Source: Rhynchopus sp. YZ270_cl-10
Taxonomy: Eukaryota
Assembly: GCA_964035575.1 (NCBI GenBank)
Contig: OZ037840.1
Location: 1,488,001-1,552,000 of the forward strand
Reading direction: 5' to 3'
Length of the DNA: 64,000 nucleotides
Shown here: positions 1-64,000 of the stretch, piece by piece
How positions within the stretch are numbered: the first letter of the stretch is position 1
How the letters are laid out: each line of letters starts with the position of its first letter
The notes under the pieces: model-generated
The model's input: only the letters and a program-made list of their open reading frames with translations
Databases searched by the model: none
What the model was told of the DNA's origin: nothing
Made by a program: the position numbers and the translations under genes

Positions 1-48
1 TCTGGGTATCTGGGTATCTGGGTATCTGGGTATCTGGGTATCTGGGTA
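1..48. repeat. (TCTGGGTA)n octamer tandem repeat, truncated by window start
   Basis: Six consecutive TCTGGGTA units read directly. Confidence 0.95.
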
Positions 49-280
49 TACCCGAAAACCAACTTTTTTGGGGTACCCGAAAAAAGTTGGCGATATGGTC
101 AGACATGCCCGAAAATAAGTTGAGAAATAGTCAGAGATACCCGAAATACCCGAAAATAAGTTCAGATATTGGTCAGTTATGCCCTATTTTTGAAAATGGG
201 GCATCTCTGACCAATATCTGAACTTATTTTCGGGTATCTCTGACCATTTCAAAAAAAGGGTAGGGCATAACTGACTATTC
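49..280. repeat. Short subterminal-type repeats with a 30-bp perfect inverted repeat (147-176 / 207-236), probably part of a non-autonomous DNA transposon
   Basis: TACCCGAAAATAAGTTCAGATATTGGTCAG and its exact reverse complement; recurring ACCCGAAAA/GGTCAG units. Confidence 0.6.
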
Positions 281-2939
281 CCCTTTTCTTTTTTTTTTTT
301 TTTTTTATTTATTTTATTAAGGGCTTCGCCCCGGTGGGGCGAAGCCCTGGGGCGAAATAAAAAGTAATTTTTTTAGAAAAAAATTAATTTAACGAAAAAA
401 AATTTTTTTCGCCCCGTGGCGAACGCCCTGCTGGCTCGTCCGTTCGCCTAATAAGAGATGCCACATCTCTTATTCGCCCCCCCCCCCCATAGGGGGGTCC
501 ACGTAGAAGGAATTCCTTAAGGATTTGCTGTCCCAAACCCATTTTTTTGAAATTTAGGTGAAGAAACCCACTAAAAAGGTCGTACCTGGCCGCAAATCGC
601 CCTGGGGATCACGAAAATATCCCATTAAACCACCTGACAACCTCTACAGAGACTTTCCTGGTTTAAAAAAATCGGTTTTTTGTGAAAAATCTCCAAAAAT
701 AGCGTCATCAAATCGTCATCAACATGGGCCAAAATGCAACACTTACCAAAAAAATTCCCCAATCAGACAAAAATCCTTCTAAACACCCGAAAAACACCCC
801 AGTCCACATCCGGTGGGGTCCCAGGGTGGAAATATATAGTTTTTACAGCTTTTAGGGGTCCTGTGTGGGCCCCAGATGCATTTTGCAGTGGGTGTGTGTG
901 CCCCAAACGCTTAAAAGTACCCTTTTTTTAGTCACTTTTTTGACTTTTTTTGTACCTGAAAACCCCCAAAAAAGTGCCAAGGTAGTCGGAATGGTGTCCA
1001 AACACCCAGGAAAATGTCCCCCAGACCCCATGTACGGTGAAAAATAGCATTTTGGGCACTTGGGAGGGTTTTATAGGCCATGCAACACTTATGCAACACT
1101 TAAGCAACGGCTATGCAACGCCTAGCAGAAGACCACTTATTTACCAAAAAAAAATAATACCAATTCATTCAAAACACCAAAAAACCACCTCGGTCCACCT
1201 CAGTCCACCTCCAATGAGGTCCCGAGGTGGAAATGTGTGGATTTTGCAGCTTTTTGGGGTCCCTGGGGGGTTTTTGAGGGTGTTTTTGTGTCTGCAACGC
1301 TTAAAATAACGGTATTTCCCCCCATCCTTTTGACGTATTTCGCACCCAAAATAAAAACCCTAAAAGGCGTATTCAGGCAGTCGCAGAAGTGTCTAAATCC
1401 CTCCGAACTGCCTGACAGACCTCCCGAGCTGTGGAAAATCGCACTTGCAACACTTACTGGGGCTTTTTGGTCCCTGAAAATGAGAACGTACCCTGTGCCT
1501 AAGTGCAGTAAAGCCTTCCTTGCCTCCTCCTATGACCAATGATTCGTGCGAATCCATTGTCGGTGTCCTTGACCAAGTTGCAAGCCACCACGGAAGGAGC
1601 CAGCACCCCGACAACACCGACCCACTGTCGCTGAAACCTAGACATCCTCTACAGTCTAGGTTGGGTTCCGTATCTCTCAAGGGAAGAACTTGCCGCAGGA
1701 TACACCAAGCGCACCACAAAGGCAGGTCCATGCAAAGTACCCAGAAGTAGCAACTTGAAAAGTACAACACTAAAGTGCTTCATCTCTTCACAAAGACAGA
1801 GATGCAGGAATTTGCGGCAGATTGTGCACCCCTTGACGGCGAAGACACCGGTACGATGAATAAGGAGCCTCTGGTCGCTATGCTGTCTCAGTGAGCAGTA
1901 CAGGGATTCTATAGGCATATTAGGGGGTATAATTCCATGGAAAAAAGCGGAAAAAGCGGAAAAAAAACACCAAAAAAATCAGAAAAAAGTGCGAAATAGT
2001 GCTCAAAAGTGTGTTTTTCGTGGTTTTGGGTGATTTTTTGGGGGTTTGGGGGTGTTTTGAGGTGTTTTTTCGGGTTTTTCGCGGGTTATTACAAAAAAAA
2101 GTGGTTTGGGACAGCAAAAACGGCCGGACGGACCCCCCTACCCCGACGGGCCCCCCCCCAGTAAGGGAAAAAATATTTTTTAGAAGTGACCTTTTTTTGG
2201 GGGGTCCGGGGGGCCGGAAAATTTTTTCACCAATTTTTGCCTACAAAAAATCGGGAATTTTTTTTTTTTTTTGTGTTATCAAGCATTGACGAATAGAAAT
2301 GGAAAACGACGGATGGTGCGTGCCCGCTTTAGCGTATTGTTTTTCCACTAACATCACTCACATTCATCAGTGAAAAACACAAACCTTTTGCGGTGCGATA
2401 AACGAAAAAGTGTTTTCTTTATTTCATTTAACTGTCATATCCTGAAGTCGTTTTCTATTTTTTGATTTCGGCTCTTCCGAGGCTGTGCGGGCTGAGATGG
2501 GGTCACTTTGCGCTGAGAAATGAGTATTTTTGACCTAAAATGCATGTGTCAGTTTTATACAGGCCATTTTCAGGTTTTGTGTGCAAAATATGGTCAGTAC
2601 TTGACTTTGAAGGAAAAATGCAAAGTGAACGTGGGAGCAGTTTGCATAGCTGCGAACTTTGCTGCATGTTGTGACCCACCATTTGACGGACGGAGCTCGT
2701 AGAACCCAATGAGGAGTGAGAAAGAAGGACATGGTCAAATAAAAAAGTAGCATACCGTGCGCCTGCGGCGCAAGCTTGCATTCCACCCTCCGACATAGCT
2801 TGGCTGTAAAACAAAGTGCATTTTTAAGCGCAATTTTTTGAAATGTTGCGTACCGTGGCTTCGCCAGAACGCAGTTTTCTCGAAGTCTTCTTGCTCTTGA
2901 ACATTGCAAGTCGGATAATGGGATACTCTCGCACGGGTT

Positions 2940-3266
2940 TTGGAGGCTGCGGTCGTTGCACTCCCGTCTTCCGTTGTTGTTGAACGAGGATTCTCTCTCC
3001 TGGACCACATCTACGCAAAGAGACGCCACCGCCTTTCTCACAGCACTATTGAGAAGCTGATGATTCTTCATGAACAGGCACCCGAGTTTAATACCGAAGA
3101 GATGGGGAATATTCTTGAACACGCTGTTGTCCTGTTTCTCAGCAACAAGCGTCACAGGTTCAAGAGAAAACGGAGGGCGGAGGAGTTGGAAGACTTCGCT
3201 TCCCCCGTATTTGTTTCCGGAATTGAGCTTATGAGGACCTTTTTCGCGCGCAGCGCGTATGTTTGA
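2940..3266 (+). pseudogene. hAT transposase C-terminal dimerisation-domain fragment
   Basis: ALPSSVVVERGFSLLDHIYAKRRHRLSHSTIEKLMIL matches the hAT dimerisation motif (SS..VER.FS......R.RL....E.LM.L). The upstream part is lost or interrupted by a dispersed repeat. Confidence 0.75.
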
Positions 3267-5462
3267 ACCGTATCGTGGGCAAAAAAAAATCATGATTTTC
3301 ACCACCAGCCATGGACCAAGGTCGAAAAATGTCTGATTCCTGTGTAGAAAAACCCGTAAAAAAACCAGAATTCCAAGCCCGAAAGTGCGATTTTTGTAGC
3401 TGTTGAGCGTCAGGCCTGCTCTAACACAATGGGTGGGAAATTTTTTTTTACCCCCCCTTTTTACAATACATAAGCACTACATAGGAACTACACAAATATG
3501 ACTTTTTTTTTGGGGCGTGCCACACCAAATGAAACATTTTTTATAAAACGAAAAATAGTGCATGAAATGCATCTGTGTGCGTGAGCACACATATCGTTCA
3601 TTCAATGCACATTCATCTTACAAAACGCCCCCTTTGCTTCAAATACGTAAAACGCGTAAAAACCCTTTTTCCCTGTTCGCTTATTATAAAAGAGTGACTA
3701 AGCACAGCTTAGTTTTAGCTCATCACTTTTTTTTTTATATTGGCCTTCGTTTTTCCAGATGTGTGTGCACGTAGAGGCACATTCATCTGTCACGTTTTCT
3801 TTTTACCCCTTGTTAAAAGATGCAGGTGTGTGCATATGAGGCAGTTGCATCTTTACCAAACTTATATTTCTTTCTTTGTTTTTGTCTTTTCTCTCTTTTT
3901 TTGAAATTTTCTGAATCCTTTTCTCTCGCACGAAGGAGGTACCCTAATATTCGCCCCTGGTTGCCCCAATTCGCGCCAATTCGCGTTTTGTACTTAGCCG
4001 TTTTTTCGCGAAAAAAAACGCTAATTGGCGCGAATTGGCGCGACACGATTAGGGTATGAAATTCGCGCCAATTAGCGTTTTTTTCCCCAGGTAGGTTAGG
4101 TACCTGGTGGTGCCGAAATTCCCCAGCCAAAATTGGTCGCAAAATCGGCCGATTTTTCAAAAATCTCAAAAAAAAAAAATTTTTTTTTTTTTTTCACAAG
4201 TGCTTTTGAGGCCTGCTCACTACACCCTGGGTACCCTTCTGGGACCAAAAAGTCCAAAAAAGCAAGAATTGGGCTGTTTTGAGCATCTAGAGTTTATTCC
4301 CCAGCCATTTTCTGTACCACCAGTGCATTTTGTATGGGCCAGCGCCTTGTCAAAAAATCGAAAAATCTCAAAAAAAAAAAATTTTTCCAAAATACGGTCA
4401 TTTTGTTCACACAGTGATTCTACGTCATGCTAGCTTCCTGTGCAGAACTCCAGCAATTCACCAATGCCGGCATCTATCTTTCCATTATCGCCATTGCACT
4501 TCGTTCACGCCATTGCACTTCGGTCATTTTGTGCATACCCTGTGACTGTGGTGGCTAGAGAACACGCACATGCAGACCCGTTCCTTGCAATTTCCAGTGT
4601 TGTGTTTATCAATGCATGCATCCAGAGGACCTCTGGTTTACGAAATCGTAGGCACTCCTGTGCAAAAATGAAGTCGGTTTTTGACCCAAAATCGGGGTGG
4701 GTGGGCCATAATTTGCTCCAAATTTGGCCGAAAATTGGGATTTTTCTGAAAATTTTCATTGTGCCCAGCAAAAATCCTTGATTTTTTGAAGAATTTTCCA
4801 AAAAATATGCTATACCCCCTATGACTGGACCCAACTCCCCTCACCCTTTTTTTCCCCTAAAAAAGCCCCCAAAATTCCTACCATTTTTACCATTTTTACC
4901 ATTTTTGACCAATTTAGGGTACCTCCGAAGATGCCTCTTTCCCGAATTGTTTTGTACCTTCTATTCAAGTATAATAGAAAGTATATGAAATATTTTTTTT
5001 GTTTTTTATGGGGAGGAGAAGGGTGTTTCCCCCACTCGGCCATTTTCCTTTTCCAAATGGTACACTTTCGTTTAAGCGGAATACTCCTAGAAGATTCCTT
5101 TGTGTTACACACGAGCACACAGCTACATCTTCGCAAGGTTTATCTTCAACGTAGGTGTATCATGGATATCTTTTCTTTTCTTTCTTTCAGTACCAAAAAC
5201 TGAATGGAAAAAATATTAAAAAAGGCTCTTTTTTCACACTTTTTGTCTCTCCAACAGTGCGACAGCGACATCTCCCTGTGTGACGGAGCATCTCCTGTCT
5301 GTCTGCACCTCATGACCACAGATGTCTGCACATCAACAGTGCCTCGTGTGGAGGGCGCGATTGTCGCTACTTACGGATTGCCTGCCTTTACTGAGTACCC
5401 AAACCACGCCCACTAGGAGGCTCATATTCCCTCAACCCCCCTCCCCACACACAGCCCCCAAC

Positions 5463-8438
5463 ATGGTGCACTCATGTGTGCCCGTGCTGCTGCTTTCACT
5501 GCTGTGTGGCGCTGACGCTGCCCTGAAGAAGCCGATCCGCCTGATCGGTGTCTTCGCCACGTCGCCGCCACTCGCACCGCACGACAAAAGCTGGAACCCT
5601 CTTGTGCCGTGCGAGCGCATTGTGACTGAGGGTGACGACGACTGCTACAAGGGCGGCTTCCCTGGGGTGGCTGCGTGGATGGAGCACTATTCACAGGACG
5701 TGCGTGGGACCATCAAAGTGACACCACCAGACTTCAAGTCCCGCATGATCTTTGGGCATCCCCTTGGCCTGGATCTGAACTACGAGATCTGGGACAGGCT
5801 TGGTCTCGACTTCATCACGATGAGGGCAGAGCACTTGATGACACAAGCCACAGACGCATCCGTTGTGGAGAACTTTGTTGCAAACATGAAACTGCCAATG
5901 ATCATGACGGACCTTGCTATTCAGGACAACTTTGTCTACCTTCTGGGCCTGCTGACCATGTGGCATGTGAAGGTGATTGACGGTGTGCAGATCGGTGTGA
6001 TCGTGCTGTGGTCCGAGACTTACGTCGGACGACGTGGTCAGTCCATTCCCCACGACAAGCTCATCCCCGTGGTGACAACAAGGCTGCGTGCCCAGGGTGT
6101 GGCACAGATCGTGGTGCTCCGCATTGGCCACGTGGGTGTGGAGGACGAGATGCAGCAACTGACGACGTACGACGTGGACGTGGTTCTCACGGACGTTGTT
6201 GCGGGGACAGACTTTGCTTCGAACGGGACGTCTGTTCTGTATGCAGCAGGCATTCAGGACAACAAGGCAACTGCGTACCCAATCGTGACGTTGGACTTGA
6301 CCGAAGAAGAGGACGGGTCGAAGTGGTACTACAGTGCAACAGAGGTGAGTGCACGTGACCTGCCTGTTCCTGTGACGGACGCACGCTTTGCAGCAAACCT
6401 TGCCTGGATGCAAGAGCAGATTGTACTGAGCCAGACAAACGACTACGTGGTTGCAACGTCGACAGCAGTGATGCCGTCGATCAATGAGGAAGGGTTCTAC
6501 GACTGCCGTGGGGGTGACTGTGAGTTGGGCAAGATGACTGCAGATGCGATGCGTGAGTGGGCAGGGACGGACCTGGCAATGATGAATGGGGGTGCTCTGC
6601 GCGGTGTTGGGTGGGAGAAGGGTCCGATCAAGCGTAGTGCTTTGTGGGGCACGTACCCTTTTGCAAACCTGCTGTGCAAAGTGAACATGTCAGGCACTGT
6701 GCTGCTGGATTTCATGAACCACGGAGTGAGTGCACTGCTTCCGAACGGAACACGAGACAAGACGAGCCGCCTTGGTCTGTACCCACAGATGAGTGGGATG
6801 CGGTTCACCATCAACCCCAGCCTCCCCGAACGTCGTGTTGTTTCGATCGATGTGCTCACACCCACAGGGGTGTACGAGCCACTGCAGAAGCGTAAGTTGT
6901 ACTCCATTGTCCTTCCAGAGTTCATTGCAGGTGGTGGTGACGGGTACGGGATGCTTCCCACGAACCAGCACGACGGGTCGGAAGGCTGTGGTATCGACAC
7001 TGCACTGGAGGTGACAGAGACGTACCTGAAGGCTGCATCGATTTACACTCCGTCCTTGGGTGACAGAATGAGTCTCAACATGGCTGGGAGTGCACTGATG
7101 ATGATGAACCAGACGAAGTACAACTGCACAGAGAACCAGAAGTACGATCCACACTGGCAGCACTGCGAGGACTGCCCTGAAGGCTTCTGGCACCCAGACA
7201 TGGACAGCCCTGCGTGTGTGGAGAAGCTTCCGAGTGAGGTGGACATCGGGATGATTCTTGGCATCGTGTTTGGTGGTCTTGTCCTGCTTGTGATCCCGAT
7301 TGCGTGGAAGATGACAGAGAAGCAGCGCCGCATCAACGCGCTCTTCAACAACAACAAGATTGCAGAGGAGTGTGCCATTGCGGTTATGGACCTCCGTCTT
7401 GGCGACCTTGACTACCTCCACGAGCTGGAGAAGCCGAACACGATTCAGTCTGCGTTTATTGCCATCACGAAGCAGATGAAGGTGTACATGGAGTTTATGC
7501 CCAAGAACCTGATTGCGAACTACAAGGACACGAGCGACGATGGGAGCGAGACACGGTCCACATGCAAGCCCCGCTCTGATGCACTGTCGTCTCGCCGCTC
7601 GAGTGCCGCGACGTCACGCTCTGGTCTGCGGCGAATGGCTGATTCTTCGTCGAGGTTTTCGTCCGAGATGCAGATGCAGCAGAGACGTGTGCGTGCCACG
7701 TTTGCGAAGCGCAGACGCCTGTCTGTGCTGTACCTGAACAGCAAGGGCCACACCGCACTCTGCACAGCAGACAACGCCGTCAGCATCCACTCCTACTTCA
7801 TCGAAACCTTCAACAGAGTTGTGGAGACCAACAAAGGCCTTGCGGAGCCTATGTGCGGCGACCGTGTCGTGGCGGTGTGGAACACTGTCGTGGACCGTTC
7901 GAACCACGCAATCTTTGCGTGCAAGGCCGCACGCGACTTGGCGACGTTTTCCGAGAGGGGCATTGTGCCGCAGATCGGTGTGGCCTCGGGGCCGTCGCTG
8001 TTTGGGCTGTTTGGGGGTACCGGGACGAAGAAGTACGACATCATTGGGAAGACGTTGAACGCGGCTTCTATTCTGATGCTGCTGAACAAGGAGTACGACA
8101 CGAAGGTGCTGGTCACCAAGCAGGTGGCACAGGAAGCTGCCACGACGTTCTACCTCAGGATTGTCGACCACGTGAACTACACAAAGCTCGAGAACAGCTT
8201 CATCTACTCCCTGGAGACCGAGCGTGGCGCGGTAGCACAGGACGAGTGGATGTACGAGATGGAGAACGCAGATGGCCGTGACCCCTTCTCCATCAACAAC
8301 CACGACTGGATGGAATTCATCAAGACCCGCACCATCTCCGGCAACATCGAAACAATGTCAGGAACGCTGTTAGAACTGAAGAAAAGGAACTTCGCGGGAG
8401 AATACCACGCGCCCTGTGCGTCGTTGGACCTCCTGTAA
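5463..8438 (+). CDS. Single-pass membrane protein: signal peptide, 5'-nucleotidase/apyrase-like ectodomain, Cys-rich linker, TM helix, degenerate class III nucleotide cyclase domain
   Basis: Signal peptide MVHSCVPVLLLSLLCGADA. 5'-nucleotidase C-domain motifs ADAMREWAGTDLAMMNGGALRG, YPFAN, PQMSGMRF, FIAGGGDGY. TM ILGIVFGGLVLLVIPIAW. Cyclase-like GDRVVAVWN, GVASGPSLFGLFG, YDIIG. Start placed at the ATG giving the signal peptide; the ORF is open from 5322. Confidence 0.85.
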   Translation: MVHSCVPVLLLSLLCGADAALKKPIRLIGVFATSPPLAPHDKSWNPLVPCERIVTEGDDDCYKGGFPGVAAWMEHYSQDVRGTIKVTPPDFKSRMIFGHPLGLDLNYEIWDRLGLDFITMRAEHLMTQATDASVVENFVANMKLPMIMTDLAIQDNFVYLLGLLTMWHVKVIDGVQIGVIVLWSETYVGRRGQSIPHDKLIPVVTTRLRAQGVAQIVVLRIGHVGVEDEMQQLTTYDVDVVLTDVVAGTDFASNGTSVLYAAGIQDNKATAYPIVTLDLTEEEDGSKWYYSATEVSARDLPVPVTDARFAANLAWMQEQIVLSQTNDYVVATSTAVMPSINEEGFYDCRGGDCELGKMTADAMREWAGTDLAMMNGGALRGVGWEKGPIKRSALWGTYPFANLLCKVNMSGTVLLDFMNHGVSALLPNGTRDKTSRLGLYPQMSGMRFTINPSLPERRVVSIDVLTPTGVYEPLQKRKLYSIVLPEFIAGGGDGYGMLPTNQHDGSEGCGIDTALEVTETYLKAASIYTPSLGDRMSLNMAGSALMMMNQTKYNCTENQKYDPHWQHCEDCPEGFWHPDMDSPACVEKLPSEVDIGMILGIVFGGLVLLVIPIAWKMTEKQRRINALFNNNKIAEECAIAVMDLRLGDLDYLHELEKPNTIQSAFIAITKQMKVYMEFMPKNLIANYKDTSDDGSETRSTCKPRSDALSSRRSSAATSRSGLRRMADSSSRFSSEMQMQQRRVRATFAKRRRLSVLYLNSKGHTALCTADNAVSIHSYFIETFNRVVETNKGLAEPMCGDRVVAVWNTVVDRSNHAIFACKAARDLATFSERGIVPQIGVASGPSLFGLFGGTGTKKYDIIGKTLNAASILMLLNKEYDTKVLVTKQVAQEAATTFYLRIVDHVNYTKLENSFIYSLETERGAVAQDEWMYEMENADGRDPFSINNHDWMEFIKTRTISGNIETMSGTLLELKKRNFAGEYHAPCASLDLL

Positions 8439-9687
8439 GCAAAACACACAGTGAAACACATCCCGTCTCTCAATACTTCACCAAAATTTAGCAAAAAAAA
8501 TTTAAACACAACGTTTTTAACCAAAAAATGCACCCCGTGTCAAAAAAGTACCGGGAAAGGAACAACAAATGAGAGGCACTTTTAGGCCGGGGGGAAAGTG
8601 TGGGTTTTTCTCACAAGGTGACTAAGCACGAAGAGCTTAGGTTCGTCTTATTACGACTTTAGAGTCTGATGTTTTTTTTTTGTTCGAACGAATGTACCAA
8701 AAGTGCCAAAGAGATAAAGTACAGCGGAAGTACGCCCCCTATCAGGGTGTCTACACTGTGCAGATAGAATTTAGAAAAAAATAATTATTTTCTTTTTCGG
8801 CATGGTATCTTTTTTTTGAGAGTAAAATATTCTTTGTTCACCCCCCCCCCCACACACACCACAATGCAAATACAAAACACCTACCGACCCTCTCCGTGAA
8901 AATTCGGTAAAAATAAAATCCACCTTTTCACAGAAGACGCATGTTACCCGCCCTTTTTTTTCTTTGCTTTTTTTAACGTATAAGGTTTGGAAATGCCTCG
9001 TTCATTGGGTGAATGTAGCAGCTAACCTACGATTATTTTTTTCATCAGTGGATTTTTACGGCGAAATTGCGTCGTAAAAACGGAGGCTTACGTTTATTCT
9101 GCGTTTCATTTTTGTTAGGCACATTTCATCTTACAAAATTTTCCTTGGCACCTTTGTGTGTCTCCCAAAAAACCAGAAAAAGCGTTGTGACGTTTTGAAA
9201 GAAGAAACAAATAAAATTTCCCGTCTCACACTTAGTGGAAGTGACGCAATTCGGGGGCGGTTTCACTTCTATTCACTTCACTACTATTTCACCACCGTCA
9301 TGTCCTTAGCTACCTAAATAACTGAGTAGCATGGGTTTGTGAACGTTGCCATTTTCATTTTTTATAGTGTCTGCATCCGCCGATTGAGGGCGTTTGCAGT
9401 CTTCAACTTTTTTTTGTGTATTTTTTTAGATGTGTGTGTGCACGAGAGGCACCAAATTTTCATTATTATTTTTTTCAAGGTGACTAAGCCTGAGAGGCTT
9501 AGGATCATCTTATAAACTTTTCTTTTTTTAGTATCGTGGGTTCAGTGTCTTATCCAGGAATCCAGATTTTAAGTTTGGGGGGGGTCAGTTTGTTTTTTTG
9601 CCCAAATTTTTTTTTTCAGCACGACCAGGCAGAGTTTATTTTTCAATCCGGTTTTTCAGGCCTCAAGGGGGGTCGAAAATTTGTCAG

Positions 9688-10135
9688 CCGAGCCCGGGCG
9701 CGCTTCGCGCGCCCGGGTCCCCACCTTAGCTCAAGTTGGGGGCCTCCGGCGGAATGTGAGAATTCCGTGGTTGTCCAACTGCGGAGTTCGGCACTTCCCT
9801 GATATTTACACCAGGCAGACGGGGCACACGAATTATCAGTAACCTCAGTACATTTACAAAAGAAACGGCGGTCATGCACCCATAGGTACTTCCAGATTTT
9901 GCTGAAACGAAGGTTCCTGGCGAAGCCACGGTACGCAACATTTCAAAAATTTGCGCTTAAAATTACACATTTTTACCGCCAAACTATGTCATGGGAAGGG
10001 TGGGTTGCAAGCTTGCGCCGCAGGCGCACGGTACGCTACTTTTTGTCTTTCGCCATGCTGCATGCTTCCTTTTCCTTCGGCGCTTGACTAATTGAGTCGC
10101 GTTCTGGCTGCACTTTGTTCACGAGGCACGAGGCT
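9688..10135 (+). repeat. Dispersed ~450-bp repeat family with GNA-triloop hairpins (other copies 26143-26535 +, about 2740-2870 -, fragment 14170-14198)
   Basis: Shared blocks CCGAGCCCGGGCGCGCTTCGCGCGCCCGGGTCCCCA, GGCGAAGCCACGGTACGCAACATTTC and GCGCCGCAGGCGCACGGTACGCTACTTT recur at these positions. Confidence 0.85.
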
Positions 10136-10974
10136 GAATATGGCCCATGGCGAGTATGGGTGCATGCCGGGCCACCCCCCCTGGAAATTTTTCGGCCCCC
10201 GGATTTTTTTTTTCTCCACCCCCCCTGGACACAGGGTCCTCAGCCTGCACCCCCCTCTGAGAATTTTAGGGGTGCAAAAATTTTTCTGTACAAAACCCTT
10301 CAGAAAAGTCCATTCCGAGCTTTCTCCCCACACAAGCGGTCGTCGCGCGCGCTCCTCCCTGACAAAGTTGGAAGAGGTGTGAAAATTCCTGGGAAAATGG
10401 GGAAACCAGGGCCTGACGCTATTTTTTTTGGGTTTTTTGTGAAATCGTGGGAGGCTCAAAAAAAATTTCCCGCGCCCGTTTTTTATTTCACATTGGAAAA
10501 AATTTTTAAGGTGTACCTCCGCGAGCGCAGCGAGCGGAAAATTACACTCAGTACCCATGCATAAAACGAAATACACTTCCACATAATCACTTCGCTTGCT
10601 TTCTGGAACTGCTAAAGGTGGCGACAATCGCAGGGAGTATCCCTGGCACCACTTTCACACATTGTGAGCGTGACAGCCACCGAGTGGTGCTTGGCTGTGT
10701 CCGTTGTGGTGCTGACGAAAAGCCAGAGAATCCCTGCTGAAGTCTGAAATCCCCCCTCAAAAAAAAATTTTCGCCCAAAAAAACTTTTTTTTTTTTTTTG
10801 GGGGGGTGCAAAAATATTTTTTGCACCCCCCCGAATTTTTTTTTTTTTTTTTTGGGTGCAAAAAATTTTTTTTGCACCCCCTTGAGGACCCTGCCTGGAC
10901 ACGTCTGAAAAACCCCCCAAGGGGGGTCGAACCCCCCCCCACCCCCCCACAAAAAAAAAAATATATCTATCAAC

Positions 10975-12300
10975 ATGAACCTCTTTACGTCGCCATACAA
11001 TGAACAGAGACCAGGGGCACCTACCCCAATGAGAACAGGGAACCCTGAACTGCCCCAATATGGCACATCAACGTCTTTCACGCCTACAAAGCAACCGGTG
11101 CAACAGGAAGCATGGAGTACAACAGAGACAATGCCTCCACCACCCATGCCTCCCCCAACAAAGGCACAAACGCCCAGGGTGCAGCCAAACGGCACAATGG
11201 AAGACGAAGCCCCTCCAACAAAGGGTTATGCAACACGTCCTCCTCCGCCAACAACGGCACATACACCTAGGATGCAACAAAGCGGCACAATGGAAGACGA
11301 AGCACCTCCAACGAGGGTCTATGCACCGCGTCCTCCTCCACCACCGCCACCTCCAACGGTGCCTCCTGAGGAGAGACAAGCAAGGACCACCGACGTTTTT
11401 TTCACATGTAAAAATGAAACTATTAAGAAAAAAGCATATCGATGGGACGAAATAGCATCCCCCGAAGGTGGAAGAAAGCGCAAAACTAGAGAGAACAAAT
11501 GGACGCATGTCCCACCGAAGGGCACAAAGGCAAAAACACCCCAGCGGAAACATACGGCTTTAGTCGAACAGAACCAAAAGGGTACTAACAAGGCAGACCA
11601 AAAAGGAACGAAAAGGAAAACCAGGGCAACGGAAACTCCGAGCAAAAGCTCTGACCTCTTCAAATCACGTAGAGTGGACGCTGAGAAGCCCTCTGACCTC
11701 TCTAAAAGCCCTCAAACGACACAGGAGTCTCCAACGAAGGGTACAGCCTTACAGGAACCCGAAGAAGCTTATGAGTCGCAGAATCCATACACAAAACTTG
11801 CACGCAAAAAAAATAAAAGGAAGGAACACGACTCCGTACGGGCTTCACCTGGACATCTCCTCAAAAAGGCTAAAAAACAAGAGGCCACTGAGGAGCAAAG
11901 GACCAAGCAAAAAATCCAGGCCGAAACAAGGCCTACACCAAACAAGATACCGGAGAAAACTGGTCCAATAATGTGTCAGGGATGTGAAAGATACTCCACA
12001 ATTGGGGATGACACAATATTCACGGAGGAACTCTTAAAGAAGCATCAACGACGGTGTAAGGGATGGCGGGAGATGATGAAGTCTCCTGAAGTTTCGGAAG
12101 CATCCGGAGACGAAGCCATTTTCGAGGACTCCGAATCACAATCTGATTCCGAGCCTTCACTGGACTCCTGTGAAACTGACTTGACACGATTAACGTGCTC
12201 ACTCTGTGGCAAAGGAACAACTAAAAAAGGACAGGCCTTTACCCCTTCTTCCTTAAAAAACCACAAAAGGCACTGCAAACTTTGGTCTGATGCAATATAA
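10975..12300 (+). CDS. Hypothetical Pro/Lys-rich protein with two C-terminal C2HC-type zinc-finger-like motifs; possibly transposon-borne
   Basis: 441-aa ATG ORF. Duplicated ~22-aa unit (TPR.Q..GTMEDEAPPT). Motifs CQGC..LLKKHQRRC and CSLC..SLKNHKRHC. Confidence 0.6.
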   Translation: MNLFTSPYNEQRPGAPTPMRTGNPELPQYGTSTSFTPTKQPVQQEAWSTTETMPPPPMPPPTKAQTPRVQPNGTMEDEAPPTKGYATRPPPPTTAHTPRMQQSGTMEDEAPPTRVYAPRPPPPPPPPTVPPEERQARTTDVFFTCKNETIKKKAYRWDEIASPEGGRKRKTRENKWTHVPPKGTKAKTPQRKHTALVEQNQKGTNKADQKGTKRKTRATETPSKSSDLFKSRRVDAEKPSDLSKSPQTTQESPTKGTALQEPEEAYESQNPYTKLARKKNKRKEHDSVRASPGHLLKKAKKQEATEEQRTKQKIQAETRPTPNKIPEKTGPIMCQGCERYSTIGDDTIFTEELLKKHQRRCKGWREMMKSPEVSEASGDEAIFEDSESQSDSEPSLDSCETDLTRLTCSLCGKGTTKKGQAFTPSSLKNHKRHCKLWSDAI

Positions 12301-12490
12301 CCTTTCATTCGTCTCAACAGAGTACGAACAAAGGGCCCTAGGTGAGGCGGGCGACGATCACCTGACAATCAAATATCTCCTCTTCTCTTTTTCTTTTATT
12401 GTGTGTACCCTACAAAACTTTATGGATAATGGCTGTTGCTCCATTTTTCCTTTTTTCTTTTTTTCTCCTTTTTTTTTTTTGAAAGCATGA

Positions 12491-12606
12491 AAAGAACTAA
12501 TATGAACCTCTTCCTCTCTGATGACTGAGGAGGGTCTTCGGACCCTGGCCGCGTGAGGTTCTTAGTTTTTCGCAGGTCAGAGGATTAGCGGCCGAAACCT
12601 GCAAAA
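12491..12606 (+). ncRNA. Candidate hammerhead-like ribozyme with non-canonical strand order
   Basis: CUGAUGA 12518-24, GUC 12576-78 and GAAA 12594-97 with three 6-bp helices: TCCTCT/AGAGGA, GGCCGC/GCGGCC, GCAGGT/ACCTGC. Also a C(UUCG)G hairpin and an outer stem. Confidence 0.4.
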
Positions 12607-13739
12607 CACACAAACATTTACAGACAGCACAAGGCATGGATTAAATCGTCATCTCAAAAAGTAACGTACCTTGTCTTAACGACCCTTGGTCATGCTGCAA
12701 AAGTAAACAAACAAATAAGCAAAAAAGTACAAAATAAAGTAGCAAAAGCAAAAACAAAACAAAACAAAACAAACTTTCAAACCCCCCACAAAAAAATCTC
12801 TGCGACCAGGGAAGACATTGGGCACATAGTGAACTGTATATTTTTTTTTTGCGGAGCAAAAAAAAACAATATACATGGCGCCGCAGGCGAAAAATTTTTT
12901 GGGTACGGTGTAAATGTATAGCTTTTTACACCACGCCGAGGAAACACCTCAAACCCAGCTGAAAAAACTGACCCCCCCCACCGGCCCAAATTTCCGGAGA
13001 AAATTTGGGGGGGGGTCACTGACCCCCCCAACCGGCCCAAAAAATACACTGCGTGGGTTGTTTGAAAGATTACTTAGGAAGGAAGGAGCACTTAGTGGGG
13101 AGTAGTGTAAATGGAAACAAGGCGAGATCATGAGAGAGGGGCCAGGCTGATTTACCAAATGCCGTGTGGTAGATTATTTTTTATTCTTCCCCCCTCAGTG
13201 CCTGCGTCCCGACGTTTGCTCTATCAACTTCAATTTTTTCTTTTCCCGCGCACTATTTTTTGAGCGGAAAGTGTCAATGTCGTTCACTCACCCAACCCCC
13301 GCAACACAACAGATGAGAGAGCAAACAAACTACAAGAAGGGGTGAGGGAACGACAAAGTGACACCTTTTTCTTTATTTCCCCTCCCCAGACGACGTGGCG
13401 CCAGGCCTTCTCACCTCGCAAAATGTTTGTTTTTGTTTTCATTTATTTCCACTGCATCTCGTTTTCCTGTTGCCCAATCTTTCCTCATCTGTCGCACTCT
13501 TCCTCTTTGCTGAGTTTTTTTTACATTTTTTTTTCCCCGCTTCTTTCCTTTCACATTTTTTTTTTGTTTTTTTCATGGATGTATAAAAATTTTTCAGTTG
13601 CAAAAAAACAAAAAAATGAGGGCAAAAAAAGAGGAGACGACGCTCCTGGTGGATGACCCTCCATCTTTCATATTTCGATTGAAAATAATAATCATTTTTT
13701 CGCTTCTTTCCTTTCACATTTTTTTTTTTTGAACTCTTT

Positions 13740-14437
13740 CAGGGTTTCCGCCAGGATTTGGGGTTTCAGGAATTGGGGGGGACCATCAAAAAGACCCCTC
13801 AAAAAAAATTTTTCTCCCCGCAAAAGCGGTCGTCGCGCGCTTCGCGCGCGCCTCCCTGCAGGCCACAGAGTGGAGAGGCGAAGGGTGCACCAGGTTTGAT
13901 AGCAGCCATGTCAAGCTTCACAGCTGTGTTGTCTGGTAGAGGTGGTTTGTTTGGAGGTCGGGGGTGGAAGCTTAACAAGGTAAGGGGTCCTGTGAGAGTG
14001 GAGGGTAATGGTGTTTGCTTTTTCTATTGTATGGTGCTACAGTCATTACAGTGCTGCAGTGGGAACATGTAATAACTACCCGTCGCTTGCACCGAAGCCT
14101 CCTTAGAAAAAGGGGCAATGCACGGAAGTATCGATGGAAGTTATTCAATATCACATAGCTAGCAACACAGCGCCGCAGGCGCACGGTACGCTACTTTTAC
14201 CCTTTTTTTAAAAGATTGCACCACCCCCTTTTTCTTCCACTTCTTCTGGCACAGCGAGCCAAATGCTCTGCACGGTGGGGTCGCATGACCACGGGGGATC
14301 ATCTACAACCTCCAAAACCCCATTTTTCTTGGGGGGGACCATGGTCCCCCCCAAACCCCTGTAAAAATCCGGATTTTTCTGGGAAAAATATTGGGGGGGT
14401 CCATGGTCCCCCCCGGTCCCCCTTGGCGGAAACCCTG
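13740..14437. mobile_element. Non-autonomous DNA transposon (hAT-like MITE), 14-bp TIR, 6-bp TSD
   Basis: CAGGGTTTCCGCCA ... TGGCGGAAACCCTG, flanked on both sides by CTCTTT. Confidence 0.85.
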
Positions 14438-15645
14438 CTCTTTCTGACCCCATATCAGTTGGATTGGTTTGTGCTATAGCCTTTCCCAGATTTGCACGGC
14501 AGAAAGAATATCTCCATCAGTCTAGATTACTTCACAACAAAGTGTTGCTCCATTGTTGGTGTGGCTGAAAGGGGGTGCTATTTTCTGCTATTTTAGGGTC
14601 GTCAGCCACACCAATTATGTTCCAATTATCCCCGTTGCACGCGAGAAGGAGCGGGAGGTGGAGGATAATATCAATAAACAATGTATAGCCGGAGAAAAAT
14701 GGAAGTCAGCTAGCAGAGCGTGGCCTGGAGTGGTCATATTCTGTTGTTCAATACGCTATTTTTTTTTACCAAAGTTTTCTTTAAAAAAAGAGCAAAAAAA
14801 CTTTGTTTTCCCCTAGAATGTATTTTACTTTACTGGGATCTCTCTTTTCTAATGTTTTTTTTTTTGTGTAAGGTGACTAAGCGTGAGAGGTCTTAGGTTC
14901 ATCTTATAAACTCTTTTTTTTAAAGATCTGCAAACAGGGCATTTTTTTTTTGCCCATTTTTCTCTCTTTCTTTCAGCAGACCGCCATCCCAGTGTTCATC
15001 CCTCCCCCCACCACGCACTATATATTTTTTCTTTCAATATCCCAATTATTTTATGTTCGTTTTCTTTTTTTCTTCTTCTTCTCTTTGCAAGCATAGTATC
15101 ACATATAAATTTCAAGTATTTTCTTTTTTTTTTCAACTCTCTTTCGCTTTCCCCTCCCCGCAACCACTGCTTTTGAAGTTCATCCCCCCACTCTTTTTCT
15201 TTTTCTTTTTCTTTTGGACTTTATTCACTCCCCTAAACCATCACAATTAGTTTCGATTTTCCTGCAGTTTTTTTTTTTTTTTTTGTTTTTTGTTTTTCTT
15301 TTTGCTGTGCGTCACACCTCGCTCACGAAAGGATATGTCGAATAGCACCAATGCTTCAACTTTTTCTTCACTTTTCTCCCCCTCTTTCCCCCCCTTTTTT
15401 TCCCCCACATTTTCAAAAATTTTGCAACACAAAAAAAAAAGGATTAGATGTATCTGTGTAGGACGTCCTTTGTACTTTTCTCATTTGATATATGGCTGCG
15501 TCCATAAACCCCCCAGGGCAGATGCAGAGACAAAGAAGTGCACCTACCTCTCGACTTACAAAGTACTACAATGAAATGCAATACAAAACAAACAGAGTAG
15601 CAAAAACAAAAACAAAAACGACAAAGTTGAAACAAACTTCTTCAA

Positions 15646-15727
15646 ACCCCCAGGGCAGAGGCTAACTTCTACGCTTCCTTATATCCCAATAATTAGGAAG
15701 CTCAGAAGTTAGCATCTGCCCTGGGGT
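15646..15727. repeat. ~80-bp hairpin (24-bp arms, 1 mismatch), probable MITE remnant
   Basis: ACCCCAGGGCAGAGGCTAACTTCT / AGAAGTTAGCATCTGCCCTGGGGT with inner GCTTCCT/AGGAAGC. Confidence 0.7.
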
Positions 15728-16063
15728 GGGTGGTGGCTGAAGGGGGGGGTGATTCGCACTTCTTGCGCACTTTTCCCTCATGCACAACAATTTTTTTGAG
15801 GGCTGATTCGCACTTTTGGCGCCGTCCATTCAGCCACACCATAAACAGTATTTTTTTTTCAAGGTGACCAAGTAGAGAGGCTCAGGTTCATCTTATAAAC
15901 TCTTTTTTTGTTGTGTCAGTTCCCCAACCTCAAGACTTACAACTCCATTTTTTTTTCCGGCTTTGGGCGCACAAAAAACCCGATCTTTTTTTTGGCGCTT
16001 TTTTACATAATTTCAAAGAACCGTACTCCTTACGTCGTTCTATCTAGACCACCTATTTTTCGC

Positions 16064-16104
16064 AAGGTGACTAAGCACGAGAGGCTCAGGGTCATCTTAT
16101 AAAC
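16064..16104 (+). repeat. Representative copy of a ~40-nt hairpin family (nine copies, all +)
   Basis: AAGGTGACTAAGCACGAGAGGCT(T/C)AGG(T/G/A)TCATCTTATAAAC. Related copies start at about 3691, 8615, 9477, 14870, 15861, 16064, 35891, 36070 and 50990. Confidence 0.85.
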
Positions 16105-17086
16105 CTTTCTTTTTTTTCTTTTGCAAACGTGTCTGCGTTTTTGGTAGTATTCCCTATATGGTTTGCACGTTACAGAGAGACGTAATAGCTCGGCTAGCAC
16201 TCCTTTTTTTTTCTCCTTCTCTCTCAACGAAAGAGGAAACGCTGGGCAAGATCCAATCTGTTGTTTAAAGTATTATCTTTCCCTCCTCTTTGTTGAGTTC
16301 CTTTTTTTTTGTTTTTGTTTTTTTGTTATTTTTTTTTTTTACTGGTTTTCTTCCTTGCTTTCGTATTTTTTGTTTTCTTTATCTATGTGGATCCCCCCCA
16401 GTGAACCGTTAGGGACCCCGCTCTGCCGTGGCAGTCGTGGTTAGCGTTGTCATGTTTGTCTGTAGCACACAAGTAAGAAGAGAGACTCTAGGTCTCATTG
16501 GCGTCTGTTTCTCAAAAGTTTGGTTGTTGTTCTACTCTTGTGGGTTGCCGTTAAACGGAAGCGCCTCCCCATTTACCACGAAAATCGGGGGGAACATACA
16601 GGCTGCACAGATCTCCCCCCACTATGTGGCAGTCGAGCCTTGTTACGTGGCTCCCTGGCCTGACTGCGAACTCCGCGCAACCTCACACGAGGTTAACCAC
16701 GGAGTCAAAAGGAAAAAAAAAATATGTTAAAAAAAAAAAAAATTTATAAAGTGCACCCAAGCCCCGGGGCCTGGGCACTTTATAAATTAAAAGGAAAATC
16801 AATGATTTGTTTTTTTTTGTTTTTTTTTTTTTTGCTTTTTTTTTTTTTTTTTTTTTTTTGTTTTTTTTCTGTTTTTTTGTTGTTTTTTTTTTTTTGAAAA
16901 GTAAAAAGTATGTATGAAAGTGTAACACACGTCTTCGTAGAAGACGGCGTTCCGCACATGTATTGTCTTCGCAACCGTCAGTTGCGCTGGTCGTGGTGCC
17001 GCAGGTACATCCTGGGCTTGCTTTTTGTTCGTGGTTTTTTTTTTTTTTCCTTGTCTTTATTGTTTCAAGTTTTGGCCGGCGTCTCC

Positions 17087-20000
17087 TCAGTAGGTGTTGC
17101 TCCGCACGAGTTCAGGCAGGCTGGCCTCTGTCAGTTTTGCCGCGCTGATGTACTTCAGGCACAACTGGGGTTGCTCTAGCAGTAAGAACTTGAGCGACTT
17201 GTTTGGCAGTAGGTCTGTCCTTAGTGCCTTGGTGGCTGAACACACTTTGAACATGTGTTTCAGTGTCGCCTTTGCTTTTGCCGTGCAGTTGTTGCAGCGT
17301 GCCACGTCGTTGCTGCCCATGTAGTCGAACAGCGCAGGGTGGCGCTCTGTCCGCAGCAGTCTCATCTGCACTGCTCCCCGCCGCGTGAGCTCCGGTGTGC
17401 TCAGCTTGGGTCGCGACACTCCCTTCGGGGTGTCCGCCGTGATCGTGCTGTAGAGTTCGCTCGCCGGTTGGGGTGTGTAGCTGGAGCAGACTGCGCGTAT
17501 CGCCGCTTTGCACGCGAGGAGCGTGAGTGGTTCCTCTTGTAGGCGGCCTTTTTGTGATGCCCGTTCTGCTTGGTACGTGGCCGTACCTAACTTGGCTTCG
17601 TGGTCCGCTTCCTCATTTCCACTCACCCCCACATGTGACGGGATGTACTGCATGATCACCCGCACCTTGGTTGTAGCCCGGTGTAGTGCCGACCACACGT
17701 CGCAGAGAAGTCCCGTAGCCTTCACCGGACCTGTCTCCAACGCACGTAGTGCTGACTGGCTGTCTGTGAGGATTACCACCGTGTTGTGTTTGTGGTCTGT
17801 GCGGTGCAGTTCCTCCACCATCGGAAGTGCCTCTCTGATGGCCACCAGCTCGGCGGTGTACGATATGCTCATCCGCCCTGCTCCGACGTTGGCTGTCGCT
17901 ATTTCTTTGTCGCTGTCTCCCGGGTAGACCACAATGCCTGCACCCCCGTGGCCTCGTCCGCCTTCCACCGACCCGTCTGTGTAGACGTGAAGGTCCGCTG
18001 GTGGCAGCTCTGCGATGGTCTGCTCTGTCAAGCTTCTCGCCTCTGCGTCCGTCTGCGTGCCCTTCTTGAAGCCAGCCACGTAGGGCCGGATGTCGACCTT
18101 GGGGAGGACCTCCTTCCAGCGCCAGGGTGCCACCGGGTAGTGTGTCTGGGACATCGCTGGTTGGTCGTGGCGGTACATCTTCGTCTGTTCCACTGTGTCC
18201 TTCGCCGACCGTAACCAGGTCAGTTTCGTATCGCTTGAATGCATTGCACACTCTGCTGGGGTCTCCAGTTGTCGACGTGCACGTTCGTACAGGGCTGCTG
18301 CATCGAATTCGACGTGCTCTCGTATCTTCCTCAGGTGTGCTTCCCAGAGTAGGTCCTCTGCTTTGGTGTAGTAGTTACACCCGGTGATGACCCTCGCCCC
18401 CCTTCGGTGGAGTACTTCCAGAGTTTCAAGGCCTGCCTCATTTAGCGCTGGTCCCCACACCGCCAGTGCATACGTTATGGTCGGGAGCACGTACGTCATG
18501 TACACCTGTCTCAGCATGTGGGCATCGCACCCCCAGTCCCGTCCAGCCATGAGCTGGATCAGAGAAAGTTTTTTGAGGAACTTCGTCTTCACCGCCGCCA
18601 GTTGTGGCTGCATCGTCAGTGCGTCATCCAGTTCCACCCCCAGGTAACGGACCGTCTGCGCACGGTTCACCACTGCTCCGTCTGCGTACTTCACTTCGCA
18701 CTTAGCTTTTCTGATGTCGGCACGATCGCCCTTCTCGGTCACTGGCATCACGAAGGTTTTCCTGCGGGATATCGTGAATCCAAGTTTGGGGAGGTGTTCC
18801 TCTAGCAGTGTAAGGACCTTCTGTATCGCCGCTGTTGCTTCCTCCAGTGTGCGCTCCGTACACATGATGGCCAGGTCGTCAGCGAAGATGCAGAAGTGGG
18901 CCGTCGTTCCTTCCAGGATCTCTGCCACCTCCGTCATCACCAGATTGAACAGTAGTGGTGAGAGCACTGTGCCCTGGGGAACACCCTCCCGCATCACGTA
19001 TTCCTCGCTCCGTGTTCCTTCCACCGTTGTCCTTGCCGTTCTGTGCTTCAGGTAATCCGTGAGCCACCTGATGTATCGCTCTGGTACCTGGTGTTGGTGG
19101 AGCCTTTCCAGAATTTTCCCCCGTTTAACCTTGTCGTAGGCCTTGTCGAGGTCCAGCGTCAGAATGATGGGGACTTCTTTCTTCGCTGCGGAGTCCTTAG
19201 CCAGCTGCGTGATGTAGGCCAGGTTGTCCACGGCGGAACGGAAGCGTCTGAATCCTGTCTGTTTGGGATGTAGGTTCTGTGTGGCCTCGTTTGGGTCTTC
19301 CATCAGCTGGAGCAGTCTGTTCGCTAGCACGTGTTCCATCACCTTACTCACGGTACTCGTCAGGGCTATCGGCCGGTAGGATTCGAGGTCTTCCTCTGGC
19401 TTCCCTTGTTTGTGGATAGGGAAAAGTATGGCCTTCTTCCATTCTTTGGGTAGTTGCCCCTGCTTCCACGAGAGGTTCATGACATGTAGAAGCCCTTTTT
19501 TTGCGGCGGGTCCGAGGTGCATCAACATCTCGTTGTGTATCCCATCCGCTCCAGGTGACTTTCCTGCTTCTAGGACGTTCAGTGCGGCGTCCAGCTCCTC
19601 CAGTGTCAGGGGTGCTTCAGCTCCTTGGGATCCTGCCGTAGTTTGCTGCTCCGCATCCGGTAGGCCTGTGCCGTCACTCACGCTGCAGTAGTGCTCCCCC
19701 AGTGCGTCCGCCTTCTCCTTGTTGGTGGAGAGCTGTTGTTTTTCCTGTTGTCCCTCTTTTTTTACTTTTATGGGGTACGACTGCGCCTTGTCCGCCCGTC
19801 CGTCCAACTCGCGCAGCAGCCTGAAGGCCCCGGAGGTTGCTACTGCCTTGGTGCACTTGTCCTCCCACACCTCTCTCTTCGCCTTCCGTATCGCATTGGC
19901 CGTCTGCCGCCGGAGTTCCGTGAGTGCGTCCCCGTCGGCCACGGTCAGGGTCTCCTCCTTCTGCTGTCTGCGGAGTTCTCTGTCTCGTTGCTTCTGGGCC

Positions 20001-21073
20001 TTCTTCACCGCACCGTTGCACCAGCGTCGCTTCTTCTTCCTTGCCTTGCCTCTGGGGATGTGCCTCCTCGCGATGTTCTTCACCATCCCTGCCCACTTGG
20101 CTGCTGCGGTGCTGATCGAGCCCCACTTCATTGCGTCTGGCGAACTGCGCTCCATCTCCTTGGTGAAGCCTGCCCAGTTCGCCTTCTTCCAGTTCCACAG
20201 CTCTTTTTTGAGTTTCACCTCAGGATGTGTTGGAGGTGTTTGGGCGTTCGCTTGCACTTCAAACTCTATCGGCAGGTGGTCGGAGTTGAGCGTTTCCCGT
20301 GTTTGCCAATTGGGGTCGGCCCAGTCTCTGTCTGCGAAGACCACATCTGGTGACGTTTTGGTACCGCGCTGGATCCGCGTTGCTTCCTTCTTGTTCCAGC
20401 ATCGCATGTTGTTCCCCAACGCCCAGTCGTGTAGGTCAGTTCCCGTTTGGTTGGGAATTTTCGCCTGACTCCACGCCTGGTGATGTGCGTTGATGTCCCC
20501 TGCGATCACGCAGCCCTCTCCCGTTGGCAGATCCTGTGTTGCGAAGTCATCCTCTCTCTGGTCCCCCTTCTGTAGACCCACCCCGCTCGGCCGGTACACA
20601 TTCGTGAAGAGCACGCCCTCCACAATCACATCCAGCCTCTCTGTGGTCTCCCACGCTTCGAAGGGTTGTTCTGTCGCACGCAAGTTCTTCTTCACCAGTG
20701 TCGCAATCCCTCCCCCATGCGTCTCGCTGATGTCTTTTTTTCGAGCTACCGTTCGCACCCGCAGGAAAGTCCTGTACCCGTCAAAGTTCAGCTTGCCCGT
20801 TTGCGCCGCCATGAGTTCTTGGAGGTGTACTACATCGTACTTCTCCTTCTCCAGGACCTGCTTCAGCTCCCCTTTCTTCGGGCCCGTCAGCCCCCCCGCA
20901 TTCCAACTCATGCAGCGAAGGGTTCTTGGTTTTGGTCCTTGCTCTGGTTCTGGCTCTGGTCCTGGCTCAGGCTCGATGCCGTCCTCTAGCAGTTGGTTGC
21001 TCTTGATGGTGGAGGAGGTCTTGTCGAGTGTGGGGTCTGTGTTCGGTCGACCTGAGTGGTGTTGATGAGTCAT
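17087..21073 (-). CDS. LINE ORF2: AP endonuclease, reverse transcriptase, RNase H, C-terminal Cys/His motif
   Basis: APE: MSWNAGGL, LQE, NVYRP, GDINAH, SDHLPI. RT: KSPGADG, YRPIALTS, QTGFR, LDLDKAYD, GVPQGTVLSPLLF, FADD, YLG. RNase H: YTDGS, AELVAI, TDSQSA, PSHVGVSGNEEAD. C-terminal CNNC..H..C. Frame open up to 21181, so the start is uncertain. Confidence 0.95.
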   Translation of the reverse strand: MTHQHHSGRPNTDPTLDKTSSTIKSNQLLEDGIEPEPGPEPEPEQGPKPRTLRCMSWNAGGLTGPKKGELKQVLEKEKYDVVHLQELMAAQTGKLNFDGYRTFLRVRTVARKKDISETHGGGIATLVKKNLRATEQPFEAWETTERLDVIVEGVLFTNVYRPSGVGLQKGDQREDDFATQDLPTGEGCVIAGDINAHHQAWSQAKIPNQTGTDLHDWALGNNMRCWNKKEATRIQRGTKTSPDVVFADRDWADPNWQTRETLNSDHLPIEFEVQANAQTPPTHPEVKLKKELWNWKKANWAGFTKEMERSSPDAMKWGSISTAAAKWAGMVKNIARRHIPRGKARKKKRRWCNGAVKKAQKQRDRELRRQQKEETLTVADGDALTELRRQTANAIRKAKREVWEDKCTKAVATSGAFRLLRELDGRADKAQSYPIKVKKEGQQEKQQLSTNKEKADALGEHYCSVSDGTGLPDAEQQTTAGSQGAEAPLTLEELDAALNVLEAGKSPGADGIHNEMLMHLGPAAKKGLLHVMNLSWKQGQLPKEWKKAILFPIHKQGKPEEDLESYRPIALTSTVSKVMEHVLANRLLQLMEDPNEATQNLHPKQTGFRRFRSAVDNLAYITQLAKDSAAKKEVPIILTLDLDKAYDKVKRGKILERLHQHQVPERYIRWLTDYLKHRTARTTVEGTRSEEYVMREGVPQGTVLSPLLFNLVMTEVAEILEGTTAHFCIFADDLAIMCTERTLEEATAAIQKVLTLLEEHLPKLGFTISRRKTFVMPVTEKGDRADIRKAKCEVKYADGAVVNRAQTVRYLGVELDDALTMQPQLAAVKTKFLKKLSLIQLMAGRDWGCDAHMLRQVYMTYVLPTITYALAVWGPALNEAGLETLEVLHRRGARVITGCNYYTKAEDLLWEAHLRKIREHVEFDAAALYERARRQLETPAECAMHSSDTKLTWLRSAKDTVEQTKMYRHDQPAMSQTHYPVAPWRWKEVLPKVDIRPYVAGFKKGTQTDAEARSLTEQTIAELPPADLHVYTDGSVEGGRGHGGAGIVVYPGDSDKEIATANVGAGRMSISYTAELVAIREALPMVEELHRTDHKHNTVVILTDSQSALRALETGPVKATGLLCDVWSALHRATTKVRVIMQYIPSHVGVSGNEEADHEAKLGTATYQAERASQKGRLQEEPLTLLACKAAIRAVCSSYTPQPASELYSTITADTPKGVSRPKLSTPELTRRGAVQMRLLRTERHPALFDYMGSNDVARCNNCTAKAKATLKHMFKVCSATKALRTDLLPNKSLKFLLLEQPQLCLKYISAAKLTEASLPELVRSNTY

Positions 21074-21181
21074 CCTTGGGTGTGCGTGGGTCTTCCACTT
21101 GTACGGAAGCAAAAAAGGCAGTAGCAGCAGCAGCACACTATCCAGCATTAACCACACCAACAGCAACACCAGACACAACAG

Positions 21182-23284
21182 TCAGTACCGCATGCTGCGG
21201 CGCTTCTCTTTCTCTTTCCTTGGCGAGGGGGAGGGCGTCGTCGCTAAGATCCGTCGTGTGTTCTTGGGGGTGGCACGGTCACGTTCGTCCCGCTCCGCTC
21301 TCTTCCCCCTGTTCAGCTGCTTGGGTGGCGTCAAGCCCATGCGGAGGCGGCGTTCTTCTGCGTGGAGGACGTCCCTCGCACGTTTCAGCTGGCGTTCCTC
21401 CTCCTGGCGCACCAGTGCTGCCGCTGTCGCGAGATCCATCTCCTCCTCTCGCTCTGTTTCCCGCTTTTTTTTTAAAAAAGCCTCGTAAGAGGCTTCGGCC
21501 TCTTGCAGCACTGCCTCCGTCGCCAGCCGTTTCGCTTCTGCTGAGGCGAATGCGTTCCTCCTCTTCTCCTCGGCCAACTCCTCCTGGCGTGTCTTCTTCA
21601 GGATTTCGTTATACTCCTGCCACTGTGCTTCTTCGCGTGCCTTCGCTTCTGCCCTCTCCGCCTCTGCAGTGTCGAATTCACGGCGGCGGTCCGTCTCTTC
21701 CTGCCGCCTCTGTGCCTGCAGCCGTTCTTCTGCTTCTTCTCTCTGTTCGCGTTGCTGTTGTTGTTGCCTCTGCTGTTGTTGCTGCCGCTGCTGCTGTTGC
21801 TGCCGCTGCTGCTGTTGTTGCCGCTGCTGCTGTTGTTGCTGCTGTTGCTTCCGCTCCTGCGTTTGCGTGGGTTCCTTCTTCGCCTTCGTCTCCTTCTTCG
21901 GCGGTGCCGTCACCTTCACCTCCTCATCGATTTGCATCTCGCCTTCTCCTTCTTCTTCTTCTTCTTCTTCTTCTTCCGGTTCGGTGCGTCGCTGTTGTAG
22001 CTTTAGGTCGCGCATCTCCGTCATCAGCTGGTCCAGCTGGCTCGCCATGCGTTGCAGCGTCTGCTGCATCTCGTCCTTCTCTGCCCGCAGTGCACCTTCT
22101 CTCTCCTTCGACTCCAGGAGTTCCCGACGCATCTTCTCCACCTCGGCGTCCTGTGCGGGGTCTGCCACGTAGGGCTTGGGCACGTAGTCCTGCTGTGCCG
22201 CCCTTCCTTCCTCTTTTCCTTTTCCTTTTTTATTTGCGGCGTCAAACAGCCACCCTTCTTTGGTACGGTCGTACCGACGGAAGGTCAGCACGTCCTCCCC
22301 CACCACTACCGGCTTCAGCGTCCCCGGCGGTGCGCCCCGGACGAGAAGCACCCTGTGCGTGCCGTGCTTGCCGGTCCTCACCAACTCCGGCTCCCACGCG
22401 TGCTGCTCGCTCAGGATTGCCCGCACTCCGTTCTTCGACAGCGAGAGAGGCAGCCCGTCCACCACCCACATCTCTGCCCAGAGGTTCGTCTTCCCCTGCT
22501 CGCCCAACACCTTGCTGGCCTGCTCCTGTGTGGTGCCTTCCGGAACCGCGACGCCGAGTCCGCCCCGCGACAGCAGCACCACTCGCCCGCTCAGCTCGGT
22601 GGCCTGGTTCCGCGCCGTCTCCAGGTTCACTGTGCTCGGTAGCGGCGTCACCCGGTCGCCACCCCGTCCCGACCCGTTGGTGAAGAACGGCCTGGCGAAG
22701 AAGCCGTCATCGCCGCTTCCTGCCAGCACGTCCTTCACCTGCGCGCCGTCTACTCCAATCTTAAAAGCCGCCGTCTTTGCGGCTGGCTTCCCCTTCTTCG
22801 CCTTCAGCTCCACGGCGGTCTGCACCTCGCCTCCGTGTGCCTTCACCCATGCACATGCTGCGGCACGGGTCACGCTGTTGCGGCTTTCCACCACAACGTA
22901 TTTGGTTTGGGGCAATGCCCCCTGGTGCTGCTTTGCACCCGCCGTCTTGTGCACCGCCTGTACGGTGCTGACTGAGCACAGGAACCGGCGCTCCGTCCTC
23001 ATCTCCTCCCCCCGCACCGTCACGAGGGAGATCAGTGGGGCCGCCAACCCCTGTGGTTTGTCGGCCGGGGCTACGAGTACCCCTGCCGTGTGCTGGTGCT
23101 GCGGCTTCTGCAGCGCTTCCTCCACTTCCTTACGGCTGCACCACAGGATGCCTCCGTTTTTCTTAAAATCAGCCAAGTTGGCTGCGAGTCGGCTGTCAGG
23201 AAAGTCCTCAGCCCGGGGTCTCCACATCGCCCCTGCCACCTCTTCGTCAGCCTTCTTCATCGTCTGCTGTCCAGAGGACCCCAT
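21182..23284 (-). CDS. LINE ORF1-like protein (coiled-coil, poly-Q and poly-E tracts)
   Basis: ~700-aa ORF directly upstream of ORF2 on the same strand; E/R/Q-rich heptad-like C-terminal half; ATG at 23284. Confidence 0.8.
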   Translation of the reverse strand: MGSSGQQTMKKADEEVAGAMWRPRAEDFPDSRLAANLADFKKNGGILWCSRKEVEEALQKPQHQHTAGVLVAPADKPQGLAAPLISLVTVRGEEMRTERRFLCSVSTVQAVHKTAGAKQHQGALPQTKYVVVESRNSVTRAAACAWVKAHGGEVQTAVELKAKKGKPAAKTAAFKIGVDGAQVKDVLAGSGDDGFFARPFFTNGSGRGGDRVTPLPSTVNLETARNQATELSGRVVLLSRGGLGVAVPEGTTQEQASKVLGEQGKTNLWAEMWVVDGLPLSLSKNGVRAILSEQHAWEPELVRTGKHGTHRVLLVRGAPPGTLKPVVVGEDVLTFRRYDRTKEGWLFDAANKKGKGKEEGRAAQQDYVPKPYVADPAQDAEVEKMRRELLESKEREGALRAEKDEMQQTLQRMASQLDQLMTEMRDLKLQQRRTEPEEEEEEEEEGEGEMQIDEEVKVTAPPKKETKAKKEPTQTQERKQQQQQQQQRQQQQQRQQQQQRQQQQQRQQQQQREQREEAEERLQAQRRQEETDRRREFDTAEAERAEAKAREEAQWQEYNEILKKTRQEELAEEKRRNAFASAEAKRLATEAVLQEAEASYEAFLKKKRETEREEEMDLATAAALVRQEEERQLKRARDVLHAEERRLRMGLTPPKQLNRGKRAERDERDRATPKNTRRILATTPSPSPRKEKEKRRSMRY

Positions 23285-23923
23285 CGTGGAGGGGGGTGGC
23301 TTTTTTGGGGGGAGGGGGGGAGCAGTTGGGATGTGCTCAGGGTTAATTCTTGATTCACTGTGTCCTCCTGGGGGGGTTATTTTAAAAGCGTTACAACTAA
23401 CAAACTCTCCCCCTGTTGTTTCGTTTCCAGTTTTTTTTTTTTGTGTGTGAAGATAGCTAATTGACACCCGTAATATTTAAATTTTCAACCTGGGGCCCCC
23501 TTTATTAATCCTTTTTTGGGGATGTCCAATGAAAATCACGTCGGTAGAAAAGTTCGATGGTTTTATTATTTTTGTTGCGTGAAGAGGCTATTATCACCTC
23601 TTTGCGCCTTTATCATTTTTCATTTTCCCACATCCCCCACAACACAAACCAAATCAAGATAAAACAAAAGGACGAGGAGACAAACATACTTCGTAGCCCC
23701 CGCCTGAGCTGTACGACCGGAGTCCCGCCCTGAGTTGAGACGGACCATGGCGGACTTTGAAATTCCGCCTCAAGTCCGCCCGAGTTTTTGGCTGACTTAG
23801 AGACGGACTCAGGAGTCCGCCTGACTCGGGCGGATTTGAGGCGGACTCAGTCAAAAATTCCGTCTCAACTCGGGCAGGTCTTGGTGATATTTTTTTCTTG
23901 GCAGACTCAGGCGTACTACAAAT

Positions 23924-25812
23924 GGGTCAGTCCATAAACCCCCCCACCTGAAAGGTAACCTCAGCAACTATTTGGCTATGATCAAATATGTACTAGGACG
24001 TTCTGTTCGATTTTTGTTTTAATGGATTCAGAGTAAAGTTTCTGAACTCATTAAAACAAAAATCGAGTAAAAAGACCGAGTACAAATTTGATGGATCCCC
24101 CCAGAGAGGTAAATAAGTTACCGGTAACCCGAATTACCGGTAATTCCTTAAGGATTCCTTAAGAAACACGGAAAAATGCAAAAAAACATCGAAAGAGGGG
24201 GCACTTTAATTTATCATTTGTAAACCCTTCCCACTTTACGCGTTGCTCATTTTTGTCTTTTTTATTCTCTAAAAAATCGGTTCATCCAATCGTGCCGGTT
24301 GCCGAGAGGCAGACCAGGGTCCTCCTCTTCCGCAATATCAGGTGCCCTTTTTCCCGACATCAGCCCATACAATTATGAACACGAAAAGGGCGCCTGATAT
24401 TGCGGAAGAGCTGGTCTGCCTCTCGGCAACCGGCACGATTGGATGAACCGATTTTTTAGAGAATAAAAAAGACAAAAATGAGCAACGCGTAAAGTGGGAA
24501 GGGTTTACAAATGATAAATTAAAGTGCCCCCTCTTTCGATGTTTTTTTTTGCATTTTTCCGTGTTTCTTAACGAATCCTTAAGGAATTACCGGTAATTCG
24601 GGTTACCGGTAACTTATTTACCTCTCTGGGGGAATCCATCAAATTTGTACTCGGTCTTTTTACTCGATTTTTGTTTTAACCCTTTATGGACCACGGCCGT
24701 ATTTTGCGTTTTGCTATGATTGTCTCTCACATAGGTAAAATGAGATCCGATGCATATTTTTGATCGTACCTGGCCGCAATTGAAAGATTTTGAGCAGATC
24801 TTTCAAAGGGAGCAGAAATCGAAATAAAATGAGAAAAATGGAAAATGGAAAATTGAGGAGAGCTGATATTTTTTCCTGAAAATTTTGAAGAAAAAAATTA
24901 TTCCGGCTGCGCACCTGTTTTTTCGGTATTCGAAAATGGCTTTATTTGAAAGATCGGTTCAAAATCTTTCAAAAGAAAGAAAAATCGATCAAAAAGTCCT
25001 AGTAGATAATGTCTCACTGCATGGAGAGAAGGTACCAACCAGCTAAATATACCGTAATTGTACAGAGGTTGGACAGTACAAAAGTTGGGGCTTTTGGGGC
25101 TTTTGGCCAACTTGGCCTGGTGTTGAACGCCGCATCCCCCGCACATGTAATCTGCTTTTAGCCGCCTGTTTCCCAAGCAAGAAGAAGTTGTCGACCAACA
25201 CCCTCCTGCCAGTGTCTCTGTACCTTGACTGTGTTGATACAGCTTCTTTTGTACAATGTCCCCCAAAAGACAAAGGGCAATAAATACACGGAGAAGAGGC
25301 ACAGCCAGTTCAGGGTCAGGAACTGCTACGACGAGTGTTACTTTGCCCGGTCGCAGATATTTTCCATTATTTTAGTTTTGTTCTGAAAACCGTACAAAAT
25401 GGTTCCCTTCACACCAAAGTTTGAATCCTCTGATGACTCAAGCTCGCCAGAGTAGTTCATTATTCCCAAAATATACCCGAAAAAGTCGAAAATTTGGAAA
25501 TGCCTCGATTTGGTGACAGTGTATGAGAGTGTCAAAATAAATTGAATATTGCTTCTTTGGAAAGATTTCACATCAAATCTTTCCACTAAAAAAAAAATTG
25601 CTGAAAAAGTACGAGTAGAAGCCATGTTAAGCATTTTCGTGGATATATAATATATATTATATACTATTGGTCCATAAAGAGTTAATGAATTCAGAAACTT
25701 TACTCTGAATACATTAAAACAAAAATCGAACAGAACGTCCTAGTGCATATTTGATCATAGCCAAATAGTTGCTGAGGTTACCTTTCAGGTGGGGGGGTTT
25801 ATGGACTGAGCC
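23924..25812. mobile_element. Foldback element: ~430-bp near-perfect inverted arms around a ~30-bp spacer, 4-bp AAAT flanking duplication, right arm interrupted by a piggyBac insertion
   Basis: 23924-~24350 is the reverse complement of ~24383-24679 joined to 25682-25812. AAAT at 23920-23 and 25813-16. Confidence 0.9.
24680..25681 (-). mobile_element. Internally deleted piggyBac-like transposon
   Basis: TTAA|CCCTTTATGGACCA ... TGGTCCATAAAGAG|TTAA. The mirror arm of the host foldback has a single TTAA. The - strand remnant RRLKADYMCGGCGV resembles the piggyBac C-terminal Cys-rich domain. Confidence 0.85.
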
Positions 25813-27093
25813 AAATGTATGATATGTTCGACAAAAGATTCAATCTTGTAGTTAAAATACTATCTTTATTTCACTTTTCAATTTGCGTTTATTTTATTTC
25901 TCCACTTCTAAGTACCCCCCCTGATTTGGTATTTTGGCTCAACGCCTTTTCCAACACCGCCCAAACACCGCCAAAACTCGGGTCAAAACCGGGTGGAAGA
26001 GGGTGAGATGCACAGTGAGAGGCTTCGATTCATTTTACTAAAACTTTTTTCTCTTTTTTTTTTTCTCTGTTTTTTTCAGTGCTGACGCTAAGGCCGGCTG
26101 GCCGGTCATATAATTTTTTTTTTTTTGACTTTTTTTTTTTCGGCCGAGCCCGGGCGCGCTTCGCGCGCCCGGGTCCCCAACCCAGCTCAAGTTGGGGGCC
26201 TCCGGCGGAATGTGCGAATTCCTCTGCAGAGTTCGGCACTTCACTGATATTTGCACCAGGCACGCGTGGGATCAGTTTACAATAAGAAACGGCGGTCATG
26301 GCACCCAAAGGTTCGTGGCGAAGCCACGGTACGCAACATTTCAAAAAATTGCGCTTAAAATTGCACATTTTTACTGATATACTATGTCAAAGGGAAGGGT
26401 GCGTTGGCAAGCTTGCGCCGCAGGCGCACGGTACGCTACTTTTATTATTTCGCCACGCTGCCTGCTTCCTTTTCCTTCGGCATTTGACCAATTGAGTCGC
26501 GTTCTGGCTGTGACGGGGTCACTTTGTTCATGAGGCCATTTCTGGTCACTCTCAGAGGCTCGTGTGAGGTGCCAACTGGGGGGGACTTCCGACCATCCCC
26601 TACCCCACCCTGCCCACCCACCCAACACCGGTCATATATGACCGGTCATATATGACCGGCATATTTTCAGACTTTTTTTTTTCTTTTTTTTTTTGGTCAT
26701 ATATGACCGGCTTTTTCCTTAGCGTCAGCACTGGTTTTTTTAGAACATCCTTTGTACTTCCTCTTTGAATAGAACGAACAAAAAAACTAATCTTTTTCAC
26801 CCTTCTGCTCCCAAACAATGTCCCAAGAAGAGTGCTGCATTTTCTTATTAGAAAACGCATCTTCGTCTGGCTACTCTCTTTGCTTTTCTCCCCCCCGTCT
26901 CCCAAATCCAATACTAAACACAATGATGATGAAAATGAAGGCGATCTGAATGGCTGCGATATTAAATCAATGGATTATCGTTTTAAATACTATTTTAATA
27001 GCCGTAAAATTATTTCCTCAAGCCAAAATCCTTCTAGGAGCGGAGTTTTAAGAATGCCATAATTGACGTCTGGAAATAATTGCAGTGGAGGTA

Positions 27094-27188
27094 TTTTAGC
27101 CGGGTTTCCCACACAAAAAATAATTACCGTGTAATTATAGGAAATAATTACACGGTAATTATTTTTTGTGTGGGAAACCCGGCTAAAA
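27094..27188. repeat. Perfect 45-bp-arm palindrome with a 5-nt loop (MITE-like)
   Basis: TTTTAGCCGGGTTTCCCACACAAAAAATAATTACCGTGTAATTAT-aggaa-exact reverse complement. Confidence 0.9.
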
Positions 27189-27672
27189 AAAAAATCGCGA
27201 TTTTTTTTCTTTTTTTCTTTTGTGAACACCCCGGGTTTGATACCTGTACCGCAGGCATTCCTCTGAGTCTAACGATTGATAATCAGAGCTCGGTTTGTTG
27301 TCAAAGACATCTTCCACCATGCATTGAGGAGGGTAAGACAGTGGTCGCAGTTTGTACTTGATAGCATTACAACATTTAACTTCTCCACGGGGGTCTTGGG
27401 CCGTTCACTCGGTTATACCTTGACCAGCGGAAGAGGCCTTTTTGGTCTCTAGAATATCCGGTATTCCCGAACGGAGGCACACTTTGTGTGTTACTACGAC
27501 CTGGCAACTTCCAGCAGTAGGTTAAGTAATGCTTTCTTGTAAATTGTTGGATCATTTATCTCCTCAGTGCATGAATGCCCCACGTGACTGGACACTTTTG
27601 TGTTTGTCAAGTGGACTGTCTGGTCACTTCTCAGTGACTGGCGGGTTGGCTGTGGTTGCCCTGTCACGACTT

Positions 27673-27893
27673 ACCTGTGTACCTGTGTACCTGTGTACCT
27701 GTGTACCTGTGTACCTGTGTACCTGTGTACCTGTGTACCTGTGTACCTGTGTACCTGTGTACCTGTGTACCTGTGTACCTGTGTACCTGTGTACCTGTGT
27801 ACCTGTGTACCTGTGTACCTGTGTACCTGTGTACCTGTGTACCTGTGTACCTGTGTACCTGTGTACCTGTGTACCTGTGTACCTGTGTACCTG
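27673..27893. repeat. (ACCTGTGT)n octamer minisatellite, ~27 units
   Basis: Read directly; produces spurious VPVYLCTC ORFs. Confidence 0.95.
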
Positions 27894-30607
27894 GGTGACT
27901 GGGTACGTACCTGGGTAAATGTGACCAGGTGACCTGGTCAGACCTCTGACCAGCGCACCGTGACAGCACAGGCTGCCGAAAACGGATTTTGGCTTTCGGA
28001 AATAATTTTACGGCAATTAAATATCAAATTCCATGCAATTATTTCACAGAAAATTGCACTCGGAGGTGTATTTTTCACTCGTTTTGTTAATTGCACTCGC
28101 TGCGCTCGTGCAATTAACCACTCGTGAAAAAAACACCTCCTCGTAGCAATTATGGTGAAATAATTGCATAGTAATTAAATACTATTGTGTGTCCTTGTGT
28201 ACTTTTCTCGAATGGAAAGTATATGAGTGAATGTTATCAGCCTCCAGTAAAAAAAAAAAACACAGTGGAGATTTGCACAACTGTTGGCAACACAACCGAG
28301 GCAACTACACTACTCCAAACAATTTTATCAAAGCAAAAATCATAACAACAAAAATTTCATGAAAAACGTTCGCGTCATATCACTTCAAAAGAAAAGAGTT
28401 GGGTGAAGCGAACCGGGAGTCCCTGTAAGCTCACAACTCTACACCGGCAGACGGGCCGCCGGCTGACGAGCGGTTTGTGACACCGCCCTCTTTTACGGGA
28501 AAGTCATTAGGTTTCCTTTTTACATCTTCTGTTGTAGGCCGCAGGGTACTTGTGCTTTCATCTGGATGGCTGACATCGTATGTGGGTCGGTCGGAGGTGC
28601 CTGCATCAACAACTATAGTTTTGATATCACACCGGATGTATGATAAATGTTTGGTGGAAGCGTACAACCAGCTACCTCTCTCCCGATGTGCGCCCTTCCT
28701 CTCCCAACCCCACGTCTACAAAACTATCAAGCACAATTAAACAGAGCACAAAGCACCTTCAAAACATACAACAAACATTTTCAAACTCCCCCCCTATGTG
28801 GTTTCCCCTTTTTCCTGTGTGGGTGAAGATAGCTATTGATACTGCAGTATTTACACAACCCAAATGATTGCCTCTGCGATTCCCATCCCCGTGTATGTTT
28901 CTGGCCAAGGTACGTAACTAAAAAAGGTGATCATAAAAAATTAAAAAAGTGGAGGTTGTGTCACAACTGTGTCAAAACACAACCGAGGCAACTCCAAACA
29001 ATTTTATCAAAAAAGAAAAATGAAATACCCCCCCCCTTCTTTATTCTTTGTTTGTTGATCGCATCCGTCCCTTTGATAAAAAAACAGTTTTTGTAAAATC
29101 TGCTTTCAAGGGTTCAGGATGAATTGACGTCTATACCTTCCGTAGTACAAAGTCCTCAGCGAACATTGAGTACAGTACTGCCTATTAGCCTCAAGTGGGT
29201 TCTGTCGGTTATGAGGCGATTGTCGACACAACAAAAAAATAAAAGAAAGTGGTCTTTTTGGAACGTTCTTAACCCCAGACATCCAGGGGATGGGTTGATG
29301 TGCTTTGGTGGTGTGTTTTATTCTTTTTTTTTTTGTTTTGTGCTCGAGGGTGTGTCTGGAGGCTAAAATGTTGCGTCACAGATTTTTTTTTTTTTTTTGG
29401 CATTCCTTTTTAGACAAAAAAAATTCCCCCCGCACAATATTTTTTTGGCCAGAATTCTGACACCACATTTTTGTACCCGAAGGGGAAAAAAAAAAATTGA
29501 AGAACAGAAAGAAAGGAATAAGAAAATTGTGATTTGAATATTAACAATTTCTCTTTTTCTGAGAACATTTGAGAGTGATACAGTCATGCTGGTTTTAAAA
29601 CAAAAAATACATAAATATAGGGAGAGCGAAGACCTGTCTTGTGGCAGCTACACAAAACCAAAAAATTTAAAAAACAAAATGGTTTAGCAGCCTTCAGGTT
29701 GTTCGTTCGACAGAACAGGAAAAATGAACTAGTGAAATCTGTGAAGAAATAAAACTCTTACGGGTTTGCAAACAGAGCACAGGGCTTCGGCCAACATTGA
29801 GTACAAATCTTTTTACCAAGTAGGTGTAAAGCGAATGTCAATATCCTTTTAAAAAAAGAAAGGTTACGTTGGTGTACAGAAACCCACCTTTTTTTAGCGG
29901 GTAATTTTTTTTTTGTCAGCACAGCAAACCAAAAGAAAAAAAGGGCTTTGGGGGCAAGATCACATCCTCCCCTCCTTTGCATCTACGTGTTTGCTGAGTT
30001 TTCAGGAGGTTAAAACATCTGGAGTGTACGTACATCAGGTCCTTCTTGGTACGTTTTCCTAATTAGACTATGTGGGTGAAGATAGCTATTGACACACTGT
30101 AGTATGTTTTCGTGACAGTACCACCAAGGTACTGTCACGAGAGGGCTTTGTAGTTCAAGCCAACTTTTTTTTTTTTGTGTTTTCAAGGGGCTGGCATCGT
30201 ACAGTGGGCCGGCCAGTCCGAGATGTGATCACAAGTAACTTTTACTTGTGTCACAAGCAAACCATATTCACAAGTAAAATTACAGGAAAACCACAAGTAT
30301 TCACAAGTAAAGTCATTTCCTTCAACGTTGTGTAGACTCTTCTTAAACCTTTTTTTTTTAGAATGCCTATGATGTGGGTTGCGTACCGACTAAACAAAAG
30401 ACGAACAGGGTTTTTATTATTTTTCGATTTAACACCCCAATTAAGCTGCTCTTTTTGAATAAATATTACAAGGTTGTCCACCCAGCGTATGTCGACAGCA
30501 ATATGGGGCAGTACGAGAGGACCTCCCATTTCAAGTCCATCGCGGCAAATACGGAAATACCCCACAGTATTTATTTACTAGATCGTTTTAAAAGATTGTT
30601 TCGTATA

Positions 30608-31550
30608 GGGGTGGCATCAAAACAAAAAACGCGGACAATGTCCGCGTTTTTGGGGGGGGGAGGGGGGGGGGTCTGAAATTCCAGAAAACGCGGACATTTT
30701 GGGGGGTTTTTTTTCCTCGAAATTTTTTTTCTTTACCGGGGTTGTACACGATTTTGACCAAAATTTATAAAAACTCGTCCATTTCGGCAAATTGACCCCA
30801 CCACAGAACCGGCGGATTCAGGAAATGCAAATGCCGGTGTTTTCGACAAAATAAAAAATACAAGATGCCCGCGTTTTTTTGCAAAATGTACACGCATGGA
30901 GGGCCCTAAAACCCGAAGGCAAATACTTGGACCCCTTTACCTTACACTGACGGGTTTTGACCAAAATCAAGAACTTGTCCATTTTGGCAAATTGACCCCA
31001 CCACAGAACGGACGGATTCCAGAAATGCAAATGCCGGTGTTTTTGCGCATTTTCATGGTTTCAGCATCAGAGAGAGAAAATATGGGTTGTGGGATTTACC
31101 TTGGCCCCTTTACCTTACACTCATTTTGACCAAAACCAAGAACTTGGCCATTTCGGCAAATTGACCCCACCACAGCGCGGACAGATCCCGGAAATGCCAA
31201 TCGCGGCATGCTTTGGGGCTGAAAAATTTTCACCTGAAAAATTTTTTCAGCAGCATTTTTTGGCCGAAAATGGGCCCCACGTATTAGAGACCGGGCTCAT
31301 ATTTTCAAAAATTTAAGTGGTCAAAAAATTGTCCAATTTTCGAGATTGACCCCACCACTTTCTGGACGGATTCCGGAAATGCCAAAAAACTGTGTTTTGG
31401 GTCACGAATTTGCACCCCGTCACCCAAAAACCAGCAAAAAATAGGGGAAAAAAAGACAAAAAATGTCCGCGTTTTGGGGGGGGGAGGGGGGGGTCTGAAA
31501 TTCTTCAAAAACGCGGACATTGTCCGCGTTTTTTGTTTTGATGCCACCCC
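30608..31550. mobile_element. Non-autonomous DNA transposon, ~44-bp TIR, 3-bp TSD (ATA), internal ~120-bp imperfect tandem repeats
   Basis: ATA|GGGGTGGCATCAAAACAAAAAACGCGGACAATGTCCGCGTTTTT ... reverse complement|ATA. The superfamily (Harbinger/Zator-like) is only a guess. Confidence 0.85.
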
Positions 31551-31706
31551 ATAGCAACTTCTTTTTTCTGAGTTCATATTTTTTTTTGTGGAAAAAAAAG
31601 GTTTTGTACATACTGTAAAATCGTTTAATTTGTATAATGATCATTTATACATTTTACAGTACATTTATTGCGCCCTATTATACTTTCTATTCAGTAGAAT
31701 AGAAAG

Positions 31707-31794
31707 TACCGTATTCGTACTAATGTTCGACCTTTTCAGGATTTTTCTGGAAGTTCGACCTTTTTTACGGTCGATCGTTTGTACGAATACGGTA
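31707..31794. mobile_element. ~85-bp Tc1/mariner(pogo)-like MITE; second copy at 62651-62739
   Basis: TA-CCGTATTCGTAC ... GTACGAATACGG-TA. The internal TTCGACCTTTTCAGGATTTTTCTGGAAGTTCGACC recurs reversed at 62.67 kb. Confidence 0.75.
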
Positions 31795-32513
31795 TATGAA
31801 TAGCTATTTTTTTACCGACCAGAAAAGTCGTTTTCTTAATGAGTGTTTTCTGAGTGCACACTCTGAAATCACGAATCAAGAGAAAACGACTTTTTTGGGA
31901 GGTTTTTTTTTGTGCTATTTTTCTCTTCTTTTTCGTTGACTTCGCTTCTTTTGGGTTACTCATAATTGGGGTGCATCTATGATCGTCTTCGTGAGACACA
32001 CAACAGGCTGTGAGAGAGCTAGCGAACAAAAAAACCTGTTAGTGGAGCACACTCTAGGGTGGCTACACTAATACAACCAAGTTTTCAAAAAAAAAAAAAT
32101 CTCTCCCGTTCATAGATCACCCAATATTGGCTGTGAGAAGCAAAAAGGTATATTGCGTGAGAATGTTGGGAATTTATGCAAAAGGAGCTGTTATGTGGCG
32201 GATGCTTCCAATGAAGCTTCTGGAATGAAAGGAGAGCTTTTTTGCACGGCAGTGGGTAAAGCCACCTTTTGGTTCCAAATAGTGTATAAAAAAAACGAGC
32301 CCTTCTTCTCGCCAAACAAATCCTCAAAGGGCTTCGCAAAACGAACCGTCAAAAAAAAAAAAACGATGTGCGTTTATATCTTTTACAATATCCTTCGGGC
32401 GACATTGAGTACAGATCCTGCACATAGCAGGTGTTTGTCGATACAACATAAAACAAACCTTTTCTTTTTTTTTAAAAAAATACAAAAGAAAAAGACAAAA
32501 ACCACCCATACAA

Positions 32514-35470
32514 CACGGATGCTGCCAGATCTGGCCAGATTTGGGGGCCAATTTCCCAGATCTGGCTCGTTTTCCAGATGTGGAGATCTTGTTTCCAGAT
32601 CTGGCCAGATCTGGCCAGATCTGGGAATCTGGGAAAATTTTTTTTTCAAAAAAAAAAAAAAACCCCCCAGATCTGGCCAGATCTGGAAATCTGGCCAGTT
32701 TTTTTTTTTTCTCAGATTTCTGGCTATTGTCTCCCAGGGAAAGGGACTCTCGAATTTTTTTTTTCGCCCCAAAATAGGGCTAATTTCGACGATTTGAGGC
32801 CATTTAAAGCAAAATTTGGCACTTTTGAGCATCTGTGGGGGTCTAAAACGTGGTTTTGCGAACCCGAAATTTCGTGGTTTTTACCAAAGACAAGTCGATT
32901 TTTGAAAAATCTCAAAAAAAAAAAATTTTTTTTCCGGGAAAATTTTGACCCCTGAGTAGGGTTTTTGTGCACCAAAAAGTGCAAAAAAACGCAAGAGTCG
33001 GGTGTTTTGACGATCTGGGGTACCGCCATATGCACTACAGGGGCCCACAATTTCGACTTTTTCTTAGCAATTTCCTTCATAATTTTTTTTTTCCGATTTT
33101 GGCAAAGGCAAATCTCAGGCAAAAAAAATTCACCCCTGATAGTGGGTCCTTGGGTGTCCAGATGCCAAAAACACAAAATTTTTGATGTTTTGACCATCTG
33201 TGGGCGCCTAAAACGCACTTCTCTGCCCAAAAAAATGAATATCGATTTTTCCTTAGCGTTTTTATAGCCGTGATTTTTGGGTATTTTTTCGCAAAGGGAA
33301 AAAAAAAATATCAACCAAAATAGTGGGTCCTTGGGTGACCAAAAATGCAAAAAAAACGCATTTTTTTGGTGTTTTGACCCTTCAGAACCACCCAAAACGC
33401 ACTTTTGTGTACCAAAACACGCATATTTCACATTTCCTTAGCAATTCCTTCACAAGTGCAAGGTGATTTTTGACCAAACTAATTTTGTGCACTTTTTTTG
33501 TGGTCACGTGACGCTAAAATCCTCTCCGTGATGCGAGAATTACATGTGAGAATGCGATAATGATTCTCGCGTGCGAACGCCCAAAACCACGAGGACGCAA
33601 GCAAGGCTTCAGTGCACTTAGGTACAGGATGCGTCGTTTTCAGTTACAAAAAAGGGTACTGTGAAGCGGTTGAGGCACACACAGACCCGCTGCAAAATGC
33701 ATCTGGGACCCACGCTAGACCCCCTAAAAGCTGTAAAACCATATATTTCCATCTCGCGACCCCAGCGGATGTGGACTGAGGTGTTTTTTTTTGGGTGTTT
33801 AGAAAGGTTTTTGTCCGATTGGAGAATTTTTTCGGTAAGTGTTGCATTTTGTCCCCACTGAGTGTGCACTCAGAAAACACTCATCAATAAAACGACCTGG
33901 TAAAAAATAGTTATTTTCTATCGTAGTAGTGGGTTTGTTGTGCAGTGATGTTCTTTGTACCTGGAGAGTGGGCCGAGTGCAAGGTATGTTTTTAACCCCC
34001 CGGTTTTCTCCCTTTTCGACATGTCCGCTATTTTTTAGCTATTTTTTTTTTTTTGTCAACAAAAATGTCACTTTTACGTTTAAGGGGTACGGGGCGGCTT
34101 CTTGTTTGTTTGTTTGTTTTTTTGTTGTAGTCTCTACTTTTACATTCAATTTCTCTTAACAGGTACCCGAACCGACGACCCTTCATCGTGACAGCGAAGC
34201 AGTGCCGATGGAAGAGCTGGTGCAATTATTTGAAAACCAGGTGGCGATCGTAAAAGTCGGGTTTATATACCAACTTTTCCATTAACCCACCCCATAGACC
34301 ACCCTAATTATTATGAAACTCTTAGTCAGTCACTGCTATAGCCATTTAATCCAGGGAGCATAGCTAGTGCAAGAAATTCGACTTCGGGATCCGGAAAGTC
34401 TGTCCTCTGCTTGCGGAGGACTAGGCACAAGAAAATATTGCGTTCCCCCAGAAAACCAATTTTTGTCAGAGTAATTTTTGCCCAGGGCATGCTCTTGAAG
34501 CATGGCGGCTTGGTGTGAGAAGGGGCAGTGTATTGTTTTGTTCTAGATTTCAACGGTTGTTAGAACGAGTCAAGTGGATGCTTATCTAAACACTGACTTT
34601 AGTACAGACCCGAGAGATCACACATGACTTTGAGGAAAGAACAAAGCAATGCATCTGTACCCGCACGCCAGGTTGTAGTTACTTCAGAATTTTCTTAAGT
34701 TTGCATGAACGAGGAGGGGCGAATCATTCTTCGGGAACCATTAGCTGTATACCATGGAATGATTTTCTCAAAAACACCACGTGGGGGCTGAATTCAATCC
34801 CTTAAGAATTGCGAATTCAGCCTTTGTAGAAGGTACGTCTTACTTGTACTTGTACTTGTATGCCGTGTCCACCCTTCTCGACCTTACCGGTTCACACGTA
34901 CGAATAATATTAGGCAGTGGTAACACCCTTCTCAATTGTGCAAACTTAAGAATTTTCTGCTGGAACTTACCAAAATCGATTTTCTTTCACCCCAAACACC
35001 CGCAACACCCCACCTGCTACTTCGGTAGCCTGTGTTGTTGGGAGTTGGTTCTCATGTTGATCCCCAGTGTTTTGCACTGCTTCTTCTGAGCCCAACGCTG
35101 TTTGGCCTGTCGACGTAATAAATACGAAGACAGGGCGGCGGTGCCAACAATTTTCCGATGATGTAACGTTTATCTGATTGATTTATCGTTTGATATACCT
35201 TGTGTGTCCTACTTCGTAACTTGCACACACGAGCAACGTATATTGAACGGTACTTCAAGCGATACTTCGTTATGTCATTGGGGTACCTGGAAAAAAAAAT
35301 TTTCCCAGACGTCCCAGATCTCCCAGATTTGGCCAGATCTGGCCAGATCTGGCCAGATCTGGGACGTCTGGGAAAATTTTTTTTTCAAAAAAAAAAAAAA
35401 ATTTTTCCAGATCTGGCCAGATCTGGGCGGCCCAGATCTGGAGATCTGGCCAGATCTGGCAGCATCCGTG
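32514..35470. mobile_element. ~2.96-kb non-autonomous DNA transposon, 27-bp TIR, 6-bp TSD, subterminal (CCAGATCTGG)n palindromic decamers
   Basis: ATACAA|CACGGATGCTGCCAGATCTGGCCAGAT ... ATCTGGCCAGATCTGGCAGCATCCGTG|ATACAA; no long ORF inside. Confidence 0.88.
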
Positions 35471-35727
35471 ATACAAGCTTTGCTATATATTTTTTTTTTC
35501 AAGCTGTTCAAATTATAGACATTATTTCATTTCCTCAATTTGTTCCTCTTCCACTTTACCTCAGTCCCTTTCACTCCCCCCCTGCTTGCAAAGTACTTTC
35601 CTCCCCCCCCCCCCCCCCCCAACCTCCACACACACACCTCCCCCATCCTTCTAATGTGCTACCTATCTCTGACAACCACAATGTGCGTAGCATCGCTTTC
35701 ACACCTATCCTTTTTTCTATCTGAGTT

Positions 35728-35767
<40 letters not shown>

Positions 35768-38159
35768 AATTTGTATTTCTCCCTCTCAGTCCATCTCCCT
35801 CTCTCTCTCTCTCTCCCTCTGCTCTTTTTTTTTTTTGTTGTCTTTTTGCGAGTTTTTTTTTCCCGCTCGCTTTTTTCCCAATCTTTTTCCAAGATTACTA
35901 AGCGAGAGGCTTGGGATCATCTTGTTAACTTTTCCCTTCTTTTCTTTGTTCCTGCGTTGCAAGCCTGGTTTAAAACCGGGGCCAGAGCCGGGTTTTTTTA
36001 AAATCGAATTTTTGTGTTTGCGTGGAAAAATACTTCAATTGGAGAGAGAAAAAAAAAAGAGCTGAGTACGGTGACCAAGCACGGAGAGGCTTGGATTATT
36101 CCCTTACCTTTTTTTATTGCTTTTTTTTTTCTTCTTTTTCTGTTCAAAAATAAAAGTAGTTCTTTGCAGCAAAGCGAGAGCAAAAAAAAAAAATAATAAA
36201 GTGGGTGTATTCCTATACTGCCTCTTATAAACCACACTTTTGCGTGAGGGCAGCAGTCTTCGGACAGGTGCGTAGCGACACCTCCCTTGCGAGCTCACAG
36301 AAGCTAAGTCGTTTATAATTTTGTATCGACAGGTCAAGGTTTTAGTTTTTTTTTGCAACTTTTTGTGAAACGATCAGAACGTCACTATCAGAACAAACAA
36401 TCCACAAAGTATAAAAAAAAAAGTTTGGGTACATTTAGTGCACCCTATTATACCTTCTATTCAGTAGAATAGTTAGTATATGAAACAACTTTTGTGAAAC
36501 GATAGCCTTCCGGGCAACATTGAGTACAGATCCCTGCACATAGCAGCTGATTTGTCGACACAACACAACAAAAAAAAGTGGGTGTGTTCTTAGCACACTG
36601 CCTCTCATGTACCACACTTAAGGGGGTGTACCGTTCTGTGCTGCATACTCAGCCTGCTAAGGGTCACATGGTATGCAGGACTACCTCCAAAGGTGGGGCG
36701 AATGTTGAGGTTGTAAAACTGCACATTCCTATGAAGCAAAGAAGCGTGTCACATTATACAAAGGCTTTGTGCATTTCTAGAGAAGCAAGCGTGTGTGGTG
36801 CTTTTGGAAAATCGGTCAACGATCTCTCAATATCGACCCCCCTCCCGGAGCACCACTGTACCCTTTTTTTTTTTAGCGCAGTAAGTATGTGAGCGGAAAG
36901 TGTCACGGCGTTCACCCAACCGTGCTCCACAAAATTCAAAAAAAATTGGAAAATAAATTGTTCGGAAAAAAACGGAAAACATGATTTCTGTTTGTACAGA
37001 AAATTTCGGATGAAATAAATACGAGAGAAAAAATAAATTTCGTATCAACGACGTCCCTACGGCGTATAGTATCGCTGCAGGAAAACTCATTGATTCATTT
37101 TCTCCATCTGATATTCCTGTTTTCCTCTCTCTCTCTCCCCCTCACAGATACACGGTGGGGGGGGGTCCAGCCACTCTGAGCTGGACTAAAAAAAAGCTGG
37201 TGTCTCTCAACTAGCGGGTGTCGTCACACCCTCTGGTTGAGTTCTCCCGTTTTGACCCCAGCTCAGAGGCTGGACCCTCCCCCACCGTGTACACCCAAAT
37301 AAGTACTCTATCCGACACTGTTGGTTCTTTCAAAACCCCTCCCCTGGGGGCTCCTCCCCACCTCTCTGCTTTGAGAGCGTTTCCTCTGCTCCCAGATACG
37401 AATTTATGGATTCCCATTCAGCTAATATAATAGGGCTAACTTCGTTTTTTTTTTTCCCCCTCTATTTTTTCTTTCAATATGAAGATGCTCTCTGGGTCTC
37501 GATGACCCGCGGAGTGCCAGTGCCCTGTGTCCGTGTACGGTGAGTATGGTGAGGTGTTGGTGCACTTTCAACATCTCTTTTTTCTTTTTTCGAAGCTCTT
37601 TTTTTTTTTTTTGTTCTGAGATTTTTTATTTTGCATCGTTTCCTGGGAGATTTCTGTGTAGAGACCCCAGGGTAAACGCGCCAAAAATAAACGAAAGCTC
37701 CTTCAAGGACCTTGCCCATCAAAAAAAATTCGCCTAAATTAAATGCGCGCATGATGTGCGCATGGTGACAGAACACACAAATAAAAAAACATATCGGGAG
37801 AACGGGGTCAGTCCCTCAGCCTTTCTCAAAACAATCCTAGATACACTGTACTCTGGGTGGCTCTCAGTTTTGTACAAACGTGTCGCAATGCCCTCCCTTG
37901 ATTTGTTTTTTTTTTTTTTTGGTTTTTTGGTTTTTTGTTTTGACGCACATCATTTTATTGACAATCAACCTCCACAGGAAAAAAAAAGTACTGTCTGTTG
38001 TGTTACTGTGAGAAGAGGAAAATACAAACGTCTGCGGGGGGGGAACAATGCATTTTTTTTCCCTCTTTTTTTACAACCATCATCATGGTGAAACAATCCC
38101 AGCCAAACTCCCCCACCCCTCCTCCAGCATCCCCCTATCCTTTCTCTCCCCCCCTCCAA

Positions 38160-39460
38160 ATGGACATCACAGCGATTGACAGCGACACCGGCGACAGCAT
38201 TGTCCTCCGTTGCGAGCACTGCGACTGTCGCGTGGCTGAAGCTGCGTCTCTGCGAGGAGTGGCGGAAGGTGCCTTTTGTTTCGAGGCTGACGATGGATGG
38301 GGTTGCGCTGGACACGACGCTTGCACTCTCAGACACGCCTCTGGGGGAAGGCGCCACGGTGCACCTTTCACAACGCGACGTGGCCACCATGCTGTGCCCG
38401 CACACCTACCACGATACGCACCACCGCAGCGACGATGGTGCCTCTGCTAGCTACCTCTCCACCTGCGGACGGCACCTTGCACTTCTTCACGGCAACTTCC
38501 TTGAATTCTACGCTACGGACACTGCGACGCTCGAACGCACCACAACCCTCCCTGACTCTCTAGGACTGACCTACGTCTCTGGGGACCAGACCTGGGGCGT
38601 CTTCTTTCGTTTCGCTGAACGCGATGTAGTGATTGCGGACCTCTCCACCTTTGCGATCCTTCTCAAAGTACCGTTTGCATTCAACGTCATTCTCCCAGAC
38701 TGCAACACCTTCTTGCTTTACCAGAAGGATTTTGGGTCGTGGTATACTACCCCAACCCACATCGCAGCAGCATCAACCACAGCGACAACAACCCAATATT
38801 TCTCCAGAAAACGCCCAATTGTAAGCCCCGATGGGTCCTATCTCGCTGTGTTTGGAAATGGGATGTTGTTTGTGGTGCACAGTGTAGGGAGTGGCGCGGT
38901 TTTAGGTCGGGTTGCTGAAAGGGATGTAAAAACAGCTGCGTTTTCGCCATGCGGGGAGAAGCTAGCAGTGTGCATTACAGAGGTAACTGACCCTATTAGG
39001 GTCTACAATTGGCAAGCAGGGACGGTGTTGCACAGCTTCGGTGCAGGCATCGATGTGGTCGGATGTGAAGCCCTCCTCTTCACCCCCTGCAGTAACTATC
39101 TTCTCCAAGGGGACGCCAAGGACCAGCTCGTCAATCAATGGTGTCTGCGTGACGGAAAAATCCTTACATTCTACAACAACGTTCGCAGCCCGATTCTTTT
39201 GTCCCCGTGCTCGCGCTACATGATTGCGTACAGTGCGAGCGACGAAGTGGAGTTGAATGGTGCCCCTCATGCAAGAAGGGTGTGAAGCAGAGATGGCAGA
39301 GCATGAACCATGTGTGCCGCAGGGTGTGGGGGAGGTGTCTGAGATGGAGGGTGAGTGTGATGACACAGAGGAAGATGAGGATGGTGGGGAAGGTGAGGGC
39401 AGGAGGGGTGACGGCGCAGAGGGGAGACCTGCCAAGCGGCGGAGGGTTGATAAGGAGTGA
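38160..39460 (+). pseudogene. Frameshifted paralog of the ubiquitin-like/beta-propeller gene at 40088
   Basis: Near-identical to 40088-41388 but with 2-bp deletions at ~38206 (GTCCTCCG vs GTCCTCTCCG) and ~39258 (AATGGTG vs AATGTAGTG). Sequencing error cannot be excluded. Confidence 0.75.
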
Positions 39461-39882
39461 TGCATATGAACATATCGGGAGAACGGGGTCAGTCCCTCAG
39501 CCTTTCTCAAACAATCCTAGATACACTGTACTCTGGGTGGCTCTCAGTTTTGCACGAAGTCCTCGCACAACTATCATTTTATTGACAATCAACCTCCACA
39601 GGAAAAAAGTGCTGTCTGTTGTGTTACTGTGAGAAGAAGAAAATACAAACGTCTGCGGGGGGAAACAATGCATTTTTTTTTTGTACGAGTATGCAATACG
39701 TCTGGAAATGAAAGACGCGCTCGTCGATTGTCATGAGTTTTACCGTTTTCCCCTTCCCCCCTTGTGCTCCACCTCTCCACCTCTCCACCTCTCCACCGGG
39801 ATGGATGCGATCAACAAACAACAAACAACGAATAAACAAAGAAGGGGGGTATTTCATTTTCCTCTCTTTTTTTTACAACCAG

Positions 39883-39989
39883 CCACCTGATTTTTACCCC
39901 GCGCATAGGCGCGTATAGCGCGTAAAGGCTGGGAAAAATGGGTGGGGTTTGGCCTTTACGCGCCTATACGCGGGGTAAAAATCAGGTGG
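39883..39989. mobile_element. 107-bp MITE, 21-bp TIR, AACCA duplication
   Basis: CCACCTGATTTTTACCCCGCG ... CGCGGGGTAAAAATCAGGTGG. The paralogous position at ~38075 shows the empty site (ACAACCATCATCATGG). Confidence 0.85.
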
Positions 39990-40087
39990 AACCATTATCA
40001 TGGTGAAACAACTTGATTTTTTCCCAACAATCCCAACCAAACTCCCCCACCCCTCCTCCAGCACTCCCTTCTCTCCCCCCCTCCAAA

Positions 40088-41388
40088 TGGACATCACAGC
40101 GATTGACAGCGACACCGGCGACAGCATTGTCCTCTCCGTTGCGAGCACTGCGACTGTCGCGTGGCTGAAGCTGCGTCTCTGCGAGGAGTGGCGGAAGGTG
40201 CCTTTTGTTTCGAGGCTGACGATGGATGGGGTTGCGCTGGACACGACGCTTGCACTCTCAGACACGCCTCTGGGGGAAGGCGCCACGGTGCACCTCTCAC
40301 AACGTGACGTGGCCACCATGCTGTGCCCGCACACCTACCACGATACGCACCACCGCAGCGACGATGGTGCCTCTTCTAGCTACCTCTCCACCTGCGGACG
40401 GCACCTTGCACTTCTTCACGGCAACTTCCTTGAATTCTACGCCACCGACACTGCGACGCTCGAACGCACCACAACCCTCCCTGACTCTCTCGGACAACTG
40501 ACCTCCGTATCGGGGGACCAGACCTGGGGCGTCTTCTTTCGTTTCGCTGAACGCGATGTAGTGATTGCAGACCTCTCCACCTTTGCGATCCTTCTCAAAA
40601 TACCGTTTCCATTTAACGTCATTCTCCCAGACTGCAACACTTTCTTGCTTTACCAGAGAGGTTTTGGGTCGTGGTATACAAAACCTACCCATATCGCATC
40701 AGAGTCAACCATAGCGACAACAACCACATATTCCTCCAAAAATGATCCAATTGTAAGCCCCGATGGGTCCTATCTCGCTGTGTTTGGAGATGGGATTGTG
40801 GTGCACAGTGTGGGGAGTGGCGCGGTTTTAGGTCGGGTTGCTGAAAGGGGGGTAGAAATAGCTGCGTTTTCACCATGCGGGGAGAAGCTGGCAGTGTGCA
40901 TTGCAGAGGTAACTGACCCTATTAGGGTCTACAATTGGCAGGCAGGGACGGTGTTGCACAGCTTCGGTGCAGGCATCGATGTGGTCGGATGTGAAGCCCT
41001 CCTCTTCACCCCCTGCAGCAACTATCTTCTCCAAGGGGACGCCGAGGACCAGCTCGTCAATCAATGGTGTCTGCGTGACGGTAAGATCCTTACATTCTAC
41101 AACAACGTTCGCAGCCCGATTCTTTTGTCCCCGTGCTCGCGCTACATGATTGCGTACAGTGCGAGCGACGAAGTGGAGTTGAATGTAGTGCCCCTCATGC
41201 AAGAAGGGTGTGAAGCAGAGATGGCAGAGCATGAACCATGTGTGCCGCAGGGTGTGGGGGAGGTGTCTGAGATGGAGGGTGAGGGTGATGACACAGAGGA
41301 AGGTGAGGATGGTGGGGAAGGTGAGGGCAGGAGGGGTGACGGCGCAGAGGGGAGACCTGCCAAGCGGCGGAGGGTTGATAAGGAGTGA
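40088..41388 (+). CDS. Ubiquitin-like N-terminal domain plus WD40-like/beta-propeller repeats, acidic tail and C-terminal NLS-like PAKRRRV
   Basis: MDITAIDSDTGDSIVLSV..TVAWLK..L..DG..L...LSD..LGEGATVHL is ubiquitin-fold-like. Repeated VSPDGSYLAV / FSPCGEKLAV / FTPCSNYLL / LSPCSRYMIA. ORF open from ATG 40000. Confidence 0.75.
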
Positions 41389-41921
41389 TGGGGGAGGGGG
41401 TGTGGTCAAGGATAATAAAATACCGGCCCCCCAATTCTCGATTCAAAAAAAAAAATACCAAAAAATAAACACAGGCGTATCATCCTTGGGGGTAGTGGGG
41501 TCGTGTGTGGGATTTTTTCAGGGAGTGCTTTGTGCTATCAGATCACGCAGATTTTTGATTTTTGATTTTTGATTTTTGAATCATTTCATAAACCTTTTTT
41601 TCCGACTGTCAATGACCACCTGTGCAGTGACCTGGGGCAGAGTCCGCAAAACTGCGGATCTGGTCTGGTGGTGAAGGAGGTACTGATTGAGCTTGTTGAG
41701 GATAAGGAAGATGTTTGACGTAGTCTTACCTGATCATAAAGGCACCCAAGCGAAAAAGTACAAAAATATTTTTTTTCTCAAACGAAACGAGAAAAGAAAA
41801 GAAAAGAAAAGAAAGGTGTCAGTGATGTACCACGATACTCTTTTCTCCTATCCCTCCTCACCCCGACACAACCACAACAGTGTTGCAGACAAAACAACAA
41901 AACCAAACCAAACAACACAAG

Positions 41922-43151
41922 ATGCGTGTCGCCTCGTCGCTGCTGCTGCTTGCCGGGAGTGCGTCTGCCATTGACAACGGGATAGGTCTTCTGCCCCCTA
42001 TGGGGTGGCGCTCGTGGAACTGCTACGAAGGGAATGTGAATCAGAAGCTGATGGTGGGTGCCATGGACGCTGTGACAAAGCGTACACGTACTGTTGACGG
42101 GAAGCTTACCAGCATTGCGGACCTGGGGTTCGTGAACATTGGTCTTGACGACAACTGGCAGGCGTGTGGCACTGGGCTGAACGGCTCCTTCCACGACGCT
42201 GACGGCATCCCGCTCATCAACAAGGAGAAGTTCCCTGACATGAAGGCGATGACGGACCACGGACACAGCAAGAACCTGAAGGTGGGGTGGTACATGAACA
42301 ACTGCATCTGCAGGGAGCAGAACTTCACAGGTGCGAGCTACATCGAGAAGCACATGGAGCAGTCTGCGAAGGCAGTTGCGGAGTACGGCTTCGACGGTGT
42401 GAAGCTGGATAGTTGTGGACAGTTCCGGAACCTGACACAGTGGTCACAGCTGCTGAACGCAACAGGACGCCCGATCATGATTGAGAACTGCCACCAGGGG
42501 CAGACCGTGCCTGGGCAGACGACAGGAGACGCGCCCTGCAAGGGTGACTCTGGTGTGTCGGACTGTGCGTACAACTTCTTCCGCTCGTCTGGCGACATCT
42601 ACCCCGACTGGGGCAGCATGTACAAGAACCTGCAGACGACAACAAAGTTCCAGGGCAACCCTCCCCTCTCCCGCCCAGGCAGCTGGGCGTACCCCGACAT
42701 GCTTGAGGTGGGGCGCCTTGCGAACCACGCAGAGGACCGCACCCACTTCTCTGCTTGGGTGATCACCTCGAGCCCGCTTGTTCTTGGATTTGACGTGACG
42801 AACGACGCGATTGTGAGCCGTGTGTGGGACATCATCAGCAACAAGGAGGTGCTGTCTGTGTCGCAGACGTGGGCAGGCCACCCGGGACGTCTTGTGAACG
42901 AGAAGCCTGCTGGGTTCCAGGTGTGGGGGAAGATGCTTGGTGACAAGGACCAGGCAGCACTGGCTATGAGCAACACTGCGACTGCTGCGACTGTGACGTT
43001 CACCTTCACCGACTTTGGGTTTGCAGCAACGGACACTGTGTCTGTGCGTGACCTGTACCAGCAGAAGGACCTTGTGAAGATGGCAGGCCAGTTCACCACC
43101 GACTCCATCACAGAGCACGACAGCCGCATGTACCGCTTCACGCTTGCGTAG
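41922..43151 (+). CDS. Secreted alpha-galactosidase, glycoside hydrolase family 27
   Basis: Signal peptide; DNGIGLLPPMGWRSWN, LDDNWQ, GFDGVKLDSC (nucleophile motif), RSSGDI, PDMLEVG. Confidence 0.95.
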   Translation: MRVASSLLLLAGSASAIDNGIGLLPPMGWRSWNCYEGNVNQKLMVGAMDAVTKRTRTVDGKLTSIADLGFVNIGLDDNWQACGTGLNGSFHDADGIPLINKEKFPDMKAMTDHGHSKNLKVGWYMNNCICREQNFTGASYIEKHMEQSAKAVAEYGFDGVKLDSCGQFRNLTQWSQLLNATGRPIMIENCHQGQTVPGQTTGDAPCKGDSGVSDCAYNFFRSSGDIYPDWGSMYKNLQTTTKFQGNPPLSRPGSWAYPDMLEVGRLANHAEDRTHFSAWVITSSPLVLGFDVTNDAIVSRVWDIISNKEVLSVSQTWAGHPGRLVNEKPAGFQVWGKMLGDKDQAALAMSNTATAATVTFTFTDFGFAATDTVSVRDLYQQKDLVKMAGQFTTDSITEHDSRMYRFTLA

Positions 43152-43412
43152 GTGTGGGTGGTGTGATGTGTGATGTGTGATGTGTGATGTGTGATGTGTG
43201 ATGTGTGATGTGTGATGTGTGATGTGTGATGTGTGATGTGTGATGTGTGATGTGTGATGTGTGATGTGTGATGTGTGATGTGTGATGTGTGATGTGTGAT
43301 GTGTGATGTGTGATGTGTGATGTGTGATGTGTGATGTGTGATGTGTGATGTGTGATGTGTGATGTGTGATGTGTGATGTGTGATGTGTGATGTGTGATGT
43401 GTGATGTGTGAT

Positions 43413-44023
43413 GGGGGTCTCTTTAGGATAAAATATGGGGGGAAAGGTCTTTTTTGGTTAATAGCGCCGAAAAAACGGCAGCGAGGTATGTGGTCATGAG
43501 GGCGAGACTGGGGAAACACAACACAAAATACTGATGAAGGTGGTGGTGAGATTTCCCCGTAACGTCCTCAACCAACCTTGCCGAAGCAAGTGGTAAGCAA
43601 TAACAACAAAAGGGCACGTAGCAATAGAGAAATGGTACGCGCAAAAAAAAAAAAAAAAAAAAAATATATCCATAGCGAAAAAGGGGGAGGGGGAAAAGAC
43701 TTTCTTATTCGCGACATATTTTATCCTAGAGACCCCCCTGGCGTAGCAAAGCTACTTAAACAAGTTTACAGTATGTGTGATGTGTGATGTGTGATGGGGG
43801 TCTCTTTAGGATAAAATATGGGGGGAAAGGTCTTTTTTGGTTAATAGCGCCGAAAAAACGGCAGCGAGGTATGTGGTCATGAGGGCGAGACTGGGGAAAC
43901 ACAACACAAAATACTGATGAAGGTGGTGGTGAGATTTCCCCGTAACGTCCTCAACCAACCTTGCCGAAGCAAGTGGTAAGCAATAACAACAAAAGGGCAC
44001 GTAGCAATAGAGAAATGGTACGC

Positions 44024-44059
<36 letters not shown>

Positions 44060-44165
44060 TCCATAGCGAAAAAGGGGGAGGGGGAAAAGACTTTCTTATT
44101 CGCGACATATTTTATCCTAGAGACCCCCCTGGCGTAGCAAAGCTACTTAAACAAGTTTACAGTAT
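43413..44165 (-). mobile_element. Two solo ~360-bp terminal-repeat units of the YR retrotransposon (43413-43774, 43796-44165)
   Basis: Near-identical to the repeats bounding 44453-49663; they differ mainly in poly-A length. Confidence 0.92.
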
Positions 44166-45174
44166 GTGTGATGTGTGATGTGTGATGTGTGATGTGTGAT
44201 GTGTGATGTGTGATGTGTGATGTGTGATGTGTGATGTGTGATGTGTGATGTGTGATGTGTGATGTGTGATGTGTGATGTGTGATGTGTGATGTGTGATGT
44301 GTGATGTGTGATGTGTGATGTGTGATGTGTGATGTGTGATGTGTGATGTGTGATGTGTGATGTGTGATGTGTGATGTGTGATGTGTGATGTGTGATGTGT
44401 GATGTGTGATGTGTGATGTGTGATGTGTGATGTGTGATGTGTGATGTGTGATGGGGGTCTCTTTAGGATAAAATATGGGGGGAAAGGTCTTTTTTGGTTA
44501 ATAGCGCCGAAAAAACGGCAGCGAGGTATGTGGTCATGAGGGCGAGACTGGGGAAACACAACACAAAATACTGATGAAGGTGGTGGTGAGATTTCCCCGT
44601 AACGTCCTCAACCAACCTTGCCGAAGCAAGTGGTAAGCAATAACAACAAAAGGGCACGTAGCAATAGAGAAATGGTACGCGCAAAAAAAATATATCCATA
44701 GCGAAAAAGGGGGAGGGGGAAAAGACTTTCTTATTCGCGACATATTTTATCCTAGAGACCCCCCTGGCGTAGCAAAGCTACTTAAACAAGTTTACAGTAT
44801 GGGGGTCTCTTTAGGATAAAATATGGGGGGAAAGGTCTTTTTTGGTTAATAGCGCCGAAAAAACGGCAGCGAGGTATGTGGTCATGAGGGCGAGACTGGG
44901 GAAACACCCGTCGCTCGTGCCCTGACCTGTGCCCAACTTTGACGCCACACTGAGGTAGCGTTCTCCACGTGAGAAGCATAATCTCCAATACTGTCTCATG
45001 ACAGAAAACAACTCCGAACACAAAAAATATGGCACGAAAAAACGTAACGTAGGTAAAAAACAGCCCCACGCGAAACACACGCACGAAACATCAAAAACAA
45101 CAACCTTGACTCGACCATTCGCACTCCGACGACCAGAAAAAACAAAGCCACACCCTAGAAAATAGAAAAAACAT

Positions 45175-48100
45175 CTACTGCAGGACATCGTCAGACACTC
45201 TCATCCCCGACGCCTCCTCCACGACGTGACCAAACCTGTTGGGACTCAAACTCACGCCCTGACCTGCCAGCTTCTGTCGGGACCCCCAGTCGGCGGGCAT
45301 CTCGTCGGTCTTAATCCACCTGATGTGAAGGTGTGCCTTCGCTGCGGAGAGTCGCGTGCTCATCCTCCTCAGAATGGAGTTGCCCAGGCGGGTGCGGGAG
45401 TGGCCTCTCCTGAGGACATACTTCACCGCCTCGTTGTCCACGAAAAGAACGATAGCTGTGTGGCCGCCCTCCAAAGCTGCTGCCATGCCCTTCTCAGCCG
45501 CACGCAGCTCCAACACAAACATCTCTCCAGAGGTGTGCGTCGATTCCCACCGTCCGTGCCTTTCGACGCCAGAAAAAGAGTTCTGCAGCTTCGACACCCA
45601 GCCCCAGCCTGTCGTGGACGCGTCGGTCCATACTGCGATGGAGAAATGTATCGGGGGCGGAGAGGGGAAGGGAACCGTCACACAAGTCTGAATGTTCGCC
45701 ACAGCGAAAGCTGCCAACTCCTCCTTCGTCGCAACGTGCATGGCCACGTCGTCATCCCATGACAGCTTCTTGCGGGAGACGAGTTGTGCTTTACTGCGCA
45801 CGAACTGCAAAGTGTGGCAAAGAAAACATAGCTTGAAATCCAGGACGTACGCGGCTCTGAACACAAGTCCGCATACCTTCCACCATTTTCGTAGGGAACA
45901 GGTCTCCAGCTTCAGGGTGTCATGAATGATGCGTGATGACTTTAACCTCCACTCCTCTGGTAACGAAAAAGATTGCAACGGAAGGTTCCACACTATGCCG
46001 ATGAAGTCAACGACTTCAGCCGGTTTAGCCATGGACTTCTTCACGTTTACCTCCGCACCCGCACGCTGCAGACGGTCACGCACAAAAGCCGTCTTAGCCG
46101 CCGCCTCAGCAGGATATGCACCCCACACAAAAATGTCGTCAAGGTACACAACACCCCATTTGTTCAGAATGGGGCCAAGAAAAATCTCAGAAGTGTTCTG
46201 CGCGATGTACGGCGCGTACGCAAAACCCATGGGTAGACGCGCCCATCTAAACCAACGTCCCCCAGCCTGCACACAAAAATATTTGGACACCTCGGGTGAG
46301 AGGGGGAACTGGTGGAAATACCCCTTTAGGTCGGTCTGTTGAGCAAAGCGTGCGTTTGACACCTTAAGCATTGTTGCAAGCTTGTGGGGGTTGACCAGGG
46401 AGAAAGGCTGTGGCTTGGCGATCCTTTTGTTAACAGGACGTCCATCCACCACTAGCCTCCGCAGTTGCGGGTCACTCTTCGGGACGTCAAAAACGCAAAC
46501 TGCGCCCTTCTTGCGGTCAGTCCGAGCAAGAGGAATCAATACCTTCGACTTCACGCACTCCGACACAAAAGAATTTGGGATTTTTGACTTCGGGCCAGGG
46601 AGCGGGATCGGTCCAGATAAAGCATCTGCAATCTTACGTCCGGAAGTACACCACTGCAGGAAATCAGAGTCCTTCCCTACCTCCTCAGCCATCCTGCGCA
46701 CGGCCTCCAACACGATTAGGCCCGTGGGGAAAGAATCAAGGCTTTTCTTTATGATGGGGGGGGGCTTGCAGAGCCCCACGGGGAAGTAGTCGGGGTCAGG
46801 CACCTCTATCCCCTCGTCGCAGACTGGTAGGGGATATTTCGCCCCGTTGATCAGTGCAGCAACTGCAGGGTCTTCAGCTCCTCCGTCTCCCTCATCCGTG
46901 CAGATACGTTCGTCGCGTTCAGGTATGCCGCTGTCTGCCCCACGTTGCTGTGTCGCAGGAGTAGACGCATTCTTTCGTTTGATGCCCCCTGCAGTTGAAT
47001 CGCTTGCGCCGCTCCTCTCTTGAATGAGTGCATCCACGTCCCCTTTGGCATGACCTTGCGAATGCGCTCCATCAGCGACTCGAACTCTCGTGTGTTGCCC
47101 CCCATCACGGTGTTGTGGTGTTGCACAGTTCTCCAAAAAGACACCGCGATTGCTGTTAGAGGACCCGGAGGAAGATAGATGGGGGGGCGAGCCACCAGGA
47201 CGCCCTTCTCCTTCGCAAATAGTTCTGCTCCTACCTTGATCGGCGACTCCCCTGCACAATGAATCTCGCGCCAATCCGATTTGTTCAGAAAACGTAGGTC
47301 TGGGACGCGGGACCTCGTCATGTAGGACATCGCAGCTAAAGCGGCGGCATGTTGGTCTCCGGCCTTGACAAGCTTGTTCACGCCGGTGATGACATCGGAG
47401 GGAGGAAGAGGTGGCGCCTGTCTCGGACGTACCGCCGCAGATAGTCTTCTGAGCGCCTTCTTTGCCCCCAATACACGGACCGTTGCGACCCCTCTGATCC
47501 CTCGCCGCTTGCACTCTCGCAGGATCTTGCACATGTAGCCTACTACGGAGCGGGGGGCCGCCGTACGTAGCCTGCGGTGCGCGAACTGCAGAAGATGCAC
47601 TTCCTTGCTCAGATGAGGAGCAGTTGCGCAGCCCCTCAGGAAATCGCTCCACACTCGTTGCACCTCTCCTTGGGTCGTTGGGGCAGTCGCGTGCAGGTGC
47701 AGTTCGTCCCACGGAATCCTCTCGTGCATCGCCCTCCCCAGGGCCTTTCCATCCCTGATGGAGAAAAAGTTGTGGTCGACCAAATTGCGGGGACCTCCTT
47801 TCGCTCGTGGTAGCCGCGATGCGAATCTTGTCGTTGGGGAAGGTGGTGGAGACAGATTTGGAGGAGGGCATACGCCCCATCGTAGTGGTGCCGGCTCTTC
47901 TTCCGCTTGGTGCAGGCCAACGTGTAGGCTGTCTGGGCGCAAAGCTGCCTTGTTGTTCTTGTTTTGGCGCAAAGCTGCCTTCTTGTTGTTCTCTTTTGGG
48001 CGCAAAGCTGCCTTGTTGTTTGGGCGCAAAGCTGCCGAATTGTTGACCTTTTTGTCTTTGTCTTTTATCAGGCGCGAAGCTGCCAAATTGTTTTTGTCTT

Positions 48101-48420
48101 TGTTGTTGTTGTTGTTGTTGTTGTTGTTTTTGTTCTTGTTTTTGATTTTGATTTTGTTTTTTCTCAGGCGCAACGAAGCAGCCGATGTTTTTTGTCCCAG
48201 GTGCACTGAAGCCGCTGGTTCGCTCTCCCACTTCCATCTCTCTCTGGTCAGTGGTGCCGTAGTTACTACCTGCGAGGGGCGTAGGAATGGTTCCGAAAAA
48301 ACCAGTTCGGGCGTTGGTTGGCACCTCCTCTGGAGTGCCGCGGCTTGTTTTCTGTTCTCGGACGCTTAGGTGCCCTTCCTCCCTGTGCATGAGATGTCGG
48401 AGCCTTTCTCTTCTGTCCAA
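45175..48420 (-). CDS. DIRS-type reverse transcriptase/RNase H; catalytic part ~46850-45250, long N-terminal extension overlapping the YR ORF
   Basis: RT: VFDVPK, RRLVVDGRPVN, TDLKGYFHQF, RLPMGFAYAP, VYLDD, FIGIVWN. RNase H: WTDASTTGWG, LELRAA, VDNEAV, WIKTDEMPADWGSR. True start unknown. Confidence 0.92.
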   Translation of the reverse strand: MDRRERLRHLMHREEGHLSVREQKTSRGTPEEVPTNARTGFFGTIPTPLAGSNYGTTDQREMEVGERTSGFSAPGTKNIGCFVAPEKKQNQNQKQEQKQQQQQQQQQRQKQFGSFAPDKRQRQKGQQFGSFAPKQQGSFAPKREQQEGSFAPKQEQQGSFAPRQPTRWPAPSGRRAGTTTMGRMPSSKSVSTTFPNDKIRIAATTSERRSPQFGRPQLFLHQGWKGPGEGDAREDSVGRTAPARDCPNDPRRGATSVERFPEGLRNCSSSEQGSASSAVRAPQATYGGPPLRSRLHVQDPARVQAARDQRGRNGPCIGGKEGAQKTICGGTSETGATSSSLRCHHRREQACQGRRPTCRRFSCDVLHDEVPRPRPTFSEQIGLARDSLCRGVADQGRSRTICEGEGRPGGSPPHLSSSGSSNSNRGVFLENCATPQHRDGGQHTRVRVADGAHSQGHAKGDVDALIQERSGASDSTAGGIKRKNASTPATQQRGADSGIPERDERICTDEGDGGAEDPAVAALINGAKYPLPVCDEGIEVPDPDYFPVGLCKPPPIIKKSLDSFPTGLIVLEAVRRMAEEVGKDSDFLQWCTSGRKIADALSGPIPLPGPKSKIPNSFVSECVKSKVLIPLARTDRKKGAVCVFDVPKSDPQLRRLVVDGRPVNKRIAKPQPFSLVNPHKLATMLKVSNARFAQQTDLKGYFHQFPLSPEVSKYFCVQAGGRWFRWARLPMGFAYAPYIAQNTSEIFLGPILNKWGVVYLDDIFVWGAYPAEAAAKTAFVRDRLQRAGAEVNVKKSMAKPAEVVDFIGIVWNLPLQSFSLPEEWRLKSSRIIHDTLKLETCSLRKWWKVCGLVFRAAYVLDFKLCFLCHTLQFVRSKAQLVSRKKLSWDDDVAMHVATKEELAAFAVANIQTCVTVPFPSPPPIHFSIAVWTDASTTGWGWVSKLQNSFSGVERHGRWESTHTSGEMFVLELRAAEKGMAAALEGGHTAIVLFVDNEAVKYVLRRGHSRTRLGNSILRRMSTRLSAAKAHLHIRWIKTDEMPADWGSRQKLAGQGVSLSPNRFGHVVEEASGMRVSDDVLQ
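46851..47729 (-). CDS. Tyrosine recombinase
   Basis: Catalytic pattern R (SRVPDL), K (AKEK), HSFKRGAA, LLRH, AAYL. First ATG at 47729; the frame is open to at least 48206. Confidence 0.88.
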   Translation of the reverse strand: MHERIPWDELHLHATAPTTQGEVQRVWSDFLRGCATAPHLSKEVHLLQFAHRRLRTAAPRSVVGYMCKILRECKRRGIRGVATVRVLGAKKALRRLSAAVRPRQAPPLPPSDVITGVNKLVKAGDQHAAALAAMSYMTRSRVPDLRFLNKSDWREIHCAGESPIKVGAELFAKEKGVLVARPPIYLPPGPLTAIAVSFWRTVQHHNTVMGGNTREFESLMERIRKVMPKGTWMHSFKRGAAQAIQLQGASNERMRLLLRHSNVGQTAAYLNATNVSARMRETEELKTLQLLH

Positions 48421-49384
48421 CCCCTGCTGCTGCCTTCAGGGCGGCTTTCCTGTCCGAGGAGACCCCGTTTGAGGCGGTCATGGATTTGGAGAAGGCCTGG
48501 GCCGCCTCCCATCCTTCCTTCGCCCGGATGCCTAGGTGCATCACAGAGTTGAGGAGACCGGACAGGATGTCGTTCGGTGGGGAACCTTCCAAGATGCTGA
48601 ACATGATATCCATGCTCGCCTTGATGGCATCCCTGGCGTCCCCTTGCTCCCTTGGCAGGTACATCTCGGTGAGGCGGTTGCGGAGGGTAAGCAGCTGTAC
48701 CTCCGAGAGCTCGTGCCATTTGTCCGGGACGAGCAGTACATTGTCCACTGTGAGCTTCTTGGTAGGGGCGGAAGCCTCGCCTTCGCTCTCGCTATCCCCG
48801 ATGCTCGCATCCTTCTTCTCATCCTCTGACTTGTCCTCATGTGTAGGGAGGGGGGGGGCGGGGGGGGCAGGGTGTTGTGTGTTGGAACGAGGGGTGAAGT
48901 GCACGGTGAGGCGTTCGCGCTCCTCGTCCCTCTCTGCGTCTCTCACGCTCTCCGCCGCAAACGCTTCAGCAACGGTGTTCACGGAGGCGGGAGGGGTAGG
49001 CACTTCGGGGGAGTGAGGCAGCTCGGCGTCGCCCTCCCTCACGACAGCTCCAAAAAGCTCGTCTCCCAGCCTCTTCCGGAGGACTCCAAGGAGCAAAAGA
49101 AGACGCAGACAGGGAACATCTGTCCAGTCCGAGGGCACAGTTCCCGTGACGCGTGCCAACGCAGCGCGCACGTGTTCCTCCCCGAAATCTTCCTTCTCCC
49201 CCCGGAAATCCTCAAACGTCCGGACGCACAGCGCGCCCGTGACGGACTCCCAGGCGTTTCCCAGTGCAGACTTCACGGCGTCCGACGAATCCGCAACGAT
49301 GTTCGCAACATCTCGCGACATCCGGAACGACCGTGACCCACTCTTGGCCCTGAGCGACTCCAGCGCTTCATCCATAGTGGTCAT
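48266..49384 (-). CDS. Gag-like ORF1 of the YR retrotransposon
   Basis: ~372-aa ORF in first position, with its ATG inside the 30-bp repeat core; helical core and basic C-terminus. Gag call is by position only. Confidence 0.7.
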   Translation of the reverse strand: MTTMDEALESLRAKSGSRSFRMSRDVANIVADSSDAVKSALGNAWESVTGALCVRTFEDFRGEKEDFGEEHVRAALARVTGTVPSDWTDVPCLRLLLLLGVLRKRLGDELFGAVVREGDAELPHSPEVPTPPASVNTVAEAFAAESVRDAERDEERERLTVHFTPRSNTQHPAPPAPPLPTHEDKSEDEKKDASIGDSESEGEASAPTKKLTVDNVLLVPDKWHELSEVQLLTLRNRLTEMYLPREQGDARDAIKASMDIMFSILEGSPPNDILSGLLNSVMHLGIRAKEGWEAAQAFSKSMTASNGVSSDRKAALKAAAGVGQKRKAPTSHAQGGRAPKRPRTENKPRHSRGGANQRPNWFFRNHSYAPRR

Positions 49385-49663
49385 GAGGGCGAGACTGGGG
49401 AAACACAACACAAAATACTGATGAAGGTGGTGGTGAGATTTCCCCGTAACGTCCTCAACCAACCTTGCCGAAGCAAGTGGTAAGCAATAACAACAAAAGG
49501 GCACGTAGCAATAGAGAAATGGTACGCGCAAAAAAAAAAAAAAAAAAAAAAAATATATCCATAGCGAAAAAGGGGGAGGGGGAAAAGACTTTCTTATTCG
49601 CGACATATTTTATCCTAGAGACCCCCCTGGCGTAGCAAAGCTACTTAAACAAGTTTACAGTAT

Positions 49664-50502
49664 GGGGGTCTCTTTAGGATAAAATATGGGGGGAAAGGTC
49701 TTTTTTGGTTAATAGCGCCGAAAAAACGGCAGCGAGGTATGTGGTCATGAGGGCGAGACTGGGGAAACACAACACAAAATACTGATGAAGGTGGTGGTGA
49801 GATTTCCCCGTAACGTCCTCAACCAACCTTGCCGAAGCAAGTGGTAAGCAATAACAACAAAAGGGCACGTAGCAATAGAGAAATGGTACGCGCAAAAAAA
49901 AAAAAAAAAAAAAATATATCCATAGCGAAAAAGGGGGAGGGGGAAAAGACTTTCTTATTCGCGACATATTTTATCCTAGAGACCCCCCTGGCGTAGCAAA
50001 GCTACTTAAACAAGTTTACAGTATGTGTGATGTGTGATGTGTGATGTGTGATGTGTGATGTGTGATGTGTGATGTGTGATGTGTGATGTGTGATGTGTGA
50101 TGTGTGATGTGTGATGTGTGATGTGTGATGTGTGATGTGTGATGTGTGATGTGTGATGGGGGTCTCATTAGGATAAAATATGGGGGGAAAGGTCTTTTTT
50201 GGTTAATAGCGCCGAAAAAACGGCAGCGAGGTATGTGGTCATGAGGGCGAGACTGGGGAAACACAACACAAAAATACTGATGAAGGTGGTGGTGAGATTT
50301 CCCCGTAACGTCCTCAACCAACCTTGCCGAAGCAAGTGGTAAGCAATAACAACAAAAAGGGCACGTAGCAATAGATAAATGGTACGCGCAAAAAAAATAT
50401 ATAGCGAAAAAGGGGGAGGGGAAAAGACTTTCTTATTCGCGACATATTTTATCCTATAGACCCCCCTGGCGTAGCAAAGCTACTTAAACAAGTTTACAGT
50501 AT
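49664..50502 (-). mobile_element. Two further solo repeat units (49664-50024 abutting the element; 50158-50502 slightly diverged)
   Basis: Same ~350-bp sequence; the last copy has several substitutions and indels. Confidence 0.92.
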
Positions 50503-51864
50503 GTGTGATGTGTGATGTGTGATGTGTGATGTGTGATGTGTGATGTGTGATGTGTGATGTGTGATGTGTGATGTGTGATGTGTGATGTGTGATGTGTGAT
50601 GTGTGATGTGTGATGTGTGATGTGTGATGTGTGATGTGTGATGTGTGATGTGTGATGTGTGATGTGTGATGTGTGATGTGTGATGTGTGATGTGTGATGT
50701 GTGATGTGTGATGTGTGATGTGTGATGTGTGATGTGTGATGTGTGATGTGTGATGTGTGATGTGTGATGTGTGATGTGTGATGTGTGATGTGTGATGTGT
50801 GATGTGTGATGTGTGATGTGTGATGTGTGATGTGTGATGTGTGATGTGTGATGTGTGATGTGTGATGTGTGATGTGTGATGTGTGATGTGTGATGTGTGA
50901 TGTGTGATGTGTGATGTGTGATGTGTGATGTGTGATGTGTGATGTGTGATGTGTGAAGTGGCATGTCCGTGGACGTATTGTATATTTATAGGTGAGACTG
51001 AGCACGAGAGGCTTGACTCATCTCACTACGTTTTCTCTTTTCTTTTTAGCTCTTATTACGATTTTGTGTGTGTTATTGTGAAACTCTCGTCATTCACAAA
51101 GCGCAGTTTGTGCGACTGCGCTACTTTCAAAACACAGGGAGACTGTTTTGTAGTTTGTTTACTTTGGCTGCTTTGTTCTCGATGACAAAACTGGAAACAT
51201 TTTTCCAGGATCTTCCTTGAGATCGTACTGTCGGTCATAATTGTTTTTTGTTTTTTTTGTGTTTTTTGCTACTTGGTTAACTGAGGTGTTGGTTCGGTCT
51301 CGCCCCACACCGCTTGGTTACCTTGGAGTGTCTCTTTGTTTCGCTTTCTTAGATGTGTCGTGGCGGTGTGGTGCTCTTGTGTGTGCTGCATTTGTTGTGG
51401 TCCCATGCATCTCGCGCCACGTGTCCCTTTGTTCTTTTGTCACCTCTCTCGTTATCGTGTCTTCCAGTTCGTGTGGGATGGGTAGATGCCTGTATAAGTG
51501 TACGTGTGTGTTGGTTGTCACGTAACTGTAGTCATTTGTACTATGTTTGCTAAGCTTGCTTCATCTTTGATATGTGCGTTGTACCAAACAACAAGCGTTT
51601 CTCAATAGAAGCTCTTTGCAAAGATAACGTGACAGCCAACCACATGAAGAAACCACAGCTGTCTGCCCCCCTCCCACCACTCTCCCCACCAATTCCCTCC
51701 AAATATAAATGCCGTCTTTTCATAGTTTCGTCCAGAGCTTTGCAAACGATACAACACTAAAATCGTCTTTTTCTTCCGTTCTTATTTCTCTCTCTCCCCC
51801 TCTCCCCCCCCACTTCCACCCCCGATCCACAAAAACCGACACAGAAAAAAAAAAAAAATACAAA

Positions 51865-54630
51865 ATGATTATTTCTTCCTTTGTTGTTCTTTCCGTGGCG
51901 CTGCTCCCACAGAATATCCGGGTGAAGTACATGACATCACCCTATGTTGATGGTGTAAACTTTCCTATCACATGGGAATATTCCGCCTTGGATGGCGCGC
52001 AGACACAGTCCGCGAGGCAGGTGGTCTGCTCTGTGGCAGGAAAGGTTGTGTGGGACTCTGGTGTGATCAACTCCTCGGAGCAAATCTGCGCAATCGACAC
52101 CGCACTTCCAGCCATGAGCACCGTACACACCGAAGTCCGTATTTGGAACGCCTCTGGGATCGTTGAGTCGGGCACTACCACATTCGAGACCACCTCCACA
52201 AAGGACCCTTTCAACTGGCTAGGTGCACAATGGCTCGCACGCACCGCCAACACCCCACCCAAGAACGAATGTGTCTTTTACGACCCAAACCCCACCAGCC
52301 TCTTCACCGCAACATTCCAGAATACAGCCGGAACCCCTGCGAGGATCTATCTGACCGGCCTGGGGTATTACAGTGCATGGTTAAATGGAGAGAAATTATC
52401 AACAAAACCGGAGACTTATTTAGACCCGCCACTCTCATCTGTCGCAAAACGTGTATTTTATAATGTATATAACGTTACAGAACTGCTGAAGAACGGTGAA
52501 AACACCTTATCTATTGAGGTCGGAAATGGTTGGTTCAACCCATTGCCTTTAAGGTTTTGGGGGAGAGTAAATATCAGAGATACCATGGCGATTGGGGTGC
52601 CTATGGTAAAGGCGATGCTCAAGGTGGATGGGAATACCATTGTATCGTCTCCTGACACCTTCGTTGTGTCCACTACTCCACGTATCTTCAATAATATCTA
52701 TCTTGGGGAGGTTTGGGATGGCACCTTATCAGACGGTTCACCACAACCCCCAGTAGTAGTTACACCTGATATTGGTGTTTTTGAGGTCTCCCCGATTCCG
52801 CCAATCACAGAGCAGGAAACATTAAGTACAAAGATGTTAAGTCAAAAGGAGAGCAGCTCCGAAGTCAACCCTGATTCTTTGATAGCACTGAAAAACGAAA
52901 AACTGGAGCATCAAATCGTTGTGATGGACTCTGGGAAGAACCATGCAGGGACCTGCCGCTTTGAGGTTCATTGGGGAAATGACGTTCCGTTGGGCGCCTT
53001 TGTGCGGGTTTTTGTGCGTTATGGGGAGTTGTTGAACGCAAATGGCAGTGTCAATGTGCTTACCTCGACTGCAGGGCAAATTAAAGCTGCCAACCCCATT
53101 GCACCATGCCAGCCTACCGTCGCCTTCCAGCGGGATGAGTTCCGATTTATCAAAACATCGCAGACCGATTTTTTTGAGCCCCGCTTTTCTTGGCATGGCA
53201 TGCGTTACATGGAGGCCTTCATTTACACCAACACCTCGAACACCTCTATCACATTGCAAGCAACCTGCAAGGTTCTCCAAACAGACCTTCCCATAGCATT
53301 GCGGTACAATGTCTCCGATGCCCGGCTGGATGCAACGTTGAAGCTTGCTGAAAACACCTTTGCGAGCAATTTGATGTCGGTACAAAGCGATTGCCCACAC
53401 CGTGAGCGTTTTGGGTACAGCGGGGATGCGCTTGCCGTAGGCGAAGGCCTGCTTGCGAGGTACGATATGAGCGCTTTTTATACCAAGCGGGTGGCCGACT
53501 TTATGGATGCGGTGGCTGAGAACGGAGGGTTTACGGAGACCGCACCGTACGTCGGTATTCACGATGGGTCGGTCGCAGGCAATGCTGGCCCCATAGGATG
53601 GGCTGCATACCCCCCAGCTGCTGCGCTCTGGCAGTACCGTTATTATGGAGATCTAAATGCGCTGTCCATAGCGTACCCTGCAGTACGCGCCTTCGCGACC
53701 CTTCTCGAACGCAATACATCAAACATCCTAGATGGTCTTGGCGATTGGATGCCTCTCGAAGAAACCGGAACTGGATTAACAGGAATGTATTTTCAATTCG
53801 CGACGTACCATGTTGTAGCCGATATTGCGAAGATTCTTGGTGATATAGAAACGTACAATGTATTTGTATTGAAAGCGGAGGGAATACGCAGTGAACTTAA
53901 CACAAAGTATCTGGACAATGCATCATGCGCTTATGGAAGCAAAAAAGAGGGTTTTAACGCAACGCAGACCGGGCAAGGTCTTGCGGTTTACAATGATATT
54001 GTTCCGGAGGCCTGCAAGGTGGGGGCGTTTTCGTTGTTGGTAGAGAATTTGAGGGCAGCAGAGAATGTGACGCATGCTGGAGGTGAAGGAGGTCCTGGTG
54101 CTCACATGCTGTGCGGCATGTTTGGTGTCAAATGGGTGCTTGGCGCGCTAAGTGAGAATGCAGAACAGAGCATCGCGTTGGAGGTGGTGACGCAGACGTC
54201 GTTTCCTTCCCTCCATTGGATGACGTCGAACAGTTTTGTCAACGCCACCACCATCTGGGAGGCGTGGTACGTCAGTGAGAGCACCTTTTCGCACAACCAC
54301 CCTATGTTCGGCTCCCACTACACATGGTTTCTGCAGCATCTGGTAGGGATACAGACACATCCCTCCGCTAGAGGAATGGATGTTGTGGTGTTGCGGCCAC
54401 GCCCTCCACTGCTCATGGCGCAGCGTTCGCCCTCCCTCACCGCTACCGTGAGTGGATCATATAGTACAGTGCGAGGCATCATTACCGTCTCCTGGCTACT
54501 CTCCGCAACAACCAAAGCACTGCATGTGAACATCAGCCTCCCCGCTAATATGCAGGCAGAATGTGACCTTCCGAACATGCCCTCACTTCTCCTTGGCGGG
54601 GGGCTGCATGCCTTTACGACCACACTGTGA
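51865..54630 (+). CDS. Alpha-L-rhamnosidase, glycoside hydrolase family 78
   Basis: Signal-peptide-like start; TGLGYY..WLNGE, VGNGWF, IYLGEVWD, DCPHRERFGYSGDA, GLGDW, ATTIWEAW, SHNHPMFG. Confidence 0.93.
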   Translation: MIISSFVVLSVALLPQNIRVKYMTSPYVDGVNFPITWEYSALDGAQTQSARQVVCSVAGKVVWDSGVINSSEQICAIDTALPAMSTVHTEVRIWNASGIVESGTTTFETTSTKDPFNWLGAQWLARTANTPPKNECVFYDPNPTSLFTATFQNTAGTPARIYLTGLGYYSAWLNGEKLSTKPETYLDPPLSSVAKRVFYNVYNVTELLKNGENTLSIEVGNGWFNPLPLRFWGRVNIRDTMAIGVPMVKAMLKVDGNTIVSSPDTFVVSTTPRIFNNIYLGEVWDGTLSDGSPQPPVVVTPDIGVFEVSPIPPITEQETLSTKMLSQKESSSEVNPDSLIALKNEKLEHQIVVMDSGKNHAGTCRFEVHWGNDVPLGAFVRVFVRYGELLNANGSVNVLTSTAGQIKAANPIAPCQPTVAFQRDEFRFIKTSQTDFFEPRFSWHGMRYMEAFIYTNTSNTSITLQATCKVLQTDLPIALRYNVSDARLDATLKLAENTFASNLMSVQSDCPHRERFGYSGDALAVGEGLLARYDMSAFYTKRVADFMDAVAENGGFTETAPYVGIHDGSVAGNAGPIGWAAYPPAAALWQYRYYGDLNALSIAYPAVRAFATLLERNTSNILDGLGDWMPLEETGTGLTGMYFQFATYHVVADIAKILGDIETYNVFVLKAEGIRSELNTKYLDNASCAYGSKKEGFNATQTGQGLAVYNDIVPEACKVGAFSLLVENLRAAENVTHAGGEGGPGAHMLCGMFGVKWVLGALSENAEQSIALEVVTQTSFPSLHWMTSNSFVNATTIWEAWYVSESTFSHNHPMFGSHYTWFLQHLVGIQTHPSARGMDVVVLRPRPPLLMAQRSPSLTATVSGSYSTVRGIITVSWLLSATTKALHVNISLPANMQAECDLPNMPSLLLGGGLHAFTTTL

Positions 54631-55170
54631 GATGTATTAGGAGGGAGAGGGAGGGGGAACGACCAACGTATTTTGAAAAAAAATGAAAAAAGAGAGAGAG
54701 AGAAAGAGAACAGTAAATTTGGTTGCTTTTTTTTGTGCACAGAGCCCCTTTTCTCTCAAATTCACCAATCCGAGAGCTGTGTCTGCACACGGTGTCAAAT
54801 TGTATCGCATTTCTTTTTTGTGTTGTTTTGCAATTAGATGACTCTAAAAAGCCGTGTGTTGCACAAAGAGGAGAGGTGAGAGGTGACCTCCGTGAATGGT
54901 ACACTGTCTACGCTAGGCACCTGCGTATCCTAGGAGTGAACAAACAACATTACGTCTGGTTTGCTTGGAAGATCAAAAGAAAGCGTCCTTTCCTGCGCAC
55001 AGTGCCCATAAGTACGGAGTGTAGAAAGAAAGATCCCAAACAGTATCGTCAGCAAGCGATACCCGAATGCCAAATGACGAGCCTCAATTATTCTTTTCTG
55101 AACCGCAATAGGGAACAGATGCTTCTCCAGGGGGGGATATCCACACACAGGAGTTACACGTATTTACACG

Positions 55171-57309
55171 ATGGGGTGGCTCGAGGGTGTGCTGTCGCTG
55201 GATGGGACATTGGATGGGAAGGTGCGCAAGAAGCGGACACTGTTCCTGCTGTTCATGTGTGTGGTGGCAGCCTTCTCTGGGGTTGGGCTGCTCAGCTACT
55301 CCTCGCAAGGGGTGTCGGAGCGTGTGGTGGCGGTGCTGTCGCTGTTGGTGATGTTCGTGACAAGTCTGTTTGCTATTGTCTGGGTGCTGTGCAGGCGCCC
55401 TCTCGTGCAGGGATTGGTGCACGTCTCAGGAGGTGTGTTAGCGGTGTCCATCCTCTTTCAAGACCTTTCGGCACGAAGCACTTCAGACACCTCGTGGCCT
55501 TTGCTTGTGCTTGTTGTGGACTTCCTGCTTGTGATGCAAGCGAATGAGCGCTTTGTCTCCGTTCTCGTTGCTGTCACGTTGTGCTATTTGTTGCTCATAG
55601 CTTTTGAAAGTACCCTCAGGTTTGGGATGTTGGACCTGCCCGGCTTGGTGCCGCAGGAGGGTGAAAGGGGGAGGAGGGAAATCGGTTTCATAAAAGCAGA
55701 CTGCACGTCTCTCCCGTGTGCGTTGCCAGCAGGAGGGACCGTGCGGTACTTCCTGGCAGCTGCAGGGGTCTTTGTGATTGACTTCATCACAACACGAGGA
55801 TTTGCACGTGATGTTCAGGAAGAGCAGGCATCGATGGAGCGGACGATCAACGCTGTGCAGGAGATCGCCTCACTGCTTGCTGGGTACGACGTGGAGCAGG
55901 TGGCGGAGCTGCTGAAGGCGCATGAGGGTGACCTGCCTGAGGGGATGACAGCAGCATTGAGGGGATTGGAGGAGAACCTGCGGAAGTACCGTCCCTACCT
56001 CCCTTCTGCGCTGTTTGAGGTGGAGGTGGAGGACGGTGTGCAGCAGCCGACTGTGGCACCGCCTGGGCTTGACAGCGAGACAGCAACAATTGTGTTCACA
56101 GACATCCGTGCGTCGACGTCGATCTGGGAGAACGCACCTGAGGGGATGCGTGCTGGACTGCAGATCCACAACGCTGTGATGCGTGATGTGATGCGGATGT
56201 GTGGTGGGTACGAGGTGAAGACCATTGGCGACGCATTCATGATTGCTTTTGCGTCCACTTGCGACGGTGTGGCGTTTGGGTTGCGTGTGCAGGAACGTCT
56301 TTTCGAAGCAGACTGGCCCGCATCTCTGCTTGAGGATGCACCCATCTGTTCTCGTCAGGGGTCGCTGTGGGGTGGACTAACTGTTCGCATTGGTGTGAAC
56401 ACTGGCCCTGTGACTGTGGAGCAGAACACACTGACGGGACGGACAGACTACCTTGGACACACAGTGAACGTTGCTGCACGCCTTGAGAGCACATGCACAC
56501 CTGGTGCTGTGGCTTTGCCCAATGACCTGTGGAGTTCTGAGTCCTGGTCGTGCAGTGCTGTTGTTGGTGCGCCAGAAGCAGTTCACTTGAAGGGTGTGTC
56601 AGGGAGCACTTTAGTGTGCTGTGTGTGGCCTGTCTCACTTGGGGGACGAAGGGAGACACCACTTTGTGAGTCTTCTTCGCCCGCCTCCAGGCGAAGATGC
56701 TCCAGTGCAAAGCTGGTCAAGAATCAAAGTTTGTCAGCCACGTTGAGAAGTACATCGGTGGCTTCCTCCACGCACAGTTTGCTGTTGACACACCCGACCC
56801 ACCAGGTCTCCGGCACTGTGGGAGTTGTACACCTTGCAGTGGGTGACGTGGGACACAACACAGCTTTCCCACGAATGAGCTCCGGACTCACGACACTGAC
56901 GATTGCACTGGAGCAGAGTGGAGGGAGTCTGGTGACGCTGCTTGGGAACTGTGTGTGTGTTGGGTGGAACGTGTCGCGTTCTGCACCTGCACACATGGAG
57001 AACGCGATACGTTTTGTGCAGCGCATGTCTGTGAAGTCTGCACTGATCGGGGCTGGACTTGCAAGTGGTCCTGTGCAGCACGGGGATGTTGGTGCACAGA
57101 GACAGCGCTTTGTGACTGTGATGGGGGATGTTGTGCGTCGGAGTTGGGCGCTGTGCGAGGAGGCTGTGCGTGACGGGGTTGTGTGTCTGTACGAGCCTCC
57201 TGAAGGGACAACACTGCCGTCTGCACTTGAAGACGTTCTTGTACAACACAAGGGATCAAACTACAGAGTCGTCGAGCCAGACAACAAAGAACGGAACAAC
57301 GTGTTTTAG
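55171..57309 (+). CDS. Multi-TM adenylate cyclase: one intact class III domain plus a degenerate second domain
   Basis: About six hydrophobic segments. TIVFTDIRAST, YEVKTIGDAFM, RIGVNTG, DYLGHTVNVAARLE retain both Asp, Lys and Asn/Arg. Second domain LLGNCVCVGWN..GLASGPV..GDVG. Confidence 0.92.
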   Translation: MGWLEGVLSLDGTLDGKVRKKRTLFLLFMCVVAAFSGVGLLSYSSQGVSERVVAVLSLLVMFVTSLFAIVWVLCRRPLVQGLVHVSGGVLAVSILFQDLSARSTSDTSWPLLVLVVDFLLVMQANERFVSVLVAVTLCYLLLIAFESTLRFGMLDLPGLVPQEGERGRREIGFIKADCTSLPCALPAGGTVRYFLAAAGVFVIDFITTRGFARDVQEEQASMERTINAVQEIASLLAGYDVEQVAELLKAHEGDLPEGMTAALRGLEENLRKYRPYLPSALFEVEVEDGVQQPTVAPPGLDSETATIVFTDIRASTSIWENAPEGMRAGLQIHNAVMRDVMRMCGGYEVKTIGDAFMIAFASTCDGVAFGLRVQERLFEADWPASLLEDAPICSRQGSLWGGLTVRIGVNTGPVTVEQNTLTGRTDYLGHTVNVAARLESTCTPGAVALPNDLWSSESWSCSAVVGAPEAVHLKGVSGSTLVCCVWPVSLGGRRETPLCESSSPASRRRCSSAKLVKNQSLSATLRSTSVASSTHSLLLTHPTHQVSGTVGVVHLAVGDVGHNTAFPRMSSGLTTLTIALEQSGGSLVTLLGNCVCVGWNVSRSAPAHMENAIRFVQRMSVKSALIGAGLASGPVQHGDVGAQRQRFVTVMGDVVRRSWALCEEAVRDGVVCLYEPPEGTTLPSALEDVLVQHKGSNYRVVEPDNKERNNVF

Positions 57310-58072
57310 CGAGGTTACTGATGGAGGGTACAAGGTGAGAGGGACATTTTCCGATGTGACCTTGAGGGGTTGTGTCTGAAACAAACTATGTTGTCATCGT
57401 CCAAACGAGCAGCGTAGACATCGTGTCTTGTGATGAAGGTGAGCCTTATATTCTTATGTGATCGAAGGACAGACGCAACGTGGATCTCATGAACAGCATG
57501 CATTGTGCAGGTCTGAGCGGGGTTGTCTTTTACAAGCCTTCCTCTCGTTGTGTTGTCTCGTCTTGTATTGTGTGGGTGGGGTTCATATGTAGAAAGCCCC
57601 TTTAATAATCTCCATTCCCTCCCCCGAAATATGTGTGAAGAATCCTGAGCACGAACTTCAAGACTTCCCTTTACATGCGATCTGTTTACGCTTTGGGATG
57701 GACGAAACTTACGCCTTTTTTGTTATTGTTGTCTCCTGCACGTTCTCGTGGGGTCCATTAAACGGAGGCGCCCCTCCCTTTGCAATATTTACACGTCTTT
57801 TCAGGTACAGTTCCTTGACGGAATCTTCGTGTCCGAGACGGCCATCGTCTAGGTCTCGGCATAAGCACCAGTGGTGATCAAACAATGAAGTGGAAGAGAA
57901 AACAATAGGCAGGGTGGTTTGTTTGTTTTTGCGCGTTGTTGGTCTTGTAAATAATATTATCTATAACAGCTCTTACCAAGAGACACTTTTAGATGCCAAG
58001 CCTCAATTATGTTTTTGAACCACAAATGGTACCTCTCACAATACTGACGCAGGAGTTACACGTATTTACACG

Positions 58073-60091
58073 ATGGGGTGGCTCGAGGGTGTGCTGTCGC
58101 TGGATGGGACATTGGATGGGAAGGTGCGCAAGAAGCGGACACTGTTCCTGCTGTTCATGTGTGTGGTGGCAGCCTTCTCTGGGGTTGGGCTGCTCAGCTA
58201 CTCCTCGCAAGGGGTGTCGGAGCGTGTGGTGTCGGTGCTGTCGCTGTTGGTGATGTTCGTGATGAGTCTGTTTGCTATTGTCTGGATGTTGTGCAGGCGC
58301 CCTCTCGTGCAGGGATTGGTGCACGTCTCAGGAGGTGTGTTAGCGGTGTCCATCCTCTTTCAAGACCTGTCGGCACGAAGCACTTCAGACACCTCGTGGC
58401 CTTTGCTTGTGCTTGTTGTGGACTTCCTGCTTGTGATGCAAGCGAATGAGCGCTTTGTCTCCGTTCTCGTTGCTGTCACGTTGTGCTATTTGTTGCTCAT
58501 AGCTTTTGAAAGTACCCTCAGGTTTGGGATGTTGGACCTGCCCGGCTTGGTGCCGCAGGAGGGTGAAAGGGGGAGGAGGGAAATCGGTTTCATAAAAGCA
58601 GACTGCACGTCTCTCCCGTGTGCGGTGCCAGTAGGACTGACCGTGCGGTACTTCTTGGCAGCTGCAGGGGTCTTTGTGATTGACTTCATCACAACACGAG
58701 GCTTTGCACGTGATGTTCAGGAAGAGCAGGCATCAATGGAGCGGACGATCAACGCTGTGCAGGAGATCGCCTCACTGCTTGCTGGGTACGACGTGGAGCA
58801 GGTGGCGGAGCTGCTGAAGGCGCATGAGGGTGACCTGCCTGAGGGGATGACAGCAGCATTGAGGGGATTGGAGGAGAACCTGCGGAAGTACCGTCCGTAC
58901 CTCCCTGCTGCGCTGTTTGAGGTGGATGAGGACGGTGTGCAGCAGCCGACTGTGGCACCGCCTGGGCTTGACAGCGAGACAGCAACAATTGTGTTCACAG
59001 ACATCCGTGCGTCGACGTCGATCTGGGAGAGCGCACCTGAGGGGATGCGTGCTGGACTGCAGATCCACAATGCTGTGGTGCGTGATGTGATGCGGATGTG
59101 TGGTGGGTACGAGGTGAAGACCATTGGCGACGCATTCATGATTGCTTTTGCGTCCACTTGCGACGGTGTGGCGTTTGGGTTGCGTGTGCAGGAACGTCTT
59201 TTCGAAGCAGACTGGCCTGCATCTCTGCTTGAGGATGCACCAATCTGTTCTCGTCAGGGGTCGCTGTGGGGTGGACTAACTGTTCGCATTGGTGTGAACA
59301 CTGGCCCTGTGACTGTGGAGCAGAACACACTGACGGGACGGACAGACTACCTTGGACACACAGTGAACGTTGCGTCACGCCTTGAGAGCACATGCACACC
59401 TGGTGCTGTGGCTTTGCCCAATGACCTGTGGAGTTCTGAGTCCTGGTCGTGCAGTGCTGTTGTTGGTGCGCCAGAAGCAGTTCACTTGAAGGGTGTGTCA
59501 GGGAGCACTTTAGTGTGCTGTGTGTGGCCTGTCTCACTTGGGGGACGAAGGGAGACACCACTTTGCGAGTGTTCCAGTGAGGAGTCGGACAAGAGTCAAA
59601 GTTTGTCAGACACGTCGAGAAGTATTTCCTCCACGCACAGCTTGCTGTTGACACACCCGACCCACCAGGTATCCGGCACTGTGGGAGTTGCACAGCTTGC
59701 AGTGGGTGACGTGGGACACAACACAGCTTTCCCACGAATGAGCTCCGGACTCACGACACTGACGATTGCACTGGAGCAGAGCGGAGGGAGCCTGGTGACG
59801 CTGCTTGGGAACTGTGTGTGTGTTGGGTGGAACGTGTCGCGTTCTGCACCTGCACACATGGAGAACGCGATACGTTTTGTGCAGCGCATGTCTGTGAAGT
59901 CTGCACTGAACGGGGCTGGACTTGCAAGTGGTCCTGTGCAACACGGGGATGTTGGTTCACGGAGACAGCGCTTTGTGACTGTGATGGGGGATGTTGTGCG
60001 TCGGAGTTGGGCGCTGTGCGAGGAGGCTGTGCGTGACGGGGTCGTGTGTCTGTACGAGCCTCCTGATGGCAACACTGCCGTGTGCACTTGA
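58073..60091 (+). CDS. Tandem paralog of the adenylate cyclase, C-terminus shortened by a late frameshift
   Basis: Near-identical to 55171-57309. A 2-bp deletion at ~60067 gives a stop at 60091 instead of the homologous stop at ~60170. Also a shorter interdomain linker. Confidence 0.88.
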   Translation: MGWLEGVLSLDGTLDGKVRKKRTLFLLFMCVVAAFSGVGLLSYSSQGVSERVVSVLSLLVMFVMSLFAIVWMLCRRPLVQGLVHVSGGVLAVSILFQDLSARSTSDTSWPLLVLVVDFLLVMQANERFVSVLVAVTLCYLLLIAFESTLRFGMLDLPGLVPQEGERGRREIGFIKADCTSLPCAVPVGLTVRYFLAAAGVFVIDFITTRGFARDVQEEQASMERTINAVQEIASLLAGYDVEQVAELLKAHEGDLPEGMTAALRGLEENLRKYRPYLPAALFEVDEDGVQQPTVAPPGLDSETATIVFTDIRASTSIWESAPEGMRAGLQIHNAVVRDVMRMCGGYEVKTIGDAFMIAFASTCDGVAFGLRVQERLFEADWPASLLEDAPICSRQGSLWGGLTVRIGVNTGPVTVEQNTLTGRTDYLGHTVNVASRLESTCTPGAVALPNDLWSSESWSCSAVVGAPEAVHLKGVSGSTLVCCVWPVSLGGRRETPLCECSSEESDKSQSLSDTSRSISSTHSLLLTHPTHQVSGTVGVAQLAVGDVGHNTAFPRMSSGLTTLTIALEQSGGSLVTLLGNCVCVGWNVSRSAPAHMENAIRFVQRMSVKSALNGAGLASGPVQHGDVGSRRQRFVTVMGDVVRRSWALCEEAVRDGVVCLYEPPDGNTAVCT

Positions 60092-60590
60092 AGACGTTCT
60101 TGTCCAGCACAAGGGATCAAACTACAGAGTCGTCGAGCCAGACAACAAAGAACGGAACAACGTGTTTTAGCGAGGTTACTGATGGAGGGTACAAGGTGAC
60201 AGGGACATTTCGCGATGTGACCTTGAGGGGTTGTGTCTGAAACAAACGATGTTGTCATTGTCCAAACAATAACATGGACATCGTGTCTTGTGATGAAGGT
60301 GAGCCTTCTTTATTTTTATGTGATCGAAGGACAGTCGCAACTAGGATTCTGATGAACAGCATGCATTGTGCAGGTCTGAGCGGGGTTGTCTTTTACAAGC
60401 CTTACCTCTCGTTGTGTTGTCTTGTCTTGTATTGTGTGGGTGGTATTTGGGTATTTCCTGAGGCTGACGGGCCCATTGATGGTCAAAAAGCTCCTTTAAT
60501 AATCTCCATTGCCCGCTTTTCCCCATTTTGAACCACAAAAGGTACCCTCTCTCACAACATACACACACAGGAGTTACACGTATTTACACG

Positions 60591-62330
60591 ATGGGGTGGC
60601 TCGAGGGTGTGCTGTCGCTGGATGGGACATTGGATGGGAAGGTGCGCAAGAAGCGGACACTGTTCCTGCTGTTCATGTGTGTGGTGGCAGCCTTCTCTGG
60701 GGTTGGGCTGCTCAGCTACTCCTCGCAAGGGGTGTCGGAGCGTGTGGTGGCGGTGCTGTCGCTGTTGGTGATGTTCGTGATAAGTCTGTTTGCTATTGTC
60801 TGGATGCTGTGCAGGCGCCCTCTCGTGCAGGGATTGGTGCATGTCTCAGGAGGTGTGTTTGCAGTGTCCATACTCTTCCACGACCTGTCGGCACGAAGCG
60901 CCTCGGACACCTCGTGGCCTTTGCTTGTGCTTGTTGTGGACTTCCTGCTTGTGATGCAAGCGAATGAGCGCTTTGTCTCCGTTCTCGTTGCTGTCACGCT
61001 GTGCTACTTGTTGCTCATAGCTTTTGAAAGTACCCTCAGGTTTGGGATGTTGGACCTGCCCGGCTTGGTGCCGCAGGAGGGTGAAAGGGGGAGGAGAGAA
61101 ACCGTGCTCCTGTTATCAGACTGCACGTCTCTCCCGTGTGCGTTGCCAGTAGAAATGACAATGCGGTACTTCCTGGCAGCTGCATCCGTCTTCGTGCTGG
61201 ACTTCATCGCAACACGAGGATTTGCACGTGACGTTTTGAAGGAGCAGACATCAATGGAGCGGACGATCAACGCTGTGCAGGAGATCGCCTCACTGCTTGC
61301 GGGGTACGACGTGGAGCAGGTGGCGGAGCTGTTGGCAACACATGAACACGAGCTGCCTGCGGGGATGACAAAGGCACTGCGGAGGTTGGAGCAGAACCTG
61401 CGTGTGTACAAGGCGTACCTTCCTGCCACGTGTCTGCAGGAGGAGGGAAATAAATACACCGCATGTTCGCACGACAGTGTCTCCTCCACGATGGAAGGCA
61501 GGCACACCAGCACACACAGCTCAAAGCAAAGTACTGTACCGAAGCAAGAGGCGGTGGTCCGAGCCCTGGGTCTTGCCCCAGCCACGGCAACACTGTTGAC
61601 AGTGAACATCAAAGACACGTTGCGTATTGTGGAGGACGATAGTGCACGCTTCTCTGAGCTCTTCACAGAAGTCCTTCTGAACGCGTTGGGTGCAACAGCA
61701 GCAAGGCACGGGATGGTGGACGTCTTCGTGGGGGACAGGATCCACTGCTCATTCAACGTCTCACGGAGGTGTGCAAACCACGCCACCTCAGCACTGCATG
61801 CAGCAACAATGCTGTTTCGGACAAGCAGCAATGACTTGTCTGCACACTTCAACATCGGGATCGCGACTGGGAAGGTGCTGCGTGGTGACATGGGGTGTGA
61901 GGTGATGCGCCGCTTCAGCATGGTGGGTGCGCTTGTGCGTGACGTGCACCTCATTGAACGTGCAGGACGTGTGTTTGGCTGTGACGTGCTGTGCAACCGC
62001 ATCTGCTTCACTGAGACAGAATGCGAACACAACTTGCGTCTGATCCCCTGCAGGGTGGAAGTGTCACGGGGCTGCGAGACTGAGGTTGTGGCTGAGCTGG
62101 TGGTATCCGACGACGACGGAGATTCCACTGACAACGAATGGATGTACGTCATTGGCGACGAACGACGTTGGGATGCCTACAACACAGCGGTGCGTGGGTA
62201 TCTGGTGGGGACTGTGGCGGCAACTGAGGTGGCGGCACAGGCATTGAAGGCCGACTGTGATAGCAATTCAGTGACTGTTGTGCCAGGTGCGAGACTCGTT
62301 TTGAACCTTCCTGTGTATGACGACCTATGA
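60591..62330 (+). CDS. Third paralog: same TM module fused to a different, single degenerate cyclase-like domain
   Basis: Similar to copies 1 and 2 up to ~61430. Then TLLTVNIKDT, GDRIHCSFN, GIATGKVLRGDMG, FSMVG; the first metal-binding Asp and the Asn/Arg pair are not evident. Confidence 0.88.
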   Translation: MGWLEGVLSLDGTLDGKVRKKRTLFLLFMCVVAAFSGVGLLSYSSQGVSERVVAVLSLLVMFVISLFAIVWMLCRRPLVQGLVHVSGGVFAVSILFHDLSARSASDTSWPLLVLVVDFLLVMQANERFVSVLVAVTLCYLLLIAFESTLRFGMLDLPGLVPQEGERGRRETVLLLSDCTSLPCALPVEMTMRYFLAAASVFVLDFIATRGFARDVLKEQTSMERTINAVQEIASLLAGYDVEQVAELLATHEHELPAGMTKALRRLEQNLRVYKAYLPATCLQEEGNKYTACSHDSVSSTMEGRHTSTHSSKQSTVPKQEAVVRALGLAPATATLLTVNIKDTLRIVEDDSARFSELFTEVLLNALGATAARHGMVDVFVGDRIHCSFNVSRRCANHATSALHAATMLFRTSSNDLSAHFNIGIATGKVLRGDMGCEVMRRFSMVGALVRDVHLIERAGRVFGCDVLCNRICFTETECEHNLRLIPCRVEVSRGCETEVVAELVVSDDDGDSTDNEWMYVIGDERRWDAYNTAVRGYLVGTVAATEVAAQALKADCDSNSVTVVPGARLVLNLPVYDDL

Positions 62331-63315
62331 TGACCCATGCAATACAGTTTTTAAAGTACACTGTGACAAAAGGGGTTTTATTTTGAACAAGATACAACAA
62401 TAAGCTCGCGTTTCTTGAACAGATTTTATTTTCCGCCCAAAGTAAACACCACTTTTAATCACAAATAATATTTTCCTCTCCTTTTTTTCTTCCACACGCG
62501 CCGGTTTTTGTGTCTGCTATTTTTTTTTCAAAAAGCTTTCTATTTGATTTTTTTTTATGTGCCATCCTTCGATACCCGGTGCGTCCACAGAGGCCTTTTA
62601 CACTGACAACTACCAGATTTTTTTTCTACCTTCTTTCCATCGTGCAGGACTACCGTATTTGTAAAACAGGTCGAACTTCCAGAAAAATCCTGAAAAGGTC
62701 GAACATTATTACGGTCGATACTTTTGTACGAATACGGTATTCTCTCTTTGTCAACGTGGGGGTACCATACCACTCAACGCAGTGGGGAGGGACAGTTTCC
62801 TTTGGTAACGAGGGTTTCGCATCTCTACCTTGTGGCGTGTATCATTCTTTTGCCTTACTGGGGGTAGACCGTACAATAAATAGTTATTTTTATGACTTAC
62901 TTTGCTCTCATGTAGTGTGTGATGAGTACAGAATAGTACGGGGCTCAACACAGCAGACTAAAAAAACGTTTACTTTTTTTAGCAGGATTTTTGCTCATTT
63001 TTTTTTATTTTGGCTGTGAAGGCATTTGCACGACACATCTTGGTGGTACACACTCTTTGTAGACGATCTACCCTCTCTCTTGGCCCTTTACAACAAAGGA
63101 AACCTTTACAACAATTCCATAAGTAACAAATTGGGGTAGCTCCAAGGCGTGCTGTCGCTGGACGGGATATAGGACATTACCCTAATGAACACCCTCCCTT
63201 TCCCCTCCCCCCACTCACCAACTCCCCCCAGGATCCCTCCCTACAAACCCATCATTCTTTCTACCCCTTTTTTACCAATTTCTTTCCACTCTTCTTTTCT
63301 ATCCTTTACTCACAA

Positions 63316-64000
63316 ATGTTTCGAAATGGTGTGAGCCAGGTGGACTTCGCACTTGCGGCACATGATAAGACCGGCCGCCCACACGCCCGCCGCCTCACCA
63401 GCATTGACGACGAATTCTGCCTCCACCCGCTGCCTGAGGACGCAGAACCGGGCTTGCTGGGGAAGGGCGGGTTTGGGGTGGTCAAACGGTACCGACGGCT
63501 GAACAAGGCGTGGCTGAAGCACATCCCCGAGGTGGCTGTGGCAGTGAAACGAATCGACAAATCACGACTCAAATCGTACACCGCTCTGAAGCACGTATGC
63601 GTCGAGATCGCTGTCCTCCGCCACTTCAAGCACGAAAATGTCATCAAGCTATACGACGTTGTCCACACAGCCGACGCAGTATACATGATCATGGAGTTGA
63701 TCGATGGGCACGACCTCTGGACCTTTCTGCGCAAGCAAGAAAACGGGCGTTTAAGTAGTGACAAAGCGGCGGTTGTGGTGAAACAGCTTTTCACTGCCTT
63801 AGAGTACATCCATTCGGCGAAGGTTGTGCACAGAGACATCAAGCTCGAAAACATCCTGATCGGCGCGAATCTCCACATCAAAGTCATCGACTTCGGCCTT
63901 GCGAAGTACTGTGGTAGCACCAACACCCTTGACGCAGCGCTGCCTCCACAAAGCCCGATTGGTGATCCTGCGGGGGGATCACCTATGGTTGCAAGCACTC
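63316..64000 (+). CDS. Ser/Thr protein kinase (CAMK/AMPK-like), truncated by window end
   Basis: Own translation from ATG 63316: LGKGGFGVV, VAVKRIDK, EIAVLRHFKHENVIKLYDV, HRDIKLENIL, DFGLAK. Confidence 0.93.
   Translation, partial: MFRNGVSQVDFALAAHDKTGRPHARRLTSIDDEFCLHPLPEDAEPGLLGKGGFGVVKRYRRLNKAWLKHIPEVAVAVKRIDKSRLKSYTALKHVCVEIAVLRHFKHENVIKLYDVVHTADAVYMIMELIDGHDLWTFLRKQENGRLSSDKAAVVVKQLFTALEYIHSAKVVHRDIKLENILIGANLHIKVIDFGLAKYCGSTNTLDAALPPQSPIGDPAGGSPMVAST

What the first reader, a model, noticed from the sequence alone, without database searches (positions are those of the whole stretch)
43161..50956. Microsatellite-targeting tyrosine-recombinase retrotransposon: intact element plus four solo units, all joined at the same ATG of (GTGTGAT)n
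Seen: every left junction with the satellite reads GTGTG-ATG-GGGGTCTC and every right junction reads TTTACAGT-ATG-TGTGAT. The two head-to-tail junctions (44799, 49662) read CAGT-ATG-GGGGTC. Satellite phase is kept and there is no TSD. All three ORFs are uninterrupted and the repeats are almost identical. Known: DIRS-order elements integrate a circular intermediate with a tyrosine recombinase via short homology and without TSD; gag-YR-RT/RH order is the VIPER/TATE type; TATE targets telomeric hexamers. Inference: a recently active site-specific element whose recombinase uses an ATG crossover core and recognises a non-telomeric heptamer satellite. This would be a new target specificity and a candidate eukaryotic site-specific integrase.
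Basis: partly seen in the sequence, partly recalled or inferred. Interest (0 to 1): 0.9.

Follow-up and report, generated by a model that had tools for sequence, protein, structure and literature searches.

The report
Repeat-inserting recombinase retrotransposon of diplonemids
An intact jumping gene and four short copies of its ends sit at the same three-letter spot (ATG) of a seven-letter DNA repeat, likely in a marine diplonemid protist; it encodes a predicted Cre-like recombinase that likely splices it in at that spot, but copies in other samples border other G/T-rich sequence, so the target is likely broader than this one repeat.

Summary
All 8 satellite junctions and both head-to-tail junctions share one ATG, and removing the inserts leaves a pure 164-unit (GTGTGAT)n array. 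The element is a split-direct-repeat tyrosine-recombinase (YR) retrotransposon on the minus strand, A1-gag-YR-RT/RH-B1-A2-B2, the VIPER/TATE layout. The 350-bp units are A+B, the counterpart of SIRE. The YR folds like Cre (pLDDT 93, TM 0.72-0.74) and keeps an R-K-H-K-H-Y catalytic set. Pol copies 97-100% identical lie on 14 contigs of different length, so the family is dispersed and young. Named YR relatives are Diplonema papillatum hypothetical proteins. The RT forms its own clade, tentatively sister to one presumed VIPER-type RT. The claimed heptamer specificity is not supported: 0 of 17 junction flanks shown in public runs is the heptamer. They are mostly G/T-rich stretches or another minisatellite, although the tool is biased against satellite flanks. 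'No TSD' cannot be shown in a periodic target. TATE already inserts at a fixed phase of a simple repeat with a short shared core. Verdict: new variant of a known kind, an apparently undescribed diplonemid VIPER-like clade with exactly mapped junctions, ready for a recombination test.

The parts
43161..50957 (+). Perfect (GTGTGAT)n array, 164 units once the inserts are removed, in five tracts (36, 3, 41, 19, 64 whole units); starts 9 nt after the stop codon of an alpha-galactosidase gene; interstitial
   Evidence: flanking genes
43411..43772 (-). Solo A+B unit U1 (SIRE-like), poly(A) 22, satellite on both sides
43794..44163 (-). Solo A+B unit U2, poly(A) 30, three satellite units from U1
44451..44798 (-). 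A2-B2, the 3' split repeats of the full element (unit U3), poly(A) 8
   Evidence: A8 form also in a contig of run X1 (table 5c)
44799..44801 (+). ATG core of the B1|A2 junction (CAGT-ATG-GGGG), the inferred circle junction and crossover core
   Evidence: bridged by a 245-nt contig of run X6; contigs end or start at or next to it in runs X3, X5, X7, X8
44799..44907 (-). B1 repeat (109 nt, with the 30-nt overlap shared with A)
44734..44832 (.). 31-nt inverted arms (44734-44764 and 44802-44832, 81% complementary) that would put the junction in a hairpin loop; the same pair lies in every unit
   Evidence: fold z -5.9 and -7.0 for a whole unit
45175..48435 (-). pol frame, 1,086 aa stop to stop (first ATG 48390, 1,071 aa): RT (YLDD at 46146) and RNase H (TDAS, ELRA, VDN); its N-terminal half overlaps the whole YR frame; no methyltransferase-type tail and no DDE integrase domain seen
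46851..48365 (-). Tyrosine recombinase frame, 504 aa; Cre-like core from ATG 47729 (292 aa) with R141, K175, H234, K237, H260, Y269
48266..49375 (-). ORF1, gag-like by position only (369 aa; no Pfam match, no CCHC knuckle)
49377..49661 (-). A1 repeat (285 nt) with a 24-nt poly(T) tract on the sense strand and AG dinucleotides upstream of the gag ATG (candidate trans-splice signal)
   Evidence: role inferred
49662..50022 (-). Extra A+B unit U5 fused head-to-tail upstream of A1 (second CAGT-ATG-GGGG junction), poly(A) 21
50156..50500 (-). Solo A+B unit U6, older or of another subfamily: 7 differences outside poly(A) 8

Best explanation
This is an intact split-direct-repeat retrotransposon (A1-gag-YR-RT/RNase H-B1-A2-B2) with four extra A+B end units, all joined at one ATG; it likely copies itself through RNA into a DNA circle that its predicted Cre-like recombinase likely crosses over into an ATG set in G/T-rich simple sequence, of which this heptamer array is likely one dense patch rather than the only target. 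Shown: anatomy, junctions, open frames, catalytic motifs, dispersed near-identical copies, a branch point at the ATG in other samples. Inferred: transcription and trans-splicing at the poly(T) tract of A; reverse transcription, possibly primed by the 31-nt inverted arms folding back; a circle whose B|A junction (CAGT-ATG-GGGG) is the donor site; crossover in the 3-nt core. Because each integration leaves an ATG at each end, further insertions at an end would give the head-to-tail units. The solo A+B units arise either as A1/A2 recombination remnants or as mini-circles resolved between two B|A junctions and inserted by the same enzyme; the data here do not separate these.
For: Junction identity 10 of 10 and a pure array after removal. 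Layout identical to VIPER/TATE split repeats, with SIRE = A2B2 (PMC6681497). YR: profile hits XerC-like recombinase (E 9e-4), Tn1549 Int and Cre; 9 of 28 aligned relatives hit Pfam Phage_integrase; model pLDDT 93, best matches Cre/Tre with TM 0.72-0.74; R141 27 of 28, K175 25 of 28, H234 20 of 28, H260 27 of 28, Y269 25 of 28. 15 listed pol cluster members, 97-100% identical, on 14 contigs of different length. 8 of 23 listed runs, from 4 studies, hold half or more of the element's words. All 17 junction flanks shown part from the element between 44800 and 44808; 2 of 11 right flanks begin TGTG directly after ATG, most others are G/T-rich, and one left flank type is a TGTGAGAGCG minisatellite. 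A shared trinucleotide core is the published DIRS model (PMC7192593, PMC3266345).
Against: Some flanks do not fit a G/T-rich ATG target: one recurrent right flank begins GCTGTGCCCGACC, and the two readable left-flank types have GTG or AGG where the core should be ATG; these may be older copies or sister subfamilies. The window's YR on its own matches no recombinase family in Pfam and has K at the second catalytic R position (6 of 28 relatives do; 21 have R). Malicki et al. found DIRS-1 cDNA to be mostly linear and could not amplify the circle junction (PMC7192593). The flank sample is partial: 17 of 61 and 24 of 53 loose-end rows were shown.
Confidence: 0.68

Rival explanations
1. Strict heptamer specificity: this family's recombinase recognises (GTGTGAT)n as TATE does the telomeric hexamer, and the other flanks belong to sister subfamilies or decayed copies.
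For: 4 of 4 insertion blocks in the window lie in the heptamer array in one phase. A perfect (TACCTGTG) array of 27.8 units at 27672-27893 has no insertion. Satellite-flanked contigs are likely under-reported by the read-laying tool (short overlap, repeat skipping, unshown rows). Several non-heptamer flanks are on contigs with 1-3 mismatches.
Against: 0 of 17 junction flanks shown is the heptamer. Run X1 has a contig matching the unit end (no substitution, one 1-nt insertion) that runs from CAGT-ATG into TGTGTGGGTGAGGG, and run X7 shows TGTGTGTGGG.
Confidence: 0.15
2. Local amplification: one or two ordinary insertions at a G/T-rich 3' UTR site were multiplied, together with the repeat, by slippage and unequal crossing-over, so the shared phase is inherited and says little about targeting.
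For: U1, U2, U3, U5 and the element's own repeats are identical outside poly(A), and all share one orientation. The array ends are G/T-rich sequence that could seed a heptamer. Repeat and homopolymer lengths change fast (general knowledge).
Against: U6 differs at 7 places, so there were at least two sources. Spacers (36, 3, 41, 19, 64 units) and poly(A) lengths (22, 30, 8, 21, 8) all vary. The family is dispersed over many contigs, and other samples break at the same ATG, so the fixed core does not depend on this locus.
Confidence: 0.14
3. The multi-unit array is an assembly artefact from collapsed or mis-joined repeats.
For: No read or contig spanning the whole array was seen; no whole genome was held for the window.
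Against: Units carry distinct poly(A) lengths and one has private differences. The B1|A2 junction, the A8 allele and a fused A+B form occur in contigs of public runs. Intact genes flank the array.
Confidence: 0.03

Closest known systems
TATE (VIPER-like superfamily, order DIRS) of Leishmania braziliensis
   Same: gag-YR-RT/RH order, A1...B1-A2-B2 repeats (PMC6681497); precise insertion inside a simple repeat, a short motif (TT) at both ends, tandem clusters (PMC2696322).
   Different: Target here is an interstitial heptamer just after a gene's stop codon, and likely other G/T-rich sequence, not telomeric GGGTTA; core is ATG; host is likely a diplonemid; RT motif is YLDD against xIDN/xLDN read by eye in the published TATE and VIPER copies; YR frame 504 aa against a 982-aa alignment for L. 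braziliensis TATE.
VIPER and SIRE of Trypanosoma cruzi and other kinetoplastids
   Same: Same layout and size class; SIRE equals A2+B2, as the 350-bp unit does here; overlapping YR and long RT/RH frame; YR motif HS-x-K-R-G-A also in the Crithidia fasciculata VIPER copy (read by eye).
   Different: VIPER is not described as repeat-targeting in the papers read; here A and B overlap by 30 nt, whereas SIRE was defined with about 30 nt of its own between them; no CCHC box in gag; no named VIPER or TATE protein came up among the listed hits.
Ngaro-like and PAT-like YR retrotransposons
   Same: Split direct repeats; isolated AB repeats are reported for Cafeteria Ngaro (PMC8547959).
   Different: Their order is gag, RT/RH, then YR (Ngaro order in PMC8547959; PAT order recalled); PAT carries a methyltransferase. 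Here YR precedes RT/RH and no such tail follows RNase H.
DIRS1-like elements
   Same: A trinucleotide at both ends that matches the circle junction (PMC3266345, PMC7192593).
   Different: They have inverted terminal repeats, an ICR and a methyltransferase domain; cores are mostly NTT.
CryptonV and nimavirus tyrosine recombinases
   Same: Eukaryotic YRs reported to insert into microsatellites (PMC8869645 passage; PMC10871703).
   Different: DNA transposons or large DNA viruses, without RT.
Cre recombinase of phage P1
   Same: Best structural match of the predicted YR (TM 0.72-0.74).
   Different: 13-16% identity; no palindromic arms flank the ATG core here, unlike loxP (recalled).

Membership tests
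Order DIRS (YR retrotransposons) | RT plus RNase H | tested here: met
   RVT_1 E 3.5e-14; RNase H residues TDAS, E, D conserved in 8 of 8 aligned proteins; Pfam support for RNase H is weak (RVT_3 E 0.09)
Order DIRS (YR retrotransposons) | Tyrosine recombinase instead of DDE integrase or endonuclease | tested here: met
   no rve domain
Order DIRS (YR retrotransposons) | No target-site duplication; shared short core | tested here: inconclusive
   One ATG per junction, but a periodic target hides duplications of 3, 10 or 17 nt
Order DIRS (YR retrotransposons) | Circular DNA intermediate | not testable with these tools
   The B|A junction exists in genomic copies anyway
VIPER-like (VIPER/TATE) | ORF order gag, YR, RT/RH with overlap | tested here: met
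VIPER-like (VIPER/TATE) | Split direct repeats A1...B1-A2-B2 | tested here: met
VIPER-like (VIPER/TATE) | No methyltransferase or hydrolase domain | tested here: met
   pol ends about 30 residues after RNase H; no Pfam hit there
VIPER-like (VIPER/TATE) | RT falls in the VIPER/TATE clade | tested here: inconclusive
   The 11-row clade (96/99) is sister to P0105 at 85/90, unstarred, on a long branch. P0105 is only presumed VIPER-type from its YIDN motif and source name; no named VIPER or TATE protein was in the tree.
TATE proper | Insertion in telomeric GGGTTA repeats | tested here: not met
   Target is (GTGTGAT)n between two genes; no run of TTAGGG in the window
DIRS1-like | Inverted terminal repeats, ICR, methyltransferase | tested here: not met
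   Direct split repeats; only a 31-nt imperfect inverted pair inside the unit
Ngaro-like / PAT-like | RT/RH upstream of YR | tested here: not met
   YR core lies upstream of the RT core; RT does not group with the DIRS-type or integrase-less rows
SIRE-like non-autonomous element | Equals A+B of the autonomous element | tested here: met
SIRE-like non-autonomous element | Moves on its own, in trans | not testable with these tools
   Exact junctions fit both a remnant and a mini-circle origin

The most novel reading that the evidence does not exclude
Diplonemids carry a radiation of VIPER-like retrotransposons (at least six families in what appears to be one assembly) whose Cre-like recombinases integrate at a 3-nt core inside simple repeats. 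The enzyme also resolves its own circle into 350-bp A+B mini-circles that it re-inserts without reverse transcription, so that one short junction (CAGT-ATG-GGGG) is a portable donor site: a compact eukaryotic integrase for microsatellite safe harbours, with family-specific repeat targets.
Probability: 0.25. Interest if true: 0.8.

Novelty: new variant of a known kind. Interest (0 to 1): 0.52.

Why it matters
Malicki et al. 2020 state that the specificity of the DIRS-1 recombinase had not been tested experimentally, and Ribeiro et al. 2019 leave open whether SIRE moves or is a remnant. This locus gives an intact, multi-copy VIPER-like element with donor and target junctions mapped to the base, a confident Cre-like model and natural 350-bp mini-substrates, so both questions become directly testable. 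It also extends VIPER-like elements to a likely diplonemid clade that the searches made here did not find described, and shows a TATE-like habit away from telomeres. It is not a new class of system.

Tried and rejected
No whole genome was held for the window, so flanks of the other copies could not be tabulated. A 22-nt unit-end pattern found 0 matches in metagenome, prokaryote-genome and viral contigs. The RT alignment found 2 distant loci in metagenome contigs (L001, 30% identity, inside the clade; L002, 25%, not in the tree) and none in the other two collections; L001 is too short to show ends. No RNA holder was listed. Single-sequence folding of the YR failed (pLDDT 39); the alignment-based model was used. 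A word-based search with the YR found only its own cluster. Pfam found nothing for gag. Depth is higher over the repeats than over the ORFs in all 4 runs, but the tool says depth is no copy number, so it was not used as a count. A telomeric reading was rejected: genes on both sides, no TTAGGG run. DIRS1, Ngaro and PAT membership were rejected on layout. A loxP-like palindromic core was looked for by eye and not seen. Tree rows left out: P0132 and P0101 (no RT core found by my pattern) and L002. The YR tree is FastTree only, with a long-branch warning, and was used only to place the two D. papillatum proteins inside the clade. Earlier findings of the scan: none returned. Literature searches for a description of this clade returned none; the library lacks most subscription papers and Repbase. 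In the D. papillatum genome paper the 7 held supplements do not contain the heptamer; its repeat section in Additional file 1 may not be among the files seen, and the .fas alignments of Ribeiro et al. could not be read.
Full report
OBSERVATION. The region is as described. On the plus strand it reads: 36 heptamers, unit U1 (43411-43772), 3 heptamers, U2 (43794-44163), 41 heptamers, U3 (44451-44798), a 4,863-nt coding element (44799-49661), U5 (49662-50022), 19 heptamers, U6 (50156-50500), 64 heptamers. All 4 left and 4 right satellite junctions and both head-to-tail junctions share one ATG. Removing each insert with one ATG leaves a pure array of 164 units. Two cautions apply. ATG stands at both ends of each insert, and a 7-nt periodic target would hide a 3-, 10- or 17-nt duplication, so 'no TSD' is not shown. 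There are four insertion blocks, not five independent events. U1, U2, U3, U5 and the element's ends are identical outside a poly(A) tract; U6 differs at 7 places.

ANATOMY. The coding element begins with the first 109 nt of the unit and ends with its last 285 nt; the two parts overlap by 30 nt. On the sense (minus) strand the unit is therefore A+B and the block reads [A-B]-A1-gag-YR-RT/RH-B1-A2-B2. This is the split-direct-repeat layout that Ribeiro et al. describe for VIPER and TATE, in which SIRE equals A2+B2 (PMC6681497; I read parts 1-5 of 9 of the text and the first part of two supplements). A holds a 24-nt poly(T) tract followed by AG sites ahead of the gag ATG, a likely trans-splice signal (inference from euglenozoan biology). 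A 31-nt inverted pair joins the end of B to the inside of A. It folds far better than shuffles (z -5.9 across the junction; z -7.0 for a unit; 0 of 200 and 0 of 100 shuffles as good) and would place the ATG junction in a loop. No palindrome flanks the core itself.

PROTEINS. Pol has an RT domain and RNase H residues conserved in 8 of 8 aligned relatives. The middle frame has no recombinase match on its own. An exhaustive search gave 32 relatives, and 28 sequences were aligned. Their profile hits a XerC-like recombinase, Tn1549 Int and Cre; 9 of 28 hit Pfam Phage_integrase. The model has pLDDT 93 and matches Cre best. R141, K175, H234, H260 and Y269 are conserved. The second catalytic arginine is K237 here and in 6 of 28; the same HS-x-K-R-G-A is readable by eye in the C. 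fasciculata VIPER copy. The pol frame stays open across the 292-codon YR core, where 9-13 stops are expected (0 of 5,000 synonymous shuffles under each of three codon usages). Four sister families also have 1,035-1,102-aa pol frames, though the extension is poorly conserved as protein. The overlap is thus kept by selection; long overlap is known in this order (PMC6681497).

HOST AND FAMILY. Two YR relatives are Diplonema papillatum hypothetical proteins (P0061, P0066) and fall inside the clade. The nearest Atlas clusters for RT/RH are euglenozoan, on 3 records each. The host is likely a diplonemid; the species was not determined. Valach et al. mention TATE-like ORFs in D. papillatum and an expanded orthogroup labelled TATE (281 members) but did not characterise the elements (PMC10161547; passages, section 8 and supplement searches). 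The pol cluster has 16 members; the 15 listed are 97-100% identical and lie on 14 contigs of different length, possibly from more than one assembly. In an RT tree of 27 rows the 11 relatives form a clade (96/99), sister to P0105 at 85/90 on a long branch, apart from DIRS-type and gypsy rows. P0105 is presumed VIPER-type from its YIDN motif and source name. The clade has YLDD in 9 of 11, where the three VIPER/TATE copies I read by eye have DN. So the layout is VIPER-like, and phylogenetic membership is tentative.

TARGET TEST. 11 of 23 listed runs hold part of the element, 8 of them half or more. I laid 7 of these 8 (four studies) on stretches holding the B1|A2 junction. A 245-nt contig of run X6 bridges the junction with no difference, and run X7 shows a fused A+B form, so neither is an artefact of this assembly. 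Many contigs end or start at 44798-44802, as expected if copies diverge at the ATG. Among the loose-end rows shown (17 of 61 and 24 of 53), 17 distinct rows lie at the junction: 11 right flanks and 6 left flanks. None is the heptamer. Two right flanks begin TGTG straight after ATG (X1: TGTGTGGGTGAGGG; X7: TGTGTGTGGG). Others are G-rich (TAGGGG, GGGGTGTGTGTGGG, GGGGGAGGGAGGG), one runs into a TGTGAGAGC repeat, and one recurrent type (GCTGTGCCCGACC) is not G/T-rich. On the left, four contigs of X8 come from a TGTGAGAGCG minisatellite with GTG in the core position, three runs share a flank with AGG there, and two rows are an unreadable mix. This sample is biased: satellite-flanked contigs overlap the unit only briefly and repeat rows can be dropped, and the runs may be other strains. 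It still shows that near-identical ends occur outside (GTGTGAT)n.

MECHANISM. Most likely (0.68) the element follows the DIRS-order model: an RNA copy is reverse-transcribed, the split repeats restore both ends, and the recombinase crosses the B|A junction into a genomic ATG. A trinucleotide shared by circle junction and target is the published model (PMC7192593 and PMC3266345, passages; PMC9210276, passages); the circle itself was not captured for DIRS-1. The preferred context is likely G/T-rich simple sequence. The heptamer array offers about 160 perfect sites just downstream of a gene and has collected four blocks. Each insertion leaves an ATG at both ends, which would allow the head-to-tail stacking seen at 49662. 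Solo units may be A1/A2 recombination remnants, as proposed for Cafeteria Ngaro (PMC8547959, passages), or mini-circles resolved between two B|A junctions. Rivals are strict heptamer specificity (0.15), local amplification (0.14) and misassembly (0.03).

COMPARISON AND NOVELTY. TATE inserts precisely within telomeric hexamers, with TT at both ends, in tandem clusters (PMC2696322, section 8). CryptonV and nimavirus recombinases insert into microsatellites (PMC8869645 and PMC10871703, passages), and an active Chlamydomonas Crypton uses a short shared motif (PMC9977147, passages). A 2025 survey lists VIPER and TATE for trypanosomatids (PMC12278014, passages). It works like TATE but is not TATE: the target is interstitial, the core is ATG, and the proteins form a separate, likely diplonemid clade that my searches did not find described. 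Verdict: real feature, new variant of a known kind, interest 0.52, lowered from 0.9 because the principle has precedent and the heptamer specificity did not survive the partial test.

Noticed in passing
window 17087-23284 (-): Apparently intact LINE: 700-aa ORF1 and 1,353-aa ORF2 with endonuclease, RT and RNase H (ingi/L1Tc-like domain order; the name is recalled).
   Followed up: partly
window 27672-27893 and 1-49: Other perfect short-period arrays: (TACCTGTG) 27.8 units without any insertion, and (TCTGGGTA) cut by the window start.
   Followed up: no
window 46851-47729 (-): The pol frame is kept free of stops across the whole recombinase core (0 of 5,000 shuffles), and four sister families have equally long pol frames; how pol translation starts is unknown. 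A run of six T at about 48297-48302 lies where all three frames overlap.
   Followed up: partly
window 44683-44690 against 49528-49551: The sense-strand poly(T) tract is 8 nt in A2 but 24 nt in A1; a weaker splice signal in A2 could let transcripts run through to B2 (speculation). The 8-nt form also occurs in run X1.
   Followed up: partly
   Followed up: partly
protein P0221: A D. papillatum YR relative has four closely numbered accessions on one contig, suggesting a tandem cluster of elements in a culturable model species.
   Followed up: no
runs X5 and X8, junction 44800-44808: Unit ends adjoin a second tandem repeat, TGTGAGAGC(G/C), with GTG in the core position.
   Followed up: partly
window 41922-43151 (+) and 51709-54630 (+): Uninterrupted alpha-galactosidase and alpha-L-rhamnosidase ORFs flank the array; 7.8 kb of repeat and element fill the first gene's likely 3' UTR region.
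   Followed up: partly
window 55171-62330 (+) and 5322-8438 (+): Three tandem membrane proteins sharing an N-terminus (the first has an adenylate/guanylate cyclase domain) and a further long receptor-like ORF.
   Followed up: no
window 38293-41388 (+): Near-duplicate gene pair (330 and 462 aa) of unknown family.
   Followed up: no
window 32552-32624 and 35314-35459: Clusters of a 10-nt palindromic unit CCAGATCTGG.
   Followed up: no
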